Shown here: piece by piece, positions 1 to 64,000 of the stretch
Layout: the number at the start of each line of letters is the position of its first letter
Numbering within the stretch: the first letter of the stretch is position 1
The notes under the pieces: generated by a model
Told to the model about the DNA's origin: nothing
Databases searched by the model: none
Seen by the model: the letters and a program-made list of their open reading frames with translations, nothing else
Program-made: the position numbers and the translations under genes
Virus record (IMG/VR): IMGVR_UViG_3300048591_000212
Reading direction: 5' to 3' (one strand)
From: a virus
Taxonomy: Duplodnaviria; Heunggongvirae; Uroviricota; Caudoviricetes
DNA length: 64,000 nt

Positions 1-868
1 GTGTTTGTTGTGTCGCCATATAGATAACCAGTTGACTTAAATTTGAAATTAGCATCAATCAAATCAACTTCATTTACATCGTGCCGGAATCTTAGCCAAA
101 CCTTTGCTGTCGAAGAATCAAAAGAATTCCACAAAGAATCCTTTCCGTTATCTTTATGAATAATCGAATAAAGAACATTTGAGGCAGAGTTTGCTTCGTT
201 TTTCTTATAGGCAAATGCCGTTCTGTCGGCTGCGCCAGTCTGCATGTCCATAGTCAACAGACCATTTAGAATGCTGATATTTCCACTGACCTGCAACTTT
301 TCAGAAGGATCTGAAACTCCAATACCGACATTATCGGTATTGTAGTAAATCTTGTTTCCGGTTGCCTGCCAAAATGCCGTTGCAGTTGCCCAAGAAAGAG
401 TCCCAGAACCATTCGTAGTGAGAACCTGACCATTCGATCCGGCAGTCGCCGGAAAGGTCAGAGTCACATTTGAAGAAACCGTTGCTGGCGACTTCAAGGC
501 AATATAATGAGATGAATCCGAATCCGCCAGTCTCAATTCCGAGGCAGCATTTAGTGTAATATTCGAGGTTGAGGTCAGGCCAGCGAAGGTCGGAGAAGCC
601 CCCGTATGAATATTCTGGGGCAAAGAGATCGTCACATCATTCGCATTATTTGTAATAACAACCTGATTCGTTGTTCCTAATAGACTCTTATTCTCAAAAA
701 ACTGAGAAGATGAATTATATCTCAATATTTGATTATTGGATGGAGAAGAGACAGAGATAATTTCTAAGGATGATGGGGACAGATTTGAAATATAATTAAT
801 TGCTGCATTAGTCTTATCGATGTATTCAGCAAAAGAATCCGAATTCGGAATTATTTGTTTTAGTGACA
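1..868 (-). CDS. fibre-like structural protein, 5' part only (N-terminal ~289 aa; gene continues past window start)
   Basis: Open minus-strand frame from ATG at ~868 running off coordinate 1; Ser/Thr/Asn/Gly-rich fibre-like composition (MSLKQIIPNSDSFAEYIDKTNAAINYISN...). Confidence 0.5.
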
Positions 869-876
869 TATCTCTC

Positions 877-1058
877 TTATTTATTCAGAATGTTTATGAG
901 TTGATCCAGCTTCATTGACAGTTGTTCTACTTTACTTTCCAGATCATTCATCTTCTGTTCGGCCCGTTTTTGCTCTAGGAACTTTTGTCTGGCGCTATTA
1001 TCCTCAATAATAATTGCCCTTGAAGCAGTATCCCGAATTAAATTATCCTGTTCTGTTC
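877..1058 (-). CDS. small coiled-coil protein (~60 aa; track ORF 877..1131 trimmed to internal Met)
   Basis: Heptad-like C-terminus (KMNDLESKVEQLSMKLDQLINILNK); sits between two fibre genes, possible fibre assembly factor. Confidence 0.3.
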
Positions 1059-1076
1059 TTACATACATTTCCAGTA

Positions 1077-4000
1077 TTACTCCATATCTAGGACGATTGC
1101 TCTCATATCTTTCACAAACGGGACCACACATTTGTTGTCTGAGAGAAGCACGATCTTGACCACCAGACGATTAAATTCACCAATTGAAGTGGCCTCGTTC
1201 GGAGAAAACACGAACTCGATTAGGTCTCTGTCTGAATTCGAAAACACGTTTGAGTTCGGTTCTTCCTGAACCATTTCCACATAGGGAAGATTATTTATGG
1301 TATTGGCGTCCTCAGTTTTGGCAACCTTATAGTAGACCCGAATGTCCGTTCCGGCTGGCTTGTTGGCGGTGAGATACACTTTCAGGTAATCATTATTATT
1401 CTTTAGATTTGCCACTCTCGTAAAGTATCGTGTCTCAGAACCACCAAATTCGGCATCAGTTTCGGAGCTTACGGCAGTGATTGTACACAAAACCGCATTG
1501 GCTGAGGTAAATGTTTCTGCTGGAGCGAAGTATCCAGAAGAGGTTTTCTTTAGGAAAAGTTTTCCGCTTTCGGAGATAATGATATGATCGGTTCCCACAC
1601 CCAATCCGGTGATGTCTTGGGCCGTTCCGGCAATGGCATTTGCCGCAGAGGTAGCCAATTTGATTGTATCATTATCCACCTTAATCACGAAATACACGGC
1701 AGAGTTAGAGAGTCCAGTAATGCTCGTTCCACCACCATTACCATAAATTACTTTATTTCCGGTAATGAAACCGTGATTTTCAATACTGATAGTGTTGTTC
1801 GCAACACTGACAATATTAGCATCGGAACCATTAAAGACGAATTTTGATATTTCATAATCATACACAATTCCAGTATTTGATCCAACAGTCTGGTTGGCCC
1901 CAGAAACGAAACTTGGGCCATCGGTCGAAGCATGAGTAAATGAGAGAACATCTGTGGCATTATTTACCAAATTTTCAACACAGATCAGATTAGTTCTTTC
2001 GGAGTCAATGATTGGAGAAACGAACTTATTCGCCGTTCTCATTATGGTTCTATATCTGAAATTCTCAGAAGCCTCTCCAGTGATCTCTTTCTCATTCTTC
2101 AGAAATACATTATTGTTAGGAGAAATTGGAACAAAATTATTCACTGAGGCATTATAGGAAACATCTGTCACGTTTTTCGAAATGTAAGAATGGCTCAGGG
2201 AACAAGAAGGAAAAGTCTGAATTGTGTCTCCAATCTTAATCAGGCTCATGTATGTCATATCCGAATACGGCTTATTCTCCACAAATTCAGCGAAGACGTT
2301 TGTGTTGGTCGAAAATTCACAAAGGAATAATTCAAACACCAGATCCAGATTTTGTTCCGGTGTCCATGTTGAGCTATTCTGAGAAGTGAACAGAGATCCA
2401 GCATAAGGCTGCTCCGAAATGACTTCTGTCGAACCGAGTCTCTTCTGACCGATCTCGGCAGTGTAGACCTCATAATTATTTGAATTCGAAAGAATGACAA
2501 CAGAATATTCTCCGGGTTGTAGATAAATCGGAGAATCAAACTCGATGGTTGTTCCGTAATTCAGAATTTGAGTATTGTTATTATTCAAATTCGAAGGAGG
2601 AATATTGACTGAAGCCGGAAGCACGGTCTTAGAACCAAAAGGCATCACAAAGGAAGAGTGTGGAAACCCGTTTACTGTAGGCCGAATTTGTACTGTCACA
2701 GGAAGAGAATTATCCTTTGAGCGGAAGAACAACTTCACTTTACTTAGAAATACTCCTTCCTTATAGACGGATGGATCAACCAAGAATGTCTGGGCCAGAG
2801 GATCAATCCAAGTGACAACTGGTGCCTGTTCAAATAGATTTTCAGAAAATTCCGATGTTCTGGACACAATCCTATTGATTGGATTGGAAGAAATATTCTG
2901 TGTCTCGGTTAGAATCTGATTCTGAATCTCAAAATTTCTAATTCTAGCAATCGTTTCTTCTACTGTATTAATTGTGCCAGATGAAGAGAAAATTCCCTCT
3001 GCCATAGTCGTAGAAGTTGTCAACTCATTGAGAGAGCTATCAGTAATTCTGACAGTCTTATTTCCAGTACGAAAACGAAATGTTGCCGAAGAATTCGGAT
3101 TCGGAATATTGATTGTTCCAATGAAGGTTCCCGCCGAGTCAGTTTTAAGTGTACCAGAAATAACATACGGAGAATTTCCTGTCACTATTGAGGACACATT
3201 CACATCATCAAAGAACACATAGACACGAGTATTCGGTTTCAATGATGTGGCAACCACAGCAATTTGGGCTGCTCTCATAAACGGAATCACAGAAACGTCA
3301 ACGATCCGCTCTCCTCTGGATTCTTCGGTGATGGTTGAGGTTAGAGAACTAGAAATTCCAGTACGAGTTCTCTGGCCCGTCTGAACAAAATTTTCTGTGG
3401 TGATGGTATCCCGACGAATATTTTCTCCGATGATAGTATCGAAATCCATATTTCCAGTAGGATCAACTCGAAAAATAGGAGCAACCCCAACCGAAGAAAT
3501 GCTGCTTTGGTCCAGAATTTCGATTCCAGTCCATGTTGTTTCCCATTCATTCCATCGAGTCCCTTCGAAATTCTGGGACAGAAAATTATCATTTATGTTG
3601 TCAATATTCAGAATAACGTCTGGTCTCTTATTTGTCTCTACCCAGACATCCGAGGCAGGATTCAACTGCATCTGTCCAACCCAAGAGAAGACATTATATG
3701 GATTCACGTTCAGGAACCCAGATGCCTGTAATTGGGACACCATTTTGAAATTAGATGTATAAGGAATGAGAAGAATATTACCCTTCTTTACTGGCTTGTT
3801 TCCAACCGATTCCGTAGAGATTGTACTTGAGGTATGCTCCAGTTTGAAATTACGAGACTTAAATCTCGGTCTCAGTTGTCTATTTTCGAAATCGATAGAA
3901 CAAGAATAATCAGCCCGATCAACATCGCCAATATTATGTCCTGAAAAATTCTCAGCGATAAAGCCATTTTTGAACCTGCTATTACCAGCGCCGTCTCTAA

Positions 4001-7000
4001 CCAAAAGATCGGCGGTTTCTTTTTCCAATAATGTTAAAGCGGTATAGTATTCAAGATTTCCAATTCTCTTTTCGATTCTGCCAATATCTCTCATGGTATA
4101 TCTTTTGTTTTCGATAAATTCTAAAAAGAGATCATTCTGGTTATAAGTGTATGGATTCAAAGAAATATTGTAAATAGTCATTGAATCGCTATTACTTTGC
4201 GGCAGCTTCGGATTTTCGTCAGATATTCCTTTTAATACTTCAAATCTCTTTTCCTTAGAGATGACCAGACGATCCTTTCTCGGAAGATAATACGCAGCAT
4301 CAGCCTCAAAGTTCGAATTATTCAGAGGAAATTCAGAAAAGAAGGAAGCGAACATCGCTGCTGGAAATACATTTTCATTATTGATTGGAGTATTATCCGG
4401 CACAATTGGACGGAAGTCCACGCAGTCTCTTAGATTAAATGCCCGCCCACTTACCGAAGAATAGTAGGTAGGAATCTTCTTGTAGTCATTATAGCTACGA
4501 GTAACGATGGCCCCAATTGATCGAGAATGTTCCCAATAATTAAATAGAACTAGAATATTACCAACAGGAAAATTGGCCCGAAATTCTGGTTTTAATGTAA
4601 TGGAAGCATGATCATAATGAGTGTCACGCTGACCATTATCAAAAGTGAACATTAAAGTAATGTCCTCCCCACCAGTAATTTCGTTTCCAGACACGACCGG
4701 ATTCAAATAAATCTTTTCGGCATTAATCACGTCGGATTTATTCAGAGAGAATCGATAATCATTTGTGGCAAAATCATAAGCAGAAACATATCGTCTTCCA
4801 GATGACAGGTTATCCGATAGTGAAATGGTAGTAGAATATCTTCTAAAGGTTTTGGTTCTTGGATCGGGAGATTCGGCCTTCACTGTTGCATATAGACAAT
4901 ATGTGGCGTCATCGAAGTCCGTTCCTCTGGAAATCGTTACAGTACTATTACTAACCGAATTTGAAACGGTGGCTCCGGTCAGGGTGCTTGTTAGATCGAC
5001 ACATGGATCGCCATTCGTTGCCCCAATTTGAATCAATTGAAAATTAGAAAGGCCCGGAAGAAACTCATAAGGAGAATTAATAGTAAATTGTAGTTCCTGA
5101 ATTCCTGAACCACCACCAGAAACAGTATTATAGTTTCTCAGATAATAGGCAGTATTGGCAAATGTCGGCGTGACTCCATCATCAATAACCGGAGACATTC
5201 CAAAAAATCCAACAGGAATGATCCATTCTTGGTTAGTGTTTCCATAAATGCGAGTATCTCGAATTCGAAAACTGGTTGGAATAGAAACCGTGGCCGATGA
5301 AGAAAGTGTAAGCTGAGTGTCGCTTGTAATCACCGTAACATCATAGGCAACATTATTGATGACAATTCTTGATCCAACTCTCAATTCTGTCTGAAACTTT
5401 GTTCCGGTTCCGGTTGCGGTTGTTCCAGATACGGTTACGTTTCCGGTTCCTGTTGATTCTGTGGCACCGATTCCATCAATTAGGATGGTTGCTGTTTGGG
5501 CTGTGCTGCCGTATTTTGCAATTTTTCGAACAGTCTCGAAGAATTTTCCTGAACTCATTTTCACATTAAACAAATAGACTCTGTAGTTTGTTCCTTCAGA
5601 CTCTATCATTCTGACATTCGCCAGACCAATTACATTATTATCATAGTCGAGTAACTGAACATTCTCCAAAACCGAGAAATTGAAATTCGCTGCCATCACC
5701 GAACAGACGACATAGCTACCATAGGCCACAGAAAAGTCGTGTCTTGAGACGTTCACGATTTCTCTGGCCTTGTCAATAAGAATATTATTTGGAGAAATGG
5801 TCTCAAATTCGGCACCTTTCACATAGGCTTTGCCGGGAGAAATTCTCAGATTAATCTTCTTTCCGTCCTTCACCAGAAAACGAGATGCCGAGACAACTGT
5901 GCTGTTTTCTCCTGATGTTGGAGTTACTGATACTTGAAGATTATTCTCGACATTTCCTACGACCGTAAATTCTTTTCCATCGGCTTCGATAACGGAACCT
6001 GTAGCCAACTCTTCAGTGAACAGAGTATTTGTCCCAGAAACCGTTCCGGCACTTACTGTAATTGTTCCCGTGCCTTTGAAAGAATTTAGTGGCTGAACCA
6101 AGAACGGTCTTACGGTATAGTCACCGGACTCGTCATAGGTTCTGCGTTCCAACATTTTTTCGATATCAGAATATTGAGGATAGATGATCTGTTTCAGAAT
6201 CTCTCCGTTTTCCAGACGAATCAATTCATAGAAATCCGTCAAATTATCGGCTGAGTCGATGTCTCTTGTTTCCAGAAGAAGCTCAATTTTCAGACGATGG
6301 GCACCGGGAGAGGCGTAGTTACTAAAACCGGCAGCCGGATCAAGAAGACTATTGTCCGAAGAATCATCCACCACAATATAATTTACGTCAATTCCAACTT
6401 TCTTTGAAGGAATATCGGTATAATCAACCACAATCGTCTGAGAATTTACCACACAAAAGAATCCATCAATAAAGAAAATTCCGTCATTGATCGAGGCTGT
6501 TGTGGCCTTTCCGTAAAATGCGGTTTCCTGAATTTCGGCGTCCTGAGATGACGCGCTTCCTTCAATTCGAACATGAGCATTCCCAACAATTGCGGAAAAG
6601 TCTCCAAAGATTTCTGAAATGATTAGAGTATCCGATCCAGCAGTCAGAGTAACAACTGCCTTGGCTACCTGAGTTGTTCCGGTTTCATCAAAGATATCGA
6701 TTCTTTTGTTCAGAAAATTTAGAATATTGACAGTAGTTCCACCATTCTGAATTGTTTCTCCGTTATTCGTAGACTTGATTTTGAGAAACTTCGCACCGCG
6801 ATTAATGGTAGTCTGGGCACCAACGACAAGAGAACCATTCTTGAAGATATGATTTCCGAACTTGGTAATTTGATCCTGAAGAATCGACTGAATCTGGGTC
6901 AACTCTCTTGCCTGAACAGAATAACCCGGCCTAAAGAGAAGCTGGTAGAAACTCTTTAGAGAATCGAAATCATCATAATATGGTGCAATATTTGTATTCT

Positions 7001-7007
7001 TTGGCAT
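1077..7007 (-). CDS. very large virion structural protein (1976 aa), fibre or baseplate-associated
   Basis: Uninterrupted 5.9 kb ORF; T/S/G/N-rich beta-rich composition typical of phage fibres; AAGGA SD 5-6 nt before ATG; in late structural operon. Confidence 0.75.
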   Translation of the reverse strand: MPKNTNIAPYYDDFDSLKSFYQLLFRPGYSVQARELTQIQSILQDQITKFGNHIFKNGSLVVGAQTTINRGAKFLKIKSTNNGETIQNGGTTVNILNFLNKRIDIFDETGTTQVAKAVVTLTAGSDTLIISEIFGDFSAIVGNAHVRIEGSASSQDAEIQETAFYGKATTASINDGIFFIDGFFCVVNSQTIVVDYTDIPSKKVGIDVNYIVVDDSSDNSLLDPAAGFSNYASPGAHRLKIELLLETRDIDSADNLTDFYELIRLENGEILKQIIYPQYSDIEKMLERRTYDESGDYTVRPFLVQPLNSFKGTGTITVSAGTVSGTNTLFTEELATGSVIEADGKEFTVVGNVENNLQVSVTPTSGENSTVVSASRFLVKDGKKINLRISPGKAYVKGAEFETISPNNILIDKAREIVNVSRHDFSVAYGSYVVCSVMAANFNFSVLENVQLLDYDNNVIGLANVRMIESEGTNYRVYLFNVKMSSGKFFETVRKIAKYGSTAQTATILIDGIGATESTGTGNVTVSGTTATGTGTKFQTELRVGSRIVINNVAYDVTVITSDTQLTLSSSATVSIPTSFRIRDTRIYGNTNQEWIIPVGFFGMSPVIDDGVTPTFANTAYYLRNYNTVSGGGSGIQELQFTINSPYEFLPGLSNFQLIQIGATNGDPCVDLTSTLTGATVSNSVSNSTVTISRGTDFDDATYCLYATVKAESPDPRTKTFRRYSTTISLSDNLSSGRRYVSAYDFATNDYRFSLNKSDVINAEKIYLNPVVSGNEITGGEDITLMFTFDNGQRDTHYDHASITLKPEFRANFPVGNILVLFNYWEHSRSIGAIVTRSYNDYKKIPTYYSSVSGRAFNLRDCVDFRPIVPDNTPINNENVFPAAMFASFFSEFPLNNSNFEADAAYYLPRKDRLVISKEKRFEVLKGISDENPKLPQSNSDSMTIYNISLNPYTYNQNDLFLEFIENKRYTMRDIGRIEKRIGNLEYYTALTLLEKETADLLVRDGAGNSRFKNGFIAENFSGHNIGDVDRADYSCSIDFENRQLRPRFKSRNFKLEHTSSTISTESVGNKPVKKGNILLIPYTSNFKMVSQLQASGFLNVNPYNVFSWVGQMQLNPASDVWVETNKRPDVILNIDNINDNFLSQNFEGTRWNEWETTWTGIEILDQSSISSVGVAPIFRVDPTGNMDFDTIIGENIRRDTITTENFVQTGQRTRTGISSSLTSTITEESRGERIVDVSVIPFMRAAQIAVVATSLKPNTRVYVFFDDVNVSSIVTGNSPYVISGTLKTDSAGTFIGTINIPNPNSSATFRFRTGNKTVRITDSSLNELTTSTTMAEGIFSSSGTINTVEETIARIRNFEIQNQILTETQNISSNPINRIVSRTSEFSENLFEQAPVVTWIDPLAQTFLVDPSVYKEGVFLSKVKLFFRSKDNSLPVTVQIRPTVNGFPHSSFVMPFGSKTVLPASVNIPPSNLNNNNTQILNYGTTIEFDSPIYLQPGEYSVVILSNSNNYEVYTAEIGQKRLGSTEVISEQPYAGSLFTSQNSSTWTPEQNLDLVFELFLCEFSTNTNVFAEFVENKPYSDMTYMSLIKIGDTIQTFPSCSLSHSYISKNVTDVSYNASVNNFVPISPNNNVFLKNEKEITGEASENFRYRTIMRTANKFVSPIIDSERTNLICVENLVNNATDVLSFTHASTDGPSFVSGANQTVGSNTGIVYDYEISKFVFNGSDANIVSVANNTISIENHGFITGNKVIYGNGGGTSITGLSNSAVYFVIKVDNDTIKLATSAANAIAGTAQDITGLGVGTDHIIISESGKLFLKKTSSGYFAPAETFTSANAVLCTITAVSSETDAEFGGSETRYFTRVANLKNNNDYLKVYLTANKPAGTDIRVYYKVAKTEDANTINNLPYVEMVQEEPNSNVFSNSDRDLIEFVFSPNEATSIGEFNRLVVKIVLLSDNKCVVPFVKDMRAIVLDME

Positions 7008-7015
7008 CTATATCC

Positions 7016-9274
7016 TTAAAACTCTAAGATAACTTTGAACTCTTCTTTCTGATCATCGGAACGAGAAATTTTCTTTCTGTTCTGGACAATCATACATTCC
7101 CCATATTCAGTAAGAACCGAAGGTAGTTCCACTGCGCTGATGGCGACATTGGCACTTCCGCCGACAACATTATAGCTGTCTTCAAATATACCAGAAGTAT
7201 TTAGAACATATAATTTCGATGCAACAGTGTCCTGATAGATCACAATTCCCTTGGCATTTGTTGTGTTCTGGGTTACTTCTTCATCCTGAACAAATGAGCC
7301 AGATCCGGTATAAGTCAGAACAACAGTCTGATTGTAAATATTTCCAGACACAACAATTCCATATTCCGAATTTGGTCTTCCTGTGGTTCCGTTCACTCCA
7401 GCAGTCGGTAAAGCATTTGAGTCCCAGACCGAATCGACTTCGGTCCTTCCATACTCAATTGTGGCTACCTTTGTGGTTCCATTATAGCCAGTAATTAATT
7501 TTTTCTGACCATAGCCAATTCCGTCAATAATCTTGATTAGACGATTGATATAGAAATCATTCGTTGCCGATGATGACGCATCCAAGGTAATTGTCGTACT
7601 AGTCGAGGCGACAGTTGCGGCCTTTTCAGAAATTGGATTCTTGATGATTCCGACTTTTCGATAATCATTGGAAGCCACAATTTCTCCAGCTTCCGAACCA
7701 TCCAAATTAATATTACAAATTAAGGCAGACGCTCCAAGTTCCTTCTGGGCATCATGACCGTGCCCGTATTTTGGTGAAAGAATTGCGGAGAATTCTGCGC
7801 CGGAACCAACAGCCGGAACACCAGATACCGTAATAGTGGCATCCTTATAACCCGAACCCATTTCTAAAACCGACACGGCCTGAATCTTTCCGCCAACAAT
7901 TTTTGAATAAGGAATACGAGCGACCATTCCGGTTCCAGTATTTGATGTGATGGTTAATGTTGGACAAATTTCAAATACCGAAGACGAATTCGGCGTGACA
8001 CCCCATGCCGCAACAGTCGCAGTTTTGGTGGACCCGACATAATTTGAAATGGTCCGAATCTGCCCCGCTCCCTGTCCAGACACGATATACACAGACATTC
8101 CTGTATAATGATTATCGGAGGCACTTGCCCCACCATCCAGAACAATCGTAGTTGACGATCCAGATGCGGCATTACCAGTATAAATTCGATCCCCATACCC
8201 AGAACCACTCTTTAGGACAACGACAGTATCAATACCATCCAGAGCATTTGTCTGAATATCAAATTGATCGGTTCCGTCATCATACATCTTAATTCCAACG
8301 GGAATCCAATTCTTTGTAAGAAAATTAATCGAATCTGCTGGACTAATTGAAAACATATACTTCCAGCGGTATCCATCAGCCAACTCCACTGTCTGCTGAG
8401 AAGAATTTAATGATGTCACTGTTGGCTCAATTGTGGAATATCCTCTCTTCTCAACCGTGATAACGTCTCCCTCTTTCACGGCCCCAGAAACAAATTGAAT
8501 TGTTGTGGTGCTGGATTCAATATATGTATTAAAATTCTTTCTCTTATTTGAAGAGAATACCAGAATTTCGTCTGTGGCTGGAGTATAGGTGAATGAAGCC
8601 AGAGTAACCGATTCCCTCAGAAGAGTATGAGTTGTTCCTGTTCCGAGTGTTCCAAGAGCAACCGCGCCACCGCCCACCGTTAGAGACAACTGAAAAGTAT
8701 TTTGGGTTGAATTTACAACATAATATACCGTTCCAGAGGTCAAAGAACCAATTGCTGTTCCAGAACCCGGAGAATAATAAACCTTGGTTCCGCTTTCAAA
8801 ACCGTGATCATTTGATGTGATAACATTGGTTGATGTATTCACCACAGATCCAGAAGATCCATCAAAGGTCAGTTTATTAATAACAAATGACTCCCGAATC
8901 GCTCCGTTCCAGAGACACTTGAAAACTTGAAATTGGGAATTGACAACATAGAAAGGAGAAAACAATACATCAGTATAATCGAAGATGTCATTCTTATCGT
9001 CATAATATTGATAAATGTTGCCAGATTCCCAATTATATCTCTTGGCACCAATGGTCAGATTGGAGGCTCCAACTTTCTTTAGGGCCAGAATTTCCTTGCT
9101 TAGAATAAGATTGAGATCCTGAGAATCAAAATTAGAATCAGGATTATCTTCATCGGACCATGACGACGGCTTCGCGATGAAGAAGTAAAATACGTCCCGG
9201 TTGCTCAATAGGTCATTGAACAACTTTTTGCAGTTGTCCACTCTCAGATTTGTTGTGGTTACGACTGATGCCAT
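7016..9274 (-). CDS. virion structural protein (752 aa), fibre or baseplate-associated
   Basis: Long ORF, G/T/S-rich; GAGGGAG SD; late-like CATAAATA box upstream. Confidence 0.7.
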   Translation of the reverse strand: MASVVTTTNLRVDNCKKLFNDLLSNRDVFYFFIAKPSSWSDEDNPDSNFDSQDLNLILSKEILALKKVGASNLTIGAKRYNWESGNIYQYYDDKNDIFDYTDVLFSPFYVVNSQFQVFKCLWNGAIRESFVINKLTFDGSSGSVVNTSTNVITSNDHGFESGTKVYYSPGSGTAIGSLTSGTVYYVVNSTQNTFQLSLTVGGGAVALGTLGTGTTHTLLRESVTLASFTYTPATDEILVFSSNKRKNFNTYIESSTTTIQFVSGAVKEGDVITVEKRGYSTIEPTVTSLNSSQQTVELADGYRWKYMFSISPADSINFLTKNWIPVGIKMYDDGTDQFDIQTNALDGIDTVVVLKSGSGYGDRIYTGNAASGSSTTIVLDGGASASDNHYTGMSVYIVSGQGAGQIRTISNYVGSTKTATVAAWGVTPNSSSVFEICPTLTITSNTGTGMVARIPYSKIVGGKIQAVSVLEMGSGYKDATITVSGVPAVGSGAEFSAILSPKYGHGHDAQKELGASALICNINLDGSEAGEIVASNDYRKVGIIKNPISEKAATVASTSTTITLDASSSATNDFYINRLIKIIDGIGYGQKKLITGYNGTTKVATIEYGRTEVDSVWDSNALPTAGVNGTTGRPNSEYGIVVSGNIYNQTVVLTYTGSGSFVQDEEVTQNTTNAKGIVIYQDTVASKLYVLNTSGIFEDSYNVVGGSANVAISAVELPSVLTEYGECMIVQNRKKISRSDDQKEEFKVILEF

Positions 9275-9311
9275 TTTCTTTTTTGATTCTCCCTCTCAGG
9301 TATTTATGATA

Positions 9312-12300
9312 CTAGTATTTCAAATTTGTGTCTATTTCTGTACGAATTTTTTTCATTCTGGCGACAATATCATCCTCGTCGATGTAATAATCCTGAATAT
9401 AATCATTCACATCAAACATTGCCGAATCGAAAAATGACGAATAATCTTTTCTCTTTACTTTATATACAGATGTGTGATTTGGAATGACATTCCAATCGTT
9501 CTCGAAAATACAAAGATTTCGAATATCATCATAAATTTGATATGAACTAGGAACGAAGTTATCATATCCGAAAAACTTGGAAACGACGTTTGTTTGTCCT
9601 CGGCCAACTCCAGAAATAATTTCAATTTCCTTGCCTTCTAATTCTGAATAATTTATTTGGGAATCTTCGGACACTCTGAGATTCCAAAGAGCAATTCCTC
9701 GACTGGTATTTCCAGTGTATGATGCCGTGGACGAATCCAAAAGTAAGGCCACCCTAAATCTCATATCAACAACGTCTTCGGATGGAGTGTAATTGAAACT
9801 GATTCTGTACCAATCATCACCAACATCAGTTAGCTGTGCCCCGGACAGGTTTGGTCCAATCACATTATTAATTTGTGGAGTTCCCGAAATTGTGGCCCGA
9901 ACCAAGGAAGCGTTTGTTCCTTCTCCAATATGAATTACATAAAAATCCACAGCCGGATTTCCAAGAGACTTCATAAATCCAGAAAAATTATATGTCCGAC
10001 CAGCAGAAAATCCCGGCACTCCTTGTTCCAGATAGTGTTCTCCGTCTTCTACAGTCTCATAGATTGAATATTCATTTGATATGCTATATGGAGAATTAAT
10101 ATTATCAGACTGAGAACAAGTCACATTCTTTTTTCTCCAGCCCGAATTCAGGTTTGTGGTGTTCTCTATTTCATCTCCAGAAAGAAGCTCCAAATTCCAA
10201 ACATAAACATCTCCAGTATCCAAGGCCGAACCACCAAGAATTGAGGCTCGATTTTCTAGTCCGAAGTCAATTGATTCGGACGAATTTCCAAATGTTCTTG
10301 AAAGCAAATATCGAGTTGGCTTATTGGTCAGGTCAATAGTCACAAAACTGTCGTCGGCCTCTCCGGTTGTTCCGTTCGCAAGCCGAATACCAATTTTTGT
10401 TTTATTTGGACTCCAGAGCCAGACGGATACTGTGTGTTTGATTCCAATAATATCCCCAATCGGAGGCATCACATAGGTAAATCTCTTGTACCGATAGGAA
10501 CTGGCATCATCAAATGAAATTAGATTGGCCGAATTTCCTCCAGCCGGATCTGGTTCATTTAGAGAAACAAGTGTGGTATTTGATTCCAAGGACGACATTT
10601 CTAAGGAAAAATTGAACGGACTCGTATTCAAGGCATTTCTATAAAAACCATTCGAGGAAACCAAAAGATTTTTTCCAATAACATCGGACTCATTCAGATC
10701 CAAATTTGTTGAACTTTCCGAGAGAGAATTTCTCATTACTCCGTTTTCGAACTTGGTAGATTTGGAAATGATATATTCCATAGTATTATCAAATCGATTT
10801 GGAAAATGACCATCAACGTACACAGTCAGAAAGATTCCATTGTTTTCAAATTTAAGAATCTTCCCTCCATAGTTTCGATTTGAGATGTATGGGTTATATT
10901 CTGTGACAGTATAGATATTCTTTTCTGATCGAGAAACCTGCGCCCCCCAGATATGAAAGAACTTTGAGCCATCACCGGCAACGCCCTGTCCACCATTTTC
11001 GGAAGGAACAATCACAAATTCCTTTACTGATGAATCCAACAATCCGTAACCGTAAACCGAACATCTCAGCCAGCCGCCCCCCATATCCTCAATGGTTGCT
11101 CCATGATCCTTCCAAGTAGCCGAAATATCTCCACCATCATAGGTAACGGTTTGAGTATCCAGATCAAAAAGATATCGAATAAATGAAACTCCGCTGTGCT
11201 GAAGAAGTAATTTTACTTCAGTCAAAGATCCAGCCAAAACATACACCGAGCCAACATAAAATCCGCCATCCGAGCTTTCCGGTGCCGACCAGTTTAATGC
11301 CTGAGTTATGGACTGAGAAGAAGTTGAATTATTACATACTACCTTCGTCGCATTTCCGGTTCCAGTTGGCGATGTTTCATCGTCGTCAGTTAAGGTCACG
11401 TTTGACTTTATCCAATTTGCTACCGAAAATAGTTCCGAATTTGTCAGAAGATTTTCTTTTCCATCAAAAACATGAATGTTGAACCCATTTAGAGTGTCTG
11501 TCGGGAAACTCAGACCAAGAGGTTTTAGATTGATTTTTGATACAACAGTAGAATAATTTACCGAAGAGTCCGCTCTTAGATACTCTACATCTCTTTGGTG
11601 TAGTGATTTTCTGAAAAATTGAGTTCCATAGATTCGGAAACCATCAACCCATGCACTTCCGGTCTTGGTTGTTCCGTTATCGGCTCCGACAGAGCGAATT
11701 TCAATATATGGAACAATTTCGGTAAAGGACACTGAGGACACAAATGCTGTGGACTCTATGGTGCATCGATAGAAGCCATTTCCGGCATCTTCGATTGTTC
11801 CGGCACAGCCGTTTTCGGTTCCCTTGACACCATTTTCTAAATCAAACCAACACACGAAATATCCAGAATTTGAATATTGAACATATAACCGAACCCATTG
11901 GGCCGAACCCTGCTTTTGAAGATAGGTGGACAACACATAATTTCCTGTACTCGTGATTCCATTTACTCTCTGAAGAATACTATATATGCTTCCGGCTGTG
12001 CTATTATTTTCCAAAACTTCGTCGTATTCGTTGGTATGCTCGACATCGACGTTCGTTCTCACCCAAGAATTTTTGGTAATATCAGCAGAATCAATAATCA
12101 GGTTGGTCTTACCGGAAGAGAAGGCCTCTGTTTTAACATAAGGAAGCATGATTTCCCGACTCAGTTGCGCCCCCCAAGCAAGAAAGGAATGTTCGGCACT
12201 CTCTTCGTCTGGATGTGAATGAATGTAAATATTTCCGGTTGCTGTATTTTCTGGCATGAATTCAAATGAAAATCTTTGCCATTCAGCAGTAGCAATAACT

Positions 12301-13391
12301 TCCAATTCGTCAGACACCGTTCCGTCATTCCAGACCAGATTCAATTTTAGTGGAGTCTTAGCGAGAGTCCTCAGCCAAACCGAAAACGAATATCTCTTAT
12401 CTTCAAGAAATTCTACTTCCTGTCGAATTAATCTGTCTGAACCAGAAGAGTTGACAATACGATTTGCCGTAAAGGTTCCGTCTGGGGCCAAAGCAAAATT
12501 GGCGGCAACAGTTGCATTTGACTTCACCCATGCCGCATTTGAAAAATCTTCAGACCAAATAAGAAAATTCTGGTCAAAAAGATTCTCATTGTTCCCAGAC
12601 TGAATACCAGAAGACGAGCCATAAAGAATATTGTAGGCCGGAATATTCTGGTCGGTATAGATTTTATTGGAGACCGACTCTTCAATATCGGGCCACCGAA
12701 GAGAAAATTCAATTTCTGATGAATTGTACAGTCTTCTGTTCAATTCAATTACAATATTCAGAATTGATTCAATGGTAGAGATAATGGCACGAGTTCTTTC
12801 GGTGTCCTCAATCTCGGCCTTGAATTTTCCGAACATCTTCATGCCAGCCGGATGAAGAATCTTGGAGACAATATCCCGATATTCGGAGATCACCTTTTCG
12901 GAAATGATCTCATAGGAAAATTGTTGCCAGTAATTCGAGTCATGAATCTTGTAGTCTTCTGAAACCTTTCCCTTGACCGAATCCGAAAGAGTCAGAACCT
13001 TGGTGTGAGGAATAAAAAATTCGATGTCCTCATTATAGAGAATTTTGAAGAGAAACTTATAGGAGGCATTGTTTCCCTTATTCAGAAAAAAGTCTCTGGA
13101 GTGCTTGATGAACAGTTTCTTGTTTCCTAGAATATTCTGGGGAATTCCATGCAGAAACTTGGAGAAGAAATACTTTCGAAAATCCGAGAAGTTATCATTC
13201 GAAAAAACCTCGTCCACATCGAAACCAGATTCAATATTCTTGATGAAGTATTCGGTGCCTTTGGTTTCTTCCATCCATTCATAGTAGGTCTGCATGAACA
13301 GAATGAAAAGAGATTCCCCGGAGTCCTGAGCATAGAGTTCTTGAACAAAGGCCGGAATCTGTTCTGGAATTAGAATTGAGGTTTTCTTCAT
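9312..13391 (-). CDS. large structural protein (1359 aa) with three repeated carbohydrate-binding-module-like segments
   Basis: Repeated segments FSNAAWVKSNATV / ITKNSWVRTNVDV / FSVANWIKSNVTLT each followed by a jelly-roll-like block; occupies the position expected for a gp7-like protein or fibre. Confidence 0.7.
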   Translation of the reverse strand: MKKTSILIPEQIPAFVQELYAQDSGESLFILFMQTYYEWMEETKGTEYFIKNIESGFDVDEVFSNDNFSDFRKYFFSKFLHGIPQNILGNKKLFIKHSRDFFLNKGNNASYKFLFKILYNEDIEFFIPHTKVLTLSDSVKGKVSEDYKIHDSNYWQQFSYEIISEKVISEYRDIVSKILHPAGMKMFGKFKAEIEDTERTRAIISTIESILNIVIELNRRLYNSSEIEFSLRWPDIEESVSNKIYTDQNIPAYNILYGSSSGIQSGNNENLFDQNFLIWSEDFSNAAWVKSNATVAANFALAPDGTFTANRIVNSSGSDRLIRQEVEFLEDKRYSFSVWLRTLAKTPLKLNLVWNDGTVSDELEVIATAEWQRFSFEFMPENTATGNIYIHSHPDEESAEHSFLAWGAQLSREIMLPYVKTEAFSSGKTNLIIDSADITKNSWVRTNVDVEHTNEYDEVLENNSTAGSIYSILQRVNGITSTGNYVLSTYLQKQGSAQWVRLYVQYSNSGYFVCWFDLENGVKGTENGCAGTIEDAGNGFYRCTIESTAFVSSVSFTEIVPYIEIRSVGADNGTTKTGSAWVDGFRIYGTQFFRKSLHQRDVEYLRADSSVNYSTVVSKINLKPLGLSFPTDTLNGFNIHVFDGKENLLTNSELFSVANWIKSNVTLTDDDETSPTGTGNATKVVCNNSTSSQSITQALNWSAPESSDGGFYVGSVYVLAGSLTEVKLLLQHSGVSFIRYLFDLDTQTVTYDGGDISATWKDHGATIEDMGGGWLRCSVYGYGLLDSSVKEFVIVPSENGGQGVAGDGSKFFHIWGAQVSRSEKNIYTVTEYNPYISNRNYGGKILKFENNGIFLTVYVDGHFPNRFDNTMEYIISKSTKFENGVMRNSLSESSTNLDLNESDVIGKNLLVSSNGFYRNALNTSPFNFSLEMSSLESNTTLVSLNEPDPAGGNSANLISFDDASSYRYKRFTYVMPPIGDIIGIKHTVSVWLWSPNKTKIGIRLANGTTGEADDSFVTIDLTNKPTRYLLSRTFGNSSESIDFGLENRASILGGSALDTGDVYVWNLELLSGDEIENTTNLNSGWRKKNVTCSQSDNINSPYSISNEYSIYETVEDGEHYLEQGVPGFSAGRTYNFSGFMKSLGNPAVDFYVIHIGEGTNASLVRATISGTPQINNVIGPNLSGAQLTDVGDDWYRISFNYTPSEDVVDMRFRVALLLDSSTASYTGNTSRGIALWNLRVSEDSQINYSELEGKEIEIISGVGRGQTNVVSKFFGYDNFVPSSYQIYDDIRNLCIFENDWNVIPNHTSVYKVKRKDYSSFFDSAMFDVNDYIQDYYIDEDDIVARMKKIRTEIDTNLKY

Positions 13392-13471
13392 TAGAGATTA
13401 TTTATTTTCGCTGTCCAGTAAATGTTGTAGTTTATCTTTTCTAACATAATATGTGTTACCGTCCGGTCTTT

Positions 13472-14011
13472 CTACCATAGCTCCATTCGACCCAACACTA
13501 TATATGACACCTTTACCGTATTCATCATGAGTATATTCTTTCCCAATGAGAACATTTTATATTTTCGAAAATCGTCCTTGACTGCATCCGGTCTATACTT
13601 AGTCCAAAATTCATAGCCGTCATCAGAAAGAACGGAAGAGGGGTAAAGTTGTTGGCCTATATGTTTTTCGATGTGGTGATAGAGTTGGTATGCAACACCT
13701 TTTCCTCTATATTCTGGGTTTACAACAGACTTGAACATTGACGGTTTATCGTGTGCATGATTAATATCCGTTTTCATCCAAACCGCCGCACCAGCCACCC
13801 TTCCTTTGTAATATGCCTTAAATGGTTTTGGATCTTTTGGGTGTGGTCGTATACTTACTTTTATATGGTGTGGTTTCAGAATCAATTCTTCGTCCACACT
13901 AGATTCGAAAATGTCCTCTTCTTCAAAACCATATTCTTTCTTCAGTTTTTCGAGGTAATCTAAACCAGTTGGCTCTGAAGTGTTCTCTAATATATGTCTT
14001 AAATGGTTCAT
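13472..14011 (-). CDS. GNAT-family acetyltransferase-like protein with N-terminal MNHLRHILE peptide
   Basis: Motif-A-like YRGKGVAYQLY; N-terminus shared with the two upstream paralogs; start overlaps upstream stop (TAATG). Confidence 0.6.
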   Translation of the reverse strand: MNHLRHILENTSEPTGLDYLEKLKKEYGFEEEDIFESSVDEELILKPHHIKVSIRPHPKDPKPFKAYYKGRVAGAAVWMKTDINHAHDKPSMFKSVVNPEYRGKGVAYQLYHHIEKHIGQQLYPSSVLSDDGYEFWTKYRPDAVKDDFRKYKMFSLGKNILMMNTVKVSYIVLGRMELW

Positions 14012-15078
14012 TAATAGTAACTCCGAGAACTTCTATTTGTCGCCAACCATTCTATGTGCATTGCCTTTGGCGATGGATTTTTTATGTATTTGTAAACCTT
14101 ATAATCTTTGGAAACGGCAACAATTTGGGCTTTCTCTGTTGGATTCTCTATAAATCTAATGGCAGAAGGTTCATCATTAACTGCTTCCACTTGAACGTCA
14201 TTGCTCGGATTTTGAATATATTTAATCGAAAATCCGTTTCGTTTGACCGCTTCCAATTTCACTGCCTCTGTTGGATTTCTAATTAGACTAATCGACATTC
14301 CTTTTTTTATTGTTTCCATTTGTAGTTCTTCGGTGGGATTTGGAACAATATTTATTGCCATATACTTTTTGTTTTTCGGAATAAATGTAGAGAATATGTA
14401 ATCGAGGATATAAGGATGTGTGTCATTCAAAACATCAGGATCGATATCATTGTCCGCTTCATCCTTCAGGTCTGGTGGTGCCAATAGTCCAGTCACATAA
14501 GAAAGCTGATATTTTTCGCCAATACGATTCTTTCTTTTTGGAATAAAAATTACCAATTCATCAAACTCTTCTTCTCCTGCATATTCCACAAACTTATTGT
14601 CATTTCTGGCTGCGGTACACCATCGAGTTCCCTGTCCAAAGTAACAGGCAGAATCTTTATCCAGAATAGAAATAACTTTCATGTTTTCGTCATCCAGAAG
14701 AATCTTATATTTTCCTTTATTCGTTTCTTTTTTTTGTTCTGAAGTATCATAATCATTCAGAATTTTTTCGAGATCATCCAGAGTTCTAATTCTTCCGATA
14801 TCGGAGTGCTCTGGTTTCAATTTGTTTCTTTTCTTTAGGAGGATATATTTCTCTAAGAAAACTTTTCCTTTTGATACCAAATCTTCCACTTTAGTCCCGC
14901 GCTGGAATGATCTAACCATCCAAGACACATAACCCTTATTTTTCGATGGATCAATTTCTTCCATCTTGCTCCAGAGTTCATCCTTGGTGATATTTTCCTG
15001 TTCCAGTCTGGCATCCAATTCTGGACCAAATCCGGCCTTAGTTTTTGATTCTGATAATATATGTCTTAAATAGTTCAT
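14011..15078 (-). CDS. MNYLRHIL-family protein (355 aa); conserved Cys/Trp motif and C-terminal DUF4116-like tandem repeats
   Basis: Paralog of 16988..17977; motif ILDKDSACYFGQGTRWCTAARN; repeats IxNP(S/T)Exxq(l/v)xAV x5; ATGA overlap with gp6-like stop. Confidence 0.65.
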   Translation of the reverse strand: MNYLRHILSESKTKAGFGPELDARLEQENITKDELWSKMEEIDPSKNKGYVSWMVRSFQRGTKVEDLVSKGKVFLEKYILLKKRNKLKPEHSDIGRIRTLDDLEKILNDYDTSEQKKETNKGKYKILLDDENMKVISILDKDSACYFGQGTRWCTAARNDNKFVEYAGEEEFDELVIFIPKRKNRIGEKYQLSYVTGLLAPPDLKDEADNDIDPDVLNDTHPYILDYIFSTFIPKNKKYMAINIVPNPTEELQMETIKKGMSISLIRNPTEAVKLEAVKRNGFSIKYIQNPSNDVQVEAVNDEPSAIRFIENPTEKAQIVAVSKDYKVYKYIKNPSPKAMHIEWLATNRSSRSYY

Positions 15079-16907
15079 ATAATCTCGATCTGGGAGTCTA
15101 CTGAGATATCATCTTCGGAAATTGTCAGAATAGTATTCTGAAATGATCTTACATCAAACGTGGCTGGTTCTACCGTGATGACCAATTTGTCTCCAACATA
15201 CAGACTATTTATGTCGATGTTGTCGATATTTCCTCGTCCAGAATTATAGTTAATCATTCCCACTCCCGGCCTTAGAATTCTTTCTCCGGTTACGGTAGTA
15301 TTGTACAGATCAATATTTCCTTCACCGTCGTCTCTGAAGAATAGATTATAGTTATCTTCCTGCGGTAATGTTGAATCATTAATCGTGAATTTGTTGCTCA
15401 CTAGGGTTCCCGGCATAACCGAATTCACAAAATTGATCTCAATAAAGGTCGGATCAATAAAGGAAATATCGAATTCCTTTTCCAGCTTAATGCGAGTCAC
15501 GTTTGACAGAATAGCCGCATCAACCGAGTCAATCTCCTTGACCAGCTTCGAGAATCTCAGGACCGAATCGAACGAGTTTATGCTGTTCTCACAGAAGCCC
15601 AGAATAGCCGTCCGAACATTTGTTTTCAGAAAATTCGTGCTGTCATTTGTCAGATTTGAGTTATACTTAAATACCGTGTCAATTAGAACATTTACATAGG
15701 ACGGATCAACGAATTCTGGAATGATCGTAACCAGACTTCGGCTTTGAATAGCCGTTCGAATATTTGATTTCTCAAATTCCGTCAAAGTCAAATTACCCTT
15801 TGGCTTGATTGAGATGAAGACTTTTCCGTAGAATGGAGGATCATTATCCTGTCCCCCCCAGACCTTCATTGAATCAATATTCGGATAGACTGACTCCACC
15901 TGAAAAATAAAGTCGTCTTCGGTTACGGTTCGGTACTGAGAGGCATAGTGTCTCGGAGCCTTCAAACGAATCGACTCAATGGACTCAGCAGCCGAGCCAC
16001 CATCAATTCTCTCCAGAAGAGTAATTCCGGCATTGATTTGGGAATTGGTTAGCTGTAGGGAATCCAGACCTGATTCCGAAAAGGCGATATTCTGGGAACC
16101 ATTTACTTCATTTGTGTCTGTGACCAGATAATTAACGACCACGACATTTCCCGGTTCGGGAGCCTTACCAATAACATTGTCTCCGAAGTAGATTTCCATG
16201 AAGCCATTATTCTTTTCCTGAATAAAGAATACCGTGGAAGTCGATTCAATATCCACGAAGTTTAGGGCATTGGTGTACTTTGTAAAATTGTTGGCTGTTG
16301 GCGTGGCATAGACCAGAACCTCAATTGTGGCGGCATCAATATTCTGATTTTCAAGAATGAATCTGCGAGTTTCAAGAGTAGTTGAATTGATTGAAAATCT
16401 CTTTTGGACAAATGCTCCCTGAGTCAGAGTAATATTTGAAAAAGAGTAGGTAAAGGAATTTGAATCCGTAGGAACTCTGGTTGCGGTATAGTCCTGAATG
16501 GGATAAAACGAATAGCTGGTATTATCCACAATCGTCTCGAATCTGTCGGTTCTCTTTAGAAGAATCTGGTTTGGGGCAACCTGAGTATCCGGCACCGTGA
16601 GGGAAATATTGATATTGGCCTTGGCTCCGACAGCCGAGCGAGGAGTATAACCTAAAGATTTCGCATGAGAGATAACCGAATCCCTAAGAATAGCCGTGTC
16701 CACAAACATCTCATTTGCTACCATGTTCAGGTAGTAGGCATTGTATTGAGTATTGTAAGAAAGAAGATTAATTAGAACCGAAAGAGACGATCCCTCGAAA
16801 TTATAGTCAGAGAATTCTGAGCTATTGTTTCGAAGATAATTCTTGAAGTTTTCTTTTATCTGGGCGAAGTCCAGACCAGCAATTATTAGATTGGTATTTG
16901 TTGACAT
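15075..16907 (-). CDS. baseplate wedge protein, gp6-like (Baseplate_J family)
   Basis: N-terminus FAQIKENFKNYLRNNSSEFSDYNFEGSSLSVLINLLSYNTQYNAYYLN matches the conserved T4 gp6 N-terminal pattern; 610 aa. Confidence 0.8.
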   Translation of the reverse strand: MSTNTNLIIAGLDFAQIKENFKNYLRNNSSEFSDYNFEGSSLSVLINLLSYNTQYNAYYLNMVANEMFVDTAILRDSVISHAKSLGYTPRSAVGAKANINISLTVPDTQVAPNQILLKRTDRFETIVDNTSYSFYPIQDYTATRVPTDSNSFTYSFSNITLTQGAFVQKRFSINSTTLETRRFILENQNIDAATIEVLVYATPTANNFTKYTNALNFVDIESTSTVFFIQEKNNGFMEIYFGDNVIGKAPEPGNVVVVNYLVTDTNEVNGSQNIAFSESGLDSLQLTNSQINAGITLLERIDGGSAAESIESIRLKAPRHYASQYRTVTEDDFIFQVESVYPNIDSMKVWGGQDNDPPFYGKVFISIKPKGNLTLTEFEKSNIRTAIQSRSLVTIIPEFVDPSYVNVLIDTVFKYNSNLTNDSTNFLKTNVRTAILGFCENSINSFDSVLRFSKLVKEIDSVDAAILSNVTRIKLEKEFDISFIDPTFIEINFVNSVMPGTLVSNKFTINDSTLPQEDNYNLFFRDDGEGNIDLYNTTVTGERILRPGVGMINYNSGRGNIDNIDINSLYVGDKLVITVEPATFDVRSFQNTILTISEDDISVDSQIEII

Positions 16908-16914
16908 ACTTAGT

Positions 16915-16922
16915 TATTTATA
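16915..16922 (-). promoter_or_regulatory. T4-late-type promoter box TATAAATA 7 nt upstream of gp6-like ATG
   Basis: Minus strand TATAAATAactaagtATG; 80-nt intergenic region lacks an SD. Confidence 0.45.
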
Positions 16923-16987
16923 ATCATATCCAATCTGTTTCATGATTCCATAAAACTGTTCTGGAGTTTTCTGTTTTTTTGAGGACA

Positions 16988-17977
16988 TCATTTACCAGCC
17001 GCCTTTCCTTTTAATTCTCTTATTAGTTTCTTTACGTTTTCGGTTGGATTTTTGATTAACGAAAATGCATGAATGTTTTCTCGAACAGCAGCCAACTGTA
17101 ATTTTTCAGGTGGATTTATAATATCTGAAATTGCCATTCCATCCGTTTCAACGGCAATTAATTGTAATTTCTCTGATGGATTTTGAATATGCTTAAATGA
17201 TATAGGGCTTTCCCGAACAGCAGCTATTTGTTCATCCTCCGTCGCGTTACTATCAAACCCTATGAAATTAAGTCTTCCTCTTTCTGGAATTGTCGGAAGA
17301 ATATATCTTTCAATATATTTTCGTGCGAGTTCTGCATTAGTAGCTTTCTCGTCTTTTTCGTTATTAAACTGAATATCTTCATACCAATGAGAAAAATACA
17401 ACTGATACTTTTCTCCGGGGTATTTCGGTTTTTTTGGAATAAAAACAAAGAGTCTTCCTTCTTCGCTTGAATAGTAATCATACATATTATTGTTTTTAGC
17501 TGCTGTACACCATTGAGTTCCTCGACCGTAATAGCAAGCAGAATCTTTGTCCAGAATTTCAATTACTCTCATATTCGAATCATTAACTAATTCTATATAT
17601 TCTCCTTTGTTCGTGGGAACCGAAGATGGTCCTTCTGGATAATCCGTTCTTAGTATGGATTCCAGATCAGTTAACTTTTGAAAACGTCCAATATCAGAAT
17701 GTTCTGGTTTCAGTTTCTTCTTCAATTTCAATTGTTCAAATCGTTCAAGAGAATCCTTGCCTCTTGAAAGCAAGTCTTCAATCTTGGAGCCGAATTGAAA
17801 TGCCTTCACTAGCCAGTTAACATACTGTTTATTTTTGGTTGGATCGGCTTCTTCCATTTTTTTCCAAAGTTCGTCTTTCGAAATATTTTCTTGTTCTAGG
17901 CGGGCATCCATCTTGGAACCAAATCCGGCCTGAGATTTTGTTCTGTCGTATTCGAATAGGTGTCTTAAATAATTCAT
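16988..17977 (-). CDS. MNYLRHLFE-family protein (329 aa), paralog of 14011..15078
   Basis: Shared N-terminal 60-aa domain, motif ILDKDSACYYGRGTQWCTAAKN, C-terminal IxNPxE repeats; ATGA overlap with gp25-like stop. Confidence 0.65.
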   Translation of the reverse strand: MNYLRHLFEYDRTKSQAGFGSKMDARLEQENISKDELWKKMEEADPTKNKQYVNWLVKAFQFGSKIEDLLSRGKDSLERFEQLKLKKKLKPEHSDIGRFQKLTDLESILRTDYPEGPSSVPTNKGEYIELVNDSNMRVIEILDKDSACYYGRGTQWCTAAKNNNMYDYYSSEEGRLFVFIPKKPKYPGEKYQLYFSHWYEDIQFNNEKDEKATNAELARKYIERYILPTIPERGRLNFIGFDSNATEDEQIAAVRESPISFKHIQNPSEKLQLIAVETDGMAISDIINPPEKLQLAAVRENIHAFSLIKNPTENVKKLIRELKGKAAGK

Positions 17978-18387
17978 CTCACTCTCTCTAAAATAAGATT
18001 AAAGGAAACCAACTGATCTGGAATATTCTCAAAGTAATACACAATCTTAATATCATAGGCATTGGTATTCGGAATTGTTACTTCGACATCAATCACGCTC
18101 ACTCTGGGTTCGAAGTTCTCGATTGTCTCGATGATATAATTTTTCAGAAGAACCCGGTTATATGGAGTATCATTTTCAAAGAGAAAGTTTCGAACATTCG
18201 AGCCAATTGACGGCTGAAATGGCACATCAAAAAAATTCATCAGGACCAGATTCTTGATGGCCTTCTTAATGGCCTCCTGATTGGTCTTTTTGAAGATGTC
18301 TCCGGTTACTGGGTTTTTAGTAAATCCCAAATCAAAGTCCTTATAGACTACCGGAGTTGTTGGAGTTTTTTCTTTTTTTAGGGACAT
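17974..18387 (-). CDS. baseplate wedge protein, gp25-like (GPW_gp25 lysozyme-like fold)
   Basis: 137 aa; conserved pattern ...RNFLFEN...ENFEPRVSVIDVEV... parallels T4 gp25 (LFEN, EPRI motifs). Confidence 0.75.
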   Translation of the reverse strand: MSLKKEKTPTTPVVYKDFDLGFTKNPVTGDIFKKTNQEAIKKAIKNLVLMNFFDVPFQPSIGSNVRNFLFENDTPYNRVLLKNYIIETIENFEPRVSVIDVEVTIPNTNAYDIKIVYYFENIPDQLVSFNLILERVR

Positions 18388-18390
18388 TTG

Positions 18391-19644
18391 TTATTTCAGT
18401 TCTTCCTTTACCGCCACATAAGGTCCATAGGGTCTTGGATATTGTCTGGATTTGGTGGAGTCATCAGGCTTATTTATCATAACTCCTTGCGGCTGAGGAG
18501 GTTTCGGAATTACCACACCAAGCCCGCCAGCAACCGAGGATCTTAGGGACATATCGATGCCGGGATTAGAAGTAACAGAAGTTCCTTTTAGGGCCACAAT
18601 CTTCGCGGCCCCCACTGTAGTATTATTTCCAGACTTGATTTCTACGTCCTCTTCTCCATAAAGTTTCAGCTTTCCCTTGGCAGAAATCTCCACATCCTTT
18701 CCAGCAGTCAGAGTACAATTTTCTCCAACAGAAATTGTGGCATTTCCCTTAATCTGAACATTACAATTATTATTGACGATGACATTAAATGGTCCATCAA
18801 TTGTTAGATTAAATCGATTCTGAACATATTCATACTTTTCTTCCAGAGTAATCTTGTACGAATTACCAACAATCTTTTCAACCTTTACTCCATCTGGATA
18901 AATTTCTGAGAATGTTCCTGAACGATGATACTGGTGAAGCCTCTCGACGCCGCGAGTATCATCTATCTCAAAAATATGGCCCGATTCCGATTCCAGAACA
19001 TGATTATAGGGATAGGAAGAATCATAAGGAGTTTCCGGCTCATCCCAGACATCTCCTTCGGCAGTCGGTACGGCAAATACTCTGGAACCCTTTTTAATCT
19101 GAACAATGGTGTCCTGAATTTTTTCATCATTTCGGGCCAGACGATTCGTGTCCGGTTCTCCAATAATATTTCCAAATGGATGATTCTGCCGAGGCCACAA
19201 TTCTCCTGTCTCTGGAGAAGGATCTTCTTCGGTTAAAATTGCTCCGGTGCCGTCTTCTCGGTATTCTTTCTTTTTCAATTTGCGAGGATTTCTGGATAAT
19301 TCTTTTCGAGGATCAAGAAAGCCCTCTCGAATATTCCGAGGAAAGGCATACTCGGAAGGAATTCCACCAATCGTTCCAAGAATCATTGGCTCCTGAGAAT
19401 CGACTCCATCCCTAAAAAAACCGACAACCCATGATCCTTCTACCGGACCCATTGGAGTCTGACCGATTCCATTTACCGAAGAACTCTGAACCGGAGAAAC
19501 AGGCCAAGCCCAAGGAAGTTCATCTGTTGGAATAAACCTTTTATTTTCGGTATGAGAACCAAGAACTCTTACCCGGCACCGACCCAACATTAAAGGATCA
19601 AGCCGACTTTCTACAACACCAATAAAGAATTTCCATTCAATCAT
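18391..19644 (-). CDS. baseplate central spike, gp5-like or VgrG-like (OB-fold N-domain, beta-helix C-terminus)
   Basis: N-terminus GRCRVRVLGSHTENKRFIPTDELPWAWP...GSWVVGFFRDGDSQEPMILGTIGG typical of gp5 or gp27-associated spike; C-terminal repetitive beta-helix segment. Confidence 0.75.
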   Translation of the reverse strand: MIEWKFFIGVVESRLDPLMLGRCRVRVLGSHTENKRFIPTDELPWAWPVSPVQSSSVNGIGQTPMGPVEGSWVVGFFRDGVDSQEPMILGTIGGIPSEYAFPRNIREGFLDPRKELSRNPRKLKKKEYREDGTGAILTEEDPSPETGELWPRQNHPFGNIIGEPDTNRLARNDEKIQDTIVQIKKGSRVFAVPTAEGDVWDEPETPYDSSYPYNHVLESESGHIFEIDDTRGVERLHQYHRSGTFSEIYPDGVKVEKIVGNSYKITLEEKYEYVQNRFNLTIDGPFNVIVNNNCNVQIKGNATISVGENCTLTAGKDVEISAKGKLKLYGEEDVEIKSGNNTTVGAAKIVALKGTSVTSNPGIDMSLRSSVAGGLGVVIPKPPQPQGVMINKPDDSTKSRQYPRPYGPYVAVKEELK

Positions 19645-19645
19645 A

Positions 19646-20992
19646 TTAGGAATAAATCTCCGATTCCATAAGTGGATTCACAAAAAGAGTGTCCTTGGAA
19701 AGTTCCAGAGTCATCGAATATACACCAAAATTCGGAGCCTCGGTTGTGATGATGTGCCGAACACAGGTAATCAAAAACTTACCTCTGTAGTATTTATCCA
19801 AATATTCATTAGAATTCACGTCTGCCGAATCCTTTGGAGAAGTAATCTCCAGATTAATCACGTCCCCGACACTAAGAGAAGGATCTGCCGGAATAGTCAC
19901 ATTGATTTTCACATTATTCAATTGCTGAATCTGGGATTTTCGGAAAGGAATAAATCTTGAGGAATCCTTGTCCTGAAAGGTTCCGTCATAAAGAGAATTA
20001 TTGTAGGTATAGACTGTCCTGTTTGATTCTGGTTTTTGTGTAAACTTCGTGGTCAGTTTTGATACCAGTCGCCCTTCATCAGAAAGATGTCTCAGTTTTG
20101 GATAGGTTTCGAGATAATTAAATGAAATCTCATCGGTTTTCTTATTCAAAATATCCCACTGAAGAATATGATTGGCATACATTCCAGTCTTGATGTTATC
20201 GATGATATTGAAGGTCTTCGAAAAGGAATAGGCATTAATTCTTTCGGCTGAGTCGTCGGCATTTGGAGTTCGGGCCAAATCAATGATATTTGCAATCGAA
20301 GTTTTTAGAGTCTTCACTGAAGGCTTTTCGTATAGTTTTTCCAATGGCACGAAATGGAATGTGGACTGAAGGGCCGAACGAAAATTGATCGTTTCAAAGA
20401 AAAGATAAGAAGCACCCAGATAATTTGGAGAAATGGACTTGGAGGCCAGCCAATTAATCGCGGCAAATGGATTTAGGTGAGGGATGATGATATTCTTTGG
20501 TCTGTCTGTCTCCTCAAAATTAATTCTCTTTCGAGTCTTGAGATCATTAAAAAGAATGTCTGCCGTGATTGCCGAATACTTCTTGTCTCGGTAGGATTTT
20601 GAAATTCTAGTAGTCTGGTCCTCAAAGAATTCTGGAGTCACTAGATTCAAGACAGTGGCCTGTTTCTTCGTGTTCACCAAAAATCGGTTACTGATGTTAT
20701 AGACATGAAAGACCAGCTTCAGAGTCTTTCGATTTTTCTTTTCCTGAATGGTAATATGAATTTCTTCATTTCCGATAATCGGGCCGACTGTGTGAAACTT
20801 ATCAATTGGTGTCGAGGCGATATTATGAATCTCATTCAGAATCAAAGTTCCGTGAATACAATTAAGAAAAATGTCCTCAACCAATTCAAATGATGAATAA
20901 TACTCCAGAAGATCAAGCCACTGAGGTTCTGATGTTCTTCGGTGCGACTTCAGCCTTAATTCCAAAATTTCTAGTCCTTGGGATATTGCCAT
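19646..20992 (-). CDS. baseplate hub-like structural protein (448 aa), hypothetical
   Basis: Immediately upstream of and coupled to the spike gene (position of a gp27-like hub); no motif recognised. Confidence 0.5.
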   Translation of the reverse strand: MAISQGLEILELRLKSHRRTSEPQWLDLLEYYSSFELVEDIFLNCIHGTLILNEIHNIASTPIDKFHTVGPIIGNEEIHITIQEKKNRKTLKLVFHVYNISNRFLVNTKKQATVLNLVTPEFFEDQTTRISKSYRDKKYSAITADILFNDLKTRKRINFEETDRPKNIIIPHLNPFAAINWLASKSISPNYLGASYLFFETINFRSALQSTFHFVPLEKLYEKPSVKTLKTSIANIIDLARTPNADDSAERINAYSFSKTFNIIDNIKTGMYANHILQWDILNKKTDEISFNYLETYPKLRHLSDEGRLVSKLTTKFTQKPESNRTVYTYNNSLYDGTFQDKDSSRFIPFRKSQIQQLNNVKINVTIPADPSLSVGDVINLEITSPKDSADVNSNEYLDKYYRGKFLITCVRHIITTEAPNFGVYSMTLELSKDTLFVNPLMESEIYS

Positions 20993-20997
20993 CTTTT

Positions 20998-21780
20998 TTA
21001 GATACTCTTTAGCTCATTCTTGAAAGCATTTACGAAATCCTGAAGCAATTCCGGCTTCAGAACCCGAATGATTCTTTTATTCTGATTCTCGATTACTTCT
21101 TCGTCATACATTGATCGGCGGAATCTTCTCTGATCCTCGGCAATGAGGGACCATGTATCGATATCAGTTTCCATAAATTCCTTTTCGTCCACATGATGCT
21201 TCATGTAATATTTCACGAATGGAGGATGAATTTTCGCCACATCATTTTGCCCATCAGCCAGTTCATCTTCCAGAATTACCGAAAAGGAATAATTTGAAAT
21301 ATAATCTATTGTGTAGATTCCATTATACTTATTGCTGGATGAAAACCAGACGAAGGCTCGGCGTTGGTCCATAAACCCATGAGTATCAATTGAGGTAATC
21401 GTGCAAACATTTCCAGAAATTACATAAGAGGCATCAAATGGGTCCGAGAAGTTCTGAATATCCTGAAGAGATCCACCATACTTGTTGATGACATATTTCT
21501 GAAATTCTCTGGAATTCAAAGGCAAGTCCCATAAAGGATCTATTAGAGAATTCATATAGAGAATAATCCAGTAGTAATATGGGCTACCATAGAGTTTGTC
21601 ACTGACTGTTTCCAGTGTCTCAAATTCATTCATGGCATATTCATAATAATTTGAGGAATCAATGACTGAATCAGTCCGAAGGACGACTCTCTTGAATATA
21701 TCCGAAACAACTGTTTTCTTGCTGGCCCCCGGATTCAGTAGATCAGGATAGAGTAGATATTGTAATTCTGAAAAATACAT
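20998..21780 (-). CDS. hypothetical virion or baseplate assembly protein (260 aa)
   Basis: In late operon, TAATG overlap with upstream gene. Confidence 0.5.
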   Translation of the reverse strand: MYFSELQYLLYPDLLNPGASKKTVVSDIFKRVVLRTDSVIDSSNYYEYAMNEFETLETVSDKLYGSPYYYWIILYMNSLIDPLWDLPLNSREFQKYVINKYGGSLQDIQNFSDPFDASYVISGNVCTITSIDTHGFMDQRRAFVWFSSSNKYNGIYTIDYISNYSFSVILEDELADGQNDVAKIHPPFVKYYMKHHVDEKEFMETDIDTWSLIAEDQRRFRRSMYDEEVIENQNKRIIRVLKPELLQDFVNAFKNELKSI

Positions 21781-22721
21781 TAGAATCCTCGGTTAATTGA
21801 CTCTTTCGTGTGAACCACGGTTTCTCTAAATTTCAGGGCCAGATCGATCTCAACTGGCTGACCGTCAGTAAAGGTATTAAATTGATTCTTCTGACCAGAG
21901 TAATTCACATTCATGTCTTCCAAATAGCACGAAGAAATCTTATTCAACATGACATTTTCAACGGCCTTTCCGCCTTGGGATCGCCAGTAGGTAATCACGA
22001 ACAGAGAAGGAAACTTAAATTCCTTTCCATTGACAGCCAATTCTGGGTGCATCTGAAATCGAAACTCTTTCAGAATATTCTGAATTGTTCGGGACTCGTT
22101 TTGGTTTCTGGGAACAAGCCGGAAATTATAGTCAAAGGTTCTCATTTTCATATTCTTGAATAGCTGTTCGGAAACAGGATTATAGGCCGATCCTCTTTTT
22201 CCTAATTGCAGGGCAAAGATTTCGGTTGCACTCAAGGCACCAGCTACGCTCAATAGGGCCGACTTTGCTATGTCTCCTGATCGCTGCCACAGATGACTCA
22301 GGGACTCCTTTCCCACTCCCAACAAATCGACTCCTTCGGCCTGAATATAGTCTCTCATAAGACCCTGATCAATTTGCTGTAAATCTGCTGAATAGTTCAC
22401 CTTTACTTCATCTGGCATGTACAGAATAATATTTGAATCAGAAACTCTTCGATAGGTTCCTTGTGAAGACAGCCGAGGCAGAGTATACTGGTCAACAATT
22501 CGGGAATTTACTCCGTCATCAATGTCCACCACGGAACCGTCTGTGTTCCGAATTGTCCGAACCGAAGTGAACTGTTCGGTATCCGAAGCCAGCCGAACAG
22601 CCGAGAATATCATAAAATGAAAGGCATCATTATCTTTATTATTGTTGGTGCCAGTTTCTCGGACATAGGTATTTTGTCCCAAGTCATTTGGGAACACATG
22701 GGTTCTTGGTGCTGTTGCCAT
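21780..22721 (-). CDS. hypothetical late protein (314 aa; start re-assigned to MATAPRTHVFPNDLG)
   Basis: Track ORF 21780..22820 trimmed: the internal ATG at ~22721 lies 7 nt downstream of a T4-late-type TATAAATA box with no SD (predicted leaderless). Confidence 0.55.
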   Translation of the reverse strand: MATAPRTHVFPNDLGQNTYVRETGTNNNKDNDAFHFMIFSAVRLASDTEQFTSVRTIRNTDGSVVDIDDGVNSRIVDQYTLPRLSSQGTYRRVSDSNIILYMPDEVKVNYSADLQQIDQGLMRDYIQAEGVDLLGVGKESLSHLWQRSGDIAKSALLSVAGALSATEIFALQLGKRGSAYNPVSEQLFKNMKMRTFDYNFRLVPRNQNESRTIQNILKEFRFQMHPELAVNGKEFKFPSLFVITYWRSQGGKAVENVMLNKISSCYLEDMNVNYSGQKNQFNTFTDGQPVEIDLALKFRETVVHTKESINRGF

Positions 22722-22738
22722 ATAAGTATATTTATATG
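22721..22738. promoter_or_regulatory. divergent overlapping late-type promoters: TATAAATA (minus) and TATAAGTA (plus), each 7 nt from an ATG
   Basis: Near-palindrome CATATAAGTATATTTATATG; intergenic distance only 14 nt; no SD on either side. Confidence 0.5.
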
Positions 22739-23206
22739 AGACGAAGAGGCGGCTATATTCAAGGAACATTTCGGCCAAAAAATCCGGCAAAGTACCGAGG
22801 CAATCTGAATAATATAACATTTCGGAGTTCTTGGGAACTTCGTCTTTTTAATTATCTGGACCAGAATTCAAGTGTTCTCGAATGGAATTCCGAAGAGGTT
22901 GTTATTCCATATTTTTTTCCTCTTGATGGAAAATGGCACCGATACTTCGTTGACGCCTATGCAAAATTCCGAACTCGGTCTGGCGAAATTCAGAAATATC
23001 TGATAGAGGTAAAGCCAGAAAAGGAGACTCTGAATCCGGCCCTGAAGCCCAGAAAAAGACGGACAAAGTATTCTCGACTGGAAGAGGAAACCTATGCCAA
23101 AAATTCCTGTAAGTGGAAGGCCGCGACCGAGGCGGCGGAACTAAATGGCATGAAGTTTATTATTCTTACCGAAAATGAACTCTATAACAAGAAGAGACAT
23201 AAATAA
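22736..23206 (+). CDS. conserved small basic late protein (156 aa), possible head or tail completion-type protein
   Basis: Track ORF 22688..23206 trimmed to ATG ~22736, which lies 7 nt after a TATAAGTA late-like box; motifs NITFRSSWELRLFNYL, WHRYFVDAYAKF; it reminds me of a T4-like phage protein family I cannot name with confidence. Confidence 0.55.
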   Translation: MRRRGGYIQGTFRPKNPAKYRGNLNNITFRSSWELRLFNYLDQNSSVLEWNSEEVVIPYFFPLDGKWHRYFVDAYAKFRTRSGEIQKYLIEVKPEKETLNPALKPRKRRTKYSRLEEETYAKNSCKWKAATEAAELNGMKFIILTENELYNKKRHK

Positions 23207-23211
23207 GAGAT

Positions 23212-23823
23212 ATGCCGATCAATACACCGAACCCAGAAAGACGTGGTGGGTTCTCAGATTTCATCGCAAATATTAATAAGACCTCCTATGCTACCAAATA
23301 CAAGTACGAGGTTCAGTTTCTCTTTCCAGAATATTTTCGGACCAATTTTCTGACAAATGAGTCATTTCGATTTTTTAAGTATTCGGATTTCAAGACTGTA
23401 GACGAAATAAATCGATTTCGGTGTGTCGAGGCAGCATTTCCGGCACGAGTATTTTCGACAATTGATTATAGGTACAATGGTCCGGTTCGTAAGCAACCAT
23501 TCAATATTCAATTTGATGACGTGTCCTTTACGATTTTATGTAGTGAGGATCACCGAGAGAGATTTCTTTTTGAGGAATACTTTCAATTGGCCTATGACAG
23601 TAAGTATAATCTAAGATACAATGACGACATTAAATGTCCTGCCATCAAGATTTTCCAATTGGATCATACCGAAGAATACAAGACCCTAGAGATTGAACTG
23701 ATGGACTGTATGCCAGTTTCTCTGGAGTCCATGCCGCTGTCCTATTCAATTCAGAATGAACCACAGACCTTTCAGGTTAGATTTAATTTCAGAGATTACC
23801 AAACAAAGGAGCTTAATTATTAA
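23212..23823 (+). CDS. hypothetical baseplate or tail assembly protein (203 aa; gp26-like by size and position)
   Basis: ATG 6 nt after CATAAATA late-like box embedded in upstream gene end. Confidence 0.5.
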   Translation: MPINTPNPERRGGFSDFIANINKTSYATKYKYEVQFLFPEYFRTNFLTNESFRFFKYSDFKTVDEINRFRCVEAAFPARVFSTIDYRYNGPVRKQPFNIQFDDVSFTILCSEDHRERFLFEEYFQLAYDSKYNLRYNDDIKCPAIKIFQLDHTEEYKTLEIELMDCMPVSLESMPLSYSIQNEPQTFQVRFNFRDYQTKELNY

Positions 23824-23828
23824 AAATT

Positions 23829-24605
23829 ATGGCAAAGTTACCAAAACTACCAATTCCAAAGTATGACGTGATTCTTCCTTCCACTGGAAAAAAGATCGCT
23901 GTTCGGCCCTATTTGGCTAAGGAACAGATCATTCTTCTAATGGCTCAGGAATCCAATGACAGATCAGATATTATTTCCGCGATTAAGCAGGTAGTAAATA
24001 ACTGTATTCTGGACGACAGCGTGGACATTGATTCTCTACCGAGTTTCGATGTCGAATATCTTTTCCTGAAACTTCGGGGAATTTCTGTTAATCAGCAGAT
24101 CGAGCTAACCTTTTCCTGCACAAAGGAAATTAAGGGAAAGAAGTGTACCGGAACATTCGATCATGTGATTCAGATTGAGAATCTGGATGTAGATAAGAAG
24201 GTAAAGAAGGGAGATAATGTTATCAAATTGGTGGACGATTTCTCCATGATTATGAAGTATCCGACCTTTGATATTTTGGAATCTAATGCCAAATTCTTTC
24301 AGGGTCTTCTGGAATCCGAAGAGGAACAATCTAAAAAGGATCGCCTGTTTGGAACTTCCTTCAATATTATCTATGACTGTACCGAGTCCATCGTAAAAGG
24401 AAATGAAATTTATGATGTGCATAATGACTATACGAAGGAAGAATTTGGAGAATTTCTTGAAGGAATGACCGACGAAGTCTTTGAAAAGGTTCTTGGATTC
24501 TTCGATTCGATGCCCAAATTGAATTATGTAATTGAATTTAAGTGTCCTAAGTGCGGGGCCGAAGAGAGCATCGTTTTGAATTCTCTGCCGGATTTTTTCG
24601 GCTAG
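23829..24605 (+). CDS. hypothetical baseplate or tail assembly protein (258 aa; gp51-like by size and position) with C-terminal Cys4 zinc ribbon
   Basis: C-terminus KCPKCGAEESIVLNSLPDFFG; precedes tape measure. Confidence 0.5.
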   Translation: MAKLPKLPIPKYDVILPSTGKKIAVRPYLAKEQIILLMAQESNDRSDIISAIKQVVNNCILDDSVDIDSLPSFDVEYLFLKLRGISVNQQIELTFSCTKEIKGKKCTGTFDHVIQIENLDVDKKVKKGDNVIKLVDDFSMIMKYPTFDILESNAKFFQGLLESEEEQSKKDRLFGTSFNIIYDCTESIVKGNEIYDVHNDYTKEEFGEFLEGMTDEVFEKVLGFFDSMPKLNYVIEFKCPKCGAEESIVLNSLPDFFG

Positions 24606-24611
24606 TAGTTG

Positions 24612-24650
24612 GTTACGAGACTCTTCAGAACTATCTCGTAACTAACTTTT
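24612..24650 (+). terminator. hairpin GTTACGAGA-N13-TCTCGTAAC followed by TAACTTTT
   Basis: 9-bp stem after the stop of 23829..24605; possible attenuator before tape measure gene. Confidence 0.35.
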
Positions 24651-24799
24651 CGTTAATGCTTCATCATCATTATTCATTGACTGAATTGGAAAACATGATG
24701 CCTTGGGAGAGACAGGTGTATGTCCTTCTGACTAGTCAATATGTAAAGGAAGAAAATCAGCGAAGAGAACAGGAAAAACAGAAAGCCTTTGGATAAGAT

Positions 24800-27487
24800 A
24801 TGGCAGCAAAACTAATTAAAAGTGGTATCGCAGGAGCGGGGTCAATTGGAAAGGCAACCAAAGACCCCATGCTCTCTACATTGGCCTCTCTTTTCGAAGA
24901 ATTAGTTACCGAAATTGGAACTGATCGAAGAGAAAGAAAAAGAAAGAAATCAAACTTATTTGACTCGAATACTACTAGTGTTGTCACCAAGCCAAAGAAG
25001 TCCAAAAAAGTTCAGAGTCCAGCCGTTTCTTCTGTGGCGAAAAGATCCGCAACAACTCAGGCTGCTGTTTCCACCACACATATAGAAAATTCCTTTTCTG
25101 GAATGATTGCCACTCTTGGGGATATGTTCAAACAAAGTCTCCGAAGAGAACCCAAAGAAGAAAAGAAAAAGCGTTCGGACGGAAAATCCCGGTCATATTA
25201 TTCCGACAAAAGAGACAAGGATAAACAGCCGTCTGGTGCCTTGCTTCTTCGCCTAAACCGAAAGGTCTCTCGGACAAATGAATTATTAACCCAGATGAAT
25301 AAGAACATGGTTTCTGGTTTTAGGCTACTTCATGAGACCATGAAGGATTGTTGTGCTGGAAATTCAAATGGTGAGAAGATGATGGAACTGAAGAATTCCA
25401 TTGTGAATCTCAGCCGAAAGACTGCTATCTCCAAAAAGTCTGGTAAGCCTCTGGCTGGCGCTGCTCTGACTGCCGTTCTGGATCGGGCCGAGGAAAAAAG
25501 CCGGGATAGAGATTCGGCTATTGCCTCAATGCTGGAATCAATGATCTCAAAGGTTCCAACAAGAGCCGCAAAAAAGTCTGCGTCCAAGAAGAATAAGACT
25601 CTTTCAGAATCAGACCTAATCGAAAAAATCAATCTTCTGAATCGAGAGAAGTATGAGAAAATGTTCTCGGTATTCTTTGACCGAATGAAACTCGGTTTTG
25701 AAAAAACCGTCTCGGCTATTCTTTCCCTGAATAATATGTTTCTGACTAAAGTGGACGAGATTGGCAAAGAGGTCAAAGATCCAATTTTGTCAATGATCTC
25801 AAAATTCATTCCATTTATCTTCGGTACAGTCAAGGCTGCATGGAAGTTTATCTGGGGAATTCCAAAGACTTTGGTTTCAATTAAGGATATTCTGAGGGAC
25901 ACCAACCAGAAAATATCTGAACTAACTAAGAAAATCTCGGACGAAAACGAGCTTATTCGTGAATCAGTAAAGGGGACCAAGAGTGTTCCTTCGGTTCCGG
26001 CTGCTCCGAAAACCTCTGCTGCTAAAGAATCTAAGTCAGAGGGCCGAGGAATTTCTGGAATCGTTGACACTCTTTTGAATATTTTCACCCTAAAGGCTCT
26101 GGCTGGAAGAGGAGGGGCGGTCGTCGGAAAACTCGGAAAGGTACTTCCGTTTTTAGGGAAAATTGCTGGAAGATTGGGTCCGGTCGGAGTAGCCGCTGGC
26201 GTTGGTTATTCTGCCTATGACAAGTACAAGGAAACCGGATCTGTGGGCAAGGCAGCTACTACAGGAGGTTCGGCCTTGGGTGGTGCCATGCTTGGGGCCA
26301 AGATTGGTGCGGCTGGTGGTCCGGTCGGAATTGCTCTTGGAGCAGTGATTGGCGGCATTGCCGGAAACTTCATTGGGGACAAACTGGCCGACAATTTCTC
26401 TTCAATCAAGAAGAATTTTCTATCAATGTGGAATAGTACGTTTTCAGATTCAGCAAATATTCTGGACAAACTGAGTTCCTTAATGAAAGAATCTCTTTCG
26501 GATCTAGTTGAAAAGATGAAGACTATGTGGAATGGAGTGGTGAAAACTTTACCAGTTCCTTCGCTGTTTAAGGAGGGACTATATGTGGAGGAAACCCCGA
26601 AAAAAATTGATGTGTCGCCAGCACAGCAAGAACGAGTTGGGCCGGGAAATGAAATATATAAAGGATTGGCCGGGTCCAATGTAAATCCGGGCAATATTCG
26701 TCAAGGAAAGTCCAAGAAAAAGGACATATTTTTTGGGACAGTCGGTTTCGATGAAAAGGGGTTCAATAAATTTGAAAATGAATTATATGGAATTCGTGCA
26801 ATGTTTAGGCAATTTGAAACATACAAAAAGAGCGGAAAAGAAACTCCTGAACAAATGATTAAGACCTATGCTCCCAAAGCCGACGGAAATAATCTCGAAA
26901 AATACAGAATAAATTTAGAGAAACAAGGCGTTAAGTGGAATAAAAAACTGTCTACTGATCAGGAATTGATACAATTTGCTTCGGCTGTATCTAATGCAGA
27001 AAATTCAACACTACTTCTGGATAGATTCACCCAAGACCAATTACAATCAGTATTAAATTCTGCTAGATTAAATGATATTGCCGCCATTAGAAAATCATTA
27101 GAAAAAGTCGAGAAATCATCCACAAAACCGATACTTTCTTTGAAGCCAGATGGGACGGAATTGTCTTTGGATTCCAAGGAAAAACGGCAGCCGAATAAAG
27201 TGTCGGCCATTCCGAAAAACCTAAACATTAATCCAATCGGCCCGGTCGTTGAAGGACCATTCCTAAATGCCGAATCAGTGATTGCCCGCAATTCTCCAAC
27301 TCCGGTTCTGAGTATGAATCCTCCACCAATCATTGCGCCAACAATGATTAATAACATGAATGGTGGCTCCGGTGGCTCTGATAACTCATTTGGTCCGGTG
27401 GCGTCTCCGAGGTCAGTTGAGAATACCTTCGAAAAGGCTTCTCATGATAGCTTTACCTTATCATTATTCCGAACTCATTTAGCCTAA
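24800..27487 (+). CDS. tail tape measure protein (gp29-like), 895 aa
   Basis: Lys/Glu-rich coiled-coil N-half, Gly-rich segment GAMLGAKIGAAGGPVGIALGAVIGGIAGNFIG, position between assembly proteins and tube-like proteins. Confidence 0.75.
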   Translation: MAAKLIKSGIAGAGSIGKATKDPMLSTLASLFEELVTEIGTDRRERKRKKSNLFDSNTTSVVTKPKKSKKVQSPAVSSVAKRSATTQAAVSTTHIENSFSGMIATLGDMFKQSLRREPKEEKKKRSDGKSRSYYSDKRDKDKQPSGALLLRLNRKVSRTNELLTQMNKNMVSGFRLLHETMKDCCAGNSNGEKMMELKNSIVNLSRKTAISKKSGKPLAGAALTAVLDRAEEKSRDRDSAIASMLESMISKVPTRAAKKSASKKNKTLSESDLIEKINLLNREKYEKMFSVFFDRMKLGFEKTVSAILSLNNMFLTKVDEIGKEVKDPILSMISKFIPFIFGTVKAAWKFIWGIPKTLVSIKDILRDTNQKISELTKKISDENELIRESVKGTKSVPSVPAAPKTSAAKESKSEGRGISGIVDTLLNIFTLKALAGRGGAVVGKLGKVLPFLGKIAGRLGPVGVAAGVGYSAYDKYKETGSVGKAATTGGSALGGAMLGAKIGAAGGPVGIALGAVIGGIAGNFIGDKLADNFSSIKKNFLSMWNSTFSDSANILDKLSSLMKESLSDLVEKMKTMWNGVVKTLPVPSLFKEGLYVEETPKKIDVSPAQQERVGPGNEIYKGLAGSNVNPGNIRQGKSKKKDIFFGTVGFDEKGFNKFENELYGIRAMFRQFETYKKSGKETPEQMIKTYAPKADGNNLEKYRINLEKQGVKWNKKLSTDQELIQFASAVSNAENSTLLLDRFTQDQLQSVLNSARLNDIAAIRKSLEKVEKSSTKPILSLKPDGTELSLDSKEKRQPNKVSAIPKNLNINPIGPVVEGPFLNAESVIARNSPTPVLSMNPPPIIAPTMINNMNGGSGGSDNSFGPVASPRSVENTFEKASHDSFTLSLFRTHLA

Positions 27488-27499
27488 ATACTACAAAAC

Positions 27500-28135
27500 A
27501 TGTTCAATATCTCAAATTTCTTCGCCCAACAAAAACTCTTCGGTATCGCCAGAGCCAATTACTTTGAGGTTTATCTTGGTGGAGTTGGTCTAGTGGATGA
27601 TCTGGTAGCCAAGACATTTTCTCGAATTTACTGCAAGGCGGCGTCCATTCCTTCCATGAATCTGAACTATGTTGAGGTTCCTTTTCGGGGTCTTTTGGTT
27701 ACTTTGCCTACAACTCGATTTTATGATGAATGGCAGGTAACAGTCACCAACGACACGAATTTTGTTCTGAGGACTCGGCTGGAAAAGTGGGTGGAAGAGA
27801 TTAATGGAAAATTCGGTGTGCCGGAAAGAACTGGCCTGAATATTGCGAATATTCTTTCAATTGGAAATAATAATGAACAGGGAGTTGCCGACTTTGGAAG
27901 ACTATTGAAAGATGTATGGATTGTTCAATATGCAAATGATCGATTCATTCGGCCTACGGCAACCTACTTTCTTCGGGACGCCTTTCCGACAACGGTTACT
28001 TCGGCTGAGGTAGGATGGGATAATAATGATGCCACTCAGGACTATACGGTGTCCTTTCGGTATCAGTACCTAGAAAGAAAGAGCCTGAACGAATTGCCTT
28101 CGGAAATTCTGAATCAGATAAGGAATCTAGGATGA
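27500..28135 (+). CDS. tail tube-family protein, paralog 1 (gp48/gp54/gp19-like baseplate-tube initiator)
   Basis: Paralogous to next gene (shared ...TY.E W.VT...D......R...W....), directly after tape measure as gp48/gp54 are in T4. Confidence 0.55.
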   Translation: MFNISNFFAQQKLFGIARANYFEVYLGGVGLVDDLVAKTFSRIYCKAASIPSMNLNYVEVPFRGLLVTLPTTRFYDEWQVTVTNDTNFVLRTRLEKWVEEINGKFGVPERTGLNIANILSIGNNNEQGVADFGRLLKDVWIVQYANDRFIRPTATYFLRDAFPTTVTSAEVGWDNNDATQDYTVSFRYQYLERKSLNELPSEILNQIRNLG

Positions 28136-28740
28136 AAGACGGATTTAATTTAGAGAGCTTTCTTGGAGAAATAAAGAAGCATTCTTTCTCGAAGCCATAT
28201 TCATTTCGGGTTTCGATAGAGCCACTTTATTCAGAACATTCTAGTCTGTTGTCCTTGTACACGAAGGCCGCGACAATTCCAACTCATACCAACACGATTA
28301 CTAACCTACCACACAAGGGCCGAATCATGAAGGTGCCGGGAGAGAAAACCTATCCAGAATGGACCTGTACTATTATCTCGGACGAGACACATAAAATTCG
28401 GGAACTATTTGAAGATTGGTCCGACCTTATTAGCAAATCTGGAACGGGATTCAGAGAAGCGAAAAACGAAGGACGGCAAACATTAAATTCAATATATGGA
28501 CCAACAGTGTCGGAAGTATCAAAATATTCCAGCCATTATAGGGATGTGGTGATTGATCAGTTGGGGTCAGACAACACTATAGTCAAGACCTACACTCTAA
28601 GACAGGCGTGGCCCACGGTGATCTCCCAGATGGAATTGAATGCAGAATCTATTTCCAATACTCAGGATCTCACCGTGACCTTTGCCTACCAATACTATAT
28701 TATAGGCCAACCGGATGCGGTCTATTCTTCCATATCTTGA
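28132..28740 (+). CDS. tail tube-family protein, paralog 2
   Basis: ATGA overlap with paralog 1; similar length and motif order. Confidence 0.55.
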   Translation: MKDGFNLESFLGEIKKHSFSKPYSFRVSIEPLYSEHSSLLSLYTKAATIPTHTNTITNLPHKGRIMKVPGEKTYPEWTCTIISDETHKIRELFEDWSDLISKSGTGFREAKNEGRQTLNSIYGPTVSEVSKYSSHYRDVVIDQLGSDNTIVKTYTLRQAWPTVISQMELNAESISNTQDLTVTFAYQYYIIGQPDAVYSSIS

Positions 28741-29030
28741 TAACAAGGAGTTAGCGGTTCCATACCATAGATATCCGTGACATAATCAGGATCGAACTGA
28801 ATCCAGTGGTTGTGGTCCACATCGAAAGCCACGACATATTCTGTATGCCTATTTCCGGCACCAGATGGCACGCCATAATTAACAACGGCATCCGGGTTCC
28901 GAGTAATTTTGGCATACCTCACCGAGCCATCCTTCTTTTCGAACATCAGCCGAAGAATTCCGTTGGCGAGAACGTCCTTATATTTTTGAATTAAATCTAT
29001 CTTTGACTTATTCATTTTCACTTTCTCCAT
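28722..29030 (-). CDS. hypothetical protein (102 aa)
   Basis: ORF track; first gene of leftward early region. Confidence 0.4.
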   Translation of the reverse strand: MEKVKMNKSKIDLIQKYKDVLANGILRLMFEKKDGSVRYAKITRNPDAVVNYGVPSGAGNRHTEYVVAFDVDHNHWIQFDPDYVTDIYGMEPLTPCYQDMEE

Positions 29031-29445
29031 AAAAGTCGTTAGAGATCAACAGCATGATATTATGAATCGCCTTCAGAAGATCCTTGCGATTCTTACCGCC
29101 CTTCTTGCCGTACCGGGCAAGATATTCGATGGCATTTGAAATGTAACTGCCCTCGGCATGTCCGAGAGCAATGATCAGATCATTTACCTGAACTCCGCTC
29201 TTGCCGATATAGTGCTGATTGTAGGTGGACTTGATATATTCCTCAAGCTCGACCAAAATCTCGGCTTCGTTGTACTTTAGGTTGATATCGTTCTCCGGTG
29301 TTGGGACCGATGTCGTTTTCGGTGAATCTTCTCTTCCAGAAAATCTGTCCAACAAATCATGCTGAAATTCATAACTCAAATACTTTCTTGGATACATTCC
29401 TATTATTTCTCCTGTTTTCCTTTTCCATAATCCGTCACATACCAA
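29008..29445 (-). CDS. hypothetical protein (145 aa)
   Basis: ORF track. Confidence 0.4.
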   Translation of the reverse strand: MVCDGLWKRKTGEIIGMYPRKYLSYEFQHDLLDRFSGREDSPKTTSVPTPENDINLKYNEAEILVELEEYIKSTYNQHYIGKSGVQVNDLIIALGHAEGSYISNAIEYLARYGKKGGKNRKDLLKAIHNIMLLISNDFYGESENE

Positions 29446-29603
29446 CCACTGCCCTTAAATGAAAGTGGATTTGAATAATACTCAATCTTCTTCATTTTGT
29501 TTCCGCATTCGGCGCATTCGACGACACCATCCTGAGATGCAGTCGATTCATATCTCTCCAGAATATTACCACAAATGGGACACCGATATTCAAATACTGG
29601 CAT
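29403..29603 (-). CDS. FmdB-family zinc-ribbon protein (66 aa)
   Basis: MPVFEYRCPICGNILE...CAECGN: the CxxC-x17-CxxC signature of FmdB/CxxC_CXXC_SSSS. Confidence 0.6.
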   Translation of the reverse strand: MPVFEYRCPICGNILERYESTASQDGVVECAECGNKMKKIEYYSNPLSFKGSGWYVTDYGKGKQEK

Positions 29604-29604
29604 T

Positions 29605-29979
29605 TTATCTTCCTAACAGCATTTTCTGAATTTTCAAATATGACTGTCGATGAAACTCCGGTGGCGTCTTGTAGTATTCTGCCAGAGCCTTACACATCTT
29701 TTCCGTCCCCTGAATACTCAACGAGTGAACGAAAACCTTGGGAGACTTCGGCAGCTTCTTGGCCTCCATACAGTATTGTAGCACATCGAACCCCGTCTTG
29801 TCAAGTGGTTCATTACCCAAAGTTGCCTGTTCATCCAGATCATGATCCAGCCAAATTTCATCAAACCCATACTCCTCCAACAGCTTGACGGCTTCGTCAT
29901 AGGACCGGGCAATCTTCCAGTGGCCTATAAACGGGCACGGTCTCACATCATCCAACCACAAACCTCTAGCAGATTTCAT
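29605..29979 (-). CDS. hypothetical protein with receiver-like motif (WLDDVRP...DHDL)
   Basis: ORF track; motif resembles cyclic-phosphate-processing receiver-like domains; weak. Confidence 0.4.
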   Translation of the reverse strand: MKSARGLWLDDVRPCPFIGHWKIARSYDEAVKLLEEYGFDEIWLDHDLDEQATLGNEPLDKTGFDVLQYCMEAKKLPKSPKVFVHSLSIQGTEKMCKALAEYYKTPPEFHRQSYLKIQKMLLGR

Positions 29980-29984
29980 TCTTT

Positions 29985-30488
29985 TTATTTTCCTTTTCCG
30001 TAATGCGAAGATAGCATATCAGCATAATGAAACATCTGGGCCAAGGCAGTCTGAGGCTCTACCGGGCTTCCCCATTCTTTTCGTCCGTGGTGGGACAAAA
30101 GAATATGAGAGATTTCGTTTCTCTCCGTTCCGCTTAATTCGGTGGAAATAACGTCTTTCATATCTTCACAAAAGAGTTCATAGCCGCCAACGACATGACC
30201 AACCTGATCGGCCCAATTTGTTTTATTTCCAAATTCATCATACTCAAAGACCTTGCAATAATCATGATAGAGGGAGGCAATAAACAGAATACGAAGAATA
30301 GTATTTCTGTCTTCGATGTCCGTCTCTAATCCGTATGGAGAAAATTCGTATGGAGAATTTAGTGCCGGAAGAGAATCAATCATAGATTTCGCAATCTGAA
30401 ATACTTCATAAGTATGAACTACTAGACCACCGGGATAATTGTGATGATGATTTCTGGAGGCCGGGGCGCTCTTGAAATGGGGGGTCAT
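29985..30488 (-). CDS. HD-domain phosphohydrolase
   Basis: H...HD...K...H...D pattern: VVHTYEV, LYHDYCK, LLSHHGRKEWGSP. Confidence 0.7.
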   Translation of the reverse strand: MTPHFKSAPASRNHHHNYPGGLVVHTYEVFQIAKSMIDSLPALNSPYEFSPYGLETDIEDRNTILRILFIASLYHDYCKVFEYDEFGNKTNWADQVGHVVGGYELFCEDMKDVISTELSGTERNEISHILLSHHGRKEWGSPVEPQTALAQMFHYADMLSSHYGKGK

Positions 30489-30620
30489 AAAGTCTCTTAC
30501 ATAAGATATTCCGTAAATTCATGTGTCTCAGAAAAGGAGGATTGGCCGAGTTCTGAAATATTATAAGCATTTTTTGAAACGCCTGATCAATGATATCATT
30601 TGGTACTTTTCTTTCCATAA

Positions 30621-30913
30621 TTAAAAATCCGAGCCTCCTAGACTCATCCATGTGGTATCTTTTGTGAATAATGCTCCACAGGATTCACACCGATCCCGAT
30701 CTTTCCAAATCTGGAGCAATTCTTCTGGGGTGAGGGATTGACCTAAAAGGGCCTCTCGCTTCTTGATTCGATCCAGACACTCAAATCTCTTTTCAAAATA
30801 TTGGTCTTGTCTTTCACCACAAAGAGAACAATATGAACCGCCAGTTCCCACGTCGGTTACATTATGTTCAATTATGGCCTCTTTGTCATAATTCAGTAAA
30901 TCAGTTTTAATCA
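30621..30913 (-). CDS. small Cys-rich (zinc-finger-like) protein; start trimmed to MIKTDLL so as not to overlap tRNA
   Basis: CSLCGERQ...CESCGALF two CxxC pairs; track N-terminus (MAEQRT...) is antisense read-through of the tRNA-Thr gene. Confidence 0.45.
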
Positions 30914-30988
30914 TGGAGCCAGCGACAGGCATCGAACCTGCGACCTTCGCATTACAAGTGCGTTGCTCTGCCATCTGAGCTACGCTGG
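30913..30988 (-). tRNA. tRNA-Thr (anticodon UGU)
   Basis: Cloverleaf by eye: acceptor GCCAGCG/CGCTGGC, D-arm AGCTCAGATGGCAGAGC, anticodon loop CUUGUAA, T-arm GCAGGTTCGATGCCTGT, encoded CCA. Confidence 0.8.
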
Positions 30989-31183
30989 CTTATTGGGTTT
31001 CCAAATTTTCTCGTATTTTTTCAGATCATATTCTATTCCAAAAAACGACAAACATGCCAGAAAACCACTTATCTCACGAGAAATATGATCATCATACATA
31101 CAACCTTCCAAAGCAAGTTTATCATCAACGAAAAGGGCCTCTCGGCTTGTGGTATTATCAATAATATATCTAATATGTTTCAT
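30980..31183 (-). CDS. hypothetical protein (67 aa)
   Basis: ORF track; stop overlaps 5' end of tRNA-Thr. Confidence 0.4.
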   Translation of the reverse strand: MKHIRYIIDNTTSREALFVDDKLALEGCMYDDHISREISGFLACLSFFGIEYDLKKYEKIWKPNKPA

Positions 31184-31185
31184 AT

Positions 31186-31425
31186 TTATATAGTCCTCTT
31201 TTTCATTGGGTTTAGAGCATTTCTGAGAATCGACTCAGCATAAAAGTCAGCACTTGCGTCTGAAAAAGAAAACTCCTCAAAACCAGCTAGTTCTTTTCGA
31301 ATATGAGACTCCATAGCCTGTGGGTCCAATTTCGAATCAAGAGCATGAATCTGCTTTAGGAGAATATAAATCGCCGCTTTCAGTCTTTCTTCATTTTGAA
31401 TTTTGAACATATCTAAATCCTTCAT
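31186..31425 (-). CDS. hypothetical protein (~79 aa, ATG start)
   Basis: ORF track 31186..31428 uses TTG; ATG one codon in. Confidence 0.4.
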   Translation of the reverse strand: MKDLDMFKIQNEERLKAAIYILLKQIHALDSKLDPQAMESHIRKELAGFEEFSFSDASADFYAESILRNALNPMKKRTI

Positions 31426-31592
31426 CAACTATAATGTCCGAACTCTCTCGGATTCCCCTTCTTTCCGTTCTTATCGACTGGTCTCCAAGATACAATCCTG
31501 AATAGAAAATATAATGGAACGAGCATTAATAAGTATTCAATACAGGTCATAGAACTTGTAGAACATTTCACCTTTCCACAAGTTAGTGGAAT

Positions 31593-32381
31593 CTACTTTA
31601 CCGGAACAATCGGGGAAGCTCCAGTTCCCATCAGGAAGGTACACTTTCCGCCAGAACAGACTTCATTCAACATCTTGATTTGTTCAAGCTGAAGAAACTG
31701 ACCGGGCGAGAGTTGCATTGATTCACGGTAAGCGTTATCGGCCTTGGCACGAGACTTTTCGGCCTCCATTCTCTGATCCTCTGCCAGCTTTCTTTCCCTT
31801 TCGGTATTTTGGCGCTGCTGTTGGGCCGCAGTTTCGACGCGCTGAGACTTAATACTATCAGGAGGATTCGCCTTACCGACAGTCACCTGAATCAATTCAA
31901 CAGGAATGCCAGCTTCCTTAATATAAGTCCGCATTGATTCGGTGACTTCATCATCAATTTCTTCAATAGCGTTGGTATCAATAGCAGTTTCGTTCATGCC
32001 ATGCTTTCGAACGGCCTGACGAAGACGCTCAGAAAACTCCTTTTCAATATTCGCCTCATAAAATTCCGCGCCAAAGTTTTCAAACAATTTCACGGAATCC
32101 AGAACCTTTAGACGAATAACGGCATCGAAATCCAAAGGCACGCCATCACTGGACATCAAATCCTCGAAATGTACCGTATATTGTAGTGGCCTCATATTAA
32201 TATAAACTGGCTCGGTGGTGACGGCAATCAAGTGGCGGCCCGTTTTCAGGGGTTCCTTATCAACGCCACCGGAACCAAATATAAGAGGCTTCTTCACCAA
32301 GACGGCTTCATGACCGGCATCAGGAACAGCCCAACCACAGCCACCCAGAAACAACATTGACAAAATCAAAATATTCTTCAT
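31593..32381 (-). CDS. SPFH/band-7 (prohibitin/HflC-like) lipoprotein
   Basis: Lipobox LFLGGC at N-terminus; band-7 core followed by Glu/Arg-rich coiled coil (QQQRQNTERERKLAEDQRMEAEKSRAKAD). Confidence 0.7.
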   Translation of the reverse strand: MKNILILSMLFLGGCGWAVPDAGHEAVLVKKPLIFGSGGVDKEPLKTGRHLIAVTTEPVYINMRPLQYTVHFEDLMSSDGVPLDFDAVIRLKVLDSVKLFENFGAEFYEANIEKEFSERLRQAVRKHGMNETAIDTNAIEEIDDEVTESMRTYIKEAGIPVELIQVTVGKANPPDSIKSQRVETAAQQQRQNTERERKLAEDQRMEAEKSRAKADNAYRESMQLSPGQFLQLEQIKMLNEVCSGGKCTFLMGTGASPIVPVK

Positions 32382-32382
32382 T

Positions 32383-32574
32383 TTATTCCTCTTTCTTTCC
32401 TTTAATCATCAGATAACCCATAAACTTCAAAAACTTCGCCTTCTCCTGCCAAGTCTTCTTACTTTCGTACTGCTTCATCAAAACCGAATTCTCGGCATTA
32501 TCCTCTCGGAAAATCTTGTCCGCTCCACGAAACGTAGCGTCAGGTAGAACTCTCTGTACTGTTTTGGTTTTCAT
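32383..32574 (-). CDS. hypothetical protein (63 aa)
   Basis: ORF track. Confidence 0.35.
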   Translation of the reverse strand: MKTKTVQRVLPDATFRGADKIFREDNAENSVLMKQYESKKTWQEKAKFLKFMGYLMIKGKKEE

Positions 32575-32908
32575 CGGGCTTAACCTCCTCCCACCGTTTC
32601 ATCAATTTCTTTTGTACCATTCTCAGTGAGTCTTCCATTGAAATTCCGTAAATTGAATACAACTTAATCAAAAGCACGACAACATCACCCAACTCTTCTG
32701 AAATATTATCAATGTGGGCATCGGGATCAAACCGAAATCGTCGCCCCTCGTACTTTCGCATTTCCTTTACCGACTCGCCCAATTCCTCAATAATATGTTC
32801 AACGGTGGTTGCGCGGGCCTCGGCTGTACTCAGATTCGAAAACTCTGGATATACCGTTTTCGTATAACTTTCACACCATTTCTGAAAATCTTCAATTCGT
32901 ATCATCAA
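32540..32908 (-). CDS. MazG-like nucleoside triphosphate pyrophosphohydrolase
   Basis: EExGE...RK and EELGDVVVLLIKL motifs of the all-alpha NTP-PPase fold. Confidence 0.65.
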   Translation of the reverse strand: MMIRIEDFQKWCESYTKTVYPEFSNLSTAEARATTVEHIIEELGESVKEMRKYEGRRFRFDPDAHIDNISEELGDVVVLLIKLYSIYGISMEDSLRMVQKKLMKRWEEVKPDENQNSTESST

Positions 32909-33422
32909 TTTCCTCCAATATATCCGTCAACAACTTCGGTTGGTAATTCAGAACCTCAACCGAGACGTTATAGAACTTCTTATCAAATACTCCAGCCCGT
33001 CTATTATGAATGTGTCCATGAATACAATAGTCAGACTCTTCACTTAGCCGCTCATACTTATTTGGAAAAGAGTATGGCGGGCGGTGACACATAAAGACCT
33101 TTCTATCACCAATCGTAAGAGTCTTATGAAGGGCGACACTCTCGAAGCCAGAATAGTTGTAATTCTTCCGATCATGATTTCCCATAATCAGATTGATTCT
33201 TCCTTTGAGTCGGGACACAAATGGACCCGGTTCCCCGAAGGAAAAGTCTCCCAGATGATAAACGATATCATCGTTTGTCACCACAGAATTCCACTTGGCA
33301 ATCATGGCCTCATTCATTTCCTCTACGGACTCAAACGGACGATTGCAGTACCGAATAATATTCCTATGAGAAAAATGGTGATCCGATATTACAAAAATTC
33401 TATTCATTTTTAACCAGACCAA
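32892..33422 (-). CDS. calcineurin-like metallophosphoesterase
   Basis: Canonical motifs D-HH, GDF, GNHD, GHIH in order (VISDHHFSH, HLGDFSFG, IMGNHDR, HGHIHNR). Confidence 0.75.
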   Translation of the reverse strand: MVWLKMNRIFVISDHHFSHRNIIRYCNRPFESVEEMNEAMIAKWNSVVTNDDIVYHLGDFSFGEPGPFVSRLKGRINLIMGNHDRKNYNYSGFESVALHKTLTIGDRKVFMCHRPPYSFPNKYERLSEESDYCIHGHIHNRRAGVFDKKFYNVSVEVLNYQPKLLTDILEEIDDTN

Positions 33423-33516
33423 GATTAGAATTCAAGAGGCCCACATGTATAGCAGCTTCCTCTAGGGTTTTCGCTCTGGAGGCGACATAATCAATATCAA
33501 ATCGCACATCAGCCAT

Positions 33517-33702
33517 TCACCCAAACCGATACGAAGACACTTTCCCATTCACAATAGAAATATTGAGACGAGACTGGTCATAGTCTGCCGTCAGAATAAC
33601 ACTGCGACCATTCTCGGCTGAGATGCGCCAGCGAACACCACGGCTGGTCAAAAACTGAGCAGCCTCTTGAATATCCATTCCCAAAATTTCGTCATAATTC
33701 AT
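33517..33702 (-). CDS. hypothetical protein (61 aa)
   Basis: ORF track. Confidence 0.35.
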   Translation of the reverse strand: MNYDEILGMDIQEAAQFLTSRGVRWRISAENGRSVILTADYDQSRLNISIVNGKVSSYRFG

Positions 33703-33775
33703 TGTTTTATTCTCCTCTCAAACACTCATGAAGTTCCTCAAGCCACTTGTTTGTTGTGGCTGCGCGATCCAGTCA

Positions 33776-34534
33776 TCATCCTTTTCCCCTCCACTCAAAT
33801 TCATATTCCTTGATTGCATTTACGCACATCCGATTGATTCTTCCGGTTTCCGGCTTCTCAGGAATAAAAACGTCCCGGTCAATCAAAATCTGCAAAATGC
33901 TTCTTTCTTCTTCAATGATCTCCAAAAAGTCATCAAAGGCCACATTTCCATTTCGAATAAAGGAACAGGTTTCCTTTCCGGCCTGAATATTCACTCCATG
34001 ATCATTACAGAAAATACTCTTTCCTAGAGACAACAAGCGATAGGCATGGGCAGCGGCCTTTACATCATAACCATATTCCTCAACGAGAGCCTTGCGCTTT
34101 TCTCCCCACTTTCCAGAAACTCCGATCTTGGCACGAGAAATCATACCGTCAGCATAGCCAATCAAAGTAGCGGCAGCACTTTTCGAAATAAATGTCGAGC
34201 GATTCTGAATAATCGGCACCATCACCGGATGAACAAACCGCCATGCCGATAGATTCGGCTTTAGGACTTCATACCAATTCTTTGGCACATCCAGAAACAA
34301 CATCGGAATGACGTTCGGATTGAACTTGGCACACAGACTAACGAAGTTACGGAACTCATAAGAAGAGACATCATTTTCTCCATCATTGGTCTGCTTGGAC
34401 TCGGTTTCCTTCTGAATACCGAAGTAGTGATCCAGAGGAGCCACGAAGACGTTCATGTAGTCAACATCTGATTCTGGAGTGGCACACCCGTAGGCGTGGG
34501 AACCAACCACTCCGCATAGCACATTGTCACTCAT
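33776..34534 (-). CDS. nucleotidyltransferase (pol-beta superfamily, RlaP/Nuc-transf-like), 252 aa
   Basis: GSHAYGCATPESDVDY = G[SG]x9-13Dx[DE] NTase signature; track start 34606 trimmed to MSDNVLCG because a sigma70-type promoter lies inside the extension and the ATG sits 6 nt after its -10. Confidence 0.65.
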   Translation of the reverse strand: MSDNVLCGVVGSHAYGCATPESDVDYMNVFVAPLDHYFGIQKETESKQTNDGENDVSSYEFRNFVSLCAKFNPNVIPMLFLDVPKNWYEVLKPNLSAWRFVHPVMVPIIQNRSTFISKSAAATLIGYADGMISRAKIGVSGKWGEKRKALVEEYGYDVKAAAHAYRLLSLGKSIFCNDHGVNIQAGKETCSFIRNGNVAFDDFLEIIEEERSILQILIDRDVFIPEKPETGRINRMCVNAIKEYEFEWRGKG

Positions 34535-34540
34535 ATAACT

Positions 34541-34569
34541 AGTATAGCACCTTTCTGGAGGATTGTCAA
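34541..34569 (-). promoter_or_regulatory. early promoter TTGACA-N17-TATACT inside track ORF extension, ATG at +7 (leaderless NTase mRNA)
   Basis: Minus strand: TTGACAatcctccagaaaggtgcTATACTagttatATGAGT. Confidence 0.55.
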
Positions 34570-34578
34570 GTAAAAATT

Positions 34579-34655
34579 TGGCACGGACGAGGGGATTCGA
34601 ACCCAACTACTCTTTGAGTCAAAGTCAAAGGTGCTAACCGTTACACTACGTCCGA
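34579..34655 (-). tRNA. tRNA-Gln (anticodon UUG)
   Basis: Acceptor xCGGACG/CGTCCGx, D-arm GTGT AACGGTT GCAC, anticodon stem TTTGA/TCAAA loop CUUUGAC, T-loop TTCGAAT, GCCA 3' end; T-stem only 3 bp plus mismatches. Confidence 0.65.
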
Positions 34656-34660
34656 GTAAG

Positions 34661-35089
34661 TCAGTCCCACTGTTCCCAAAAGAAGAACGAAGAATCAAAT
34701 ATTCCAAAAATCTTTCTCTTTCGAAAGGTTTGTGAATATTTTCGCTCTTTTACCGAAAACCTCAGCTTTTTGTAGTCATCAACAATATTCACATCATTGA
34801 TAGCATACCTGTCCAGAAAAGAAAACGGAACGGCCTTAATGACACGATCTATATAATTGGTGGCTTCTCTCCGAGGATTACAGTCATCTTCATAAAGTTT
34901 CGTTCCATCATAGTTACTAATAAATGGACCATTATCGAAAACTTTGGTATACAGATGAAAGTCTTCAAAGAAGACACTCACTGTATACTCTGTCACATCA
35001 AATGTCCGATATTCCCAAGGAAAAAGTTTGTCTTTAATATTCATCTTTATGACTCCATAATCCAGTAAAAAGTCCACCAAGATAAACAT
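34661..35089 (-). CDS. hypothetical protein (142 aa), tandem paralog A
   Basis: C-terminal similarity to 35034..35447 (YKKLRFSVKERKYSQTF vs LKKIKFHVTETKWTQVWF). Confidence 0.45.
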   Translation of the reverse strand: MFILVDFLLDYGVIKMNIKDKLFPWEYRTFDVTEYTVSVFFEDFHLYTKVFDNGPFISNYDGTKLYEDDCNPRREATNYIDRVIKAVPFSFLDRYAINDVNIVDDYKKLRFSVKERKYSQTFRKRKIFGIFDSSFFFWEQWD

Positions 35090-35447
35090 TTCGGAACCAC
35101 ACCTGAGTCCACTTGGTTTCGGTAACGTGAAATTTGATTTTCTTTAGGTCATCAACCAAAACTGGCTGACAGAATTTTCCATCAATATCTCGATTAAAGA
35201 GAAAATTAAAAAGAGGAATCCTCTTGGTAAATTCCATAATATACTCGGTGACCCGTAAATCGGCAGATTTGTGTAATTCAAGCCCAGAACATACATGTTC
35301 CCAGACACTATCAGAAAAAATTCTCGTCTCAACTTTTATGCCCTCGAAAGAAACATGTACAACGTATGTACACATACCAAAGGATCGAACTTCTAGCGAC
35401 TTCAGGAATTTTTTAATCTTCTTCATCATCTTCTTCATAATCCTCAA
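35034..35447 (-). CDS. hypothetical protein (137 aa), tandem paralog B
   Basis: See paralog A. Confidence 0.45.
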   Translation of the reverse strand: MRIMKKMMKKIKKFLKSLEVRSFGMCTYVVHVSFEGIKVETRIFSDSVWEHVCSGLELHKSADLRVTEYIMEFTKRIPLFNFLFNRDIDGKFCQPVLVDDLKKIKFHVTETKWTQVWFRNVYLGGLFTGLWSHKDEY

Positions 35448-35652
35448 ATGAATTCATCTCATAATCGGTCTTGATGGTCTCAAATTCATCCAGATCATCA
35501 AATTCGTCGTCGGTCATCTCGACAACCTCTAAGGTAAAGGTTTCTCCCTCTCCGCTATCCAACAGTTCATCAAGCAATACACTCAGTTCCGTCTTATTCA
35601 TTTTCAGGACATATGAACTGGTATATTGCGGCTTAACTTTCAGAAATCTCAT
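35413..35652 (-). CDS. small acidic protein (79 aa)
   Basis: ORF track; D/E-rich. Confidence 0.4.
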   Translation of the reverse strand: MRFLKVKPQYTSSYVLKMNKTELSVLLDELLDSGEGETFTLEVVEMTDDEFDDLDEFETIKTDYEMNSFEDYEEDDEED

Positions 35653-35814
35653 TCAGGCTCATTCTCCTCTTAGTACATAGGAAGGCCATAATCGAAATTA
35701 TTCTTTTCGGCCATTTCCTTAAATTTTGTTGCCAGACGAACCGCCATTTCGTTGCGGAGATCATTCGGAGCATTGGCATAGTCAATAAGCATCAGAGTGA
35801 TCATGCTCCAGAAA

Positions 35815-35960
35815 GACTACTGAAGAGTCCGGTGTTCTCGGAGCAGACGCTTTAGGACCATTTCCTTAACTTCCCGCGACGAGGTTCCGTTAAGGGCATC
35901 CAAAATGGTGGATACCGCTTCTGTCACGCGATTAGTAATTTCTTCTTGAGTTCCGTACAT
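35815..35960 (-). CDS. small protein (~48 aa) with AGGAG SD
   Basis: ATG 8 nt after AGGAGAG, downstream of a consensus promoter; below the 60-aa cutoff of the ORF track. Confidence 0.3.
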
Positions 35961-35978
35961 AATATCTCTCCTAGTTAT

Positions 35979-36007
35979 AGTATAACAGATCAGTCAAAGG
36001 ATGTCAA
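35979..36007 (-). promoter_or_regulatory. sigma70-consensus early promoter (TTGACA-N17-TATACT)
   Basis: Read on minus strand: TTGACAtcctttgactgatctgtTATACT; drives small ORF with SD. Confidence 0.5.
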
Positions 36008-36017
36008 CCTTTTCAAG

Positions 36018-36105
36018 TGGCCTCGGTGGGATTCGAACCCACACTCCCCGGAGGGAAGCGGATTTTCTTACCACTACATTTTTCAATGCCCGCCGCAAAG
36101 CGGTT
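36018..36105 (-). ncRNA. tRNA-like element C (canonical T-arm and 3' acceptor, non-canonical 5' half)
   Basis: GTGGGTTCGAATCCCAC + CGAGGCCA at 3' end; short variable-arm-like hairpin UCCC/GGGA; no 7-nt anticodon loop foldable by eye; paralogous to element at 36646..36735. Confidence 0.4.
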
Positions 36106-36131
36106 TGTGGTCTGGACTTTATCTTTGCCAT

Positions 36132-36161
36132 ATTATAAATAACTTAGGCATCCCCTGTCAA
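36132..36161 (-). promoter_or_regulatory. sigma70-consensus promoter TTGACA-N18-TATAAT upstream of tRNA-like element C
   Basis: Minus strand reads cTTGACAggggatgcctaagttatttATAAT; TSS predicted ~36125. Confidence 0.55.
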
Positions 36162-36343
36162 GTCTCTACACCTTTTAATTAGAAATTCAAAAACATCCAA
36201 TTAACTTGGCTCGGTATTGGCATCGGCTTTACCCGTTAAGCGTTCACCGAATTTAAGGGATTCTACATAAAAGATTTCTCCCTTTGCACTCAAATTAATA
36301 AGTCCGCTGCGTCTGCCAATTACGCCACAAGGCCAAAAACTTT

Positions 36344-36639
36344 TCACCAACCATAGACATCATTTCCAATAATCCTAACAAGCATCATTATTCCACAAAT
36401 CAGAAAACCAACAAAAATGATGGCCTGATGGACGAATATTCCGCCAGCCACGGAAAGCAGTAGAGCAGAAACCAAAGAAACCCGAAACAGGTTTTCGTAT
36501 TTGAAAACGAACGATAACAAAAACCAGATGAAAACTACCATTCCTGCCGTTAACCATGCACTTTCGAATAAGACCGAAACAAGTCCAACTGCTCCAGCCG
36601 AAAACAAAAATGTCATAAGAATTTGATAATATTTACGCA
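36344..36639 (-). CDS. small membrane protein (~98 aa, 3 predicted TM helices)
   Basis: Hydrophobic stretches; track start 36670 trimmed to MRKYYQIL to avoid overlap with tRNA-like element. Confidence 0.45.
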
Positions 36640-36645
36640 TAAGGG

Positions 36646-36735
36646 CCTCCGGTGGGAGTCGAACCCACAAATGACGCAGGTTTCGGAAATGAACTTTCCT
36701 ACGCCCGCCGATTTGCCAGTTTTCTACGGAGACAA
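36646..36735 (-). ncRNA. tRNA-like element A (~90 nt; possible aberrant type II tRNA)
   Basis: Acceptor GTCTCCG/CGGAGGC (one G-U) and T-arm GTGGGTTCGACTCCCAC are good; the 58-nt interior has nested hairpins (CGTAGG...CCTGCG around GGAAA-GTTCA-TTTCC) but no canonical D or anticodon arm; shares GGCGGGC box with element C. Confidence 0.4.
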
Positions 36736-36749
36736 AAATACTTAACTAG

Positions 36750-36822
36750 TAGCCCCGCAGGGATTCGAACCCCGATAAATGCGGTAGAAGCGCATTGCCT
36801 TAATCCGTTAGACGACAGGGCC
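36750..36822 (-). tRNA. tRNA-Arg (anticodon UCU)
   Basis: Acceptor GGCCCTG/CGGGGCT (two G-U), D-stem GTCT/AGGC, anticodon stem ATGCG/CGCAT loop CUUCUAC, T-arm CGGGGTTCGAATCCCTG; no encoded CCA. Confidence 0.75.
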
Positions 36823-36834
36823 AAAAGATATTTC

Positions 36835-37170
36835 TTATAATACAGACATCATTGTCAATTTCTTGATTGGCCGATAATCCTCAAAGAAGAGAGTATCATA
36901 GGGCTGAGACCACACATCATGATATCCTTTTTCGTTTTTCGAAACGCAGATAATGCGGGCATCAGCCTCAATCGGTCTGGGATATTCCTGAGATTTAGTT
37001 TTATGCGAAAAATCGAAATTGAACGGAATCTTGAGAAAAATCTCTCGTCTGCGGTCAGTACCCACAGTACCCACCTTTGCCGAGAAGAAACCGAATGGAA
37101 TGTTCTTGGCGGCTGTCAAATCGCAACCCGCACTATCACTAAAAACAGTCTCAATAATCTGTTGTTCCAT
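36835..37170 (-). CDS. hypothetical protein (111 aa), tandem paralog
   Basis: Similar to 37188..37505 (IPFGFF..VG......I..P..F......EY/EC..........K.Y..VW...YD/FL..E.YRP). Confidence 0.45.
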   Translation of the reverse strand: MEQQIIETVFSDSAGCDLTAAKNIPFGFFSAKVGTVGTDRRREIFLKIPFNFDFSHKTKSQEYPRPIEADARIICVSKNEKGYHDVWSQPYDTLFFEDYRPIKKLTMMSVL

Positions 37171-37187
37171 ATTTATTCCCCACTCTC

Positions 37188-37505
37188 CTAAAACTTAACC
37201 CGCATGTCCAATTCCATGACGGGCCGATACTCCTCAATATCGAGGAAAGTCGCATCCCATACACTAGGATAGCTCTTTTTATTTTCCGTTAAAGAGATGA
37301 TGTACGCGCCAGTACACTCTTTCGGCGTCAAGTCTCGATGGAATTTAGTTGGAGCCTTAATGAGAAGTCCTTCGTACTCCCCAATTCTTCCATAAAAAAT
37401 TCCAAACGGAATTTCCTCAGCGCAAGCCAACGATTTCGCGCTTTTCTCGTATTCAACCGTAACTTTCTGGTTCATATCATTCTCCCTCAATCCAGCATCA
37501 TACAC
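37188..37505 (-). CDS. hypothetical protein (105 aa), tandem paralog
   Basis: See previous. Confidence 0.45.
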   Translation of the reverse strand: MYDAGLRENDMNQKVTVEYEKSAKSLACAEEIPFGIFYGRIGEYEGLLIKAPTKFHRDLTPKECTGAYIISLTENKKSYPSVWDATFLDIEEYRPVMELDMRVKF

Positions 37506-37604
37506 TGATCATCGATGATCCAATAGACCATAACGAAGGTCAACCAAAGATCAAGTCCCATTTTACATAATTCCTTTCACAGTTCGAAACGTAAACGCAT
37601 CCTT

Positions 37605-37780
37605 CACTTCCCGGCGAGTGCCAACGACGCTCCCAGAGGGGGAAGCGGATGTCTTCTTCCCCCCTTCAGGACAACAGAAGACCGCCCGCTTGTGATCTTC
37701 TGTTCCATCAACTTGTTCTGTGCGATCCGATACTGAATTCGTTCGGCGGGCGTCATCTCGGTGTAGGCTTTGTTCTTCAT
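37605..37780 (-). CDS. small protein (~58 aa), predicted leaderless
   Basis: ATG 6 nt downstream of TATACT of promoter 37787..37815; below track cutoff. Confidence 0.35.
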
Positions 37781-37786
37781 ACTTAT

Positions 37787-37815
37787 AGTATACCAGTTCT
37801 GGGGTCTGTTGTCAA
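37787..37815 (-). promoter_or_regulatory. early promoter TTGACA-N17-TATACT, ATG at +7 (leaderless)
   Basis: Minus strand: TTGACAacagaccccagaactggTATACTataagtATG. Confidence 0.55.
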
Positions 37816-38070
37816 CTACTTTTTATCAAAATTCTTCAGACACAGAGTATAGGCGAACGCCTTCGCGGAGTTCAGGGGACCAATCCACTTATGTTTATCC
37901 AGATTTGCTCCCCAAGACACACCATACATGTTTGGAGTATCGTGCCCGGACATACCCAAAGAGCCATTGACGATTGTCATGTTCACTTTCTGACCATTCC
38001 AGTAAACTTCGAAGTGCCCGATCCACAGGCGCTTGGTCACAAACCGTTCATCGCTCGTGTATTTCTTCAT
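37816..38070 (-). CDS. hypothetical protein (84 aa), predicted leaderless
   Basis: ORF track; ATG 6 nt after -10 of promoter 38077..38105. Confidence 0.45.
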   Translation of the reverse strand: MKKYTSDERFVTKRLWIGHFEVYWNGQKVNMTIVNGSLGMSGHDTPNMYGVSWGANLDKHKWIGPLNSAKAFAYTLCLKNFDKK

Positions 38071-38076
38071 ACTTAT

Positions 38077-38105
38077 AGTATAGCAATCCCGAAGAGTCTT
38101 GTCAA
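38077..38105 (-). promoter_or_regulatory. early promoter TTGACA-N17-TATACT, ATG at +7 (leaderless)
   Basis: Minus strand: TTGACAagactcttcgggattgcTATACTataagtATGAAG; 20-nt block identical to 37771-37792. Confidence 0.55.
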
Positions 38106-38533
38106 GTGGTTTCTACACAAAGATCCACATGAATCAGAACACAGGAGTATGGTTCACCCGGCGCGGGCCTCTTTGCTCCTCTGCGATATCGTGAAGAAGA
38201 AGCCAGATTGTACGCATAGTAATCCGACCCCGCCCCATTCTCGGTTTTTCTCAGACCATCAAACGGCCCACCAACACAAAGAAATTTACTAACTCCAGAA
38301 ACGGTTTTCCGAGAATGAGAGTACTTCCATTCAGGGTCAGATTCATCGATACGATAAAACGTATCCCAAATGAATACGGTTTCGTCTCGAAGATCGTCTT
38401 CGTGGTCATAGGACAAGCCAAGACAGGAATCAAAAACGTATCGATGATCCTCGCCAATATCTTTCGGCTGAGTAAATCGTCTTTTCGTTATGTATGGATA
38501 TTTTGAATTATTATTCATGATTTCCTTCTTCAT
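38102..38533 (-). CDS. hypothetical protein (143 aa)
   Basis: ORF track; ATGA overlap with upstream membrane peptide gene. Confidence 0.45.
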   Translation of the reverse strand: MKKEIMNNNSKYPYITKRRFTQPKDIGEDHRYVFDSCLGLSYDHEDDLRDETVFIWDTFYRIDESDPEWKYSHSRKTVSGVSKFLCVGGPFDGLRKTENGAGSDYYAYNLASSSRYRRGAKRPAPGEPYSCVLIHVDLCVETT

Positions 38534-38709
38534 TTCTTATACCTCAACCATGCACCAAAAATAAAGATAAGCGAAAAGAGAAGACAAAGAGTCACACTTG
38601 CTCCAAATATACTTGAGATAAACATAAGAGCAGGCACAGAAAATGCCCCACCACCAATTATCATAAGAATCAAACCGAAAAATTTTCTGTCACTATTATT
38701 ATCAATCAT
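38530..38709 (-). CDS. small hydrophobic membrane peptide (~59 aa)
   Basis: MIDNNSDRKFFGLILMIIGGGAFSVPALMFISSIFGASVTLCLLFSLIFIFGAWLRYKK; not in track (<60 aa). Confidence 0.35.
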   Translation of the reverse strand: MIDNNSDRKFFGLILMIIGGGAFSVPALMFISSIFGASVTLCLLFSLIFIFGAWLRYKK

Positions 38710-38720
38710 ATCGAGAACTC

Positions 38721-39182
38721 CTATTCATAACAACCCTTACAGCCGTCATAGTCATCTTCTTCCGGCTCGTCATCATAACAGCCGCGACAGGTATCCCAGA
38801 CATCCTCGTCTTCCGATTCCGGTTCGGAGATTGGTTCAGGAGGATTATCCACATCAACAATCTCAAAGTGGTGGGTTAGATTTTTCGTCATTCCCGGCAT
38901 CATGAAGACCCAGAATAACTGTCTATCAGTTGATTCAAAATCCGAACAAGTAATGGCGGATTTCAAAAATGGATCAACAATCGCTTCCGGCGTCTCTCCC
39001 AATAGAACTCTTCGAACTACGGAAAAGGAAGAATCAGTAAACGCAACTCTGTCCCCGGCACACAATACCTGATCCGAAGTCACCAAAATTCCCGGCACAT
39101 GAAAGGCGTCCCGCTTTCCGCCATTTTCCATAATCGTCTTTTTGTCTGCCCAACTGGATTCACCAATATTAACTTTCATCAT
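38721..39182 (-). CDS. hypothetical protein (153 aa) with acidic Cys-containing C-terminus
   Basis: ORF track. Confidence 0.45.
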   Translation of the reverse strand: MMKVNIGESSWADKKTIMENGGKRDAFHVPGILVTSDQVLCAGDRVAFTDSSFSVVRRVLLGETPEAIVDPFLKSAITCSDFESTDRQLFWVFMMPGMTKNLTHHFEIVDVDNPPEPISEPESEDEDVWDTCRGCYDDEPEEDDYDGCKGCYE

Positions 39183-39363
39183 TATCTCCTCTATAGACTT
39201 TCAATACTATACCTGACGTGGGAATTACATACTTGGCGGATAATTCTCGAATATAGCCTTCAGAAACTTTTCGCCCATCGGCCCTTTTATGGACGTTCCG
39301 AATACATTGCTCTGGATCGTTTTCGAAAAAGAACCAAATTGGATTAATGTTTTCTTTTTTCAT
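39169..39363 (-). CDS. hypothetical protein (~64 aa; start trimmed to MKKENIN)
   Basis: Track N-terminus overlaps tRNA gene. Confidence 0.35.
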   Translation of the reverse strand: MKKENINPIWFFFENDPEQCIRNVHKRADGRKVSEGYIRELSAKYVIPTSGIVLKVYRGDNDES

Positions 39364-39394
39364 CCTCTTATCTGGAGGCACTGCCGAGGCATAA

Positions 39395-39484
39395 TGGTCC
39401 TGCGGTGCGGAATCGAACCGCATCCTGGGTCTTATCTGGACTAAGGGCTTATAAGGCCCCCTGCTCTCCATGAGCTACCGCAGG
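39395..39484 (-). tRNA. tRNA with anticodon UAU (Ile-like) and ~21-nt extra arm (90 nt incl. CCA)
   Basis: Acceptor CCTGCGG/CCGCAGG, anticodon stem GGGGC/GCCCU loop CUUAUAA, T-arm TGCGGTTCGATTCCGCA, ACCA end; long variable region is unusual for an Ile tRNA. Confidence 0.6.
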
Positions 39485-39647
39485 CAATCTTTTATATATT
39501 CTTCAGTGATCTGAGAAAGGGAGCAGACTTATTTATTCCCACCCGAAGAAGAGATTATGAAACTTGAACGGCGAATAAAGGAGGCAATTCAGCAAATTGT
39601 TCAAGAAAATCAAAACCTCTTCTTCAGGAATTTCCGCCCTCTTGATA

Positions 39648-39878
39648 TTAGTCAGCAACCCAGATAGCAGACATTCGCCCATTCCCCAGAACCGACTTTT
39701 CGGCATCATTCCAACCGCGCCTCCATGCGTTAAACGCATCCTTATCAACAAACAGCAGGGTGCCATCAACAGAATAAGGATTGTCAACATCGGGGTCATG
39801 TCCGAGAGTGTGAGCCTTCCGCCCAAGCAGGTATGCAACCCGCATATCGTATTTATGTGCGTTGTCGTTTTTCATCAT
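39648..39878 (-). CDS. hypothetical protein (76 aa)
   Basis: ORF track; downstream of promoter 39907..39935 with ~25-nt leader. Confidence 0.4.
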   Translation of the reverse strand: MMKNDNAHKYDMRVAYLLGRKAHTLGHDPDVDNPYSVDGTLLFVDKDAFNAWRRGWNDAEKSVLGNGRMSAIWVAD

Positions 39879-39906
39879 CGTCTCAGTCCCTTTCTTCTAC
39901 TCTTTC

Positions 39907-39935
39907 AGTATAGCAGTTCCGCTAACGCTTGTCAA
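39907..39935 (-). promoter_or_regulatory. early promoter TTGACA-N17-TATACT
   Basis: Minus strand: TTGACAagcgttagcggaactgcTATACT. Confidence 0.5.
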
Positions 39936-39938
39936 GAC

Positions 39939-40184
39939 TTACCAAGAAGAATTCCACGAATCCAGAACAAAATTGTTGCTGTCAACAGTCCACTCAAAGG
40001 TGGCATGAGCATCAGGGTCGATCTTTCCTGCATCATTCATCGCATCAAGCCAAGACTTCACTTCATCAATCACGGCACCAATGAGCAGGTTGGACACATT
40101 CTTATGAGTGTAAGACAGATGGTTGATCCGGTTTCCTTCGGAGTCGGATACTACCACAATCAGATTGGCAGTTTTCGTTTCCAT
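39939..40184 (-). CDS. hypothetical protein (82 aa from METKTANL), predicted leaderless
   Basis: Track ORF 39939..40232 trimmed; ATG 6 nt after -10 of promoter 40191..40219. Confidence 0.45.
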   Translation of the reverse strand: METKTANLIVVVSDSEGNRINHLSYTHKNVSNLLIGAVIDEVKSWLDAMNDAGKIDPDAHATFEWTVDSNNFVLDSWNSSW

Positions 40185-40190
40185 GATTAT

Positions 40191-40219
40191 AGTATAGCAG
40201 GACCAAACCCACTTGTCAA
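40191..40219 (-). promoter_or_regulatory. early promoter TTGACA-N17-TATACT, ATG at +7 (leaderless)
   Basis: Minus strand: TTGACAagtgggtttggtcctgcTATACTataatcATGGAA. Confidence 0.55.
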
Positions 40220-40548
40220 GTGATAGGACCAAGATATTTCAGACCGAAGGCCGAAGACCGCTTCACATGGGTCCAGCGCCCCGACACGACACCATGAAAA
40301 AGCGTGGTGGTTTGAATCATCTCAAGAAGCTCGGTCGGAAACATTTCAAACGGAACTCCGGTGGAGGACCGGAGCACGAAAAGTTTTCCACAACGCCCCT
40401 CCAGCTTCATCGTTTCCTCAAATACACGAGGCTCAGAATGTTCCCACAAATCGGGATAGCCGATGGAGTCCCACACGTCATAGTGGGTTCGCGGAACATA
40501 GCCGTCGGACTTTCTGTATGGAACAGTAAATTTTGGTTTCTTTGGCAT
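40216..40548 (-). CDS. hypothetical protein (~110 aa; ATG start after GAGGA)
   Basis: Track ORF 40216..40563 begins at TTG; GAGGA SD precedes the second ATG. Confidence 0.45.
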   Translation of the reverse strand: MPKKPKFTVPYRKSDGYVPRTHYDVWDSIGYPDLWEHSEPRVFEETMKLEGRCGKLFVLRSSTGVPFEMFPTELLEMIQTTTLFHGVVSGRWTHVKRSSAFGLKYLGPIT

Positions 40549-40737
40549 AATCATTATCCTCAATTAAAAATCCGATCCACCAAGCCTATCCTCCAGACGA
40601 GAGATTCGACGTTCCAGTTCCTCCCGCCTTCGCCTCTCTTTCAGAAGCAACTCAACGACCATTTCAAATCGCTCATCGACACTCAAGGCTCCACCTTCGT
40701 CATTGATTTCCATTTGGAACTTCCTTTCATAAAACGC

Positions 40738-40827
40738 AGCGGGGGGCGAAGGAATCGAACCCTACTGGCTCGTCACCAGTCCCCGGATTTCAAGTCCGGT
40801 TGCCGACCATTCAGCGGCACCCCCCAA
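40738..40827 (-). tRNA. tRNA-Ser (anticodon UGA), type II
   Basis: G-rich acceptor GGGGGGU/GCCCCCC, D-stem GCCG/CGGC, anticodon stem CCGGA/UCCGG loop CUUGAAA, long variable arm ACUGG-UGACGAG-CCAGU, T-loop TTCGATT; 5' end coincides with predicted TSS of promoter 40835..40863. Confidence 0.7.
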
Positions 40828-40834
40828 CATCTAC

Positions 40835-40863
40835 AGTATAGCACACGATCTTTGTGCCGTCAA
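40835..40863 (-). promoter_or_regulatory. early promoter TTGACG-N17-TATACT directly upstream of tRNA-Ser
   Basis: Minus strand: TTGACGgcacaaagatcgtgtgcTATACTgtagatGTTGGGGGG. Confidence 0.5.
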
Positions 40864-41141
40864 CTATCGAGATCAGCTTTCTTCAGAAGACTCGCGAGTT
40901 TCGCATAATCTTTCGGTTGCAGAATAAACGATTCAAAGTCTCCGTACTTTGACTTGTAACCAAAAATATATTTGATTCCGGCAACCAATCTTCGAAAGAA
41001 ACTTCGATACTGACACAGATAAATCGAAAAATAAAAATCCGACAGACCGTTTTCTGGATCAGTATAGACGGTTACCTTAAGTGTATGCTCGTCCGAGGAG
41101 CAGACACACTCAAAAAACTCCATATCTCGTTCTGTTGTCAT
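40860..41141 (-). CDS. hypothetical protein (93 aa)
   Basis: ORF track. Confidence 0.4.
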   Translation of the reverse strand: MTTERDMEFFECVCSSDEHTLKVTVYTDPENGLSDFYFSIYLCQYRSFFRRLVAGIKYIFGYKSKYGDFESFILQPKDYAKLASLLKKADLDS

Positions 41142-41941
41142 AGAATCTCCGAATAGTATTGTTTCAGCTTCGAATGACCACTATGAGAATGAACAATATC
41201 AGAATAATCATGAATAGTAAAAATTCCCGCATCAACAATCTGCTTGGACGGCTGATGACCCAAGGCGGCGGATGACCAATGTTCTTTAGGAAATAGCCGG
41301 AAGAAATACTTCAAAACCGGATCATTTTTAGAGAACACCACATGAATATCTTCTTTGAAATAATCCTTAATGAATCCGGCTGACACATCAGAGATCGTTT
41401 TCTCATAAAAAGAATTGGTAATTGCTGGTGCCGCAAACACCACTTTACCGACAAATTCGGCTACTTCTCTTCGAATAAAATGTTCGATTACTTCACATCC
41501 CAGAGAATGCCCCTGAATGATAATATTTTCTTCTAGGTATCCAATATTCTTTAGTGCCTGAACTGCCCGCATCAGCCACTTAGCCGCTTCCTGAGTTCTC
41601 TTCTTTGCGAAGTAGAAACCGAGAGTTCTGGACCAAGAGGAAGGCCAGAAGAAATTCAACACGTCCACTTTCTCATAACGAGAGTGATTATCAATGTTCT
41701 CGGCCATTCTATCATAAACAGTCACAATCTTATCATAGACGCCGCGATATCCATGAACCAGAATGATGACCTTTCTATTTTTGTCCGCCAAGAATGAACT
41801 TGAACTGCCTACCATATAATTACCAATACCAACAATTCTTTTTTCGAGATAATTCTTTCCATACTCAAACTTAACGAATTCCGTATCGGAACGTCCATTC
41901 TTTCTGCAATTAAACTCGTAGATATGATTAATTCTCGTCAT
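41138..41941 (-). CDS. alpha/beta-hydrolase (lipase or esterase-like, GHSLG nucleophile elbow)
   Basis: VIILVHGYRG ... IIQGHSLGCEV pattern. Confidence 0.6.
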   Translation of the reverse strand: MTRINHIYEFNCRKNGRSDTEFVKFEYGKNYLEKRIVGIGNYMVGSSSSFLADKNRKVIILVHGYRGVYDKIVTVYDRMAENIDNHSRYEKVDVLNFFWPSSWSRTLGFYFAKKRTQEAAKWLMRAVQALKNIGYLEENIIIQGHSLGCEVIEHFIRREVAEFVGKVVFAAPAITNSFYEKTISDVSAGFIKDYFKEDIHVVFSKNDPVLKYFFRLFPKEHWSSAALGHQPSKQIVDAGIFTIHDYSDIVHSHSGHSKLKQYYSEIL

Positions 41942-42510
41942 TTATTTCGAAACTCCTCTATGGCATCATAGACCAGCATACAGGTCTTGGCGTCCGACAA
42001 GGCATCATGAATATCACATTCGATGCCCATCAATTTTGCAATATTCTCCAAAGTAAAGTTTTCGAATTTATGACGATTTTCCATTACCACTTCTTGAAGC
42101 AAAACAGCAACATCAACCGGAGGCCACCAGAAGTAGGAGGAGTAATACATCTCATTATTATTTTCGAAAAACTTCCTCACAAACATATTATCGAAGAAAG
42201 CATTGTATCCGACCAGAAAGAGTTTGTCGGTCTTGTCGTACCGATTCACATAGGCATCCAAGAAGGACACAAACTCTCGATAGGTGTCCACCGGATCTGG
42301 ATATTCCATAATCTCTTCGACAGTCTTCTTATTTATTTCAAGGGCTTCCTTAGAGATTTTCTGATACGGAAATGGTCTACAACGAAGATTGATCTCATTA
42401 ATGACTTCATCGCCAATTCGAATGACGGCACCAATCTGAATAATGCCGTGACGATTATAGTCCAGCCCGGTTGTCTCAGTATCCAAAAAGAGTCTTTTTA
42501 TCTTCTTCAT
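41938..42510 (-). CDS. DEDDh 3'-5' exonuclease (DnaQ or RNase T-like)
   Basis: Exo I FLDTETTGL, Exo II LVGYNAFFD, Exo III HDALSDAKTC. Confidence 0.75.
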   Translation of the reverse strand: MKKIKRLFLDTETTGLDYNRHGIIQIGAVIRIGDEVINEINLRCRPFPYQKISKEALEINKKTVEEIMEYPDPVDTYREFVSFLDAYVNRYDKTDKLFLVGYNAFFDNMFVRKFFENNNEMYYSSYFWWPPVDVAVLLQEVVMENRHKFENFTLENIAKLMGIECDIHDALSDAKTCMLVYDAIEEFRNK

Positions 42511-43039
42511 TAATTACAAACTTTCCTGATTTATTTGTGGTCAATTGAAATACCACCGATGACCGTGGGCGAAAGAGAGCCATGTATCGATATTCATCAT
42601 TTTCTGAATTTGGTACGCCATCAACAGTTGTCCGATTTTTTGAATTCTTCAGATTTAGACCGTCGTATGTATTTTCCGCAATCATGATGTGCTTTTCATC
42701 GCCACCCAAAAATCCAGAGAAGCGAATGATATCTACTGGTTTCCACACATCATCTTCAATATTAACTACAACATGATATCCCTTTGACTTAGACCGCCAC
42801 AGACGAACGCTCATAATCGGCGCAATGATCTTGTTGAACATATTCAAAAGAGACAGTAGTCTCTCGATATCTCTTGAATCATAGTCAACCAAAATAGTGT
42901 CATTATTCTTCGAGTTTGTAACTATCTCGAATTGAGATTCGTCCACTTCTGCCAATTTTTCGTGAAAGTTAGAATTGTAATAATCGTCTGATGCTTTTTC
43001 TAATTTCATATCATCAATGAATTCATTCATACAATTCAT
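42476..43039 (-). CDS. hypothetical protein (187 aa)
   Basis: ORF track. Confidence 0.45.
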   Translation of the reverse strand: MNCMNEFIDDMKLEKASDDYYNSNFHEKLAEVDESQFEIVTNSKNNDTILVDYDSRDIERLLSLLNMFNKIIAPIMSVRLWRSKSKGYHVVVNIEDDVWKPVDIIRFSGFLGGDEKHIMIAENTYDGLNLKNSKNRTTVDGVPNSENDEYRYMALFRPRSSVVFQLTTNKSGKFVINEEDKKTLFGY

Positions 43040-43044
43040 ACAAT

Positions 43045-43689
43045 TTACTCCACGATGGCCTTGTATTCTTCAAAGTCTTCGGGAGTCATTCTCATTTCGG
43101 CCCCACATGGACACTTAGGAAATCCGGCAGTCAGACTCTTGACCGTCGCCTTGACTTCATAATCGCCTTCGAATGTTCCAGAAAGAACACAATTCGGAGA
43201 CTCGACTCGCTTTTCTGGGCAGTGAAGTTTGAAGGTATTCTTCTTATTCTTACGCTCCTTTTCCTTCAGAATGATACGAGAATTAGGAAACTCCCCAAGC
43301 TCCCCAACCACTTTTTCAATAAATCGATTGAGTTCATCACCGGGCGCAGCATGAATCGCCTTACCTTCGAGACCAATTTTCTTCATGCCGTCCTTAAACA
43401 GCTTACCATGTTTCGCTCCATCCGGCAACACAGCATGAAGAAGCTCATGAGCAAGAGTTCCAAGAACCTCAACCGCATTTGAATGATGTGCAGGAGAGAT
43501 GAAGATCTGTTTCACTCCATTTTCGGTTGCGGTGGAGTGCCAACACTCCCCCATCGTCCGCTTCGGATTTTTGGCTCCGAATCCACAGGCAACTTGAATT
43601 GCCGGAATAGTAAACTGTTTACTCTCAAAAACCGGACGCAGCTTATCGACCGCCGCATACAAATACTCTTCTCGCGTTTCGAATGGCAT
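43045..43689 (-). CDS. SprT-like HExxH zinc metallopeptidase with C-terminal zinc ribbon
   Basis: LAHELLHAV plus CPEKR...CPCGAEM. Confidence 0.5.
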   Translation of the reverse strand: MPFETREEYLYAAVDKLRPVFESKQFTIPAIQVACGFGAKNPKRTMGECWHSTATENGVKQIFISPAHHSNAVEVLGTLAHELLHAVLPDGAKHGKLFKDGMKKIGLEGKAIHAAPGDELNRFIEKVVGELGEFPNSRIILKEKERKNKKNTFKLHCPEKRVESPNCVLSGTFEGDYEVKATVKSLTAGFPKCPCGAEMRMTPEDFEEYKAIVE

Positions 43690-43692
43690 ACA

Positions 43693-43896
43693 TTATTTCC
43701 TTTCCATAACCAATTCTATCGGCTTTCCATCTTCATTACTAGTTGGCACAAAAATGTTTCCGCATTCATCAGTCAGATACTTCGTTCCGTTTCGATCCAT
43801 CTTCTCCTCGGCGGCGACAATTCTCCACCGTCCAGAAAGAGTAGTGGACAACTCAATCTTCCTTTTCATCATAGCACATCTCCAGATGTTTGTCAA
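43693..43896 (-). CDS. hypothetical protein (67 aa)
   Basis: ORF track; TTGACA-N17-TATGAT promoter at ~43868..43896 overlaps its 5' end. Confidence 0.35.
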   Translation of the reverse strand: MTNIWRCAMMKRKIELSTTLSGRWRIVAAEEKMDRNGTKYLTDECGNIFVPTSNEDGKPIELVMERK

Positions 43897-44916
43897 CTAG
43901 TAAACGATATTGAAGACGCGAAAGAAATCGCGATCCATTTCACAATAATCTTCCTCATTGTGGTGCATATAAACAATGGAATCAGTTGTGTAGATTCTAA
44001 GAAATTTTTCTTCCAATTCTCCAAGGCCCTTGGAAAAGATTCCGTGAGTTACGAACAGGGAGGCCCTCAAAGTTCGGGCGAAAGCTCCCGGCATTACAAT
44101 ATTCGCCTCCTCCAATTTTTCATTAATTCCGATAAACGTCCCACCACCGTCACAGATGTCATCCACAATTAAAATTGAGCCGTTTTCATCGAATTCGGTT
44201 TTATCGGGAATCTCAAACCCAAGAAATTTCCCGGTTGCCGCGTCCCGATTCTTCTTAGCAAATAGCTTGCTGATCTTAATTGTTCCAGTATTTCCAAAAA
44301 TCTCATTTGGAATCGAATATCGTCTTGATGCTCCCTCATCGGGAAACAGGATATTAATAGATCTGGTTCCGGCAGAACTTTTGGCTTTATAGTACTCATG
44401 AATTTTAACCTCTTCAAGAATCGCCGCCATGATGTACGGTTCGGCGGAAAGCTCCTGAACCTCGATCAATCCAGCGCCAGAACGATTCGCCTCTTCCGCG
44501 ATCCAATTCCTTGTCTTGGGGTTATGATTATCCAAAGTGATAATCTTGCTCACACCAAAGGTCTTACAAATTCCAACCAACTGATAAATGAAAACATGAA
44601 GACCATGGCAATCTCCCTCAACGAACACTCGGTCGGCCCGACTAAACGGAAGATAAGGAATAAACAGTTCAATCTGCCTTTTTCCATTAAATGCCCTATT
44701 ATAATTGATAATATTCAAAACCTGACCCAAAATGATCAGATCATCACCGGAAGTATATTCCATACGAATAACGACTCGTTCGGCGGCTTTCAGGCTAGGA
44801 AGATACTTTACATCAGAAATACGGGTCTGAATTTCTCCAGCCGGATACCGAAAGCTCTTAAAATACCCCGGCTTCTCGGAACCAACCTTGGGAAGATTAA
44901 TAGTCATTGTATTCAT
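43897..44916 (-). CDS. ribose-phosphate pyrophosphokinase (PRPP synthetase)-like protein; candidate Prs or ADP-ribose pyrophosphokinase (Adps)
   Basis: PRPP-binding loop ILIVDDICDGGGT and N-terminal Pribosyltran_N-like region; track start 44991 overlaps the NAMPT gene, so trimmed to MNTMTINL directly after its stop. Confidence 0.7.
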   Translation of the reverse strand: MNTMTINLPKVGSEKPGYFKSFRYPAGEIQTRISDVKYLPSLKAAERVVIRMEYTSGDDLIILGQVLNIINYNRAFNGKRQIELFIPYLPFSRADRVFVEGDCHGLHVFIYQLVGICKTFGVSKIITLDNHNPKTRNWIAEEANRSGAGLIEVQELSAEPYIMAAILEEVKIHEYYKAKSSAGTRSINILFPDEGASRRYSIPNEIFGNTGTIKISKLFAKKNRDAATGKFLGFEIPDKTEFDENGSILIVDDICDGGGTFIGINEKLEEANIVMPGAFARTLRASLFVTHGIFSKGLGELEEKFLRIYTTDSIVYMHHNEEDYCEMDRDFFRVFNIVY

Positions 44917-44917
44917 T

Positions 44918-47900
44918 TTAACGATTCTCCAGATTCTCTTTGATTTGATCAAAAGTAATATAGTTTGTCTCAGAACCAATAAGCTCATCAAAAACTAGAT
45001 CATAAGCACAGTTTTCCAACTCAGAAACAGTAGCATTCTGCTTCACAAAAAGTTCACCATTTTCGTTCCGATATACTGCCGGAATTCCTCGAATCGACTT
45101 TTTGGAATTTTTCTTATCATCAGTAATCGGATCTTTGAAGATTGGCTGAATGGTGTCACCGTTCACTTCGATTGCGGTCGCCTTCATTGCGAAACCAAAG
45201 GTGTCCCGCGTCACATATTCATAAGTAAAGGAACCAATTCCGAAGACCATATTATAGGGACTCAACTTCAATTCATTTACCATTCGATCCAGAATGGCAT
45301 CCGCCCGCTCATAAGTGATGGCATCACCATAAATGACTCCAGCATTATTGATCATCGGAAGCCCGCCATCGACGCCCGGAGTAGTACCAAGAGCCTCAGC
45401 CAGAAGCCGAAGAACTCCCTTACGTTCATTCTCATTGGATGAATTCGGATCACCACAGACAATATTAACTGGATCGCCAGAATTACCAGAAACAACAACA
45501 CAGCCGTTTCGTCTGACCACGATCATGCCAGTATTAACCTGAACGCAATACACCTTTCCGGTATACGAAACAGCGGCTTTCTTAATACTTTGCCCACCAG
45601 AAGTAGACGTTTTGTTTATGTGAATCGTGTATACCTTAGAGAAGTAGGATTTTCTCGTATCGTCATATTCAGAAGAACACGTCCTATAGCCAGCCAAGGT
45701 AGCCAATAATTGAACGGCCTCGGCATTAATCTTAACGGTTGTATCGTATTTTATTCTATTTTCGCTCCTGATACAACTATCCCAATTGGACAATTCATCA
45801 ATAAATTCTTTGGCCCAGACGCCTGAAATGTCATTCAGCATATCAAAAACCCAAGCAAAAGTTTTTTGTGCATCATTTGGAAGAGTAACATAGAATTGGG
45901 TGTTTCTTGGACGAGCGGGTTCAACAGTTTCCTTATACTCGAAACCAGATTCAATCAATAATTTTCTCATGCGATCCACTTTTCGCTGTTTAGTGAAATT
46001 AAATCTCACCTTATTTTTCGGACCAGTCGTGTTGAACGAACCATCCGCCTGAAAAGCAATCAACAATCTTTCTTCCGAAGTAAGAGATTTCGGCTTGCCA
46101 ACCAAAACGCCAGAATGGATCATATCCTTCTCATAGAAGTATTTTATATTTTCTGCCTCTTTTACTTCTACTCCTCCGCGCCCATTTGTTCTGACCATAC
46201 GATGATTTGAAGTAACCAACAAATCGACGTGACTGTCGTTTCTGAAATGAATCATATCTTGTTCGGATTCCAGCTCCGATTCATAATAACGGATAGGCTT
46301 GGTGAAATTGATGGTCCCGTCTTGGTTATACTCTGCTACCAGATCCTCTTCATTTAAGTCCTTAAATAAAACAAAACCGCGATTAGTAAGGATTTCTGTT
46401 TTGTCATCATAACAATCCGGCCTGATCACGATCTTACCATTTCGATTCAAAATTGAATCCTTCAGTCGTGGAATATAATTTGTCAAAACTTTCCACAAAT
46501 CAAACGAATCAGAAACAATTGACACGATGCCTTCGGGGTAAACCTTATTGATCAGTCGGTCAAACATCTCAAATTCATCAACTTCTCCATTCGGAAGATA
46601 CTTGGCAGAACTTGTCATCACGCTATGTTCCGTGTTTCCTGAAATAGCAATGATGCCATTTCTCCGAACAACAATCATCTTCGAAGGAACAGAAACACAA
46701 TATACATAATCGTCATAATCAAACACTTCATTTATTATTCCATGACAGGTAACAACACTTTTATTCAAAGTAATTGTGATGCGGTGCATTGGATTTCTTT
46801 TATAATCTTCCCTCTTGTCAATGTACATGCTGACCTTAGTTTTACAATTACATAAAGTAGCCAAGCATTCAACAACTTCAACATTTAGTTGATTTGTTGA
46901 GGAGTAGATAATATGATTTTTTCTTCTGCTGCCGTCCCAATATTGCAACTCTTCAATAAAAGCTCGGCACCAAGATGACGACACTTCAACGATGTTAACC
47001 CAAGAGAAATCCTTCAGCAATTTTTCGGGTAAATTGATCCAAAAAGAATAATAACCATCTTTATATTTTGTCCAAGTGAAAACACAATCATCAATTTCCG
47101 ATAAAATCGACAACAATCTTTTGAACTTTCTTTCTTTCTTGAAAGAAAAACGAATCGGAAATTTTCCGCTCCTCTCCCCGGTATAATCTTCCGCATGTGA
47201 AGGATATGACCCATCTGCTTGAAAAGCAATCTTCAGCTTCTCCAATGGAGATAATGTTTCTTTCCCACCAATTTTATTTCCAGAAACAACAACTTTATTT
47301 TTTGTGTTATACACAGATTGAGAAGATGCTTCTTTCAGTTCAATTTTCCGGTCTTTATTTAAGAACACCAACTTATGATTTGGAGTAACACAAATATCTA
47401 TATAACGATGACCCTCTTTATAAAACCGATACATTTTTCCTTTATATCGATCCTTATAATATTTCGTCGGAGAAACAAACTCTATATTACCATCGATAGT
47501 ATATTGTGCAACCAGATCAGTTTCCAGTAAATCATCAAATTTCTTAAATCCTGAATTTGTCAACAATTCCGTTTCTTTATCAAAGCAAGCCGGAACCGAC
47601 CCACCACAAGAATATTCCGCACCATAGTATTCAACGGCACCCAAAATCGCCGGAATGGTGTCGGTTCCATTAAAAGAAAGAAGATGACCCATTCCAGACA
47701 TTACGGCATCTTCCAGACCCGACATGCCACGATACGAAAAATCATGTCCCTGCCATTTCGTGAAAGTTAGATCCTTTTCGCCAGAGAGAATCGCCCACTT
47801 CTCAAACAGTCTCTTGTACCGATCTGCGATGGTGGCAGAAGTCATTCCCTTCCAGAGCATATTAGAAATCATCGTTTCCAGATAGTTTGGAAGCCAGAAA

Positions 47901-48301
47901 GCCCACGGCTCAGTGTTATGAATCACAATCGACGGAATTCCGAGAGGTACCAGAGTACCTTCTGGAAGAGAATAAATCCGAATTGGCAATGCGCCATGAT
48001 GCCACAACTGTTCAATATGATCCGTCTTCGGATTAGCCACACCCAGAGTCGCGGAGATGATCTCACGATACTGCCGAAGAATATTTCTCAAGTCTTCAGT
48101 GAAAAATAATTCATCGAACATTTCCTCAATTCGACGAAGCACACACTGAACCCCAAAATGGACAATCTTATTCACGCCATCAATTCGGCTGGAACGGGGC
48201 GTCCAATTCGAGAAAACCGTGGTTACGTTTTCTGGATACTGCTGGACGTGTCCGACCTTATAAAAGTCGATCATGAAAATAGGATTAATTTCTTTCATCA
48301 T
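44918..48301 (-). CDS. nicotinamide phosphoribosyltransferase-like (NAMPT/NadV or Namat) precursor interrupted by two inteins; extein 498 aa
   Basis: N-terminal signature IDFYKVGHVQQYP (NAPRTase family); 1127 aa vs ~490 expected; two insertions beginning with Cys after ...GGSVPA and ...KIVIRPD and ending ...VVRRNG(I/C)xxxSGN followed by Thr or Ser. Confidence 0.8.
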   Translation of the reverse strand: MMKEINPIFMIDFYKVGHVQQYPENVTTVFSNWTPRSSRIDGVNKIVHFGVQCVLRRIEEMFDELFFTEDLRNILRQYREIISATLGVANPKTDHIEQLWHHGALPIRIYSLPEGTLVPLGIPSIVIHNTEPWAFWLPNYLETMISNMLWKGMTSATIADRYKRLFEKWAILSGEKDLTFTKWQGHDFSYRGMSGLEDAVMSGMGHLLSFNGTDTIPAILGAVEYYGAEYSCGGSVPACFDKETELLTNSGFKKFDDLLETDLVAQYTIDGNIEFVSPTKYYKDRYKGKMYRFYKEGHRYIDICVTPNHKLVFLNKDRKIELKEASSQSVYNTKNKVVVSGNKIGGKETLSPLEKLKIAFQADGSYPSHAEDYTGERSGKFPIRFSFKKERKFKRLLSILSEIDDCVFTWTKYKDGYYSFWINLPEKLLKDFSWVNIVEVSSSWCRAFIEELQYWDGSRRKNHIIYSSTNQLNVEVVECLATLCNCKTKVSMYIDKREDYKRNPMHRITITLNKSVVTCHGIINEVFDYDDYVYCVSVPSKMIVVRRNGIIAISGNTEHSVMTSSAKYLPNGEVDEFEMFDRLINKVYPEGIVSIVSDSFDLWKVLTNYIPRLKDSILNRNGKIVIRPDCYDDKTEILTNRGFVLFKDLNEEDLVAEYNQDGTINFTKPIRYYESELESEQDMIHFRNDSHVDLLVTSNHRMVRTNGRGGVEVKEAENIKYFYEKDMIHSGVLVGKPKSLTSEERLLIAFQADGSFNTTGPKNKVRFNFTKQRKVDRMRKLLIESGFEYKETVEPARPRNTQFYVTLPNDAQKTFAWVFDMLNDISGVWAKEFIDELSNWDSCIRSENRIKYDTTVKINAEAVQLLATLAGYRTCSSEYDDTRKSYFSKVYTIHINKTSTSGGQSIKKAAVSYTGKVYCVQVNTGMIVVRRNGCVVVSGNSGDPVNIVCGDPNSSNENERKGVLRLLAEALGTTPGVDGGLPMINNAGVIYGDAITYERADAILDRMVNELKLSPYNMVFGIGSFTYEYVTRDTFGFAMKATAIEVNGDTIQPIFKDPITDDKKNSKKSIRGIPAVYRNENGELFVKQNATVSELENCAYDLVFDELIGSETNYITFDQIKENLENR
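45482..46414 (-). mobile_element. intein 2 (311 aa) with LAGLIDADG-type homing endonuclease domain, paralogous to intein 1
   Basis: Starts CYDDKTEILTNRG, contains LLIAFQADGSF, ends MIVVRRNGCVVVSGN | S. Confidence 0.7.
46634..47587 (-). mobile_element. intein 1 (318 aa) with LAGLIDADG-type homing endonuclease domain
   Basis: Starts CFDKETELLTNSG (Hint block A), contains LKIAFQADGSY (LAGLIDADG-like), ends MIVVRRNGIIAISGN | T. Confidence 0.7.
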
Positions 48302-48657
48302 TACTCCAAAATAATATTCATTCCATTAACTTCTCTATAGTCAATACAGATGAATTTCTCTTTTCCATTTACAATATAAGTGGGTCCAGCTTTCATATTC
48401 AGTGGAACCAAAACACTAAGAGGACGAGAAGAGGAGGGCGTGGTATATTCATCAACCAGAACAATCTTAAATAAGTTTAATATTCCGGAAATATTTGCGT
48501 AGGCTCGAACCTCTGCGTCTTCACGGACCTCATAAATCGTTCCCGTAAAGATTTGTCCAACGGAAACCTTAGACAAATCCATTCGGCGCTGGTCCACAAC
48601 TCTGATTTCATTACTCATCTTCGTCCTCTTCCTCTTCCTCATACCAGTCATCATCAT
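48301..48657 (-). CDS. hypothetical protein (118 aa)
   Basis: ORF track. Confidence 0.4.
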   Translation of the reverse strand: MMMTGMRKRKRTKMSNEIRVVDQRRMDLSKVSVGQIFTGTIYEVREDAEVRAYANISGILNLFKIVLVDEYTTPSSSRPLSVLVPLNMKAGPTYIVNGKEKFICIDYREVNGMNIILE

Positions 48658-48874
48658 CGTCTTCTTCGTCGTCGGGACCGAAGCCGCCGTTTACGCAATA
48701 AGAAGAAATCGTCGCCAGAAGATTATCATAGTCTCCACTCATGGCTTCGATTTTGACTTCATCAATTTCATCCGGTGTCCAACCAGCACGCTTTGCTTCT
48801 CGTTGAAATGCTCCCAGAATAGCAAAAGCATTTCCATCCATGCCGACAAGTTCAAGATTCACTTCGTTTTTCAT
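48611..48874 (-). CDS. small acidic protein (87 aa)
   Basis: ORF track; SD AAAGGTAATT before ATG; poly-acidic C-terminus. Confidence 0.4.
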   Translation of the reverse strand: MKNEVNLELVGMDGNAFAILGAFQREAKRAGWTPDEIDEVKIEAMSGDYDNLLATISSYCVNGGFGPDDEEDDDDDWYEEEEEDEDE

Positions 48875-48928
48875 AATTACCTTTCTTCTTTAATTGAAAT
48901 CGGGTACTTTAATAGATACTGGAGATTT

Positions 48929-49234
48929 TCATCGCATACTACCTAAGATACTTTCCAACATCTCTTTCTGACCGCCAAGGTGAGCCATTTTCAGCATTGT
49001 AATTAGTTCTTCTTCAGAGATATCGGGAGAAAAACTGCCACCATCAAGATATTTCTTCATCGTCGAAGAGAGTTCCTTAAAATCTTCTTGGATACTCCGC
49101 TCAAGAATCTTTATGGCACCCTCAATTCTACTTTTATATAAGAGAACCTGATCGGCCATTAGAATAACTCCCCAACGTCCTGAAGATATTGTTTCATTTT
49201 GGTTAATTCCTGAATTTTGGCATCCGTCGTACAA
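48929..49234 (-). CDS. hypothetical protein (101 aa)
   Basis: ORF track. Confidence 0.4.
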   Translation of the reverse strand: MYDGCQNSGINQNETISSGRWGVILMADQVLLYKSRIEGAIKILERSIQEDFKELSSTMKKYLDGGSFSPDISEEELITMLKMAHLGGQKEMLESILGSMR

Positions 49235-49386
49235 ATCATACCGAACATGACAGTTTCATCTCCACTAAAGAGATCTTTACGACCATCAAATGAATTGGAA
49301 TACTCCTCAATCAACTTGTTGAGGGCAGCAATCTCTTCATCAATCCACTCAATCTTCTTCTGATACGGATTACTCTTCATTACCAA
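49159..49386 (-). CDS. hypothetical protein (75 aa)
   Basis: ORF track. Confidence 0.4.
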   Translation of the reverse strand: MVMKSNPYQKKIEWIDEEIAALNKLIEEYSNSFDGRKDLFSGDETVMFGMICTTDAKIQELTKMKQYLQDVGELF

Positions 49387-49712
49387 TTCCTAAAGTCCTT
49401 TCTGGAATAAACCACGCTCAAATCCTCGCTCTTCGGTGTACGACCAACATGGTAGCCATCACACCATCGGCACTTGTACGGAACATAAGAACCACGAGGC
49501 CGAATCACTTCTTGACGATAGGCTCCGATAGTAGCCAAAGCCTTCGTCGGGTACTTATGCTTTTTCGAACAAGAATAGTAGGCATCAAAGACACCATCCT
49601 TCTGTAGTCGGTCAAATAGATCGAGAGCGTCCCGGTCAGAGAGACAATCGATATGAATACCTAGAACAGAGAGATGACGCTTGGCCCGCTGTCCAGCAGT
49701 TTCTTTCTCCAT
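49380..49712 (-). CDS. hypothetical Cys/His-containing protein (110 aa), predicted leaderless
   Basis: ORF track; ATG 6 nt after -10 (TACCAT) of promoter with perfect TTGACA. Confidence 0.45.
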   Translation of the reverse strand: MEKETAGQRAKRHLSVLGIHIDCLSDRDALDLFDRLQKDGVFDAYYSCSKKHKYPTKALATIGAYRQEVIRPRGSYVPYKCRWCDGYHVGRTPKSEDLSVVYSRKDFRNW

Positions 49713-49719
49713 ACTTCTA

Positions 49720-49748
49720 TGGTATCAGATTCATGAGTGAATGTCAAG
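49720..49748 (-). promoter_or_regulatory. early promoter TTGACA-N17-TACCAT, ATG at +7
   Basis: Minus strand: TTGACAttcactcatgaatctgaTACCATagaagtATGGAG. Confidence 0.45.
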
Positions 49749-50049
49749 CCCCGCCAAGAAGTTTTTCTGCGGCCTCTACAATCTGACAAACATCATCAAG
49801 ATCCAGATCCTTTCGAAGCGCATCACTGGCACCAGCAGCATAGGCCATCAGAAGCTCGGCCTGAATGTCGGGGACAGCATCAGGAACGTCCCTAGCGATC
49901 TCTTCATAGCGATTGATAATATTTTGAATATCAACAGATTCGGTCTTCAGACTTGGCCTTGGCGCAGGAGGAGGACACACCGGACGAACCAAAGGGGGAT
50001 AGCCACCGTCAGCATCAATCGGAAGAACCTTTTTGACAGTAAAATCCAT
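49744..50049 (-). CDS. hypothetical protein (101 aa)
   Basis: ORF track. Confidence 0.45.
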   Translation of the reverse strand: MDFTVKKVLPIDADGGYPPLVRPVCPPPAPRPSLKTESVDIQNIINRYEEIARDVPDAVPDIQAELLMAYAAGASDALRKDLDLDDVCQIVEAAEKLLGGA

Positions 50050-50085
50050 TGTAATACTCCTCCATTCAAAAATATAGTGTCATAG

Positions 50086-50161
50086 TAGTCCGCCTCGGAC
50101 TCGAACCGAGAATGCCTCCTGAATGTAAATCAGGCGCTCTAACCAATTGAGCTAACGGACT
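50086..50161 (-). tRNA. tRNA-Val (anticodon UAC)
   Basis: Acceptor AGTCCGT/GCGGACT, D-arm GCTC AATTGGTTA GAGC, anticodon stem CCTGA/TCAGG loop UUUACAU, T-arm CTCGGTTCGAGTCCGAG; TATAAT -10 4-5 nt upstream of 5' end. Confidence 0.75.
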
Positions 50162-50166
50162 ATAAA

Positions 50167-50397
50167 TTATAACTGAAACGGAAAATTGAGACAGGAGGGA
50201 AAATTTTCCTCAACGACTCTGACATCCAGTTGTTTAGTATTTCTGATAGCTTCTACTCGAATTATTTCCACCTGTTCATCAGAAAGTTCCATATTGGATT
50301 CAATAACACTGATTTGATCTTTGAATATGCGGCGGCACTTCAGACATATTCCGACCGCATTTACTGTCCCCGAATATTTGTACATATTAATCTCCAT
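50167..50397 (-). CDS. hypothetical protein (76 aa)
   Basis: ORF track. Confidence 0.35.
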   Translation of the reverse strand: MEINMYKYSGTVNAVGICLKCRRIFKDQISVIESNMELSDEQVEIIRVEAIRNTKQLDVRVVEENFPSCLNFPFQL

Positions 50398-50599
50398 CCA
50401 ATAAAACTAAATTTGATTCCGGTTCCCAGAAATAATCAGGCCAAGGATTAACTTGCGAACGCACAAACCAAGTCTTCTCTGTACGAAGACCGACGTGGAC
50501 AAGCGGGCCTTCACAAATGACGTAACCAGTCCGACCCCGATTTTTCGAATCTGTGGACTCTCTGACCATAACATCGTCATGAATTTTGATATTTTTCAT
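50387..50599 (-). CDS. hypothetical protein (70 aa)
   Basis: ORF track. Confidence 0.35.
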   Translation of the reverse strand: MKNIKIHDDVMVRESTDSKNRGRTGYVICEGPLVHVGLRTEKTWFVRSQVNPWPDYFWEPESNLVLLDGD

Positions 50600-50608
50600 T
50601 TATTTCTC

Positions 50609-51064
50609 CTATGCTAGCGGAAAAGACTTCAACCAAGCAATAAATTCGAGAATACACATCGCATCATGAGTACCACGCTTAGACACTCGCATAATTTTCA
50701 TAGCCTTCTCTTCATCATAGAGCCAATTGGGAAGAATGATACCAACTGCCGTCAATGCCCCATTCAGGGATTGCTCGTCCTCATAAAAAGATGCCATTGG
50801 AATACATGACTCAGAAAAACGAAAACACTTCGACAGATATCCATTGCTAAAAAATTCAGTGATATGATCACGAATCCCCTTCAGGCTGGCACAGTTGCCT
50901 CCATTCAGGACTATAATGGTCTTATGATCAGCGGCCCACTCAGTAAACACGGTAACATCAATTTCGTTTCGTTCTTGAAACGCCATCTCAGAAACAACAT
51001 GAGCGGTCTGAATTCCGCGCTGAATGTCCGACAGGTACATATTCGTAAAGCTATACAATCTCAT
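50609..51064 (-). CDS. hypothetical protein (151 aa)
   Basis: ORF track; weak resemblance to small hydrolase folds, not assignable. Confidence 0.45.
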   Translation of the reverse strand: MRLYSFTNMYLSDIQRGIQTAHVVSEMAFQERNEIDVTVFTEWAADHKTIIVLNGGNCASLKGIRDHITEFFSNGYLSKCFRFSESCIPMASFYEDEQSLNGALTAVGIILPNWLYDEEKAMKIMRVSKRGTHDAMCILEFIAWLKSFPLA

Positions 51065-51073
51065 TATTTGCCT

Positions 51074-51331
51074 CTATTCTTCCCACAATTCATATTCACG
51101 CAAGTCACTCTCAAAAACCCACACCACAGGAAATATCGAAACGTCCTTGCCGCCAGAATACAACTCAACGAGCCACGTCATCTTGTTTTCTTCGTGTGGA
51201 CCATAATATGACCGGGGGCCGAGACCCACAACTTCACCAACTTCACCATTCAGCGGACCAGCAGCAACCCCCTCAATAATCACTCGATCACCGTACTTGA
51301 ATTTCAATTTCATAAATTCCTCCCTCACCAT
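51074..51331 (-). CDS. hypothetical protein (85 aa)
   Basis: ORF track. Confidence 0.4.
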   Translation of the reverse strand: MVREEFMKLKFKYGDRVIIEGVAAGPLNGEVGEVVGLGPRSYYGPHEENKMTWLVELYSGGKDVSIFPVVWVFESDLREYELWEE

Positions 51332-51341
51332 TATTTAGATG

Positions 51342-51418
51342 TGGAGTCCCCTGTAGGAGTCGAACCTACTAAGAGCGACTTTGCAGGTCGCCGCCTCCAC
51401 CACTTCGGCATAGAGGAC
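51342..51418 (-). tRNA. tRNA-Cys (anticodon GCA)
   Basis: Acceptor GTCCTCT/AGGGGAC, anticodon stem GCGAC/GTCGC loop CUGCAAA, T-arm GTAGGTTCGACTCCTAC, discriminator U + CCA; 3-bp D-stem. Confidence 0.75.
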
Positions 51419-51427
51419 AATTAAAAA

Positions 51428-51985
51428 CTAAACAGCAGCCATAGTCTTACTGTTCATTCTCGACCAAAAAACCTTTCCGAAAACTGGACCGCCGTCAACA
51501 ATTCCTTTCGGAATATTCGCGAGATATTTACCGTACCTCACTCCATAGTGAGTGTCTTCCTTGCCGGGGGCGGGTGACAGAAAAGGAACATACTTTTTCA
51601 TTCCATCGGACCAACGAACAAACTTTTTGGCAAAGGCAATCGCATAAGATGCCAAACACTGCTCCATTTTCTCCTGACAGCGATCATTCCAGACCAGAGC
51701 ATTATCCATCGCCCACTCCCAAGCAAAGATTTCCCGATCCTGTTTGCTGGTGTTTTCGGTATCCATAATATGACCGATCTCATGAAGGGCCACCACATAG
51801 GAGATAACCGAAGAAATCTTTCCGACCTGAATCTTTCTCGTCCTCATCCATGCCCGACCCCTACCCGAAACACCGGACTCGAAGATTTCAATGTCATGTT
51901 CCTTACATAGTTCAAGAATGTGCCAGCGCATAAAACTCTTGGAAACTTCAGTTGTCTTCGTCTTCGTCTTCGTCTTCGTCATCAT
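51428..51985 (-). CDS. HExxH metallopeptidase-like protein (185 aa) with N-terminal (TK)n repeat
   Basis: VALHEIGHIMD zinc-binding motif; N-terminal MMTKTKTKTKTT encoded by (cgtctt)n microsatellite. Confidence 0.5.
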   Translation of the reverse strand: MMTKTKTKTKTTEVSKSFMRWHILELCKEHDIEIFESGVSGRGRAWMRTRKIQVGKISSVISYVVALHEIGHIMDTENTSKQDREIFAWEWAMDNALVWNDRCQEKMEQCLASYAIAFAKKFVRWSDGMKKYVPFLSPAPGKEDTHYGVRYGKYLANIPKGIVDGGPVFGKVFWSRMNSKTMAAV

Positions 51986-51994
51986 TACTCTTTC

Positions 51995-52023
51995 AGTATA
52001 ACAGGTAGAGAGGAGCTTGTCAA
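51995..52023 (-). promoter_or_regulatory. early promoter TTGACA-N17-TATACT, ATG ~9 nt downstream
   Basis: Minus strand: TTGACAagctcctctctacctgtTATACTgaaagagtaATGATG. Confidence 0.5.
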
Positions 52024-52042
52024 GAGTCTCCCAAAAAATTTC

Positions 52043-52240
52043 TTAGAAGGTTGCCCGCATCACATCAACAGCAGCCAGAGTCAAAGTCGGATGATTCCGC
52101 CCAACACATTCCTCTTTATACCAAGCAGAGTAGGTCTTGGTGTCCTTGTTATAGATGACATATCCTTGAGCAATCGAACGATACAGAACGCCGAACACGA
52201 TAGTATCTTCCGTTTCGTACACAACAACATTCTTCGTCAT
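52043..52240 (-). CDS. hypothetical protein (65 aa), predicted leaderless
   Basis: ORF track; ATG 6 nt after -10. Confidence 0.45.
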   Translation of the reverse strand: MTKNVVVYETEDTIVFGVLYRSIAQGYVIYNKDTKTYSAWYKEECVGRNHPTLTLAAVDVMRATF

Positions 52241-52246
52241 GTCTAC

Positions 52247-52275
52247 ATGATAGCAGACGAGGAAGAACTTGTCAA
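52247..52275 (-). promoter_or_regulatory. early promoter TTGACA-N17-TATCAT, ATG at +7
   Basis: Minus strand: TTGACAagttcttcctcgtctgcTATCATgtagacATGACG. Confidence 0.5.
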
Positions 52276-52850
52276 GTCATAAACGAAAAAAATTCTTTAG
52301 TGAAGGCTTGCTTATACTTATCCAAGTTCCCACGAACATAAACTTTTCTTATATCCGATCCCTTGTAATGTGTATAAGAAAATTTTATACTTCGGTGGTA
52401 CTTGTTCACCACGTCACCGGACGGCAGCACCACATTCAGATTCTTCTCAATATGTTCTGCCAGTTTTCCGACATAATCAAATTCGAGAATGTATAGAAGA
52501 TCGGCCCGAAAGAAACAGGACACTAAGATTTTGTAGTTGTTGTCGATTAGATTCTGGTGTCTCTTGTGAGTGAAATCTGAAAAACTTCCATAGCCATTGA
52601 TCTTCTTTGTGGATCTTTCATCATAATAGGAAGTCTTTATCTCAACAAATCTGCCTTTCTTATCCTTAGCATCAAAGGATAATTTAGTATCATTATGAAT
52701 TATACCACACACCGAACAAGTAACTCTCTCCCGAATCTCATGTGATAAAAAAGAAAGCTGAATTAATTTATCTAGATTCTCTGGCTGTGTTACAAATTCT
52801 TGTGTCTGACCTTTTGAATAATTGGAAAGCTGTTTGAATAGTCTAGTCAT
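52272..52850 (-). CDS. hypothetical protein (192 aa), possible PD-(D/E)XK-like nuclease
   Basis: FDAKDKKGRFVEIKTS resembles a D...ExK catalytic core; weak. Confidence 0.4.
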   Translation of the reverse strand: MTRLFKQLSNYSKGQTQEFVTQPENLDKLIQLSFLSHEIRERVTCSVCGIIHNDTKLSFDAKDKKGRFVEIKTSYYDERSTKKINGYGSFSDFTHKRHQNLIDNNYKILVSCFFRADLLYILEFDYVGKLAEHIEKNLNVVLPSGDVVNKYHRSIKFSYTHYKGSDIRKVYVRGNLDKYKQAFTKEFFSFMT

Positions 52851-53113
52851 AGTTGGCGAATCTTTACTCTTGGAGTCTTCGGCTCAATTCTATAATCCAC
52901 AGAAAAAAACAAATCTCTGAGAGAAATAAGTTCGGCCCGCTGCAATCTATAACTTATATCAGAATTATCGGAATCAGAATAATGTTTTCGAATTATGTTT
53001 TCTAAGCAAAGTGCATTATAGAAACAATCGTCACCACGCACAAAGACCCCCGGCCAGTCTTCTTCACCATTTTCATGAACGCAAACAACTGAACCAGTCT
53101 CAAGTCTTTTCAT
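52847..53113 (-). CDS. hypothetical protein (88 aa)
   Basis: ORF track. Confidence 0.4.
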   Translation of the reverse strand: MKRLETGSVVCVHENGEEDWPGVFVRGDDCFYNALCLENIIRKHYSDSDNSDISYRLQRAELISLRDLFFSVDYRIEPKTPRVKIRQL

Positions 53114-53468
53114 TCAATTTTCTCTCCACTTCTTCATCAATCGCTCTATACTCTAATCTTTCTCGAAAGATTCTGTTGCTCCACTTGTCTTCCGAATATT
53201 TGGAATCATATTCGATAGGAAATTCTGGGTTATCTATTAAAGCATCCTCGAAAGAAAAACTTTCCAATACAATCTTTTTTCCTTCTGATAATACAGTAAA
53301 AGATTCTGGATATGAATCATACTTTGGATTCATCTTGAATGCACACCCATCCCAATACATCTCGGTTGTATATGGCTTGAAAAAATCCACGGCCCCTTCT
53401 ATGAAAACTTCTGTCTCTCCTGTTGGATCTACTTCTTGTAAATATGCAATAAGTTCTTTTGATTTCAT
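53100..53468 (-). CDS. hypothetical protein (122 aa)
   Basis: ORF track. Confidence 0.4.
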   Translation of the reverse strand: MKSKELIAYLQEVDPTGETEVFIEGAVDFFKPYTTEMYWDGCAFKMNPKYDSYPESFTVLSEGKKIVLESFSFEDALIDNPEFPIEYDSKYSEDKWSNRIFRERLEYRAIDEEVERKLNEKT

Positions 53469-53683
53469 TAAATTTTTTCCTTTTCCAAACTCATGATCTC
53501 ATTTACGATCAGGCGAGAATATCTGTGCATAAGGTGAAGCTGATCATAGGGAGAAGCAGCCTTTTCTAATTCCCCAACAAGTTCACCAATTATATGAAAG
53601 GATTCAAAATATGGGCAAAATTCTAAACCCCAATCCCTTTTTTCAAAATCCTTTTCGGTTCTTAGTTCCTGTCTTTTTGCCAT
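53468..53683 (-). CDS. hypothetical protein (71 aa)
   Basis: ORF track. Confidence 0.4.
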   Translation of the reverse strand: MAKRQELRTEKDFEKRDWGLEFCPYFESFHIIGELVGELEKAASPYDQLHLMHRYSRLIVNEIMSLEKEKI

Positions 53684-54147
53684 ATAACCTTCATCGTATC
53701 AAGAATTTTCACTAAATTGTAATGAGTGAATCCAATTTCCACTAAATTGTAATGAGTGAATTCAGAAGAAAAATTGGGCACAACACTTGAATGAACCAGA
53801 TCAAACCAATACGGATGCTTTCGAAATACTCTTGAAATAGAAACCTGATTTGGTGGTCCGATATAAAACACTGGCTTATTCTGAACAAGAGCGGCACCGA
53901 CTTCCATGAGGGCACCCTTCAGAAATTCTTCATCATCATTTGAGAAGAGAATAACGAAATCACAATCTATTAATTCTCGAAAACAACAAAGAGTAAGATC
54001 CTCATAATCAGAGGTTTGTCCCTCTTCGGCCTCATGAATCCAGCTTGAGATCACGTTCATATTATATAGCTCAAGAATTTCTGTTTTCATCTCAAGCCAC
54101 ATCGGAGCGTACTTTACCTTAGATGCTACATATACTTTATATTTCAT
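53662..54147 (-). CDS. nucleoside 2-deoxyribosyltransferase-like (Rossmann, NDT/LOG-like) protein with in-frame 10-aa tandem duplication
   Basis: YKVYVASKV...EAEEGQTSD...GAALVQNKPVFYIG pattern; C-terminal FTHYNLVEIG/FTHYNLVKIL from a 30-bp direct repeat. Confidence 0.5.
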   Translation of the reverse strand: MKYKVYVASKVKYAPMWLEMKTEILELYNMNVISSWIHEAEEGQTSDYEDLTLCCFRELIDCDFVILFSNDDEEFLKGALMEVGAALVQNKPVFYIGPPNQVSISRVFRKHPYWFDLVHSSVVPNFSSEFTHYNLVEIGFTHYNLVKILDTMKVIWQKDRN

Positions 54148-54304
54148 AATTTAATATCAATTCCAAATGAACAAACATCACATCTCAAAAACAAATCACC
54201 ATAACAATGTCTCATTTCTCGGTGACAGTCACGACAATATCAAACCTTTTTACAGTTGTCTATTCCATCCACGTCACAGGTGCATTCTTCAACGATTTCT
54301 TCTT

Positions 54305-54460
54305 TCATGAATCAATTCCATCAATCCAGTATTGGTAATTACACTCTTCACAATAGTAATGAATATCCTCAAAGGCACCATCTGAGGATTCGACAATTTT
54401 ATGTCTGAGGGGAATTCTACAATCAGGGCAGTATTTTACGTCACATGAATCAATTATCAT
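54305..54460 (-). CDS. small zinc-ribbon protein (~51 aa)
   Basis: MIIDSCDVKYCPDCRIP...YYCEECNYQYW (CxxC...CxxC); ATGA overlap with HNH gene stop; not in track. Confidence 0.3.
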   Translation of the reverse strand: MIIDSCDVKYCPDCRIPLRHKIVESSDGAFEDIHYYCEECNYQYWIDGIDS

Positions 54461-54993
54461 AACTTAACCCACTTTCTGATAGCATTATCCGAAACACCAT
54501 ATTTTTTTCCAACAGCAACAAACCCCATTTCTTCAATCTCTTTCATCAAAACATCTAAATCTGGGCGCGAAACTTTTCTGTGTAGTATTCCTTTACATTT
54601 AGGAGAACAGGTTTTTTTATGTTTAGATTTAGATTTTCCACACACACAACAATTATCAAATTCATATTTTTTAAAACATTTATCATACGATACAAAACTT
54701 TCATCAAATTTATTGTATTTGTCCGGCAAAACAGCAATATTGGCGTGTAGTAATCTATGACAATTGGCACACAATAAAACACACTTTCTTAATTCTCTTA
54801 CTATTCTATCCCAAGATATAGCTGCTGCGCGAATCGATCCTAATGTGAATTCTTTTTGTGTCGGATCTATGTGGTGTAAATCAAATACATTAAAATGCTC
54901 ATTGTAACCACAAATTACGCATTCTCCTCCCATAGATTCTACTATTCGTTGTTTTGTTGTTTGTCTCCATTTTTTTACATCTTTATATGGCAT
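54457..54993 (-). CDS. HNH homing endonuclease with C-terminal HTH
   Basis: GGECVICGY...DLHHID...CANCHRLLH (HNH core) plus zinc-finger-like CCVCGKSKSKHKKTCSPKC. Confidence 0.75.
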   Translation of the reverse strand: MPYKDVKKWRQTTKQRIVESMGGECVICGYNEHFNVFDLHHIDPTQKEFTLGSIRAAAISWDRIVRELRKCVLLCANCHRLLHANIAVLPDKYNKFDESFVSYDKCFKKYEFDNCCVCGKSKSKHKKTCSPKCKGILHRKVSRPDLDVLMKEIEEMGFVAVGKKYGVSDNAIRKWVKL

Positions 54994-55058
54994 ATCTAAC
55001 CTCTGTTAAATACTTATCATTTTTCGATTTTCTATTTAACAGAGGTTCGAAATCCAAA

Positions 55059-55145
55059 TGGTAGCTTCGGTAGGACTCGAACCTACACGTCCGCGAGGAC
55101 AACAGGGCCTAAACCTGTCGCGTCTGCCAGTTCCGCCACGAAGCC
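55059..55145 (-). tRNA. tRNA-Leu (anticodon UAG), type II
   Basis: Acceptor GGCTTCG/CGAAGCT, D-arm GCG GAACTGGCAGA CGC, anticodon stem ACAGG/CCTGT loop UUUAGGC, variable arm GUCC-UCGC-GGAC, T-arm GTAGGTTCGAGTCCTAC, ACCA end. Confidence 0.8.
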
Positions 55146-55150
55146 ACAAA

Positions 55151-55480
55151 TTACACAAAACTCTTCATATTATATTTATGCTTACGAAGAGCCGCACCAT
55201 CATTGCGATTGAAATAAGCCTTCCATGCCTTAGAGCGGACATTCACAGGAAAGATACTAATTGCTCTCGAAAAAGCCAGCTTTCGACCCGTTTCATTATT
55301 CGGACGATCCATTGGATTACGATGAGAGTATCCACTCGAAACCAGACCGGAGTCCTCGAAATCGACTCGACCGTCTTTCACCAGACGAACTTCGCACTCA
55401 TAGCCATCCGTTTCCAGACGCCGGAAGGACACATCATATGTTTGTCCTTGATTTTCAAACTGAACTCTACTACTATTCAT
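55151..55480 (-). CDS. hypothetical protein (109 aa)
   Basis: ORF track; GAGGAG SD 10 nt upstream; promoter at ~55521..55549. Confidence 0.45.
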   Translation of the reverse strand: MNSSRVQFENQGQTYDVSFRRLETDGYECEVRLVKDGRVDFEDSGLVSSGYSHRNPMDRPNNETGRKLAFSRAISIFPVNVRSKAWKAYFNRNDGAALRKHKYNMKSFV

Positions 55481-55520
55481 ATTATATAGACTCCTCTACT
55501 CAAATTTTGACCACACTCCA

Positions 55521-55549
55521 ATCCTACCACATCCTCAGCAGTTTGTCAA
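55521..55549 (-). promoter_or_regulatory. leftward promoter TTGACA-N17-TAGGAT (first of early leftward region)
   Basis: Shares palindromic -35 with rightward promoter. Confidence 0.4.
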
Positions 55550-55570
55550 GACATAAATACTAGCGTGATA
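55542..55570 (+). promoter_or_regulatory. rightward promoter TTGTCA-N17-TGATAT
   Basis: Plus strand: TTGTCAagacataaatactagcgTGATAT; AAGGAAAG SD then ATG of FmdB gene. Confidence 0.4.
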
Positions 55571-55598
55571 TCCATGTTGTTCAAAGGAAAGAAAATCT

Positions 55599-55880
55599 AT
55601 GCCATTTTATGATTATACCTGTCAGTCCTGCCATCACTCCTTCGAAAAGCGTCTGTCCATGTCGGACTGCGACCTACCCGAATCTGAACCCTGCCCTGAA
55701 TGTCATCAGGAAAATTCAGTAAAAAAAGATGCCTGTGCGCCACCCATCGTTGATCCGGTTCGAATTGGAGTGACTCGCCCTCCGTCAGATTTTTCAAAAT
55801 ATGTTCTCGGAAAAATCAAGCACGCCAATCCGAAGGCCGACATTGGAAACCGCAGATTCAGCATTAACAAAGAAGTCTAA
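55599..55880 (+). CDS. FmdB-family zinc-ribbon protein (93 aa)
   Basis: MPFYDYTCQSCHHSFE...CPECHQE. Confidence 0.6.
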   Translation: MPFYDYTCQSCHHSFEKRLSMSDCDLPESEPCPECHQENSVKKDACAPPIVDPVRIGVTRPPSDFSKYVLGKIKHANPKADIGNRRFSINKEV

Positions 55881-55901
55881 TAAAAGGAGACCACTCTAAT
55901 C

Positions 55902-56624
55902 TTGTCTACATCATCCTCGTCCTCAAGAAAAAGAGCAGTAAAGAAACCTTCTAAGAATGATCTCAATGGATTACAATTAAAGACAATATTACCCAAGACC
56001 GATGCCCAAAAGGACGTATTTGATGCCTTCTCGGAAGGATATCATGTTTTCATGAATGGGTATGCTGGCACGGGCAAGTCGTTTATTTCCATGTACTTAG
56101 CCCTCAAGGAAATGCTTCGCTATCCAGAGAAATACAAAAAGGTGATCATTATTCGGTCGGCAGTTTCTTCCAGAGAATTGGGCCATCTTCCCGGCGACCA
56201 AAAGGAGAAAATTGAGGTCTATGAAGAACCATATATTCATTTATGTAAGGAACTCTTTGATCGTGGGGACGCCTATTCGATTCTAAAACAGAAGGACAAG
56301 ATTCAGTTTCTATCAACGTCTTTTCTGCGCGGCACCACTCTGAATAATGCCATCATCATCGTGGATGAATTTCAGAATTTTCGAAAATCCGAATGTGTCA
56401 CAGTCTTCACTCGAATGGGAGAAAACACTCGAATCTTCGTGCTTGGAGACGTTGACCAGAACGATCTCGTAGTTTTTCGAAATGATGTATCATGGGGATA
56501 CTCTCTTATCGAAGTTATCTCAAAGATGGAATCCTTTGATGTGATTAACTTTGAACTGGACGATATCGTCCGCTCTGGCTTCGTCAAAGAATTCATTATT
56601 GCCAAATCTGAATTAAAAGATTGA
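55902..56624 (+). CDS. phoH: PhoH-like ATPase
   Basis: Walker A GYAGTGKS, Walker B IIIVDEFQN, conserved PhoH C-terminal block. Confidence 0.8.
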   Translation: MSTSSSSSRKRAVKKPSKNDLNGLQLKTILPKTDAQKDVFDAFSEGYHVFMNGYAGTGKSFISMYLALKEMLRYPEKYKKVIIIRSAVSSRELGHLPGDQKEKIEVYEEPYIHLCKELFDRGDAYSILKQKDKIQFLSTSFLRGTTLNNAIIIVDEFQNFRKSECVTVFTRMGENTRIFVLGDVDQNDLVVFRNDVSWGYSLIEVISKMESFDVINFELDDIVRSGFVKEFIIAKSELKD

Positions 56625-56663
56625 TTCTTTTATTCTTTCGTGCTACAATAATAAATGTAATTT

Positions 56664-57335
56664 ATGAAGAAGACTATTATAGGTAACAGTCTGGTTGACT
56701 TACCAACCGAGGACATAGATGGAAGAAGATATTATGTGACTCCAGAAGGAATTCGATATCCATCTGTCACTACTGCTCTTTCGGAATATTCCGACAAGAC
56801 CTTTTTACAAAAATGGAAAGATCGTATTGGGGAAGAAGAGGCCAATAAAATCACTCAGTATGCCTGTGATGTTGGAACGGCGGTTCACTCTCTTATTGAA
56901 AATTACTTATTCAATAAAAAAACCAAACCTGAACCATCTCCGTTTGCCATTCATCGAGACATGATGTTTGGAGCCATTCAGAGAAATCTCACCAAAATAG
57001 ATAACATTCATGCTCTGGAGGCTCCGCTCTATTCTCATACTCTAAGACTGGCAGGACGGACAGACTGTATTGCCGAGTACGACGGAAAACTTTCCATCAT
57101 CGACTTTAAGACTTCCAAGAAAGAAAAGAAGCTGGAATGGATTGAGAATTATTTCATTCAGGGAACTATTTACTCCTTAATGTACGAGGAGCTAACCGGA
57201 CTCAAGGCCAAGAATGTTGTGATTATTCTAGTGACCTATGACTGTGAGCCATTTGTCTGGGTCCAAAAACGCCGAGACTACTTTCCGCAAGTACAAAAAT
57301 TGACAACAGAGGTTGTGCCAAAGCTATTATTATGA
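56664..57335 (+). CDS. PD-(D/E)XK (RecB/Cas4-like) nuclease
   Basis: GTAVHSLIE ... RTDCIAEYDGKLSIIDFKTSKK (D, ExK motifs). Confidence 0.65.
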   Translation: MKKTIIGNSLVDLPTEDIDGRRYYVTPEGIRYPSVTTALSEYSDKTFLQKWKDRIGEEEANKITQYACDVGTAVHSLIENYLFNKKTKPEPSPFAIHRDMMFGAIQRNLTKIDNIHALEAPLYSHTLRLAGRTDCIAEYDGKLSIIDFKTSKKEKKLEWIENYFIQGTIYSLMYEELTGLKAKNVVIILVTYDCEPFVWVQKRRDYFPQVQKLTTEVVPKLLL

Positions 57336-57760
57336 AATTTGAAGAACTCCAAAAACAAATAGAAGATGATTTCAACAAAACAGACGAATACGATCTAGGA
57401 AAAGAGGTTCTTCGGAACGACAATCTTTTCGGAAAATATATCATTTTTCTGAAGGACGAAAAGATTCGTCTGGCTAAGATCGAGGCCCAACTGAAGAAAA
57501 TGATCTTTTTCAAAAAACAATACTACTCCGGGCAACTAAGTGACGAATATTATCAGGAACATCCTCTGGATAAAAGATACATTAAAACGGAATTAGGTGA
57601 TGTTCTAAACTCCGACGAGGACATTATCAAATTAAATGAAATGTTATCCAATTCAGCCCTCAAGGTCACGATGATCGAGGGGGCCATTAAGAGAATAGAT
57701 CGACGAGGATTTGACCTAAAGACTGCTGTTGATTACCTGAAATTCACTCAGGGAGTCTGA
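57332..57760 (+). CDS. hypothetical protein (142 aa)
   Basis: ORF track; ATGA overlap with upstream. Confidence 0.5.
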   Translation: MKFEELQKQIEDDFNKTDEYDLGKEVLRNDNLFGKYIIFLKDEKIRLAKIEAQLKKMIFFKKQYYSGQLSDEYYQEHPLDKRYIKTELGDVLNSDEDIIKLNEMLSNSALKVTMIEGAIKRIDRRGFDLKTAVDYLKFTQGV

Positions 57761-57773
57761 TGTTTGTGAACTA

Positions 57774-57795
57774 CATCAAATCTTTAGATTTGATG
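57774..57795. terminator. perfect 9-bp hairpin (CATCAAATC-TTTA-GATTTGATG) between convergent genes
   Basis: Could serve as bidirectional terminator and/or IS605-type subterminal hairpin. Confidence 0.4.
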
Positions 57796-58965
57796 CTTCC
57801 TTGGCCGAATCTCCAACGAGACTCGTATCTCCACAGGCGTTAATTTCCGTAGTTCCTACGGTATATTTGCTTATTCCTTCACTCAAAATATTCAAAGCAG
57901 CATTGAGATCTCGGTCAATTTCAAAATCACAGAATAAACATTTATAGGTTCGATCCGACAACCCAAGATCTTTCTTAATTTCTCCACATGATGAACACTT
58001 CTTTGAAGAAGGATACCAAGGATTGATTTTCGTGAATATCTTACCTTGCTTCTGGCATTGCCATTTCAAAGCCTCATGAAATTGAAACCAACTTACATCA
58101 GCAATTGATTTCGCAAGTTTATGATTTTTCATCATTCCTTGAATATTTAAAGTTTCCACCACAACAACATCATTATTCTTGATTATCGAATTTGCTGTTT
58201 TGTTAATGAAATCTTTTCTTTGGTTTTTGATTTTTCTATGTAATTTAGCTAATTTTCGTCTAGCCTTTTCTCTATTCTGCGACCCGCTCTTTTTTCTAGA
58301 GTGATGTTTATTTCTTCTCTTCAGTTTCTTTTCTGAAGATTTCATAAATTTTGGATTTGATATGATCTCGGCATCTGATGTGATGGCGTACTCTTTTAGC
58401 CCCACATCAATTCCGATGCCGGATGTAATTTCAAAAATTGTGGGAGGAAAATAATCATCCGGCAATTTCACAAGAATGGATGCAAAATAATCTCCTACCT
58501 ATCTCGACTAATGGTGATAGAACCGGGAGTTCCTAGTAGCTCTCTATGAAGAACGATTCGAATTCCAGTCTTCATTTTCGGAAGACGAATTTTATTATTT
58601 TCCAATTGAAAAGAAGGAAATCGAATCCCAGACTCATCTGTCTTTTTGGATTTAAATCTCGGAAATCCTTTTCTATTCTTATTGATTTTGAATGTCTGTT
58701 TTATTGCCGTGTCCAAGTCCTGACACTTCTGCTGAAGACATTGGGATGGAATCTCTTTTAACCACTCGGTTTCTGGCTGCCGCTTGAGATCGGGTAACAT
58801 GTTGTTCATATCATACTCGAATATGAATTTCTTCGACTGTTCATATTCGTCAACATTTTTTCTTAACATATAATTCCAGATGAAGCGGCCTTGACCCAAC
58901 CACGAATTAAGTTGTGTCCTTTGTTCCTTATTTGGATATAGCCGAAATTTTTGTCGAAGAAACAT
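57776..58965 (-). pseudogene. tnpB: IS200/IS605-family tnpB (OrfB) disrupted by a -1 frameshift plus stops, split into 58495..58965 (N-part) and 57776..58471 (C-part)
   Basis: N-part FRLYPNKEQRTQLNSWLGQGRFIWN (OrfB N-domain); C-part has RuvC-like and zinc-finger CSSCGEI...CLFCDFEIDRDLNAALNI; the frames differ and TAG/TGA stops lie between them. Confidence 0.7.
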
Positions 58966-59086
58966 GTGATAAATACTCTTTGTTACTGATAGTATTTAGT
59001 TGATCGATTCATCCCATCACCCAAAGGAGATGGGTTTTCTCGATTTTAACGAAAAGATAAATACAAGACAGGAGATTTCTATTTTC

Positions 59087-59680
59087 ATGTCATCATATTC
59101 ATTCAAGAACTACTACAGTCAATTAGTTATTTCGGAAAGCGTTTCCATTCAGAGAACGGCAGACAAGGCTCTGGCAGTCCTGACTTCTCATGACAGCGCC
59201 CCATACACAAAACTCGCCAATAATATTCGAAGACTTGCCGAGCTTGAGGCCGAGGTCAAAGAACTAAAGGAATCAATTAAGACTGACACGAGAGATCATG
59301 TTCAGGCTCTTTTTGAGGCCGAGGACGTTGTTCGGACCAGAATTGTCGAAACTGTTTCCTTTACCCTCACTCTTTCCAAAGATCCCAAGGCTTCCGAAAC
59401 CTTCAAATATAAAGAAATTTTGGATGAATTAGCCAAGTCATTTACTCCTGAACTAATTCAAAAAATGACCGATCTGAAAAAGACCTTTAAGTCCGTCACC
59501 CAAAAGCCGCCTTCCCTGAAACTTGCCGACAAAAAACCACTCAAGGAAGAAGTTTCCTTAAAGTCCTTCTTCTCCTCTCTCAAGAAAATGTCCTCAAAAT
59601 TCATGAAATATATTTCATCGTGGTCCAAGTCCTATGACAAGAAGCTGGCCTCCCTGAAGCAAAAAGCCAAGGCGATCTAA
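59087..59680 (+). CDS. hypothetical protein (~197 aa; start trimmed to ATG after AGGAG)
   Basis: Track ORF 59000..59680 begins with TTG inside the IS end. Confidence 0.5.
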   Translation: MSSYSFKNYYSQLVISESVSIQRTADKALAVLTSHDSAPYTKLANNIRRLAELEAEVKELKESIKTDTRDHVQALFEAEDVVRTRIVETVSFTLTLSKDPKASETFKYKEILDELAKSFTPELIQKMTDLKKTFKSVTQKPPSLKLADKKPLKEEVSLKSFFSSLKKMSSKFMKYISSWSKSYDKKLASLKQKAKAI

Positions 59681-59683
59681 TGT

Positions 59684-60568
59684 ATGAAAACTTTCAGAGA
59701 GTTGGTTCTAACCGAAGCCGCTCCAGCCAAAAAAAGAGAAATCAACGACTATTTGGACATTGGTCATCACGGACATAGCCCATTTCAATTATACTTCTTT
59801 GATGGCACGACTCGAAAAATGTATGTGTCCAAAGTACGAGAAAAGAAAGACAATCTTAGATATGATCACATACACTTTATTGGTGAAATAGGAATTAATA
59901 GGAACTTTCCATCAAGTGACATATCCGGCAGATACGAAACCCAAACTGGTCTTTTGAGTATTGGATTAGGTTCGGACTATGAAAGAAAAGGAAAGAAAAT
60001 TCCAGTCAAATTCGTCGAAAAGCTGATCGATATATTCCCGAATATCAAAGAAATATATGTGACTACTTGGAGTGGCGGCGTCAAAAAAGTCACATTTTCT
60101 GAGCTATTGAATGAGTCAATCTATGATAATCTCAGATATTTCTCTATGTGGTGGAAACATGGTGACTCAGAACCCCTCTATATGTGGGGAAATTCCGAAG
60201 AACACTCCGAAGCCATAGTTCGTTTGGCCCCCAATCTATTCACTGGAGCCTACGAAAAGGCAAAAGAAGATCCTTATTATTGGAAACAAATCAATTCAAG
60301 GGCCATCAGGAACGGATATATTCGAGTCGGTAAATTCGATACCAGTATTCACGGTAAGGAACTATTCATCCAATTTGATTCAAGAATAAAAGGAATATGG
60401 AAGACAATATTCAAAATTTTGAAATGGATGGATATTGATAATGATGAGAAAGTGTTACTGGTGTTCGGCCCAAATACGGACGGTTTCTCTGAACTGATGA
60501 CGAAGGCCGAGGCCATGAGACTCGCCACGGCCCATAACGAAAAAATGAGGAAAACAGCAGTCTCCTAA
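59684..60568 (+). CDS. hypothetical protein (294 aa)
   Basis: ORF track. Confidence 0.55.
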   Translation: MKTFRELVLTEAAPAKKREINDYLDIGHHGHSPFQLYFFDGTTRKMYVSKVREKKDNLRYDHIHFIGEIGINRNFPSSDISGRYETQTGLLSIGLGSDYERKGKKIPVKFVEKLIDIFPNIKEIYVTTWSGGVKKVTFSELLNESIYDNLRYFSMWWKHGDSEPLYMWGNSEEHSEAIVRLAPNLFTGAYEKAKEDPYYWKQINSRAIRNGYIRVGKFDTSIHGKELFIQFDSRIKGIWKTIFKILKWMDIDNDEKVLLVFGPNTDGFSELMTKAEAMRLATAHNEKMRKTAVS

Positions 60569-60585
60569 ATAATATCTAGGAGACT
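60559..60585 (+). terminator. hairpin AGTCTCCT-N11-AGGAGACT after stop of 59684..60568; its 3' arm contains the SD of the helicase gene
   Basis: 8-bp stem; no U tract, so could be a terminator or a translational attenuator. Confidence 0.35.
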
Positions 60586-60591
60586 ATTGTT

Positions 60592-62073
60592 ATGAACTCG
60601 CTTGAGATAATTCCAATCAATGAAACATGGGTCGGCCTAAACTCCTCCTCGCCTTCAATCATCTATGAACTGTCTGATGAACTAACCTTTCCGATTCCCG
60701 GTGCCCAATTTTCTCCCGCCTTCAAAAAGGGCTTCTGGGACGGTAAGATTCGTCTGGTCAAGAAGAATCGAGTCTATCGGGGGCTAGTTTCCTATATTCA
60801 GAAATTCTGTGAAGAGAGAGAATATTCCTGTGATGTTTCACAAATCGAGACTCAGAATAATTTCACGGACTTCAATATTGATTCATTCATTCGAGACCTA
60901 AAGCCAACAAACGCCACTGGAGAACTTATTTCTCCCTATGACTACCAGAGAGAGGGGCTGGAACTGGCGGTCCAGAATAAAAGAAAGACCATCCTGTCAG
61001 CCACGGCATCGGGTAAGTCTCTGATCATCTATATGATTCTGAGATTCTATCTGGAAAATCTCGAAGGCAATTTTCTTCTCATTGTCCCTAATATTTCTCT
61101 AGTGGAACAAATGTTCAATGATTTTCGGGAATATTCACAAATCAATGGTTTCGATGTTGAAGAACATTGCGCCAAGGTCTATTCCGGCAAGGACAAGAAC
61201 ACCGGAAAGAGAATCACGATTTCGACATGGCAGTCAATGTTCAAAATGCCAAAGGACTATCTGGAACAATTCACTCTTCTGATTGGAGACGAGTGTCATA
61301 CACAGAAGAGCAAGGAAACATCCGGCCTGATTGAGAATCTGATCAACTGCTCTCACCGATACGGATTTACTGGAACTCTGGACAACGAGAAAATTCATGA
61401 ACTAGTGATCACTGGTCTATTCGGGGATATTCAAAGAATTTCCAAGTCTTCCGAATTAATCAAAGACGGCAAGCTATCCAAACTGATGATTAACTGTATC
61501 ACTTTCAATTATTCAGAAGAAGAGTCCCGGCTTGTGTGCAAGAATGATTGGGAGCATGAGGTTCAGTTCATTAATTCCCATGAGGCCAGAAATGACTTCA
61601 TTGTCAATCTGGCTCATTCATTAAAAGGTAATGCTCTGATTGTCTTTTCCAGAGTAGAGAAACATGGCATGGTCATTTTCAATAAACTACAAGAGCGTAC
61701 CTCCAAGAACTGCTACTTTATTTACGGTAAGGTCAAGGCGAGTGAGAGAGAAGACATTCGACAGGCAGTAGAAGGCTCCGAAAACAATATTATTGTTGCC
61801 ACGTCTCAAATCTTCGCTCAGGGTATCAATATCAAATCTCTTCAGCACGTCATTCTTGCTCATCCATCCAAGGGACGAATTCGTCTAATCCAGACCATTG
61901 GCAGAGCCTTAAGAAAATCAGATCGTAAGGATGTTTCGTATATTCATGATCTTTCAGATAATCTCTGTAGCAAGAATAAAAAGAACTACTCCTTCAAACA
62001 TTTTAAGGAAAGACTCCGAATGTACGTTGAAGAGGAATTTCCTTATAGAACCTTTGAACATAGATTATTCTGA
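60592..62073 (+). CDS. SF2 DExH-box helicase (UvsW-like RNA-DNA or DNA helicase)
   Basis: Motif I ATASGKS, II GDECH, III FTGTL, V/VI ATSQIFAQGINI...QTIGRALR. Confidence 0.75.
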   Translation: MNSLEIIPINETWVGLNSSSPSIIYELSDELTFPIPGAQFSPAFKKGFWDGKIRLVKKNRVYRGLVSYIQKFCEEREYSCDVSQIETQNNFTDFNIDSFIRDLKPTNATGELISPYDYQREGLELAVQNKRKTILSATASGKSLIIYMILRFYLENLEGNFLLIVPNISLVEQMFNDFREYSQINGFDVEEHCAKVYSGKDKNTGKRITISTWQSMFKMPKDYLEQFTLLIGDECHTQKSKETSGLIENLINCSHRYGFTGTLDNEKIHELVITGLFGDIQRISKSSELIKDGKLSKLMINCITFNYSEEESRLVCKNDWEHEVQFINSHEARNDFIVNLAHSLKGNALIVFSRVEKHGMVIFNKLQERTSKNCYFIYGKVKASEREDIRQAVEGSENNIIVATSQIFAQGINIKSLQHVILAHPSKGRIRLIQTIGRALRKSDRKDVSYIHDLSDNLCSKNKKNYSFKHFKERLRMYVEEEFPYRTFEHRLF

Positions 62074-62228
62074 AGGACATCCTTTATTAATAATATTCTC
62101 CTTAATTACATTAATTATTATAGCAGAAAAAATGAAGTCTGTCAATATTTTAATTCAATTCCTGAATAAAAAGAAACTTGATTTTTCGTATTGATTCTTT
62201 TATTCTTTCGTGCTAGACTGGTTACAGT

Positions 62229-62450
62229 ATGACACAAGAAGCCTTATTGGAAGCAATTAATGAAATTTCAGAAAAGTATCAAATGGATACTCTGGAGTCC
62301 TTTGTTTATTTATGTGAGTCGAACGATTTCGATATTGAGGCGATGGCGACGATTGTTCCTCAGTCATTGAAGATTCGTATGGAGCGAGATGCCAAGCAAA
62401 AGAGACTTCTGAAGAAAAATGCCGACAGCGAGTATACTTTGCCACTATGA
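62229..62450 (+). CDS. hypothetical protein (73 aa)
   Basis: ORF track. Confidence 0.4.
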   Translation: MTQEALLEAINEISEKYQMDTLESFVYLCESNDFDIEAMATIVPQSLKIRMERDAKQKRLLKKNADSEYTLPL

Positions 62451-63100
62451 CTCAATTTGAACCCAAGCAGCGAGGCACCGGATTCGATGCCTACAAAATT
62501 TACACAGCAATCAAGTTACACTTCGATTCGGACTCGTATGATTACTTCAAATACAATGGAAGCATTCGGGCAACCGAGAATTCATTTCATAAAAGAAATG
62601 ATGTGTACTTCTTTGAGAAATTGGCGCGGGACTATGACCTGAATACTATCATCGGCAAGAATCTGGCTCAGGTTCGTATGGCTGGCGGCGGAACCAATAA
62701 GTATTGGATCAAGGATCTTTTGTCTAGAGAGAATGATAAAGAATACTTTCGGTGGAAAGCCTATACGGATTCCTTCGGTATTTATCTGAAGAATGAATTA
62801 TCTGAAATACGAGAATTTCTGATTCTGAATGAGGACATGAATTTTCCGAAGTTGTTCGTTCCTATTGAAAACTCTGATCCAATTTTTCTGAAATGGATGA
62901 TCACTCGAAAGCACACGGAAGAGTGTGTCCTCTCTATTCAGAAGGCCATGAAGTGTTTCGAAGTAATGGGTCTTCCAGAGAATTCTATTCATTCAGATTT
63001 GTACAATTACTACAATAAATATCTACCATTCGTGGAAAATTTTATAATTTCACGAAAAGAAATTCAGAATTTAATGATTGATCTTTTTAAGGGAGTGTGA
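62447..63100 (+). CDS. gp59-like helicase loader (217 aa)
   Basis: Same length as T4 gp59 and matching conserved pattern YKIYTAIKLHF..YDYFKYNG....SFHKRNDVYFFEKLARDY (T4: YKLYLMIKQHM..YDVIKYNW....AYQKRRDKYFFQKLSEKY); immediately precedes gp32-like gene as in T4. Confidence 0.7.
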   Translation: MTQFEPKQRGTGFDAYKIYTAIKLHFDSDSYDYFKYNGSIRATENSFHKRNDVYFFEKLARDYDLNTIIGKNLAQVRMAGGGTNKYWIKDLLSRENDKEYFRWKAYTDSFGIYLKNELSEIREFLILNEDMNFPKLFVPIENSDPIFLKWMITRKHTEECVLSIQKAMKCFEVMGLPENSIHSDLYNYYNKYLPFVENFIISRKEIQNLMIDLFKGV

Positions 63101-63112
63101 TAATATAGAATC

Positions 63113-63460
63113 ATGAGAAGAGATTTTGATGATGAAGATGATGACGATTTGGAAGAGGAAGAAGAAAATCCAGATATCATAAATATAGTAGATGATGAAG
63201 AGTCGTTGATGATTGAGGGTATGTCCGAAGAGGCCATAGCCGAATTAGTTTTCGATTCTTTTGAGAATATCTATGACGGTCTCGATGCTCTGGCAGAAGT
63301 TCTGGAATATTTTTATGTAAAGAACAAGGAATATAACGAAAGTAAGGATTCCGAAGTTCTAATTCTTACAGAAAAATGTCGCGGCTACGAAGCAGAATTG
63401 AAGAGACTTTATCAACAATTAGCAAAATATACCTCGGAAGAGGAACAAAGCAAAGAATAG
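63113..63460 (+). CDS. acidic protein (115 aa)
   Basis: ORF track; D/E-rich. Confidence 0.45.
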   Translation: MRRDFDDEDDDDLEEEEENPDIINIVDDEESLMIEGMSEEAIAELVFDSFENIYDGLDALAEVLEYFYVKNKEYNESKDSEVLILTEKCRGYEAELKRLYQQLAKYTSEEEQSKE

Positions 63461-63473
63461 GAGAAAAACATTT

Positions 63474-64000
63474 ATGGCTTTCAAAGACCTAAAAGTAAAC
63501 AGTAACACATCCATCTCGACACTCATCGAGGAATTAAATAAACAATCCAAAGGCAGCTACGTTGATGAACGTATGTGGAAGCCGAGCTTCGACAAGAAGA
63601 AGGGCGTGGGCACGGCCCTCATTCGGTTTCTTCCTGAATGCGGTTCCCAAAAAATTGGTTGGGTCAAGTATGGCTCATACTTCTTTAAGGGTCCGGGCGG
63701 ATACTATGTGGAAAAGTCTCTGTCCTCAATCGGACAGACAGATCCCGTATATGAAGTAAATCATGAACTGTGGGAATCTGGTATTGAGGCGAATAAGGAA
63801 ATCGTCCGGGGACGCAAACTTCAGAAGAAATTCGTTTCGAATGTCTATGTGATTTCTGATCCAGAAAATCCAGATAATGAAGGCAAGGTGTTTCTTTTTG
63901 AATATGGCAACCAGATTTTCAAGAAGATTCAGGAGAAGATCAAGCCGGAATTTGAACATGAAGAAAGTTTCGATCCGTTTAATTTCTGGACCGGAGCCAA
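63474..64000 (+). CDS. gp32-like single-stranded DNA-binding protein, 5' part (runs off window end)
   Basis: ALIRFLPE and ENEGKVFLF match T4 gp32 AVIRFLPS and ENEGKVF; AGGAG SD. Confidence 0.8.
   Translation, partial: MAFKDLKVNSNTSISTLIEELNKQSKGSYVDERMWKPSFDKKKGVGTALIRFLPECGSQKIGWVKYGSYFFKGPGGYYVEKSLSSIGQTDPVYEVNHELWESGIEANKEIVRGRKLQKKFVSNVYVISDPENPDNEGKVFLFEYGNQIFKKIQEKIKPEFEHEESFDPFNFWTGA

Follow-up and report, generated by a model that had tools for sequence, protein, structure and literature searches.

The window analysed here is a 64 kb stretch of DNA from an uncultured phage and forms part of a T4-like genome; the genomes of cultured relatives span 141-244 kb. Two neighbouring genes lie on its minus strand where the initial annotation had placed them, a NAMPT-family ORF (48301..44918) with matches to Pfam NAMPT_N and NAPRTase, followed by a Prs-like gene (44916..43897) that carries the loop VDDICDGGGT. 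The former is a single unbroken frame of 1127 codons plus the stop, whose start overlaps the stop codon of the preceding ORF (TAATG). The 1-nt separation that had been reported was confirmed: the stop codon of the first gene (TAA, 44920..44918) and the start of the second (ATG, 44916..44914) flank a single nucleotide at 44917 (CGT TAA A ATG). A GGAG sequence is present upstream of this ATG, which we take as the start of a 339-aa protein, the mechanical ORF from TTG 44991 being an upstream extension. The spacer fits co-transcription and coupled translation of the two genes.

The NAMPT-like ORF encodes 1127 aa rather than about 490 because it is interrupted by two LAGLIDADG-endonuclease inteins (318 and 311 aa), which the initial annotation did not mention. 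Domain matches accordingly comprise NAMPT_N, NAPRTase, Intein_splicing, Hint and LAGLIDADG_3, and the precursor consists of three extein segments and two inteins: an N-extein ending in GGSVPA (aa 1-238, 47588..48301), intein 1 (aa 239-556, 46634..47587), a middle extein running from TEHSVM to KIVIRPD (aa 557-629, 46415..46633), intein 2 (aa 630-940, 45482..46414) and a C-extein (aa 941-1127 plus stop, 44918..45481), all on the minus strand. Intein 1 extends from Cys1 (CFDKETELL) to AISGN, is followed by Thr+1, and sits two residues ahead of the catalytic His (SVPA/TEHS, the slash marking the insertion); it has a GC content of 33.6%, contains the blocks VTPNH, IAFQADGS and YWDG, and scores 26.5 bits against TIGR01445 intein_Nterm (cut-off 24.5). 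Intein 2 extends from Cys1 (CYDDKTEIL) to VVSGN, is followed by Ser+1, interrupts an RPD/SG motif (IRPD/SGDP), and contains the blocks VTSNH, IAFQADGS and NWDS. A sequence-level search against solved inteins returned no match for either element; the AlphaFold model of intein 2 (pLDDT 96.2) matched the TliVMA intein, PI-PfuI, PI-SceI and I-DmoI in Foldseek. Removing both inteins in silico gives back a contiguous Namat sequence. Sequence and predicted structure together show that the primary translation product is a 1127-aa Namat precursor, with a homing-endonuclease intein breaking each of two catalytic motifs.

Both elements belong to a large intein family with two site-specific clades. They share with PI-SceI, PI-PfuI and TliVMA-type inteins a HINT splicing domain with an inserted LAGLIDADG endonuclease and further resemble phage inteins in RNR, PhoH and ThyA (phrog_12229, phrog_32482, phrog_85); common to all of these are Cys1, TxxH, a terminal Asn, Ser/Thr+1 and insertion into catalytic motifs of a conserved enzyme. 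They differ in their host protein, Namat, and in having Gly in place of the penultimate His usual before the terminal Asn. Because of this substitution, we assume that both inteins splice from family-wide conservation: Cys1, TxNH, the terminal Asn and Thr/Ser+1 are kept across 117 family members, and all family-invariant positions are intact in both window inteins. Our literature search found no paper on this family and no description of an intein in Nampt or Namat. Intein-bearing namat genes are nevertheless already in GenBank, labelled just NAMPT, in Citrobacter phage Tr1 and in Kayvirus phages of Staphylococcus, among them phiSNIID, Stab20 and Clo6. Each of these genes has a single intein of the same family, at SIPA/C...GN/TEHS in phiSNIID and at RPD/C...GN/SGD in Tr1, Stab20 and Clo6, whereas the window gene carries both; in phiSNIID and Tr1, the two records inspected, the intein-bearing namat is preceded by a Prs-like gene, with one small ORF in between. 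Only three other two-intein proteins (P0003, P0005, P0006) were present among the best 120 database matches.

One may postulate that the locus is decaying, through loss of intein splicing or a pseudogene in the making, such that the phage would gain no NAD+ reconstitution from it. A sibling contig, Ga0498921_0008320, is 99.9% identical and has a CAA to TAA change at window position 47320, within intein 1, that breaks the gene into ORFs of 327 and 798 aa; evidently, namat can be lost or broken in the population. The missing penultimate His and the burden of two large inteins within one non-essential accessory gene point the same way. In the window itself, however, the 1127-codon frame is fully open, and the family-invariant intein positions, the Namat ligand-contact residues and the subfamily-invariant catalytic residues of the partner protein are all kept. 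Moreover, the GN ending is kept in 117 of 117 family members examined, which makes it a characteristic of the family and not a defect. We therefore regard decay as very improbable.

To identify the NAMPT-like protein we used the extein spliced in silico with both inteins removed. Its match to PDB 9w5x, which is the Namat of Bacillus phage SPbetaL1 (tblastn match, 100%), reached 431 bits (E = 5e-128), compared with 183 bits for Xanthomonas Nampt and about 170 for mammalian NAMPT; by blastp it was likewise closer to SPbetaL1 Namat (46% identity, 406 bits) than to NadV of the T4-like phage KVP40 (31%, 166 bits). Structures of Namat (9w5x/9w5w) have defined 20 NAD+-contact residues and a clamp-helix signature (PMC12774641). 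All 20 contacts are identical in the window protein, and both elements of the selectivity clamp are present: the clamp loop TPRSSRID in the N-extein (48202..48179, minus strand), in which Arg39 corresponds to SPbetaL1 Arg40, and the Namat-only clamp-helix motif GSFTYEYVTRD in the C-extein (45235..45203, minus strand), which matches the signature. Clamp residues R40, F392 and Y396 (SPbetaL1 numbering) are thus kept, whereas the clamp positions are G/A and Q/K in the KVP40, human and Xanthomonas proteins. The middle extein holds the catalytic His and the equivalents of SPbetaL1 R306 and D308. In a neighbour-joining tree, the Adps-linked proteins, including the window Namat, formed one clade with 100% bootstrap support that leaves out KVP40 NadV, Xanthomonas Nampt and human NAMPT.

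The Prs-like protein has a predicted Prs fold and the motifs PYLPFSRADR, LDNHN, VDDICDGGGT (residues 251-260, 44166..44137), THGIFSKG and the catalytic loop KKNRDAATGK. This loop conforms to K-x-R-[DN]-x-x-TG and contains Lys222, equivalent to SPbetaL1 K162. The protein matches phrog_619 (181 bits) and falls below all curated Prs cut-offs: on TIGR01251, where the threshold is 113 bits, it reaches 52, and on the class I Prs model, where the threshold is 297 bits, it reaches 25. The corresponding scores of validated Adps proteins, 96-134 and 64-96 bits, are mostly below these cut-offs too, and the E. coli Prs control scored 423 and 533 bits. A PDB search returned no class I Prs match, although E. 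coli Prs matches the same entries at 245-680 bits. In a tree, the protein formed a clade with Namat-linked Prs-like proteins (bootstrap support 100%, 300 replicates) that left out the Prs of human, E. coli and B. subtilis, and the gene immediately follows a NAMPT-family gene in all four close relatives found on long contigs. It is nonetheless a divergent branch with insertions, 25-31% identical to reference Adps proteins in a trimmed alignment, and a profile of eight such proteins gave it 140 bits versus 116 for E. coli Prs, a margin of only 25. We know of no sequence determinant of specificity for ADPR versus ribose-5-phosphate, and for this reason we infer substrate choice from clade and synteny, which suggest ADPR.

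An alternative scenario is ordinary NMN salvage, in which the Prs-like protein would supply PRPP, the NAMPT-like protein would make NMN, and NAD+ would be completed by an NMN adenylyltransferase, either from another part of the phage genome (NARP2-like) or from the host (NadR, or PncC with NadD). The initial annotation had argued against this from the absence of Nmnat and Nudix genes. Our searches agree with the observation: domain scans found no NMNAT (CTP_transf_like), Nudix, PnuC/NadR, Macro or RyR domain in window ORFs of at least 120 aa, nor among the best 25 of 47 families matched by smaller ORFs, and a tblastn search with the NMNAT-domain protein of KVP40 gave no match (best E = 3). As an argument, however, this absence within 64 kb is weak, because the window covers only part of a T4-like genome and the annotated NMN adenylyltransferase gene of KVP40 lies 24 kb from nadV. 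In favour of salvage, too, the NCBIfam name for the spliced extein would be nicotinate phosphoribosyltransferase equivalog (445 bits), and Namat enzymes can still make some NMN from PRPP in vitro (PMC12774641), as reported for SPbetaL1 Namat (bioRxiv 10.1101/2024.02.11.579819). Against salvage, the same preprint found NARP1 and NARP2 together in no phage. KVP40 NARP2 (NadV with NatV) resembles the window in that a T4-like phage uses a Nampt-family enzyme to supply NAD+ while it infects, but it requires Nmnat, has no adjacent Prs-like gene, and its NadV lacks the clamp, with G, G and Q at SPbetaL1 positions 391, 392 and 396, and clusters with cellular Nampt. The preference for Adps plus Namat over Prs plus NadV stands on the clamp elements, the contacts, both trees, the Prs cut-offs and the gene pairing, and we consider salvage very improbable.

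The NARP1 reading of the pair as Namat and Adps is well supported, and the locus is very probably a NARP1 module (NAD+ reconstitution pathway 1), in the order namat then adps, of a distantly T4-like phage. NARP1 is described from SPbetaL1, E. coli phage Bas63 and Bacillus phage FADO (bioRxiv 10.1101/2024.02.11.579819), with which the window shares adjacent genes for a Prs-fold diphosphokinase and a Nampt-fold transferase, identical NAD+-contact residues, the clamp helix GS-F-T-Y-x-Y-x-TRD with the clamp-loop Arg, the Adps catalytic Lys, and the same clades in both trees. It differs in its reversed gene order, as in its closest relatives, in its intein-broken Namat, in its distant T4-like myovirus carrier, and in its divergent Adps, longer than the 272-293 aa of Adps from SPbetaL1, FADO, Felixounavirus and ICP1.

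Judging from the homologous SPbetaL1 and Bas63 enzymes, the pathway would act when a host defence of the SIR2, TIR or SEFIR type cuts NAD+ to ADP-ribose and nicotinamide: Adps would use ATP to pyrophosphorylate ADP-ribose to ADPR-PP, and Namat would join ADPR-PP and nicotinamide into NAD+ directly, without an NMN adenylyltransferase. Both inteins would presumably have to leave the precursor to yield an active 498-aa Namat; they are most simply explained as selfish elements that would invade conserved active-site codons of namat genes by homing when phages co-infect a cell. The gene pair very probably represents a known two-gene pathway for rebuilding NAD+ after bacterial NAD-destroying defences.

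The Namat precursor is encoded by a single, uninterrupted ORF of 1127 codons (48301..44918, minus strand), and the gene for the 339-aa Prs-like protein, adps, follows on the same strand with ATG 44916 as its start; a mechanical ORF list begins it at TTG 44991. The junction reads ...CGT TAA A ATG..., with a spacer of exactly 1 nt and a GGAG upstream, and the start of namat overlaps the stop of the small ORF before it (TAATG), so that the genes are tightly packed. The initial annotation had described the NAMPT-like and Prs-like genes as adjacent and 1 nt apart, with the loop VDDICDGGGT in the Prs-like protein; the minus-strand ORFs and the junction sequence bear out this arrangement, and the loop occupies residues 251-260 of the window Adps. 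In Pfam, the long ORF matches NAMPT_N and NAPRTase together with Intein_splicing, Hint and LAGLIDADG_3, and we found that it contains two inteins, a point absent from that annotation. The Prs-like gene matches Pribosyltran alone, at a sub-threshold 16 bits. Promoter and terminator counts across 43000-50500 were no higher than in shuffled controls, and we therefore make no claim regarding operon boundaries. The region 3′ of adps (41138-43689, minus strand) encodes, after one small ORF, a SprT-like protein (43689..43045), a 187-aa ORF without a family match, an RNase T/DEDD exonuclease (42510..41938) and a DUF900 alpha/beta hydrolase (41941..41138); we found no known link between these genes and NARP1, the Adps + Namat pathway.

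Intein 1 (318 aa, precursor aa 239-556; 47587..46634, minus strand) runs from CFDKETELL to AISGN and is followed by Thr, and intein 2 (311 aa, precursor aa 630-940; 46414..45482, minus strand) runs from CYDDKTEIL to VVSGN and is followed by Ser. Both interrupt the active site: the first junction, SVPA|TEHS (site 1), precedes the catalytic histidine by two residues, and the second, IRPD|SGDP (site 2), carries the Arg and Asp that bind ribose. Each displays the marks of a class 1 intein, namely C1, a T-x-N-H block B, a terminal GN and Thr or Ser at +1, and both share with their wider family the LAGLIDADG-type motifs IAFQADGS and xWD and a vyCV block. The acidic LAGLIDADG motif residues of intein 2 are held within invariant Q122-A123-D124-G125 and W211-D212. 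A penultimate His, which aids Asn cyclisation, is common in inteins and not obligatory; here both inteins end in SGN, with Gly in its place, and as the whole family ends in [SC]GN the Gly before the terminal Asn is a family trait. Sequence comparison of both inteins with solved structures gave chance-level matches only, such that structure prediction was needed. A model of intein 2 predicted with 49 homologues (pLDDT 96.2, pTM 0.93) matched TliVMA (7qsu, E = 4e-13), PI-PfuI (1dq3) and PI-SceI (1vde) in Foldseek, in addition to the free LAGLIDADG enzymes I-DmoI and I-SceI and Hedgehog/Hint domains; the HINT and LAGLIDADG fold of intein 1 was judged by homology to intein 2 (38.6% identity, same blocks). 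The GC content of intein 1 (33.6%, compared with 45.5% in the N-extein, 39.5% in intein 2 and 40.6% in the whole window) fits a foreign origin, or an acquisition that may be more recent or from a more foreign source.

Removal of both inteins in silico leaves a protein of 498 aa, which aligns without gaps to the reference Namat of SPbetaL1 across both junctions; Nampt proteins are about 490 aa long. This spliced extein scored 431 bits against PDB 9w5x/9w5w, 183 bits against Xanthomonas Nampt and about 170 bits against mammalian NAMPT in phmmer, and PDB 9w5x is itself SPbetaL1 Namat (100% match in tblastn). In blastp it reached 406 bits (46% identity) against SPbetaL1 Namat, 399 bits against FADO Namat and 307 bits against ICP1 Namat, and 166 bits (31% identity) against KVP40 NadV. 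We had considered PDB 9ke8 as the KVP40 Nampt and dropped it, given that it is not in the phage collection and its best match is to SPbetaL1, at 58%.

The Nampt-like core is kept in the window protein, with D13, Y15, F189, R192, D215, R306, D308, G360 and D361 identical (SPbetaL1 numbering), and the catalytic His falls within SVPATEHS, which in the spliced alignment matches the (A/T)EHS motif. The features that separate Namat from Nampt were defined in a 2026 structure paper (NAR, PMC12774641), according to which the clamp loop of Namat supplies a stacking Arg, Lys or Tyr. The window loop TPRSSRID aligns with SPbetaL1 TPRTSRVE, placing window Arg39 at SPbetaL1 Arg40. The clamp-helix motif is likewise present, with F at position 3 and Y at position 7: the window reads GSFTYEYVTRD and SPbetaL1 Namat GSFTYQYNTRD at the aligned positions, whereas human NAMPT reads GSGGGLLQKLTRD and KVP40 NadV reads GGGLLQQLDRD; position 392 is Gly or Ala, and position 396 Gln or Lys, in these two proteins and in Xanthomonas Nampt. 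All 20 of the NAD+-contact residues listed in PMC12774641 are identical in the window extein. In a small neighbor-joining (NJ) tree (14 sequences, 200 bootstraps; the human NAMPT sequence is identical to PDB 2gvg), all Adps-linked proteins including the window extein form one clade with 100% bootstrap support, while KVP40 NadV, Xanthomonas Nampt and human NAMPT fall outside it. With 31% identity to KVP40 NadV, a position outside its lineage in the tree and the clamp residues in place, the window protein does not belong with the NARP2-type Nampt of the KVP40 clade, NARP2 being the Nampt + Nmnat pathway.

The Prs-like protein is, on sequence grounds, not a housekeeping Prs. It scored 52 bits against TIGR01251 (cut-off 113) and 25 bits against the class I model NF002320 (cut-off 297), compared with 423 and 533 bits for E. 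coli Prs; the Adps proteins of SPbetaL1, FADO, Felixounavirus and ICP1 scored 96-134 and 64-96 bits, respectively, so that three of these four references also fall below the first cut-off and all four below the second. A PDB search with the window protein recovered two archaeal Prs alone, both weakly (E = 1e-5 and 0.04), and no class I Prs at E < 1; E. coli Prs matched bacterial and human Prs in the PDB at 245-680 bits, and we found no Adps structure there. The phage family phrog_619 was matched at 181 bits. An AlphaFold model (pLDDT 89.6) has the Prs fold and resembles PRPS1/Prs structures with a TM of about 0.6 at 15-20% identity. In alignment, the window protein and known Adps share the motifs PYxPxxRxDR, DDICDGG and THGIFSKG, and the diphosphokinase catalytic Lys (window K222, SPbetaL1 K162) lies inside a K-x-R-[DN]-x-x-TG loop; K222, R224, D252 and D253 are invariant within the window subfamily. 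An NJ tree of only 19 sequences (300 bootstraps; two of the Prs sequences checked against PDB 8dbc and 1dkr) placed the Namat-linked Prs-like proteins, the window one included, in a monophyletic group relative to human PRPS1, E. coli and B. subtilis Prs with 100% bootstrap support. Phylogeny of both proteins had been proposed as a check in the initial annotation, and both thus group with the Adps and Namat sets, each with 100% bootstrap.

The window Adps is divergent, however, with insertions and only 25-31% identity to reference Adps in the trimmed alignment, and an eight-reference Adps profile gave it 140 bits compared with 116 for E. coli Prs, a gap of only 25 bits. This divergence is the weak point of the Adps assignment; we know of no published sequence determinant for the use of ADP-ribose versus ribose-5-phosphate. 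It might also be that members of this divergent subfamily, in which the protein has insertions and the gene order is reversed, take an ADPR derivative and not plain ADP-ribose.

Genomic context provides independent support for the Adps assignment. A Namat homolog lies within ten genes in 97% of the Adps clade (Osterman et al., bioRxiv 10.1101/2024.02.11.579819), and for the window Adps the gap to namat is 1 nt. Its closest relatives on long contigs (database proteins P0126, P0132, P0124 and P0140; 36-39% identity in BLASTP) are all four encoded directly downstream of a NAMPT-family gene, in the order namat then adps, and the Namat proteins paired with them share the clamp motif and fall together with the window extein in the tree (100% bootstrap). 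These pairs mark out a subfamily in which the gene order is reversed and which also occurs on a bacterial chromosome, as one of the four relatives is on a 1.4 Mb bacterial contig beside aconitase genes (retrieved stretch L016 2493-4885) and is thus a chromosomal NARP1 homolog. On another close relative, the Logan contig SRR29078116_15231, a small RyR-domain ORF lies just upstream of namat-adps (L018 1917-2129); it recalls the RyDEP proteins, which feed ADPR into NARP1.

We searched for the remaining genes of alternative NAD+ pathways. The Pfam scan covered ORFs of at least 120 aa individually or in batch A2, with a complete family list, and smaller ORFs in batch A1, with the best 25 of 47 matched families; no NMNAT, Nudix, PnuC, NadR, Macro or RyR domain was present among the matches listed for the window ORFs. 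A tblastn search of the window with the KVP40 nicotinamide-nucleotide adenylyltransferase protein gave nothing better than E = 3, and no Nmnat was found in the 64 kb window or its 5.9 kb extension L004. The initial annotation had argued for NARP1 from the lack of visible Nmnat and Nudix genes; the observation holds for the window, but the argument drawn from it is weak, since the window is part of a genome and the annotated NMNAT gene of KVP40 lies 24 kb from nadV. The T4-type homologs in the window (gp5, gp6, gp8, gp25, gp53, gp19, gp32, gp59, gp33, UvsW and UvsY, alongside PhoH and MazG) include a gp6 sharing only 34% identity with its counterparts in Pelagibacter phage HTVC008M, cyanomyophages and Caulobacter phage Cr30, and the 141-244 kb genomes of these relatives indicate that the window is well under half of a genome. 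An exact 40-mer from the window start matched only an 8.4 kb IMG/VR contig, exact-protein look-ups returned, where they matched at all, only contigs of 21.6 and 27.7 kb from JGI sample 3300048837, and no near-identical DNA was found in cultured phages. Plain NMN salvage by the window pair would be compatible with an Nmnat gene elsewhere in such a genome; the clamp residues and the position of both proteins in the trees point away from it, and we regard it as very unlikely.

NARP3 (PnuC + NadR; PMC13464706), extended NARP1 with its Adpp Macro phosphatase (bioRxiv 10.64898/2026.01.28.702374) and RyDEP (10.64898/2026.05.28.727677) were rejected, as PnuC/NadR, Macro and RyR were absent from the Pfam matches listed for the window ORFs. 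In the KVP40 record itself, KVP40.0211 is annotated as an NMN adenylyltransferase of nadR-like type that has a P-loop (L011 13614-16214, which is KVP40 113614-116214), and a pnuC gene (KVP40.0215) lies four genes downstream; the two resemble the NARP3 gene pair and are 24 kb from nadV. Elsewhere in the window, a TnpB-like (IS605 OrfB/Cas12f-type) gene between uvsY and uvsW (57776-58965, minus strand) is split into two ORFs, 58965..58495 with HTH_OrfB_IS605 and 58471..57776 with OrfB_IS605 and a Cas12f1-like TNB domain. A cluster of nucleotide/RNA-repair-type genes (29605-30488 and 32540-34606, minus strand) includes a cREC_REC "cyclic-phosphate processing receiver" (29979..29605) that adjoins an HD-domain protein (30488..29985), as well as MazG (32908..32540), a calcineurin-like phosphoesterase (33422..32892) and an RlaP nucleotidyltransferase (34606..33776); ADPR-cyclic-phosphate is a breakdown product of ADPR-PP.

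The inteins are not peculiar to this phage. Although 2288 phage-collection records match the precursor, only 11 do so over at least 80% of its length, ten from Staphylococcus Kayvirus and one from Citrobacter phage Tr1, and all are annotated as plain NAMPT or not at all. Staphylococcus phage phiSNIID has an intein at window site 1 (L002 3998-6436), and site 2 is occupied in Citrobacter phage Tr1 (L003 3980-6637), Stab20 and Clo6 (P0091, P0093); records of Staphylococcus Kayvirus differ in which of the two sites holds the intein, and published namat genes with one such intein are labelled only nicotinamide phosphoribosyltransferase. In phiSNIID and Tr1, the two records inspected, namat is preceded by a Prs-like gene, with one small ORF between the two. 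The best 120 matches to the precursor in a collection of 5.8 billion proteins all exceed the length of a Namat without inteins (697-1124 aa, with most near 800 aa), and 113 contain the Namat clamp motif. Site 1 alone is occupied in 58 of them, site 2 alone in 46 and both in three (P0003, P0005 and P0006), with variant junctions in most of the remainder. A gene with Prs Pfam domains lies directly upstream of P0006, and the 267-aa gene upstream of P0003 scores 211 bits against a profile of other reference Adps proteins.

An NJ tree of 117 excised inteins separated them without exception by insertion site, with 62 in the site-1 clade and 55 in the site-2 clade. Identity between the two window inteins is 38.6%, and both reach higher values with same-site inteins elsewhere (up to 56.5% for intein 1 and 64% for intein 2), which rules out a recent intragenic duplication; on their sequences, they are best described as two related, site-specialised lineages. 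A full-text literature search turned up no account of an intein in a Nampt, NadV or Namat protein. This intein layer, a large family represented at least 117 times in public data, is the unreported part of namat genes.

A sibling allele is present on JGI contig Ga0498921_0008320 (sample 3300048837), which is 99.9% identical to window 54151..33897 (20 differences in 20,255 nt). At window nt 47320 (codon 47320..47318, minus strand; L001 6832-6834), CAA for intein-1 Gln90 is changed to TAA, and this stop caused the gene caller to split namat into ORFs of 327 and 798 aa. This position is between block B and the endonuclease domain, and an in-frame GTG occurs two codons past the stop. The N-extein of the sibling also has a Y128H change, and its Adps protein is identical to that of the window; a 40-mer across the variable codon had no match in metagenome or viral collections. 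The simplest readings are that the sibling is a defective variant (pseudogene) or reflects a sequencing error, and it would be speculative to view it as an accidental split intein from which Namat is reassembled in trans. The sibling stop might suggest that the locus is non-functional; the uninterrupted precursor of the window, its complete set of NAD+-contact residues and the intact catalytic residues of its Adps speak for the opposite, and we consider loss of function very unlikely.

The sequence signatures and synteny indicate that the window pair is very probably NARP1, as the initial annotation had rightly concluded. By homology (bioRxiv 10.1101/2024.02.11.579819, PMC12774641), Adps would convert ADP-ribose and ATP to ADPR-PP, from which spliced Namat would form NAD+ with nicotinamide, and the output of the pair would counter NAD+ depletion of the SIR2, TIR or SEFIR type. 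NARP1 occurs in 4.3% of phage genomes (Osterman et al., bioRxiv 10.1101/2024.02.11.579819), and the operon itself is of a known kind; the added interest is in the two active-site inteins and their family. As Namat would be inactive until both inteins have spliced, splicing could gate NAD+ reconstitution post-translationally, with the redox state or the metabolites of a depleted cell as possible triggers. Taken together, we give very little credence to the readings in which the inteins are more than passengers, the sibling works as a split intein or Adps acts on another ADPR derivative.

NARP1 was described in 2024 as an anti-defence pathway, and these results add distant T4-like phages from the environment to its range. 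Intein-bearing namat is liable to be mishandled by gene callers and length filters, as with the sibling copy whose stop led to it being called as two genes, and any cloning of intein-bearing anti-defence genes has to take splicing into account. The usual view of persistent inteins is that they mark strongly selected genes often exchanged between co-infecting phages, and their persistence in namat lends support to the idea that rebuilding NAD+ matters in nature.

Follow-up and report, generated by a model that had tools for sequence, protein, structure and literature searches.

A phage NAMPT-family gene, most likely Namat of the NARP1 pathway, interrupted by two homologous LAGLIDADG inteins at separate sites

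One NAMPT-family gene on a 64,000-nucleotide stretch of DNA from a Caudoviricetes virus (IMG/VR record IMGVR_UViG_3300048591_000212; referred to here as the window) carries two homologous LAGLIDADG inteins at separate sites, as supported by the alignment of its exteins, by the Hint blocks and by the predicted fold. Very probably, this gene encodes a phage precursor of Namat, the nicotinamide ADP-ribose transferase of the NARP1 pathway, is co-transcribed with an Adps-like gene, and is interrupted by two mobile inteins of old, site-specific sister lineages that were combined rather than duplicated. Near-identical DNA was not found among GenBank phages, and the phage is therefore unsequenced as an isolate.

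The gene occupies positions 44918..48301 of the minus strand and comprises 1127 codons plus a TAA stop. The length of 1127 aa given by the first-pass annotation stands, but the strand needed correction, since the plus-strand translation of the same interval contains many stops and that reading was ruled out. All residues quoted in the annotation were found in the minus-strand translation, of which IDFYKVGHVQQYP forms the N-terminus. The ATG start codon overlaps the stop of the upstream gene (TAATG) and is preceded by GGAG. The two predicted insertions are present at aa 239-556 (318 aa) and aa 630-940 (311 aa), and their deletion leaves the expected 498 aa, distributed over three exteins on the minus strand. 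Extein 1 (47588-48301; aa 1-238) contains the NAMPT_N domain and ends in GGSVPA, the last Ala of which is the counterpart of Ala242, the residue that binds nicotinamide in SpβL1 Namat; it also carries, at 48185-48187, the equivalent of Arg40 of the Namat selectivity-clamp loop, found here in TPRSSR. Extein 2 (46415-46633; 73 aa, TEHSVM...VIRPD) holds the catalytic His of the TEH motif, equivalent to His245 of SpβL1 Namat and His247 of the human enzyme, as well as the R-P-D motif that corresponds to Arg306/Asp308 of SpβL1 Namat. Extein 3 (44921-45481; 187 aa, SGDPV...ENLENR) contains the motif of the Namat selectivity-clamp helix, GSFTYEYVTRD, at 45203-45235.

The prediction that the exteins would align without gaps to NAMPT-family proteins was borne out: the 498-aa sequence runs contiguously over SVPA-TEHSVM and VIRPD-SGDPV against PDB NAMPT-family chains (E 5e-128), and it also aligns as single pieces to intein-less phage homologues. 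The Pfam NAPRTase model matched in two stretches with 79 bits when the insertions were present and in a single stretch with 116 bits after their removal. The best solved-structure match of the spliced extein, at the same E value of 5e-128, was PDB 9W5X/9W5W, identified as SpβL1 Namat (PMC12774641).

Assignment of the host enzyme to the NAMPT family was thus upheld, but not its designation as a plain NAMPT/NadV: sequence motifs and gene neighbourhood point to Namat, which belongs to the NARP1 anti-defence pathway, as the most likely product, rather than Nampt. Among the catalytic-core residues listed for SpβL1 Namat (PMC12774641), the equivalents of Phe189, Asp215, Ala242, His245, Arg306 and Asp308 are all identical in a HMMER alignment to 9W5X, and the exteins retain every NAD+/nicotinamide-contact residue that was compared with this protein. 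The published consensus of the selectivity-clamp helix is GS-X-Φ1-X-Φ2-X-Φ3-TRD, with X being aromatic, and GSFTYEYVTRD fits it with X = F, Y and Y, Φ1 = T, Φ2 = E and Φ3 = V, the Glu at Φ2 being a conservative departure from the usual Gln/Asn. The neighbouring gene (43897..44916, minus strand; 339 aa from the ATG at 44916) begins one base downstream of the Namat stop codon. Its product matches the phage Prs/Adps family phrog_619 (E 6e-53) and, weakly, solved Prs structures (E 1e-5), and probably represents the first enzyme of NARP1. According to the NARP1 paper, Namat adjoins 97% of Adps-clade genes.

Intein 1 (46634-47587, minus strand) is inserted at site a, PA|TEH; its 318 aa begin with CFDKETELLT and end in IAISGN, followed by TEHSV, so that the +1 residue is Thr. 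Intein 2 (45482-46414, minus strand) is inserted at site b, RPD|SG; its 311 aa begin with CYDDKTEILT and end in VVVSGN, followed by SGDPV, with Ser as the +1 residue. The Hint blocks A, B, F and G, which the first-pass annotation had proposed as a check, are present and conserved in both. In intein 1, block A (CFDKETELLT) lies at 47558-47587, block B (VTPNH) at 47375-47389, the two LAGLIDADG motifs at 47207-47230 (IAFQADGS) and 46931-46960 (FIEELQYWDG), and blocks F/G, VYCVSVPSKMIVVRRNGIIAISGN, at 46634-46705, all on the minus strand. The corresponding minus-strand positions in intein 2 are 46385-46414 for block A (CYDDKTEILT), 46202-46216 for block B (VTSNH), 46037-46060 (IAFQADGS) and 45776-45805 (FIDELSNWDS) for the LAGLIDADG motifs, and 45482-45553 for blocks F/G, VYCVQVNTGMIVVRRNGCVVVSGN. 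A tblastn search with both inteins detected no third copy in the window.

The AlphaFold2 (AF2) model of intein 1 had a pLDDT of 92.6 and a pTM of 0.91, and a Foldseek search with this model retrieved the homing-endonuclease inteins TliVMA, PhoVMA, PI-SceI and PI-PfuI with E values of 9e-13 to 1e-7. The modelled endonuclease domain matched I-DmoI and I-SceI, and the Hint domain matched the AceL NrdHF intein (target TM 0.82) as well as the hedgehog autoprocessing domain. An alignment of 128 inteins from 124 proteins revealed that Cys1, the block B motif T-x-N-H, both LAGLIDADG Asp residues, the block F Cys and the terminal G-N are 99-100% conserved, with Cys1, T68-x-N-H71 and the terminal Asn being invariant (100%), despite an overall family identity of only 36-50%. 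Each of the two LAGLIDADG helices ends in one of the conserved Asp residues (IAFQADGS and F-x-x-E-L-x-x-W-D), as expected of a two-motif, single-chain endonuclease with an αββαββα-type fold, and inteins 1 and 2 keep all of these family-invariant residues. The Pfam models Intein_splicing and LAGLIDADG_3 scored below their curated cut-offs (E 6.5e-4 for LAGLIDADG_3 in intein 2). The predicted structure together with the invariant residues confirms both insertions as LAGLIDADG homing-endonuclease inteins.

In the proposed mechanism, a 129-kDa precursor would be translated from a transcript shared with the Adps-like kinase gene, and each intein would splice itself out and ligate the sequences on either side. 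This would yield an active 56-kDa Namat for NARP1-mediated NAD+ reconstitution from ADPR, ATP and nicotinamide, with an expected preference for ADPR-PP over PRPP, and, as two further products, free LAGLIDADG homing endonucleases with masses of 37 and 36 kDa. Intein 1 separates Ala from Thr in PA|TEH, three residues ahead of the catalytic His, and intein 2 separates Asp from Ser in RPD|SG, immediately behind the catalytic Arg and the Asp that binds ribose; since both inteins lie within catalytic motifs, no active enzyme is expected until both have been spliced. The endonucleases would cleave, in co-infecting phages, alleles that lack an intein at the same site; with the intein-bearing copy as repair template, the intein would then spread (homing). 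Each of the two lineages travels widely among phage Namat genes, and the double-intein allele probably arose by their combination through homing or recombination and not by duplication in place.

The last point bears on the earlier description of the two inteins as paralogous, of which the deep homology stood (full-length identity of 37% with a BLASTP E value of 1e-60, far above chance), but not a duplication inside the gene, as the two inteins come from separate, old lineages that are each specific to one site. The nearest neighbour was a same-site intein for all 128 inteins, and a neighbour-joining tree of these sequences showed a perfect split between sites a and b, with mean identities of 48% and 50% within sites and 36% between sites. 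A recent duplication or ectopic transposition, by which one intein would have been copied into the second site in this phage lineage, would agree with the clear homology of the two (37% identity), their nearly identical termini (MIVVRRNG...SGN) and the mere 219 bp between them. However, since inteins of site a and inteins of site b fall into separate clades, such a recent event is very improbable: intein 1 is 56% identical to the site-a intein of homologue P0004 and intein 2 is 64% identical to the site-b intein of homologue P0002, as against 38% between each other, and the closest exteins carry the closest inteins (extein identities of 60% for P0004 and 65% for P0002). Either site is also singly occupied in distant Staphylococcus and Citrobacter phages, and the homing-site DNA is dissimilar. 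One site switch must have occurred, but long ago, before the family diversified. Similarity between the homing sites was considered as a route for this switch and rejected; 16 of 48 bases match in register, which is essentially background, and only CCGG-T directly 5' of both junctions is common to the two. An improbable reading of another kind, though less so than recent duplication, is that the insertions are decayed or non-splicing and have left a non-functional NAMPT/Namat pseudogene, or, in a variant, that the enzyme is not needed and the endonucleases alone count. The Pfam scores under the gathering thresholds, the absence of a penultimate His and of the Asp and His of block F, and the GC content of intein 1 (33.6%, below the 45.5% and 39.7% of its flanking exteins, as expected of a foreign element) would be in line with decay. 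Against it stand an uninterrupted 3.4-kb frame, the retention of every family-invariant catalytic residue in both inteins and of the NAD+/nicotinamide-contact residues in the exteins, and the precedent of a mycobacteriophage intein in which a penultimate Gly supports efficient splicing. Because three class 1 hallmarks (a penultimate His and, in block F, an Asp and a His) are missing from the family, its splicing competence is argued from residue conservation and from the AceL NrdHF intein, which is experimentally active with the same substitutions (Hoffmann et al. 2020, PMC7891396).

A further alternative concerns only the chemistry of the splicing step and leaves the rest of the preferred reading untouched. 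Canonical class 1 marks are without a match at F:4, which is Cys (99%), at F:13, where the block F His is missing, and at the penultimate position G:6, which is Gly (100%). It is conceivable, albeit unlikely, that the sequences reflect a class 3 or a class 1/class 3 hybrid relay, in which the block F Cys forms the branched thioester and Cys1 is not the sole initiating nucleophile. The definition of class 3 was taken from Tori et al. 2010, Kelley et al. 2016 and Hoffmann et al. 2020. At the sequence level, the family profile had a single significant match in the PDB, the AceL NrdHF intein (E 2.5e-6), which is class 3 by experiment. Exactly like the family studied here, this intein combines Met at B:12 and Cys at F:4 with Gly in the penultimate position, and its block F is devoid of the His; the profile alignment pairs TPNHRM with SPNHRM and vyCvsvPtK with fhA(C124A)lsvPGK. 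A PDB sequence search with one mini-intein, rather than the profile, gave spurious ribosomal-protein matches only. In addition, the 99% conserved block F Cys aligns to the F:4 Asp of the Mja KlbA intein, a related Vibrio phage NrdB intein possesses a full M-C-T triplet plus Cys1, and WCT inteins starting with Ser1 or Cys1 were flagged in 2010 as needing a test. With respect to the W-C-T / M-C-T triplet, the family has Cys at F:4, Met at B:12 in 94% of its members (intein 2 included) and Ser or Cys at G:5. However, G:5 is not Thr, B:12 of intein 1 is Leu instead of Met or Trp, and Cys1, which class 1 needs and class 3 normally lacks, is conserved in 128/128 inteins; this runs counter to the operational definition of class 3 by the absence of a Cys (Hoffmann et al. 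2020, PMC7891396), or more generally of a Cys/Ser nucleophile, at the N-terminal end. Given the presence of Cys1, class 1 splicing with compensating residues is still the default. This large phage-borne family thus joins the class 1 Cys1 to an AceL NrdHF-like class 3 signature. More speculative still, and doubtful at present, is the notion that both Cys residues are catalytic, in which case the family would form a mechanistic and evolutionary bridge between class 1 and class 3, for example through a relay from Cys1 via Cys F:4 to Ser/Thr +1. If so, two neighbouring Cys residues could render splicing redox-sensitive, and Namat maturation would then be tied to the state of the infected cell. The many natural sequences that combine Cys1 with an AceL-NrdHF-like active site provide a test set for the relationship between class 1 and class 3.

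For annotation, these results imply that the 1127-aa "NAMPT" consists of a 498-aa Namat and two mobile elements and that the adjacent "ribose-phosphate pyrophosphokinase" is a probable Adps. Together, Namat and the probable Adps would mark the phage as a carrier of NARP1, which counters bacterial immunity based on NAD+ depletion. Namat precursors with inteins are encoded by at least 11 GenBank phages and by well over a hundred homologues from metagenomes, a point that matters for expression constructs, length-based clustering and activity predictions. Several inteins per gene are well known, for example in DnaB, RNR and RNA polymerase genes, and the two-intein arrangement itself is ordinary.

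The implied novelty of intein-bearing NAMPT-like genes could not be maintained in view of a 2017 report on phage vB_Sau_Clo6 (PMC5526547), the record of Stab23, the at least 11 GenBank phage records with one of the two inteins, and three double-intein homologues. The two-intein Namat is real but not new in kind: single-intein forms are published and other double-intein forms are public. Among the 120 metagenomic homologues listed, 66 carry only the site-a intein, 49 only the site-b intein and 3 both, the others being a fragment of the window protein and one unclassified sequence. In GenBank, each site is singly occupied in Staphylococcus and Citrobacter phages, and alignments showed identical junctions in phiSNIID and Stab23 for site a and in T-SE-G1 and Citrobacter Tr1 for site b.

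The Hint insertion reported in the nicotinamide phosphoribosyl transferase of Staphylococcus phage vB_Sau_Clo6 (Abatángelo et al. 2017, PMC5526547), an allele also found in Stab20, vB_SauM-T-SE-G1/G2, V1SA09 and Citrobacter phage Tr1, shares its insertion point with intein 2 (VIRPD|C...GN|SGDPV), to which it is about 41-42% identical, and resides in the same host gene adjoining a Prs/Adps gene. In contrast to the gene studied here, these genes of Staphylococcus and Citrobacter phages possess one intein only, encode 796-885 aa and have exteins that are about 40% identical to those of the window. The counterpart for site a is the intein of Staphylococcus phages phiSNIID, Stab23, O1-102, B2-102 and T2-102, which has the insertion point of intein 1 (SIPA|C...SGN|TEHSVM) and 45% identity to it, but is again the single intein of its 812-aa gene product. 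The GenBank note for the Stab23 NAMPT (LR215720 g198) mentions a Hint domain; the word "intein" does not occur in the paper on the Stab phages. The metagenomic homologues P0003 (NCBI GCA_044343285.1, 1114 aa), P0005 (1124 aa) and P0006 (1094 aa, N-terminally cut), for which no describing paper was found, carry inteins of these two lineages at both sites, with identical junctions, but show only 43-46% overall identity to the window protein. SpβL1 Namat of NARP1 (Osterman et al., bioRxiv 2024.02.11.579819; Lan et al. 2026, PMC12774641) shares the catalytic core, the selectivity-clamp motif and the adjacent Adps-like gene, but it is devoid of inteins, and the order Namat then Adps differs from that of SpβL1 NARP1; the word "intein" is absent from both of these papers.

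Members of the same intein family were also located in the Namat, RNR α/β, PhoH-like and thymidylate synthase genes of phages. Those in RNR genes, namely, NrdA of Romulus/Remus/Stau2, NrdB of phiTE, CB7 and Vibrio C-ZP2022, and NrdA of T5-like Salmonella/Shigella phages, are 31-36% identical over the full length and have the same catalytic signature and LAGLIDADG domain, but differ in host gene and insertion site. No experiment on splicing or DNA cleavage by a family member was found, the CB7 and Stab phage papers included. The AceL NrdHF split class 3 intein (PMC7891396; PDB 6ZGQ), which ranks first by sequence and also, among mini-inteins, by fold, has in common with the window inteins the block B motif x-P-N-H-R-M, the block F motif C-x-x-x-P-G-K, the penultimate Gly and the missing block F His, and is likewise of phage origin and situated in a nucleotide-metabolism gene. 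Whereas the AceL intein has Ala1, is naturally split, is accompanied by a free-standing GIY-YIG endonuclease and has Thr at G:5, the window inteins possess Cys1, are contiguous, contain inserted LAGLIDADG domains and have Ser at G:5.

The first-pass annotation had described 44918..48301 as a NAMPT-family gene with two inteins. Translation showed a real ORF of the claimed length, 1127 aa, but on the minus strand, where all the residues quoted at the time are found; a plus-strand reading is ruled out by stops throughout. With the strand corrected this core reading holds, and it can be sharpened to a predicted Namat (nicotinamide ADP-ribose transferase) of the NAD+ reconstitution pathway NARP1. 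The two insertions were likewise borne out: intein 1 (aa 239-556, window 46634-47587, minus strand; 318 aa) and intein 2 (aa 630-940, window 45482-46414, minus strand; 311 aa) both start with Cys and terminate in SGN; the next residue is Thr after intein 1 and Ser after intein 2. Their deletion leaves an extein of 498 aa. The two share 37% identity over their full length (E 1e-60), and tblastn with both identified no third copy in the 64,000-nt window. At 33.6% GC, intein 1 is more AT-rich than its flanking exteins (45.5% and 39.7%) and than the window as a whole (40.6%); intein 2 is unremarkable at 39.5%.

The spliced extein was found to match NAMPT-family structures in one unbroken stretch (E 5e-128 for the best hit), so that the expected gap-free alignment was obtained with both junctions contiguous: SVPA-TEHSVM and VIRPD-SGDPV correspond column for column to SIPATEHSVM and VIRPDSGDPV of this hit, SpβL1 Namat. 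The Pfam NAPRTase model scored 116 bits in a single stretch without the insertions versus 79 bits in two stretches with them. The predicted junction peptides are GGSVPA-TEHSVMTSSAK at site a, after removal of intein 1, and IVIRPD-SGDPVNIVCGDPNSSNENER at site b, after removal of intein 2. The calculated mass of the precursor is 129.0 kDa; splicing of both inteins would yield a 56.2-kDa Namat and free inteins of 37.2 and 35.7 kDa, and loss of a single intein would give intermediates of 91.8 or 93.3 kDa. Counting along the HMMER alignment with SpβL1 Namat residue numbers places intein 1 between residues Ala242 and Thr243, with the catalytic His245 three residues further on, and intein 2 between Asp308 and Ser309, two residues after Arg306; both therefore lie within the most conserved catalytic motifs, a location typical of inteins. 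In SpβL1 Namat, Ala242 contacts nicotinamide, Asp308 contacts ribose, and mutation of Arg306 abolishes activity (PMC12774641).

The extein also contains GSFTYEYVTRD, corresponding to the published Namat-specific consensus GS-X-Φ1-X-Φ2-X-Φ3-TRD, with Glu at Φ2 where Gln or Asn is usual, as well as the clamp-loop arginine of Namat. The GSxxxxxxTRD motif is present in 111 of 123 intein-bearing exteins. One base past the TAA stop of the Namat gene starts a 339-aa gene, at 43897-44916 on the minus strand, that matches the phage Prs/Adps family phrog_619 (E 6e-53), and the NARP1 study found 97% of Adps-clade genes to be adjoined by a Namat. Because of the motif, the arginine, the adjoining gene and this neighborhood figure, the Namat and Adps-like pair is read as NARP1, with a predicted substrate preference.

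The window comes from a large phage with a contractile tail, T4-like genes for baseplate and hub, and eight tRNAs; no close DNA relative was found among GenBank phages. Just downstream of the Adps-like gene, a 214-aa ORF (43045-43689, minus strand) with an HExxH motif (LAHELLHAV) and a Cys-rich C-terminal stretch matches phrog_6361 (E 4e-31); it resembles small zinc metallopeptidases of the SprT-like type. An 87-aa ORF of phrog_1933 (48611-48874, minus strand) has an extremely acidic C-terminal tail, DDEEDDDDDWYEEEEEDEDE. The eight tRNA genes identified by ARAGORN (Thr-tgt, Gln-ttg, Arg-tct, Ile-tat, Ser-tga, Val-tac, Cys-gca, and Leu-tag) are all on the minus strand within 30914-55145, interspersed with small ORFs on both sides of the Namat locus; tRNA-Ile(tat) at 39395-39484 is unusual (90 nt, anticodon at position 32), so that it could be either an atypical tRNA or a false call. 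A 1976-aa ORF (1077-7007, minus strand) matches the large PHROG families phrog_358 (E 0) and phrog_877, and since it adjoins a stretch (7016-22820) of T4-like genes for baseplate wedge, hub, and tail lysozyme, it probably encodes a giant virion or tail-fiber protein.

Intein 1 was modeled with AlphaFold2 from a 19-sequence family alignment, and the model was confident (pLDDT 92.6, pTM 0.91). Foldseek matched the whole model to the endonuclease-bearing inteins TliVMA, PhoVMA, PI-SceI, and PI-PfuI (E 9e-13 to 1e-7). The inserted domain matched I-DmoI as well as I-SceI; matches of the Hint domain were the hedgehog autoprocessing domain and, with a target TM of 0.82, the AceL NrdHF intein. A set of 128 inteins was extracted by junction motif from three sources: the window protein, the database hits listed, and four phage proteins from GenBank. 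Overall identity in this set is only 36-50%, yet Cys1, the block B T-x-N-H, the block F Cys, the terminal Gly-Asn, and both LAGLIDADG aspartates (those of IAFQADGS and E-L-x-x-W-D) are 99-100% conserved, and all are kept in both window inteins, where the block F Cys is residue 297 of intein 1 and residue 290 of intein 2. This pattern indicates selection on the presumed splicing and endonuclease functions alike.

The nearest neighbor of each of the 128 inteins is located at the same site, and a neighbor-joining tree splits site-a from site-b inteins perfectly, which argues strongly against a recent duplication in place within the Namat gene. On average, inteins share 48% and 50% identity within the two sites and 36% across them, and inteins 1 and 2 share 38% in this alignment. 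Among the matches listed, the nearest relative of intein 1 is P0004_a (56%) and that of intein 2 is P0002_b (64%), both from metagenomic homologues, and the closest exteins bring the closest inteins (extein/intein identity of 65%/64% for P0002 and 60%/56% for P0004). Because of these same-site neighbors, the tree split, the identities and the matched closeness of extein and intein, the two inteins are read as sister lineages of ancient origin, one for each Namat site, and the double allele as a combination of both lineages and not a duplication in place. Intein and extein divergence are correlated (r about 0.35-0.40), and inheritance is mostly with the gene, with occasional transfer. The putative fused 48-bp homing sites, TCTTGTGGTGGGTCGGTTCCGGCT/ACGGAACATAGCGTGATGACAAGT for site a and GGTAAGATCGTGATCAGGCCGGAT/TCTGGCGATCCAGTTAATATTGTC for site b, have no meaningful DNA similarity to each other (16 of 48 bases match). 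The six bases directly 5' of the insertion points on the coding strand are CCGGCT (47588-47593) and CCGGAT (46415-46420), and the shared CCGG-T is probably a coincidence of Pro-Ala and Pro-Asp codons.

A tblastn search of 50,697 GenBank phage records with each intein located the closest relatives of both within annotated NAMPT genes. Those of phiSNIID, Stab23, O1-102, B2-102, and T2-102 are 45% identical to intein 1, and the alignment places the insertion of this group exactly at PA/TEH; those of Stab20, T-SE-G1/G2, V1SA09, Clo6, and Citrobacter Tr1 are about 41-42% identical to intein 2, with the insertion of this second group exactly at RPD/SG. More distant relatives are found in RNR α and β genes. 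The novelty implied earlier for intein-bearing NAMPT genes was not upheld, since a Hint-domain insertion in the Clo6 NAMPT was described in 2017 and likened to the Romulus and Stau2 RNR inteins (PMC5526547), and a Hint domain is noted in the Stab23 GenBank record. Among phage isolates the intein-bearing state is a minority, because uninterrupted homologues occur in about 2,000 records versus at least 11 with inteins.

The best 120 hits to the precursor in a collection of 5.8 billion proteins are all of 697-1124 aa. When a set of 125 proteins, made up of these hits, the window protein and the four phage proteins from GenBank, was sorted by junction motif, 68 had an intein at site a only, 52 at site b only, 4 at both, and 1 was unclassified; since the query itself carried inteins, these counts show that such genes are common and not their fraction of all Namat genes. 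Besides the window protein, both sites are occupied in P0003, which comes from an NCBI metagenome assembly, and in P0005 and P0006; P0001, sorted as site b only, duplicates the window protein with a truncated N-terminus. The window gene is a new case of a kind that has been published before and is widespread, in a two-intein combination that is rarer. A further insertion of ~45-110 aa directly after SGDPV-x-I-x-CG was seen in P0012, P0033, P0038, P0073, and the Citrobacter phage Tr1 NAMPT (L002), with the recurring motif ...YNRHDKTYYYID...; because it lacks intein ends, it resembles a regular domain insertion close to the entrance of the active site. The NAMPT gene of Pectobacterium phage CB7 is reported to be split by an HNH endonuclease insertion, with no splicing at the mRNA level (PMC7344957). 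Given inteins at two sites and this HNH insertion, phage NAMPT/Namat genes appear to be hit repeatedly by mobile elements of different kinds.

The double-intein Namat is of modest interest and matters most for the annotation and expression of NARP1 genes; a secondary lead is an intein family whose active site is intermediate between those of class 1 and class 3. Canonical class 1 inteins possess a block F Asp, a block F His and a penultimate His, and the window family departs in all three: the Asp position is Cys in 99% of the 128 inteins, the His is missing, and the penultimate residue is Gly in 100%. The only significant match of a profile of the Hint halves to PDB sequences was the split AceL NrdHF intein (E 2.5e-6), in which SPNHRM aligned with TPNHRM and fhAlsvPGK with vyCvsvPtK (the A being the C124A crystal mutation); in the next match, the Mja KlbA intein, the block F Asp aligned with the block F Cys of the family. 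The class 3 mechanism of AceL NrdHF was demonstrated experimentally (PMC7891396), and the likeness extends to the block F Cys (F:4), to Met at B:12 in 94% of the family (Met in intein 2, Leu in intein 1), to the penultimate Gly (Gly145 in AceL), and to the absence of both histidines. These shared features would favor splicing of the window inteins by a class 3 or hybrid mechanism, with the block F Cys or both cysteines as nucleophile. However, Cys1 is kept in every family member and G:5 is Ser or Cys, whereas AceL has Thr, so that by operational definitions these inteins would not be assigned to class 3, and we consider such a mechanism unlikely. In AceL NrdHF, Arg69 (B:11) partly compensates for the absent histidines (PMC7891396), B:11 is Lys or Arg in the window inteins, and a mycobacteriophage class 1 intein splices efficiently with a penultimate Gly; the AceL and mycobacteriophage precedents argue against reading the odd residues as decay. 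The RNR-borne relatives have the same catalytic signature. One of them, the NrdB intein of Vibrio phage C-ZP2022 (OM319461.1, 21492-22490), combines Cys1 with the exact M-C-T (Met-Cys-Thr) triplet and the penultimate Gly of AceL NrdHF. Both inteins are located in RNR-β genes, and among contiguous inteins that carry an endonuclease, the Vibrio phage one may be the nearest relative of the split AceL intein.
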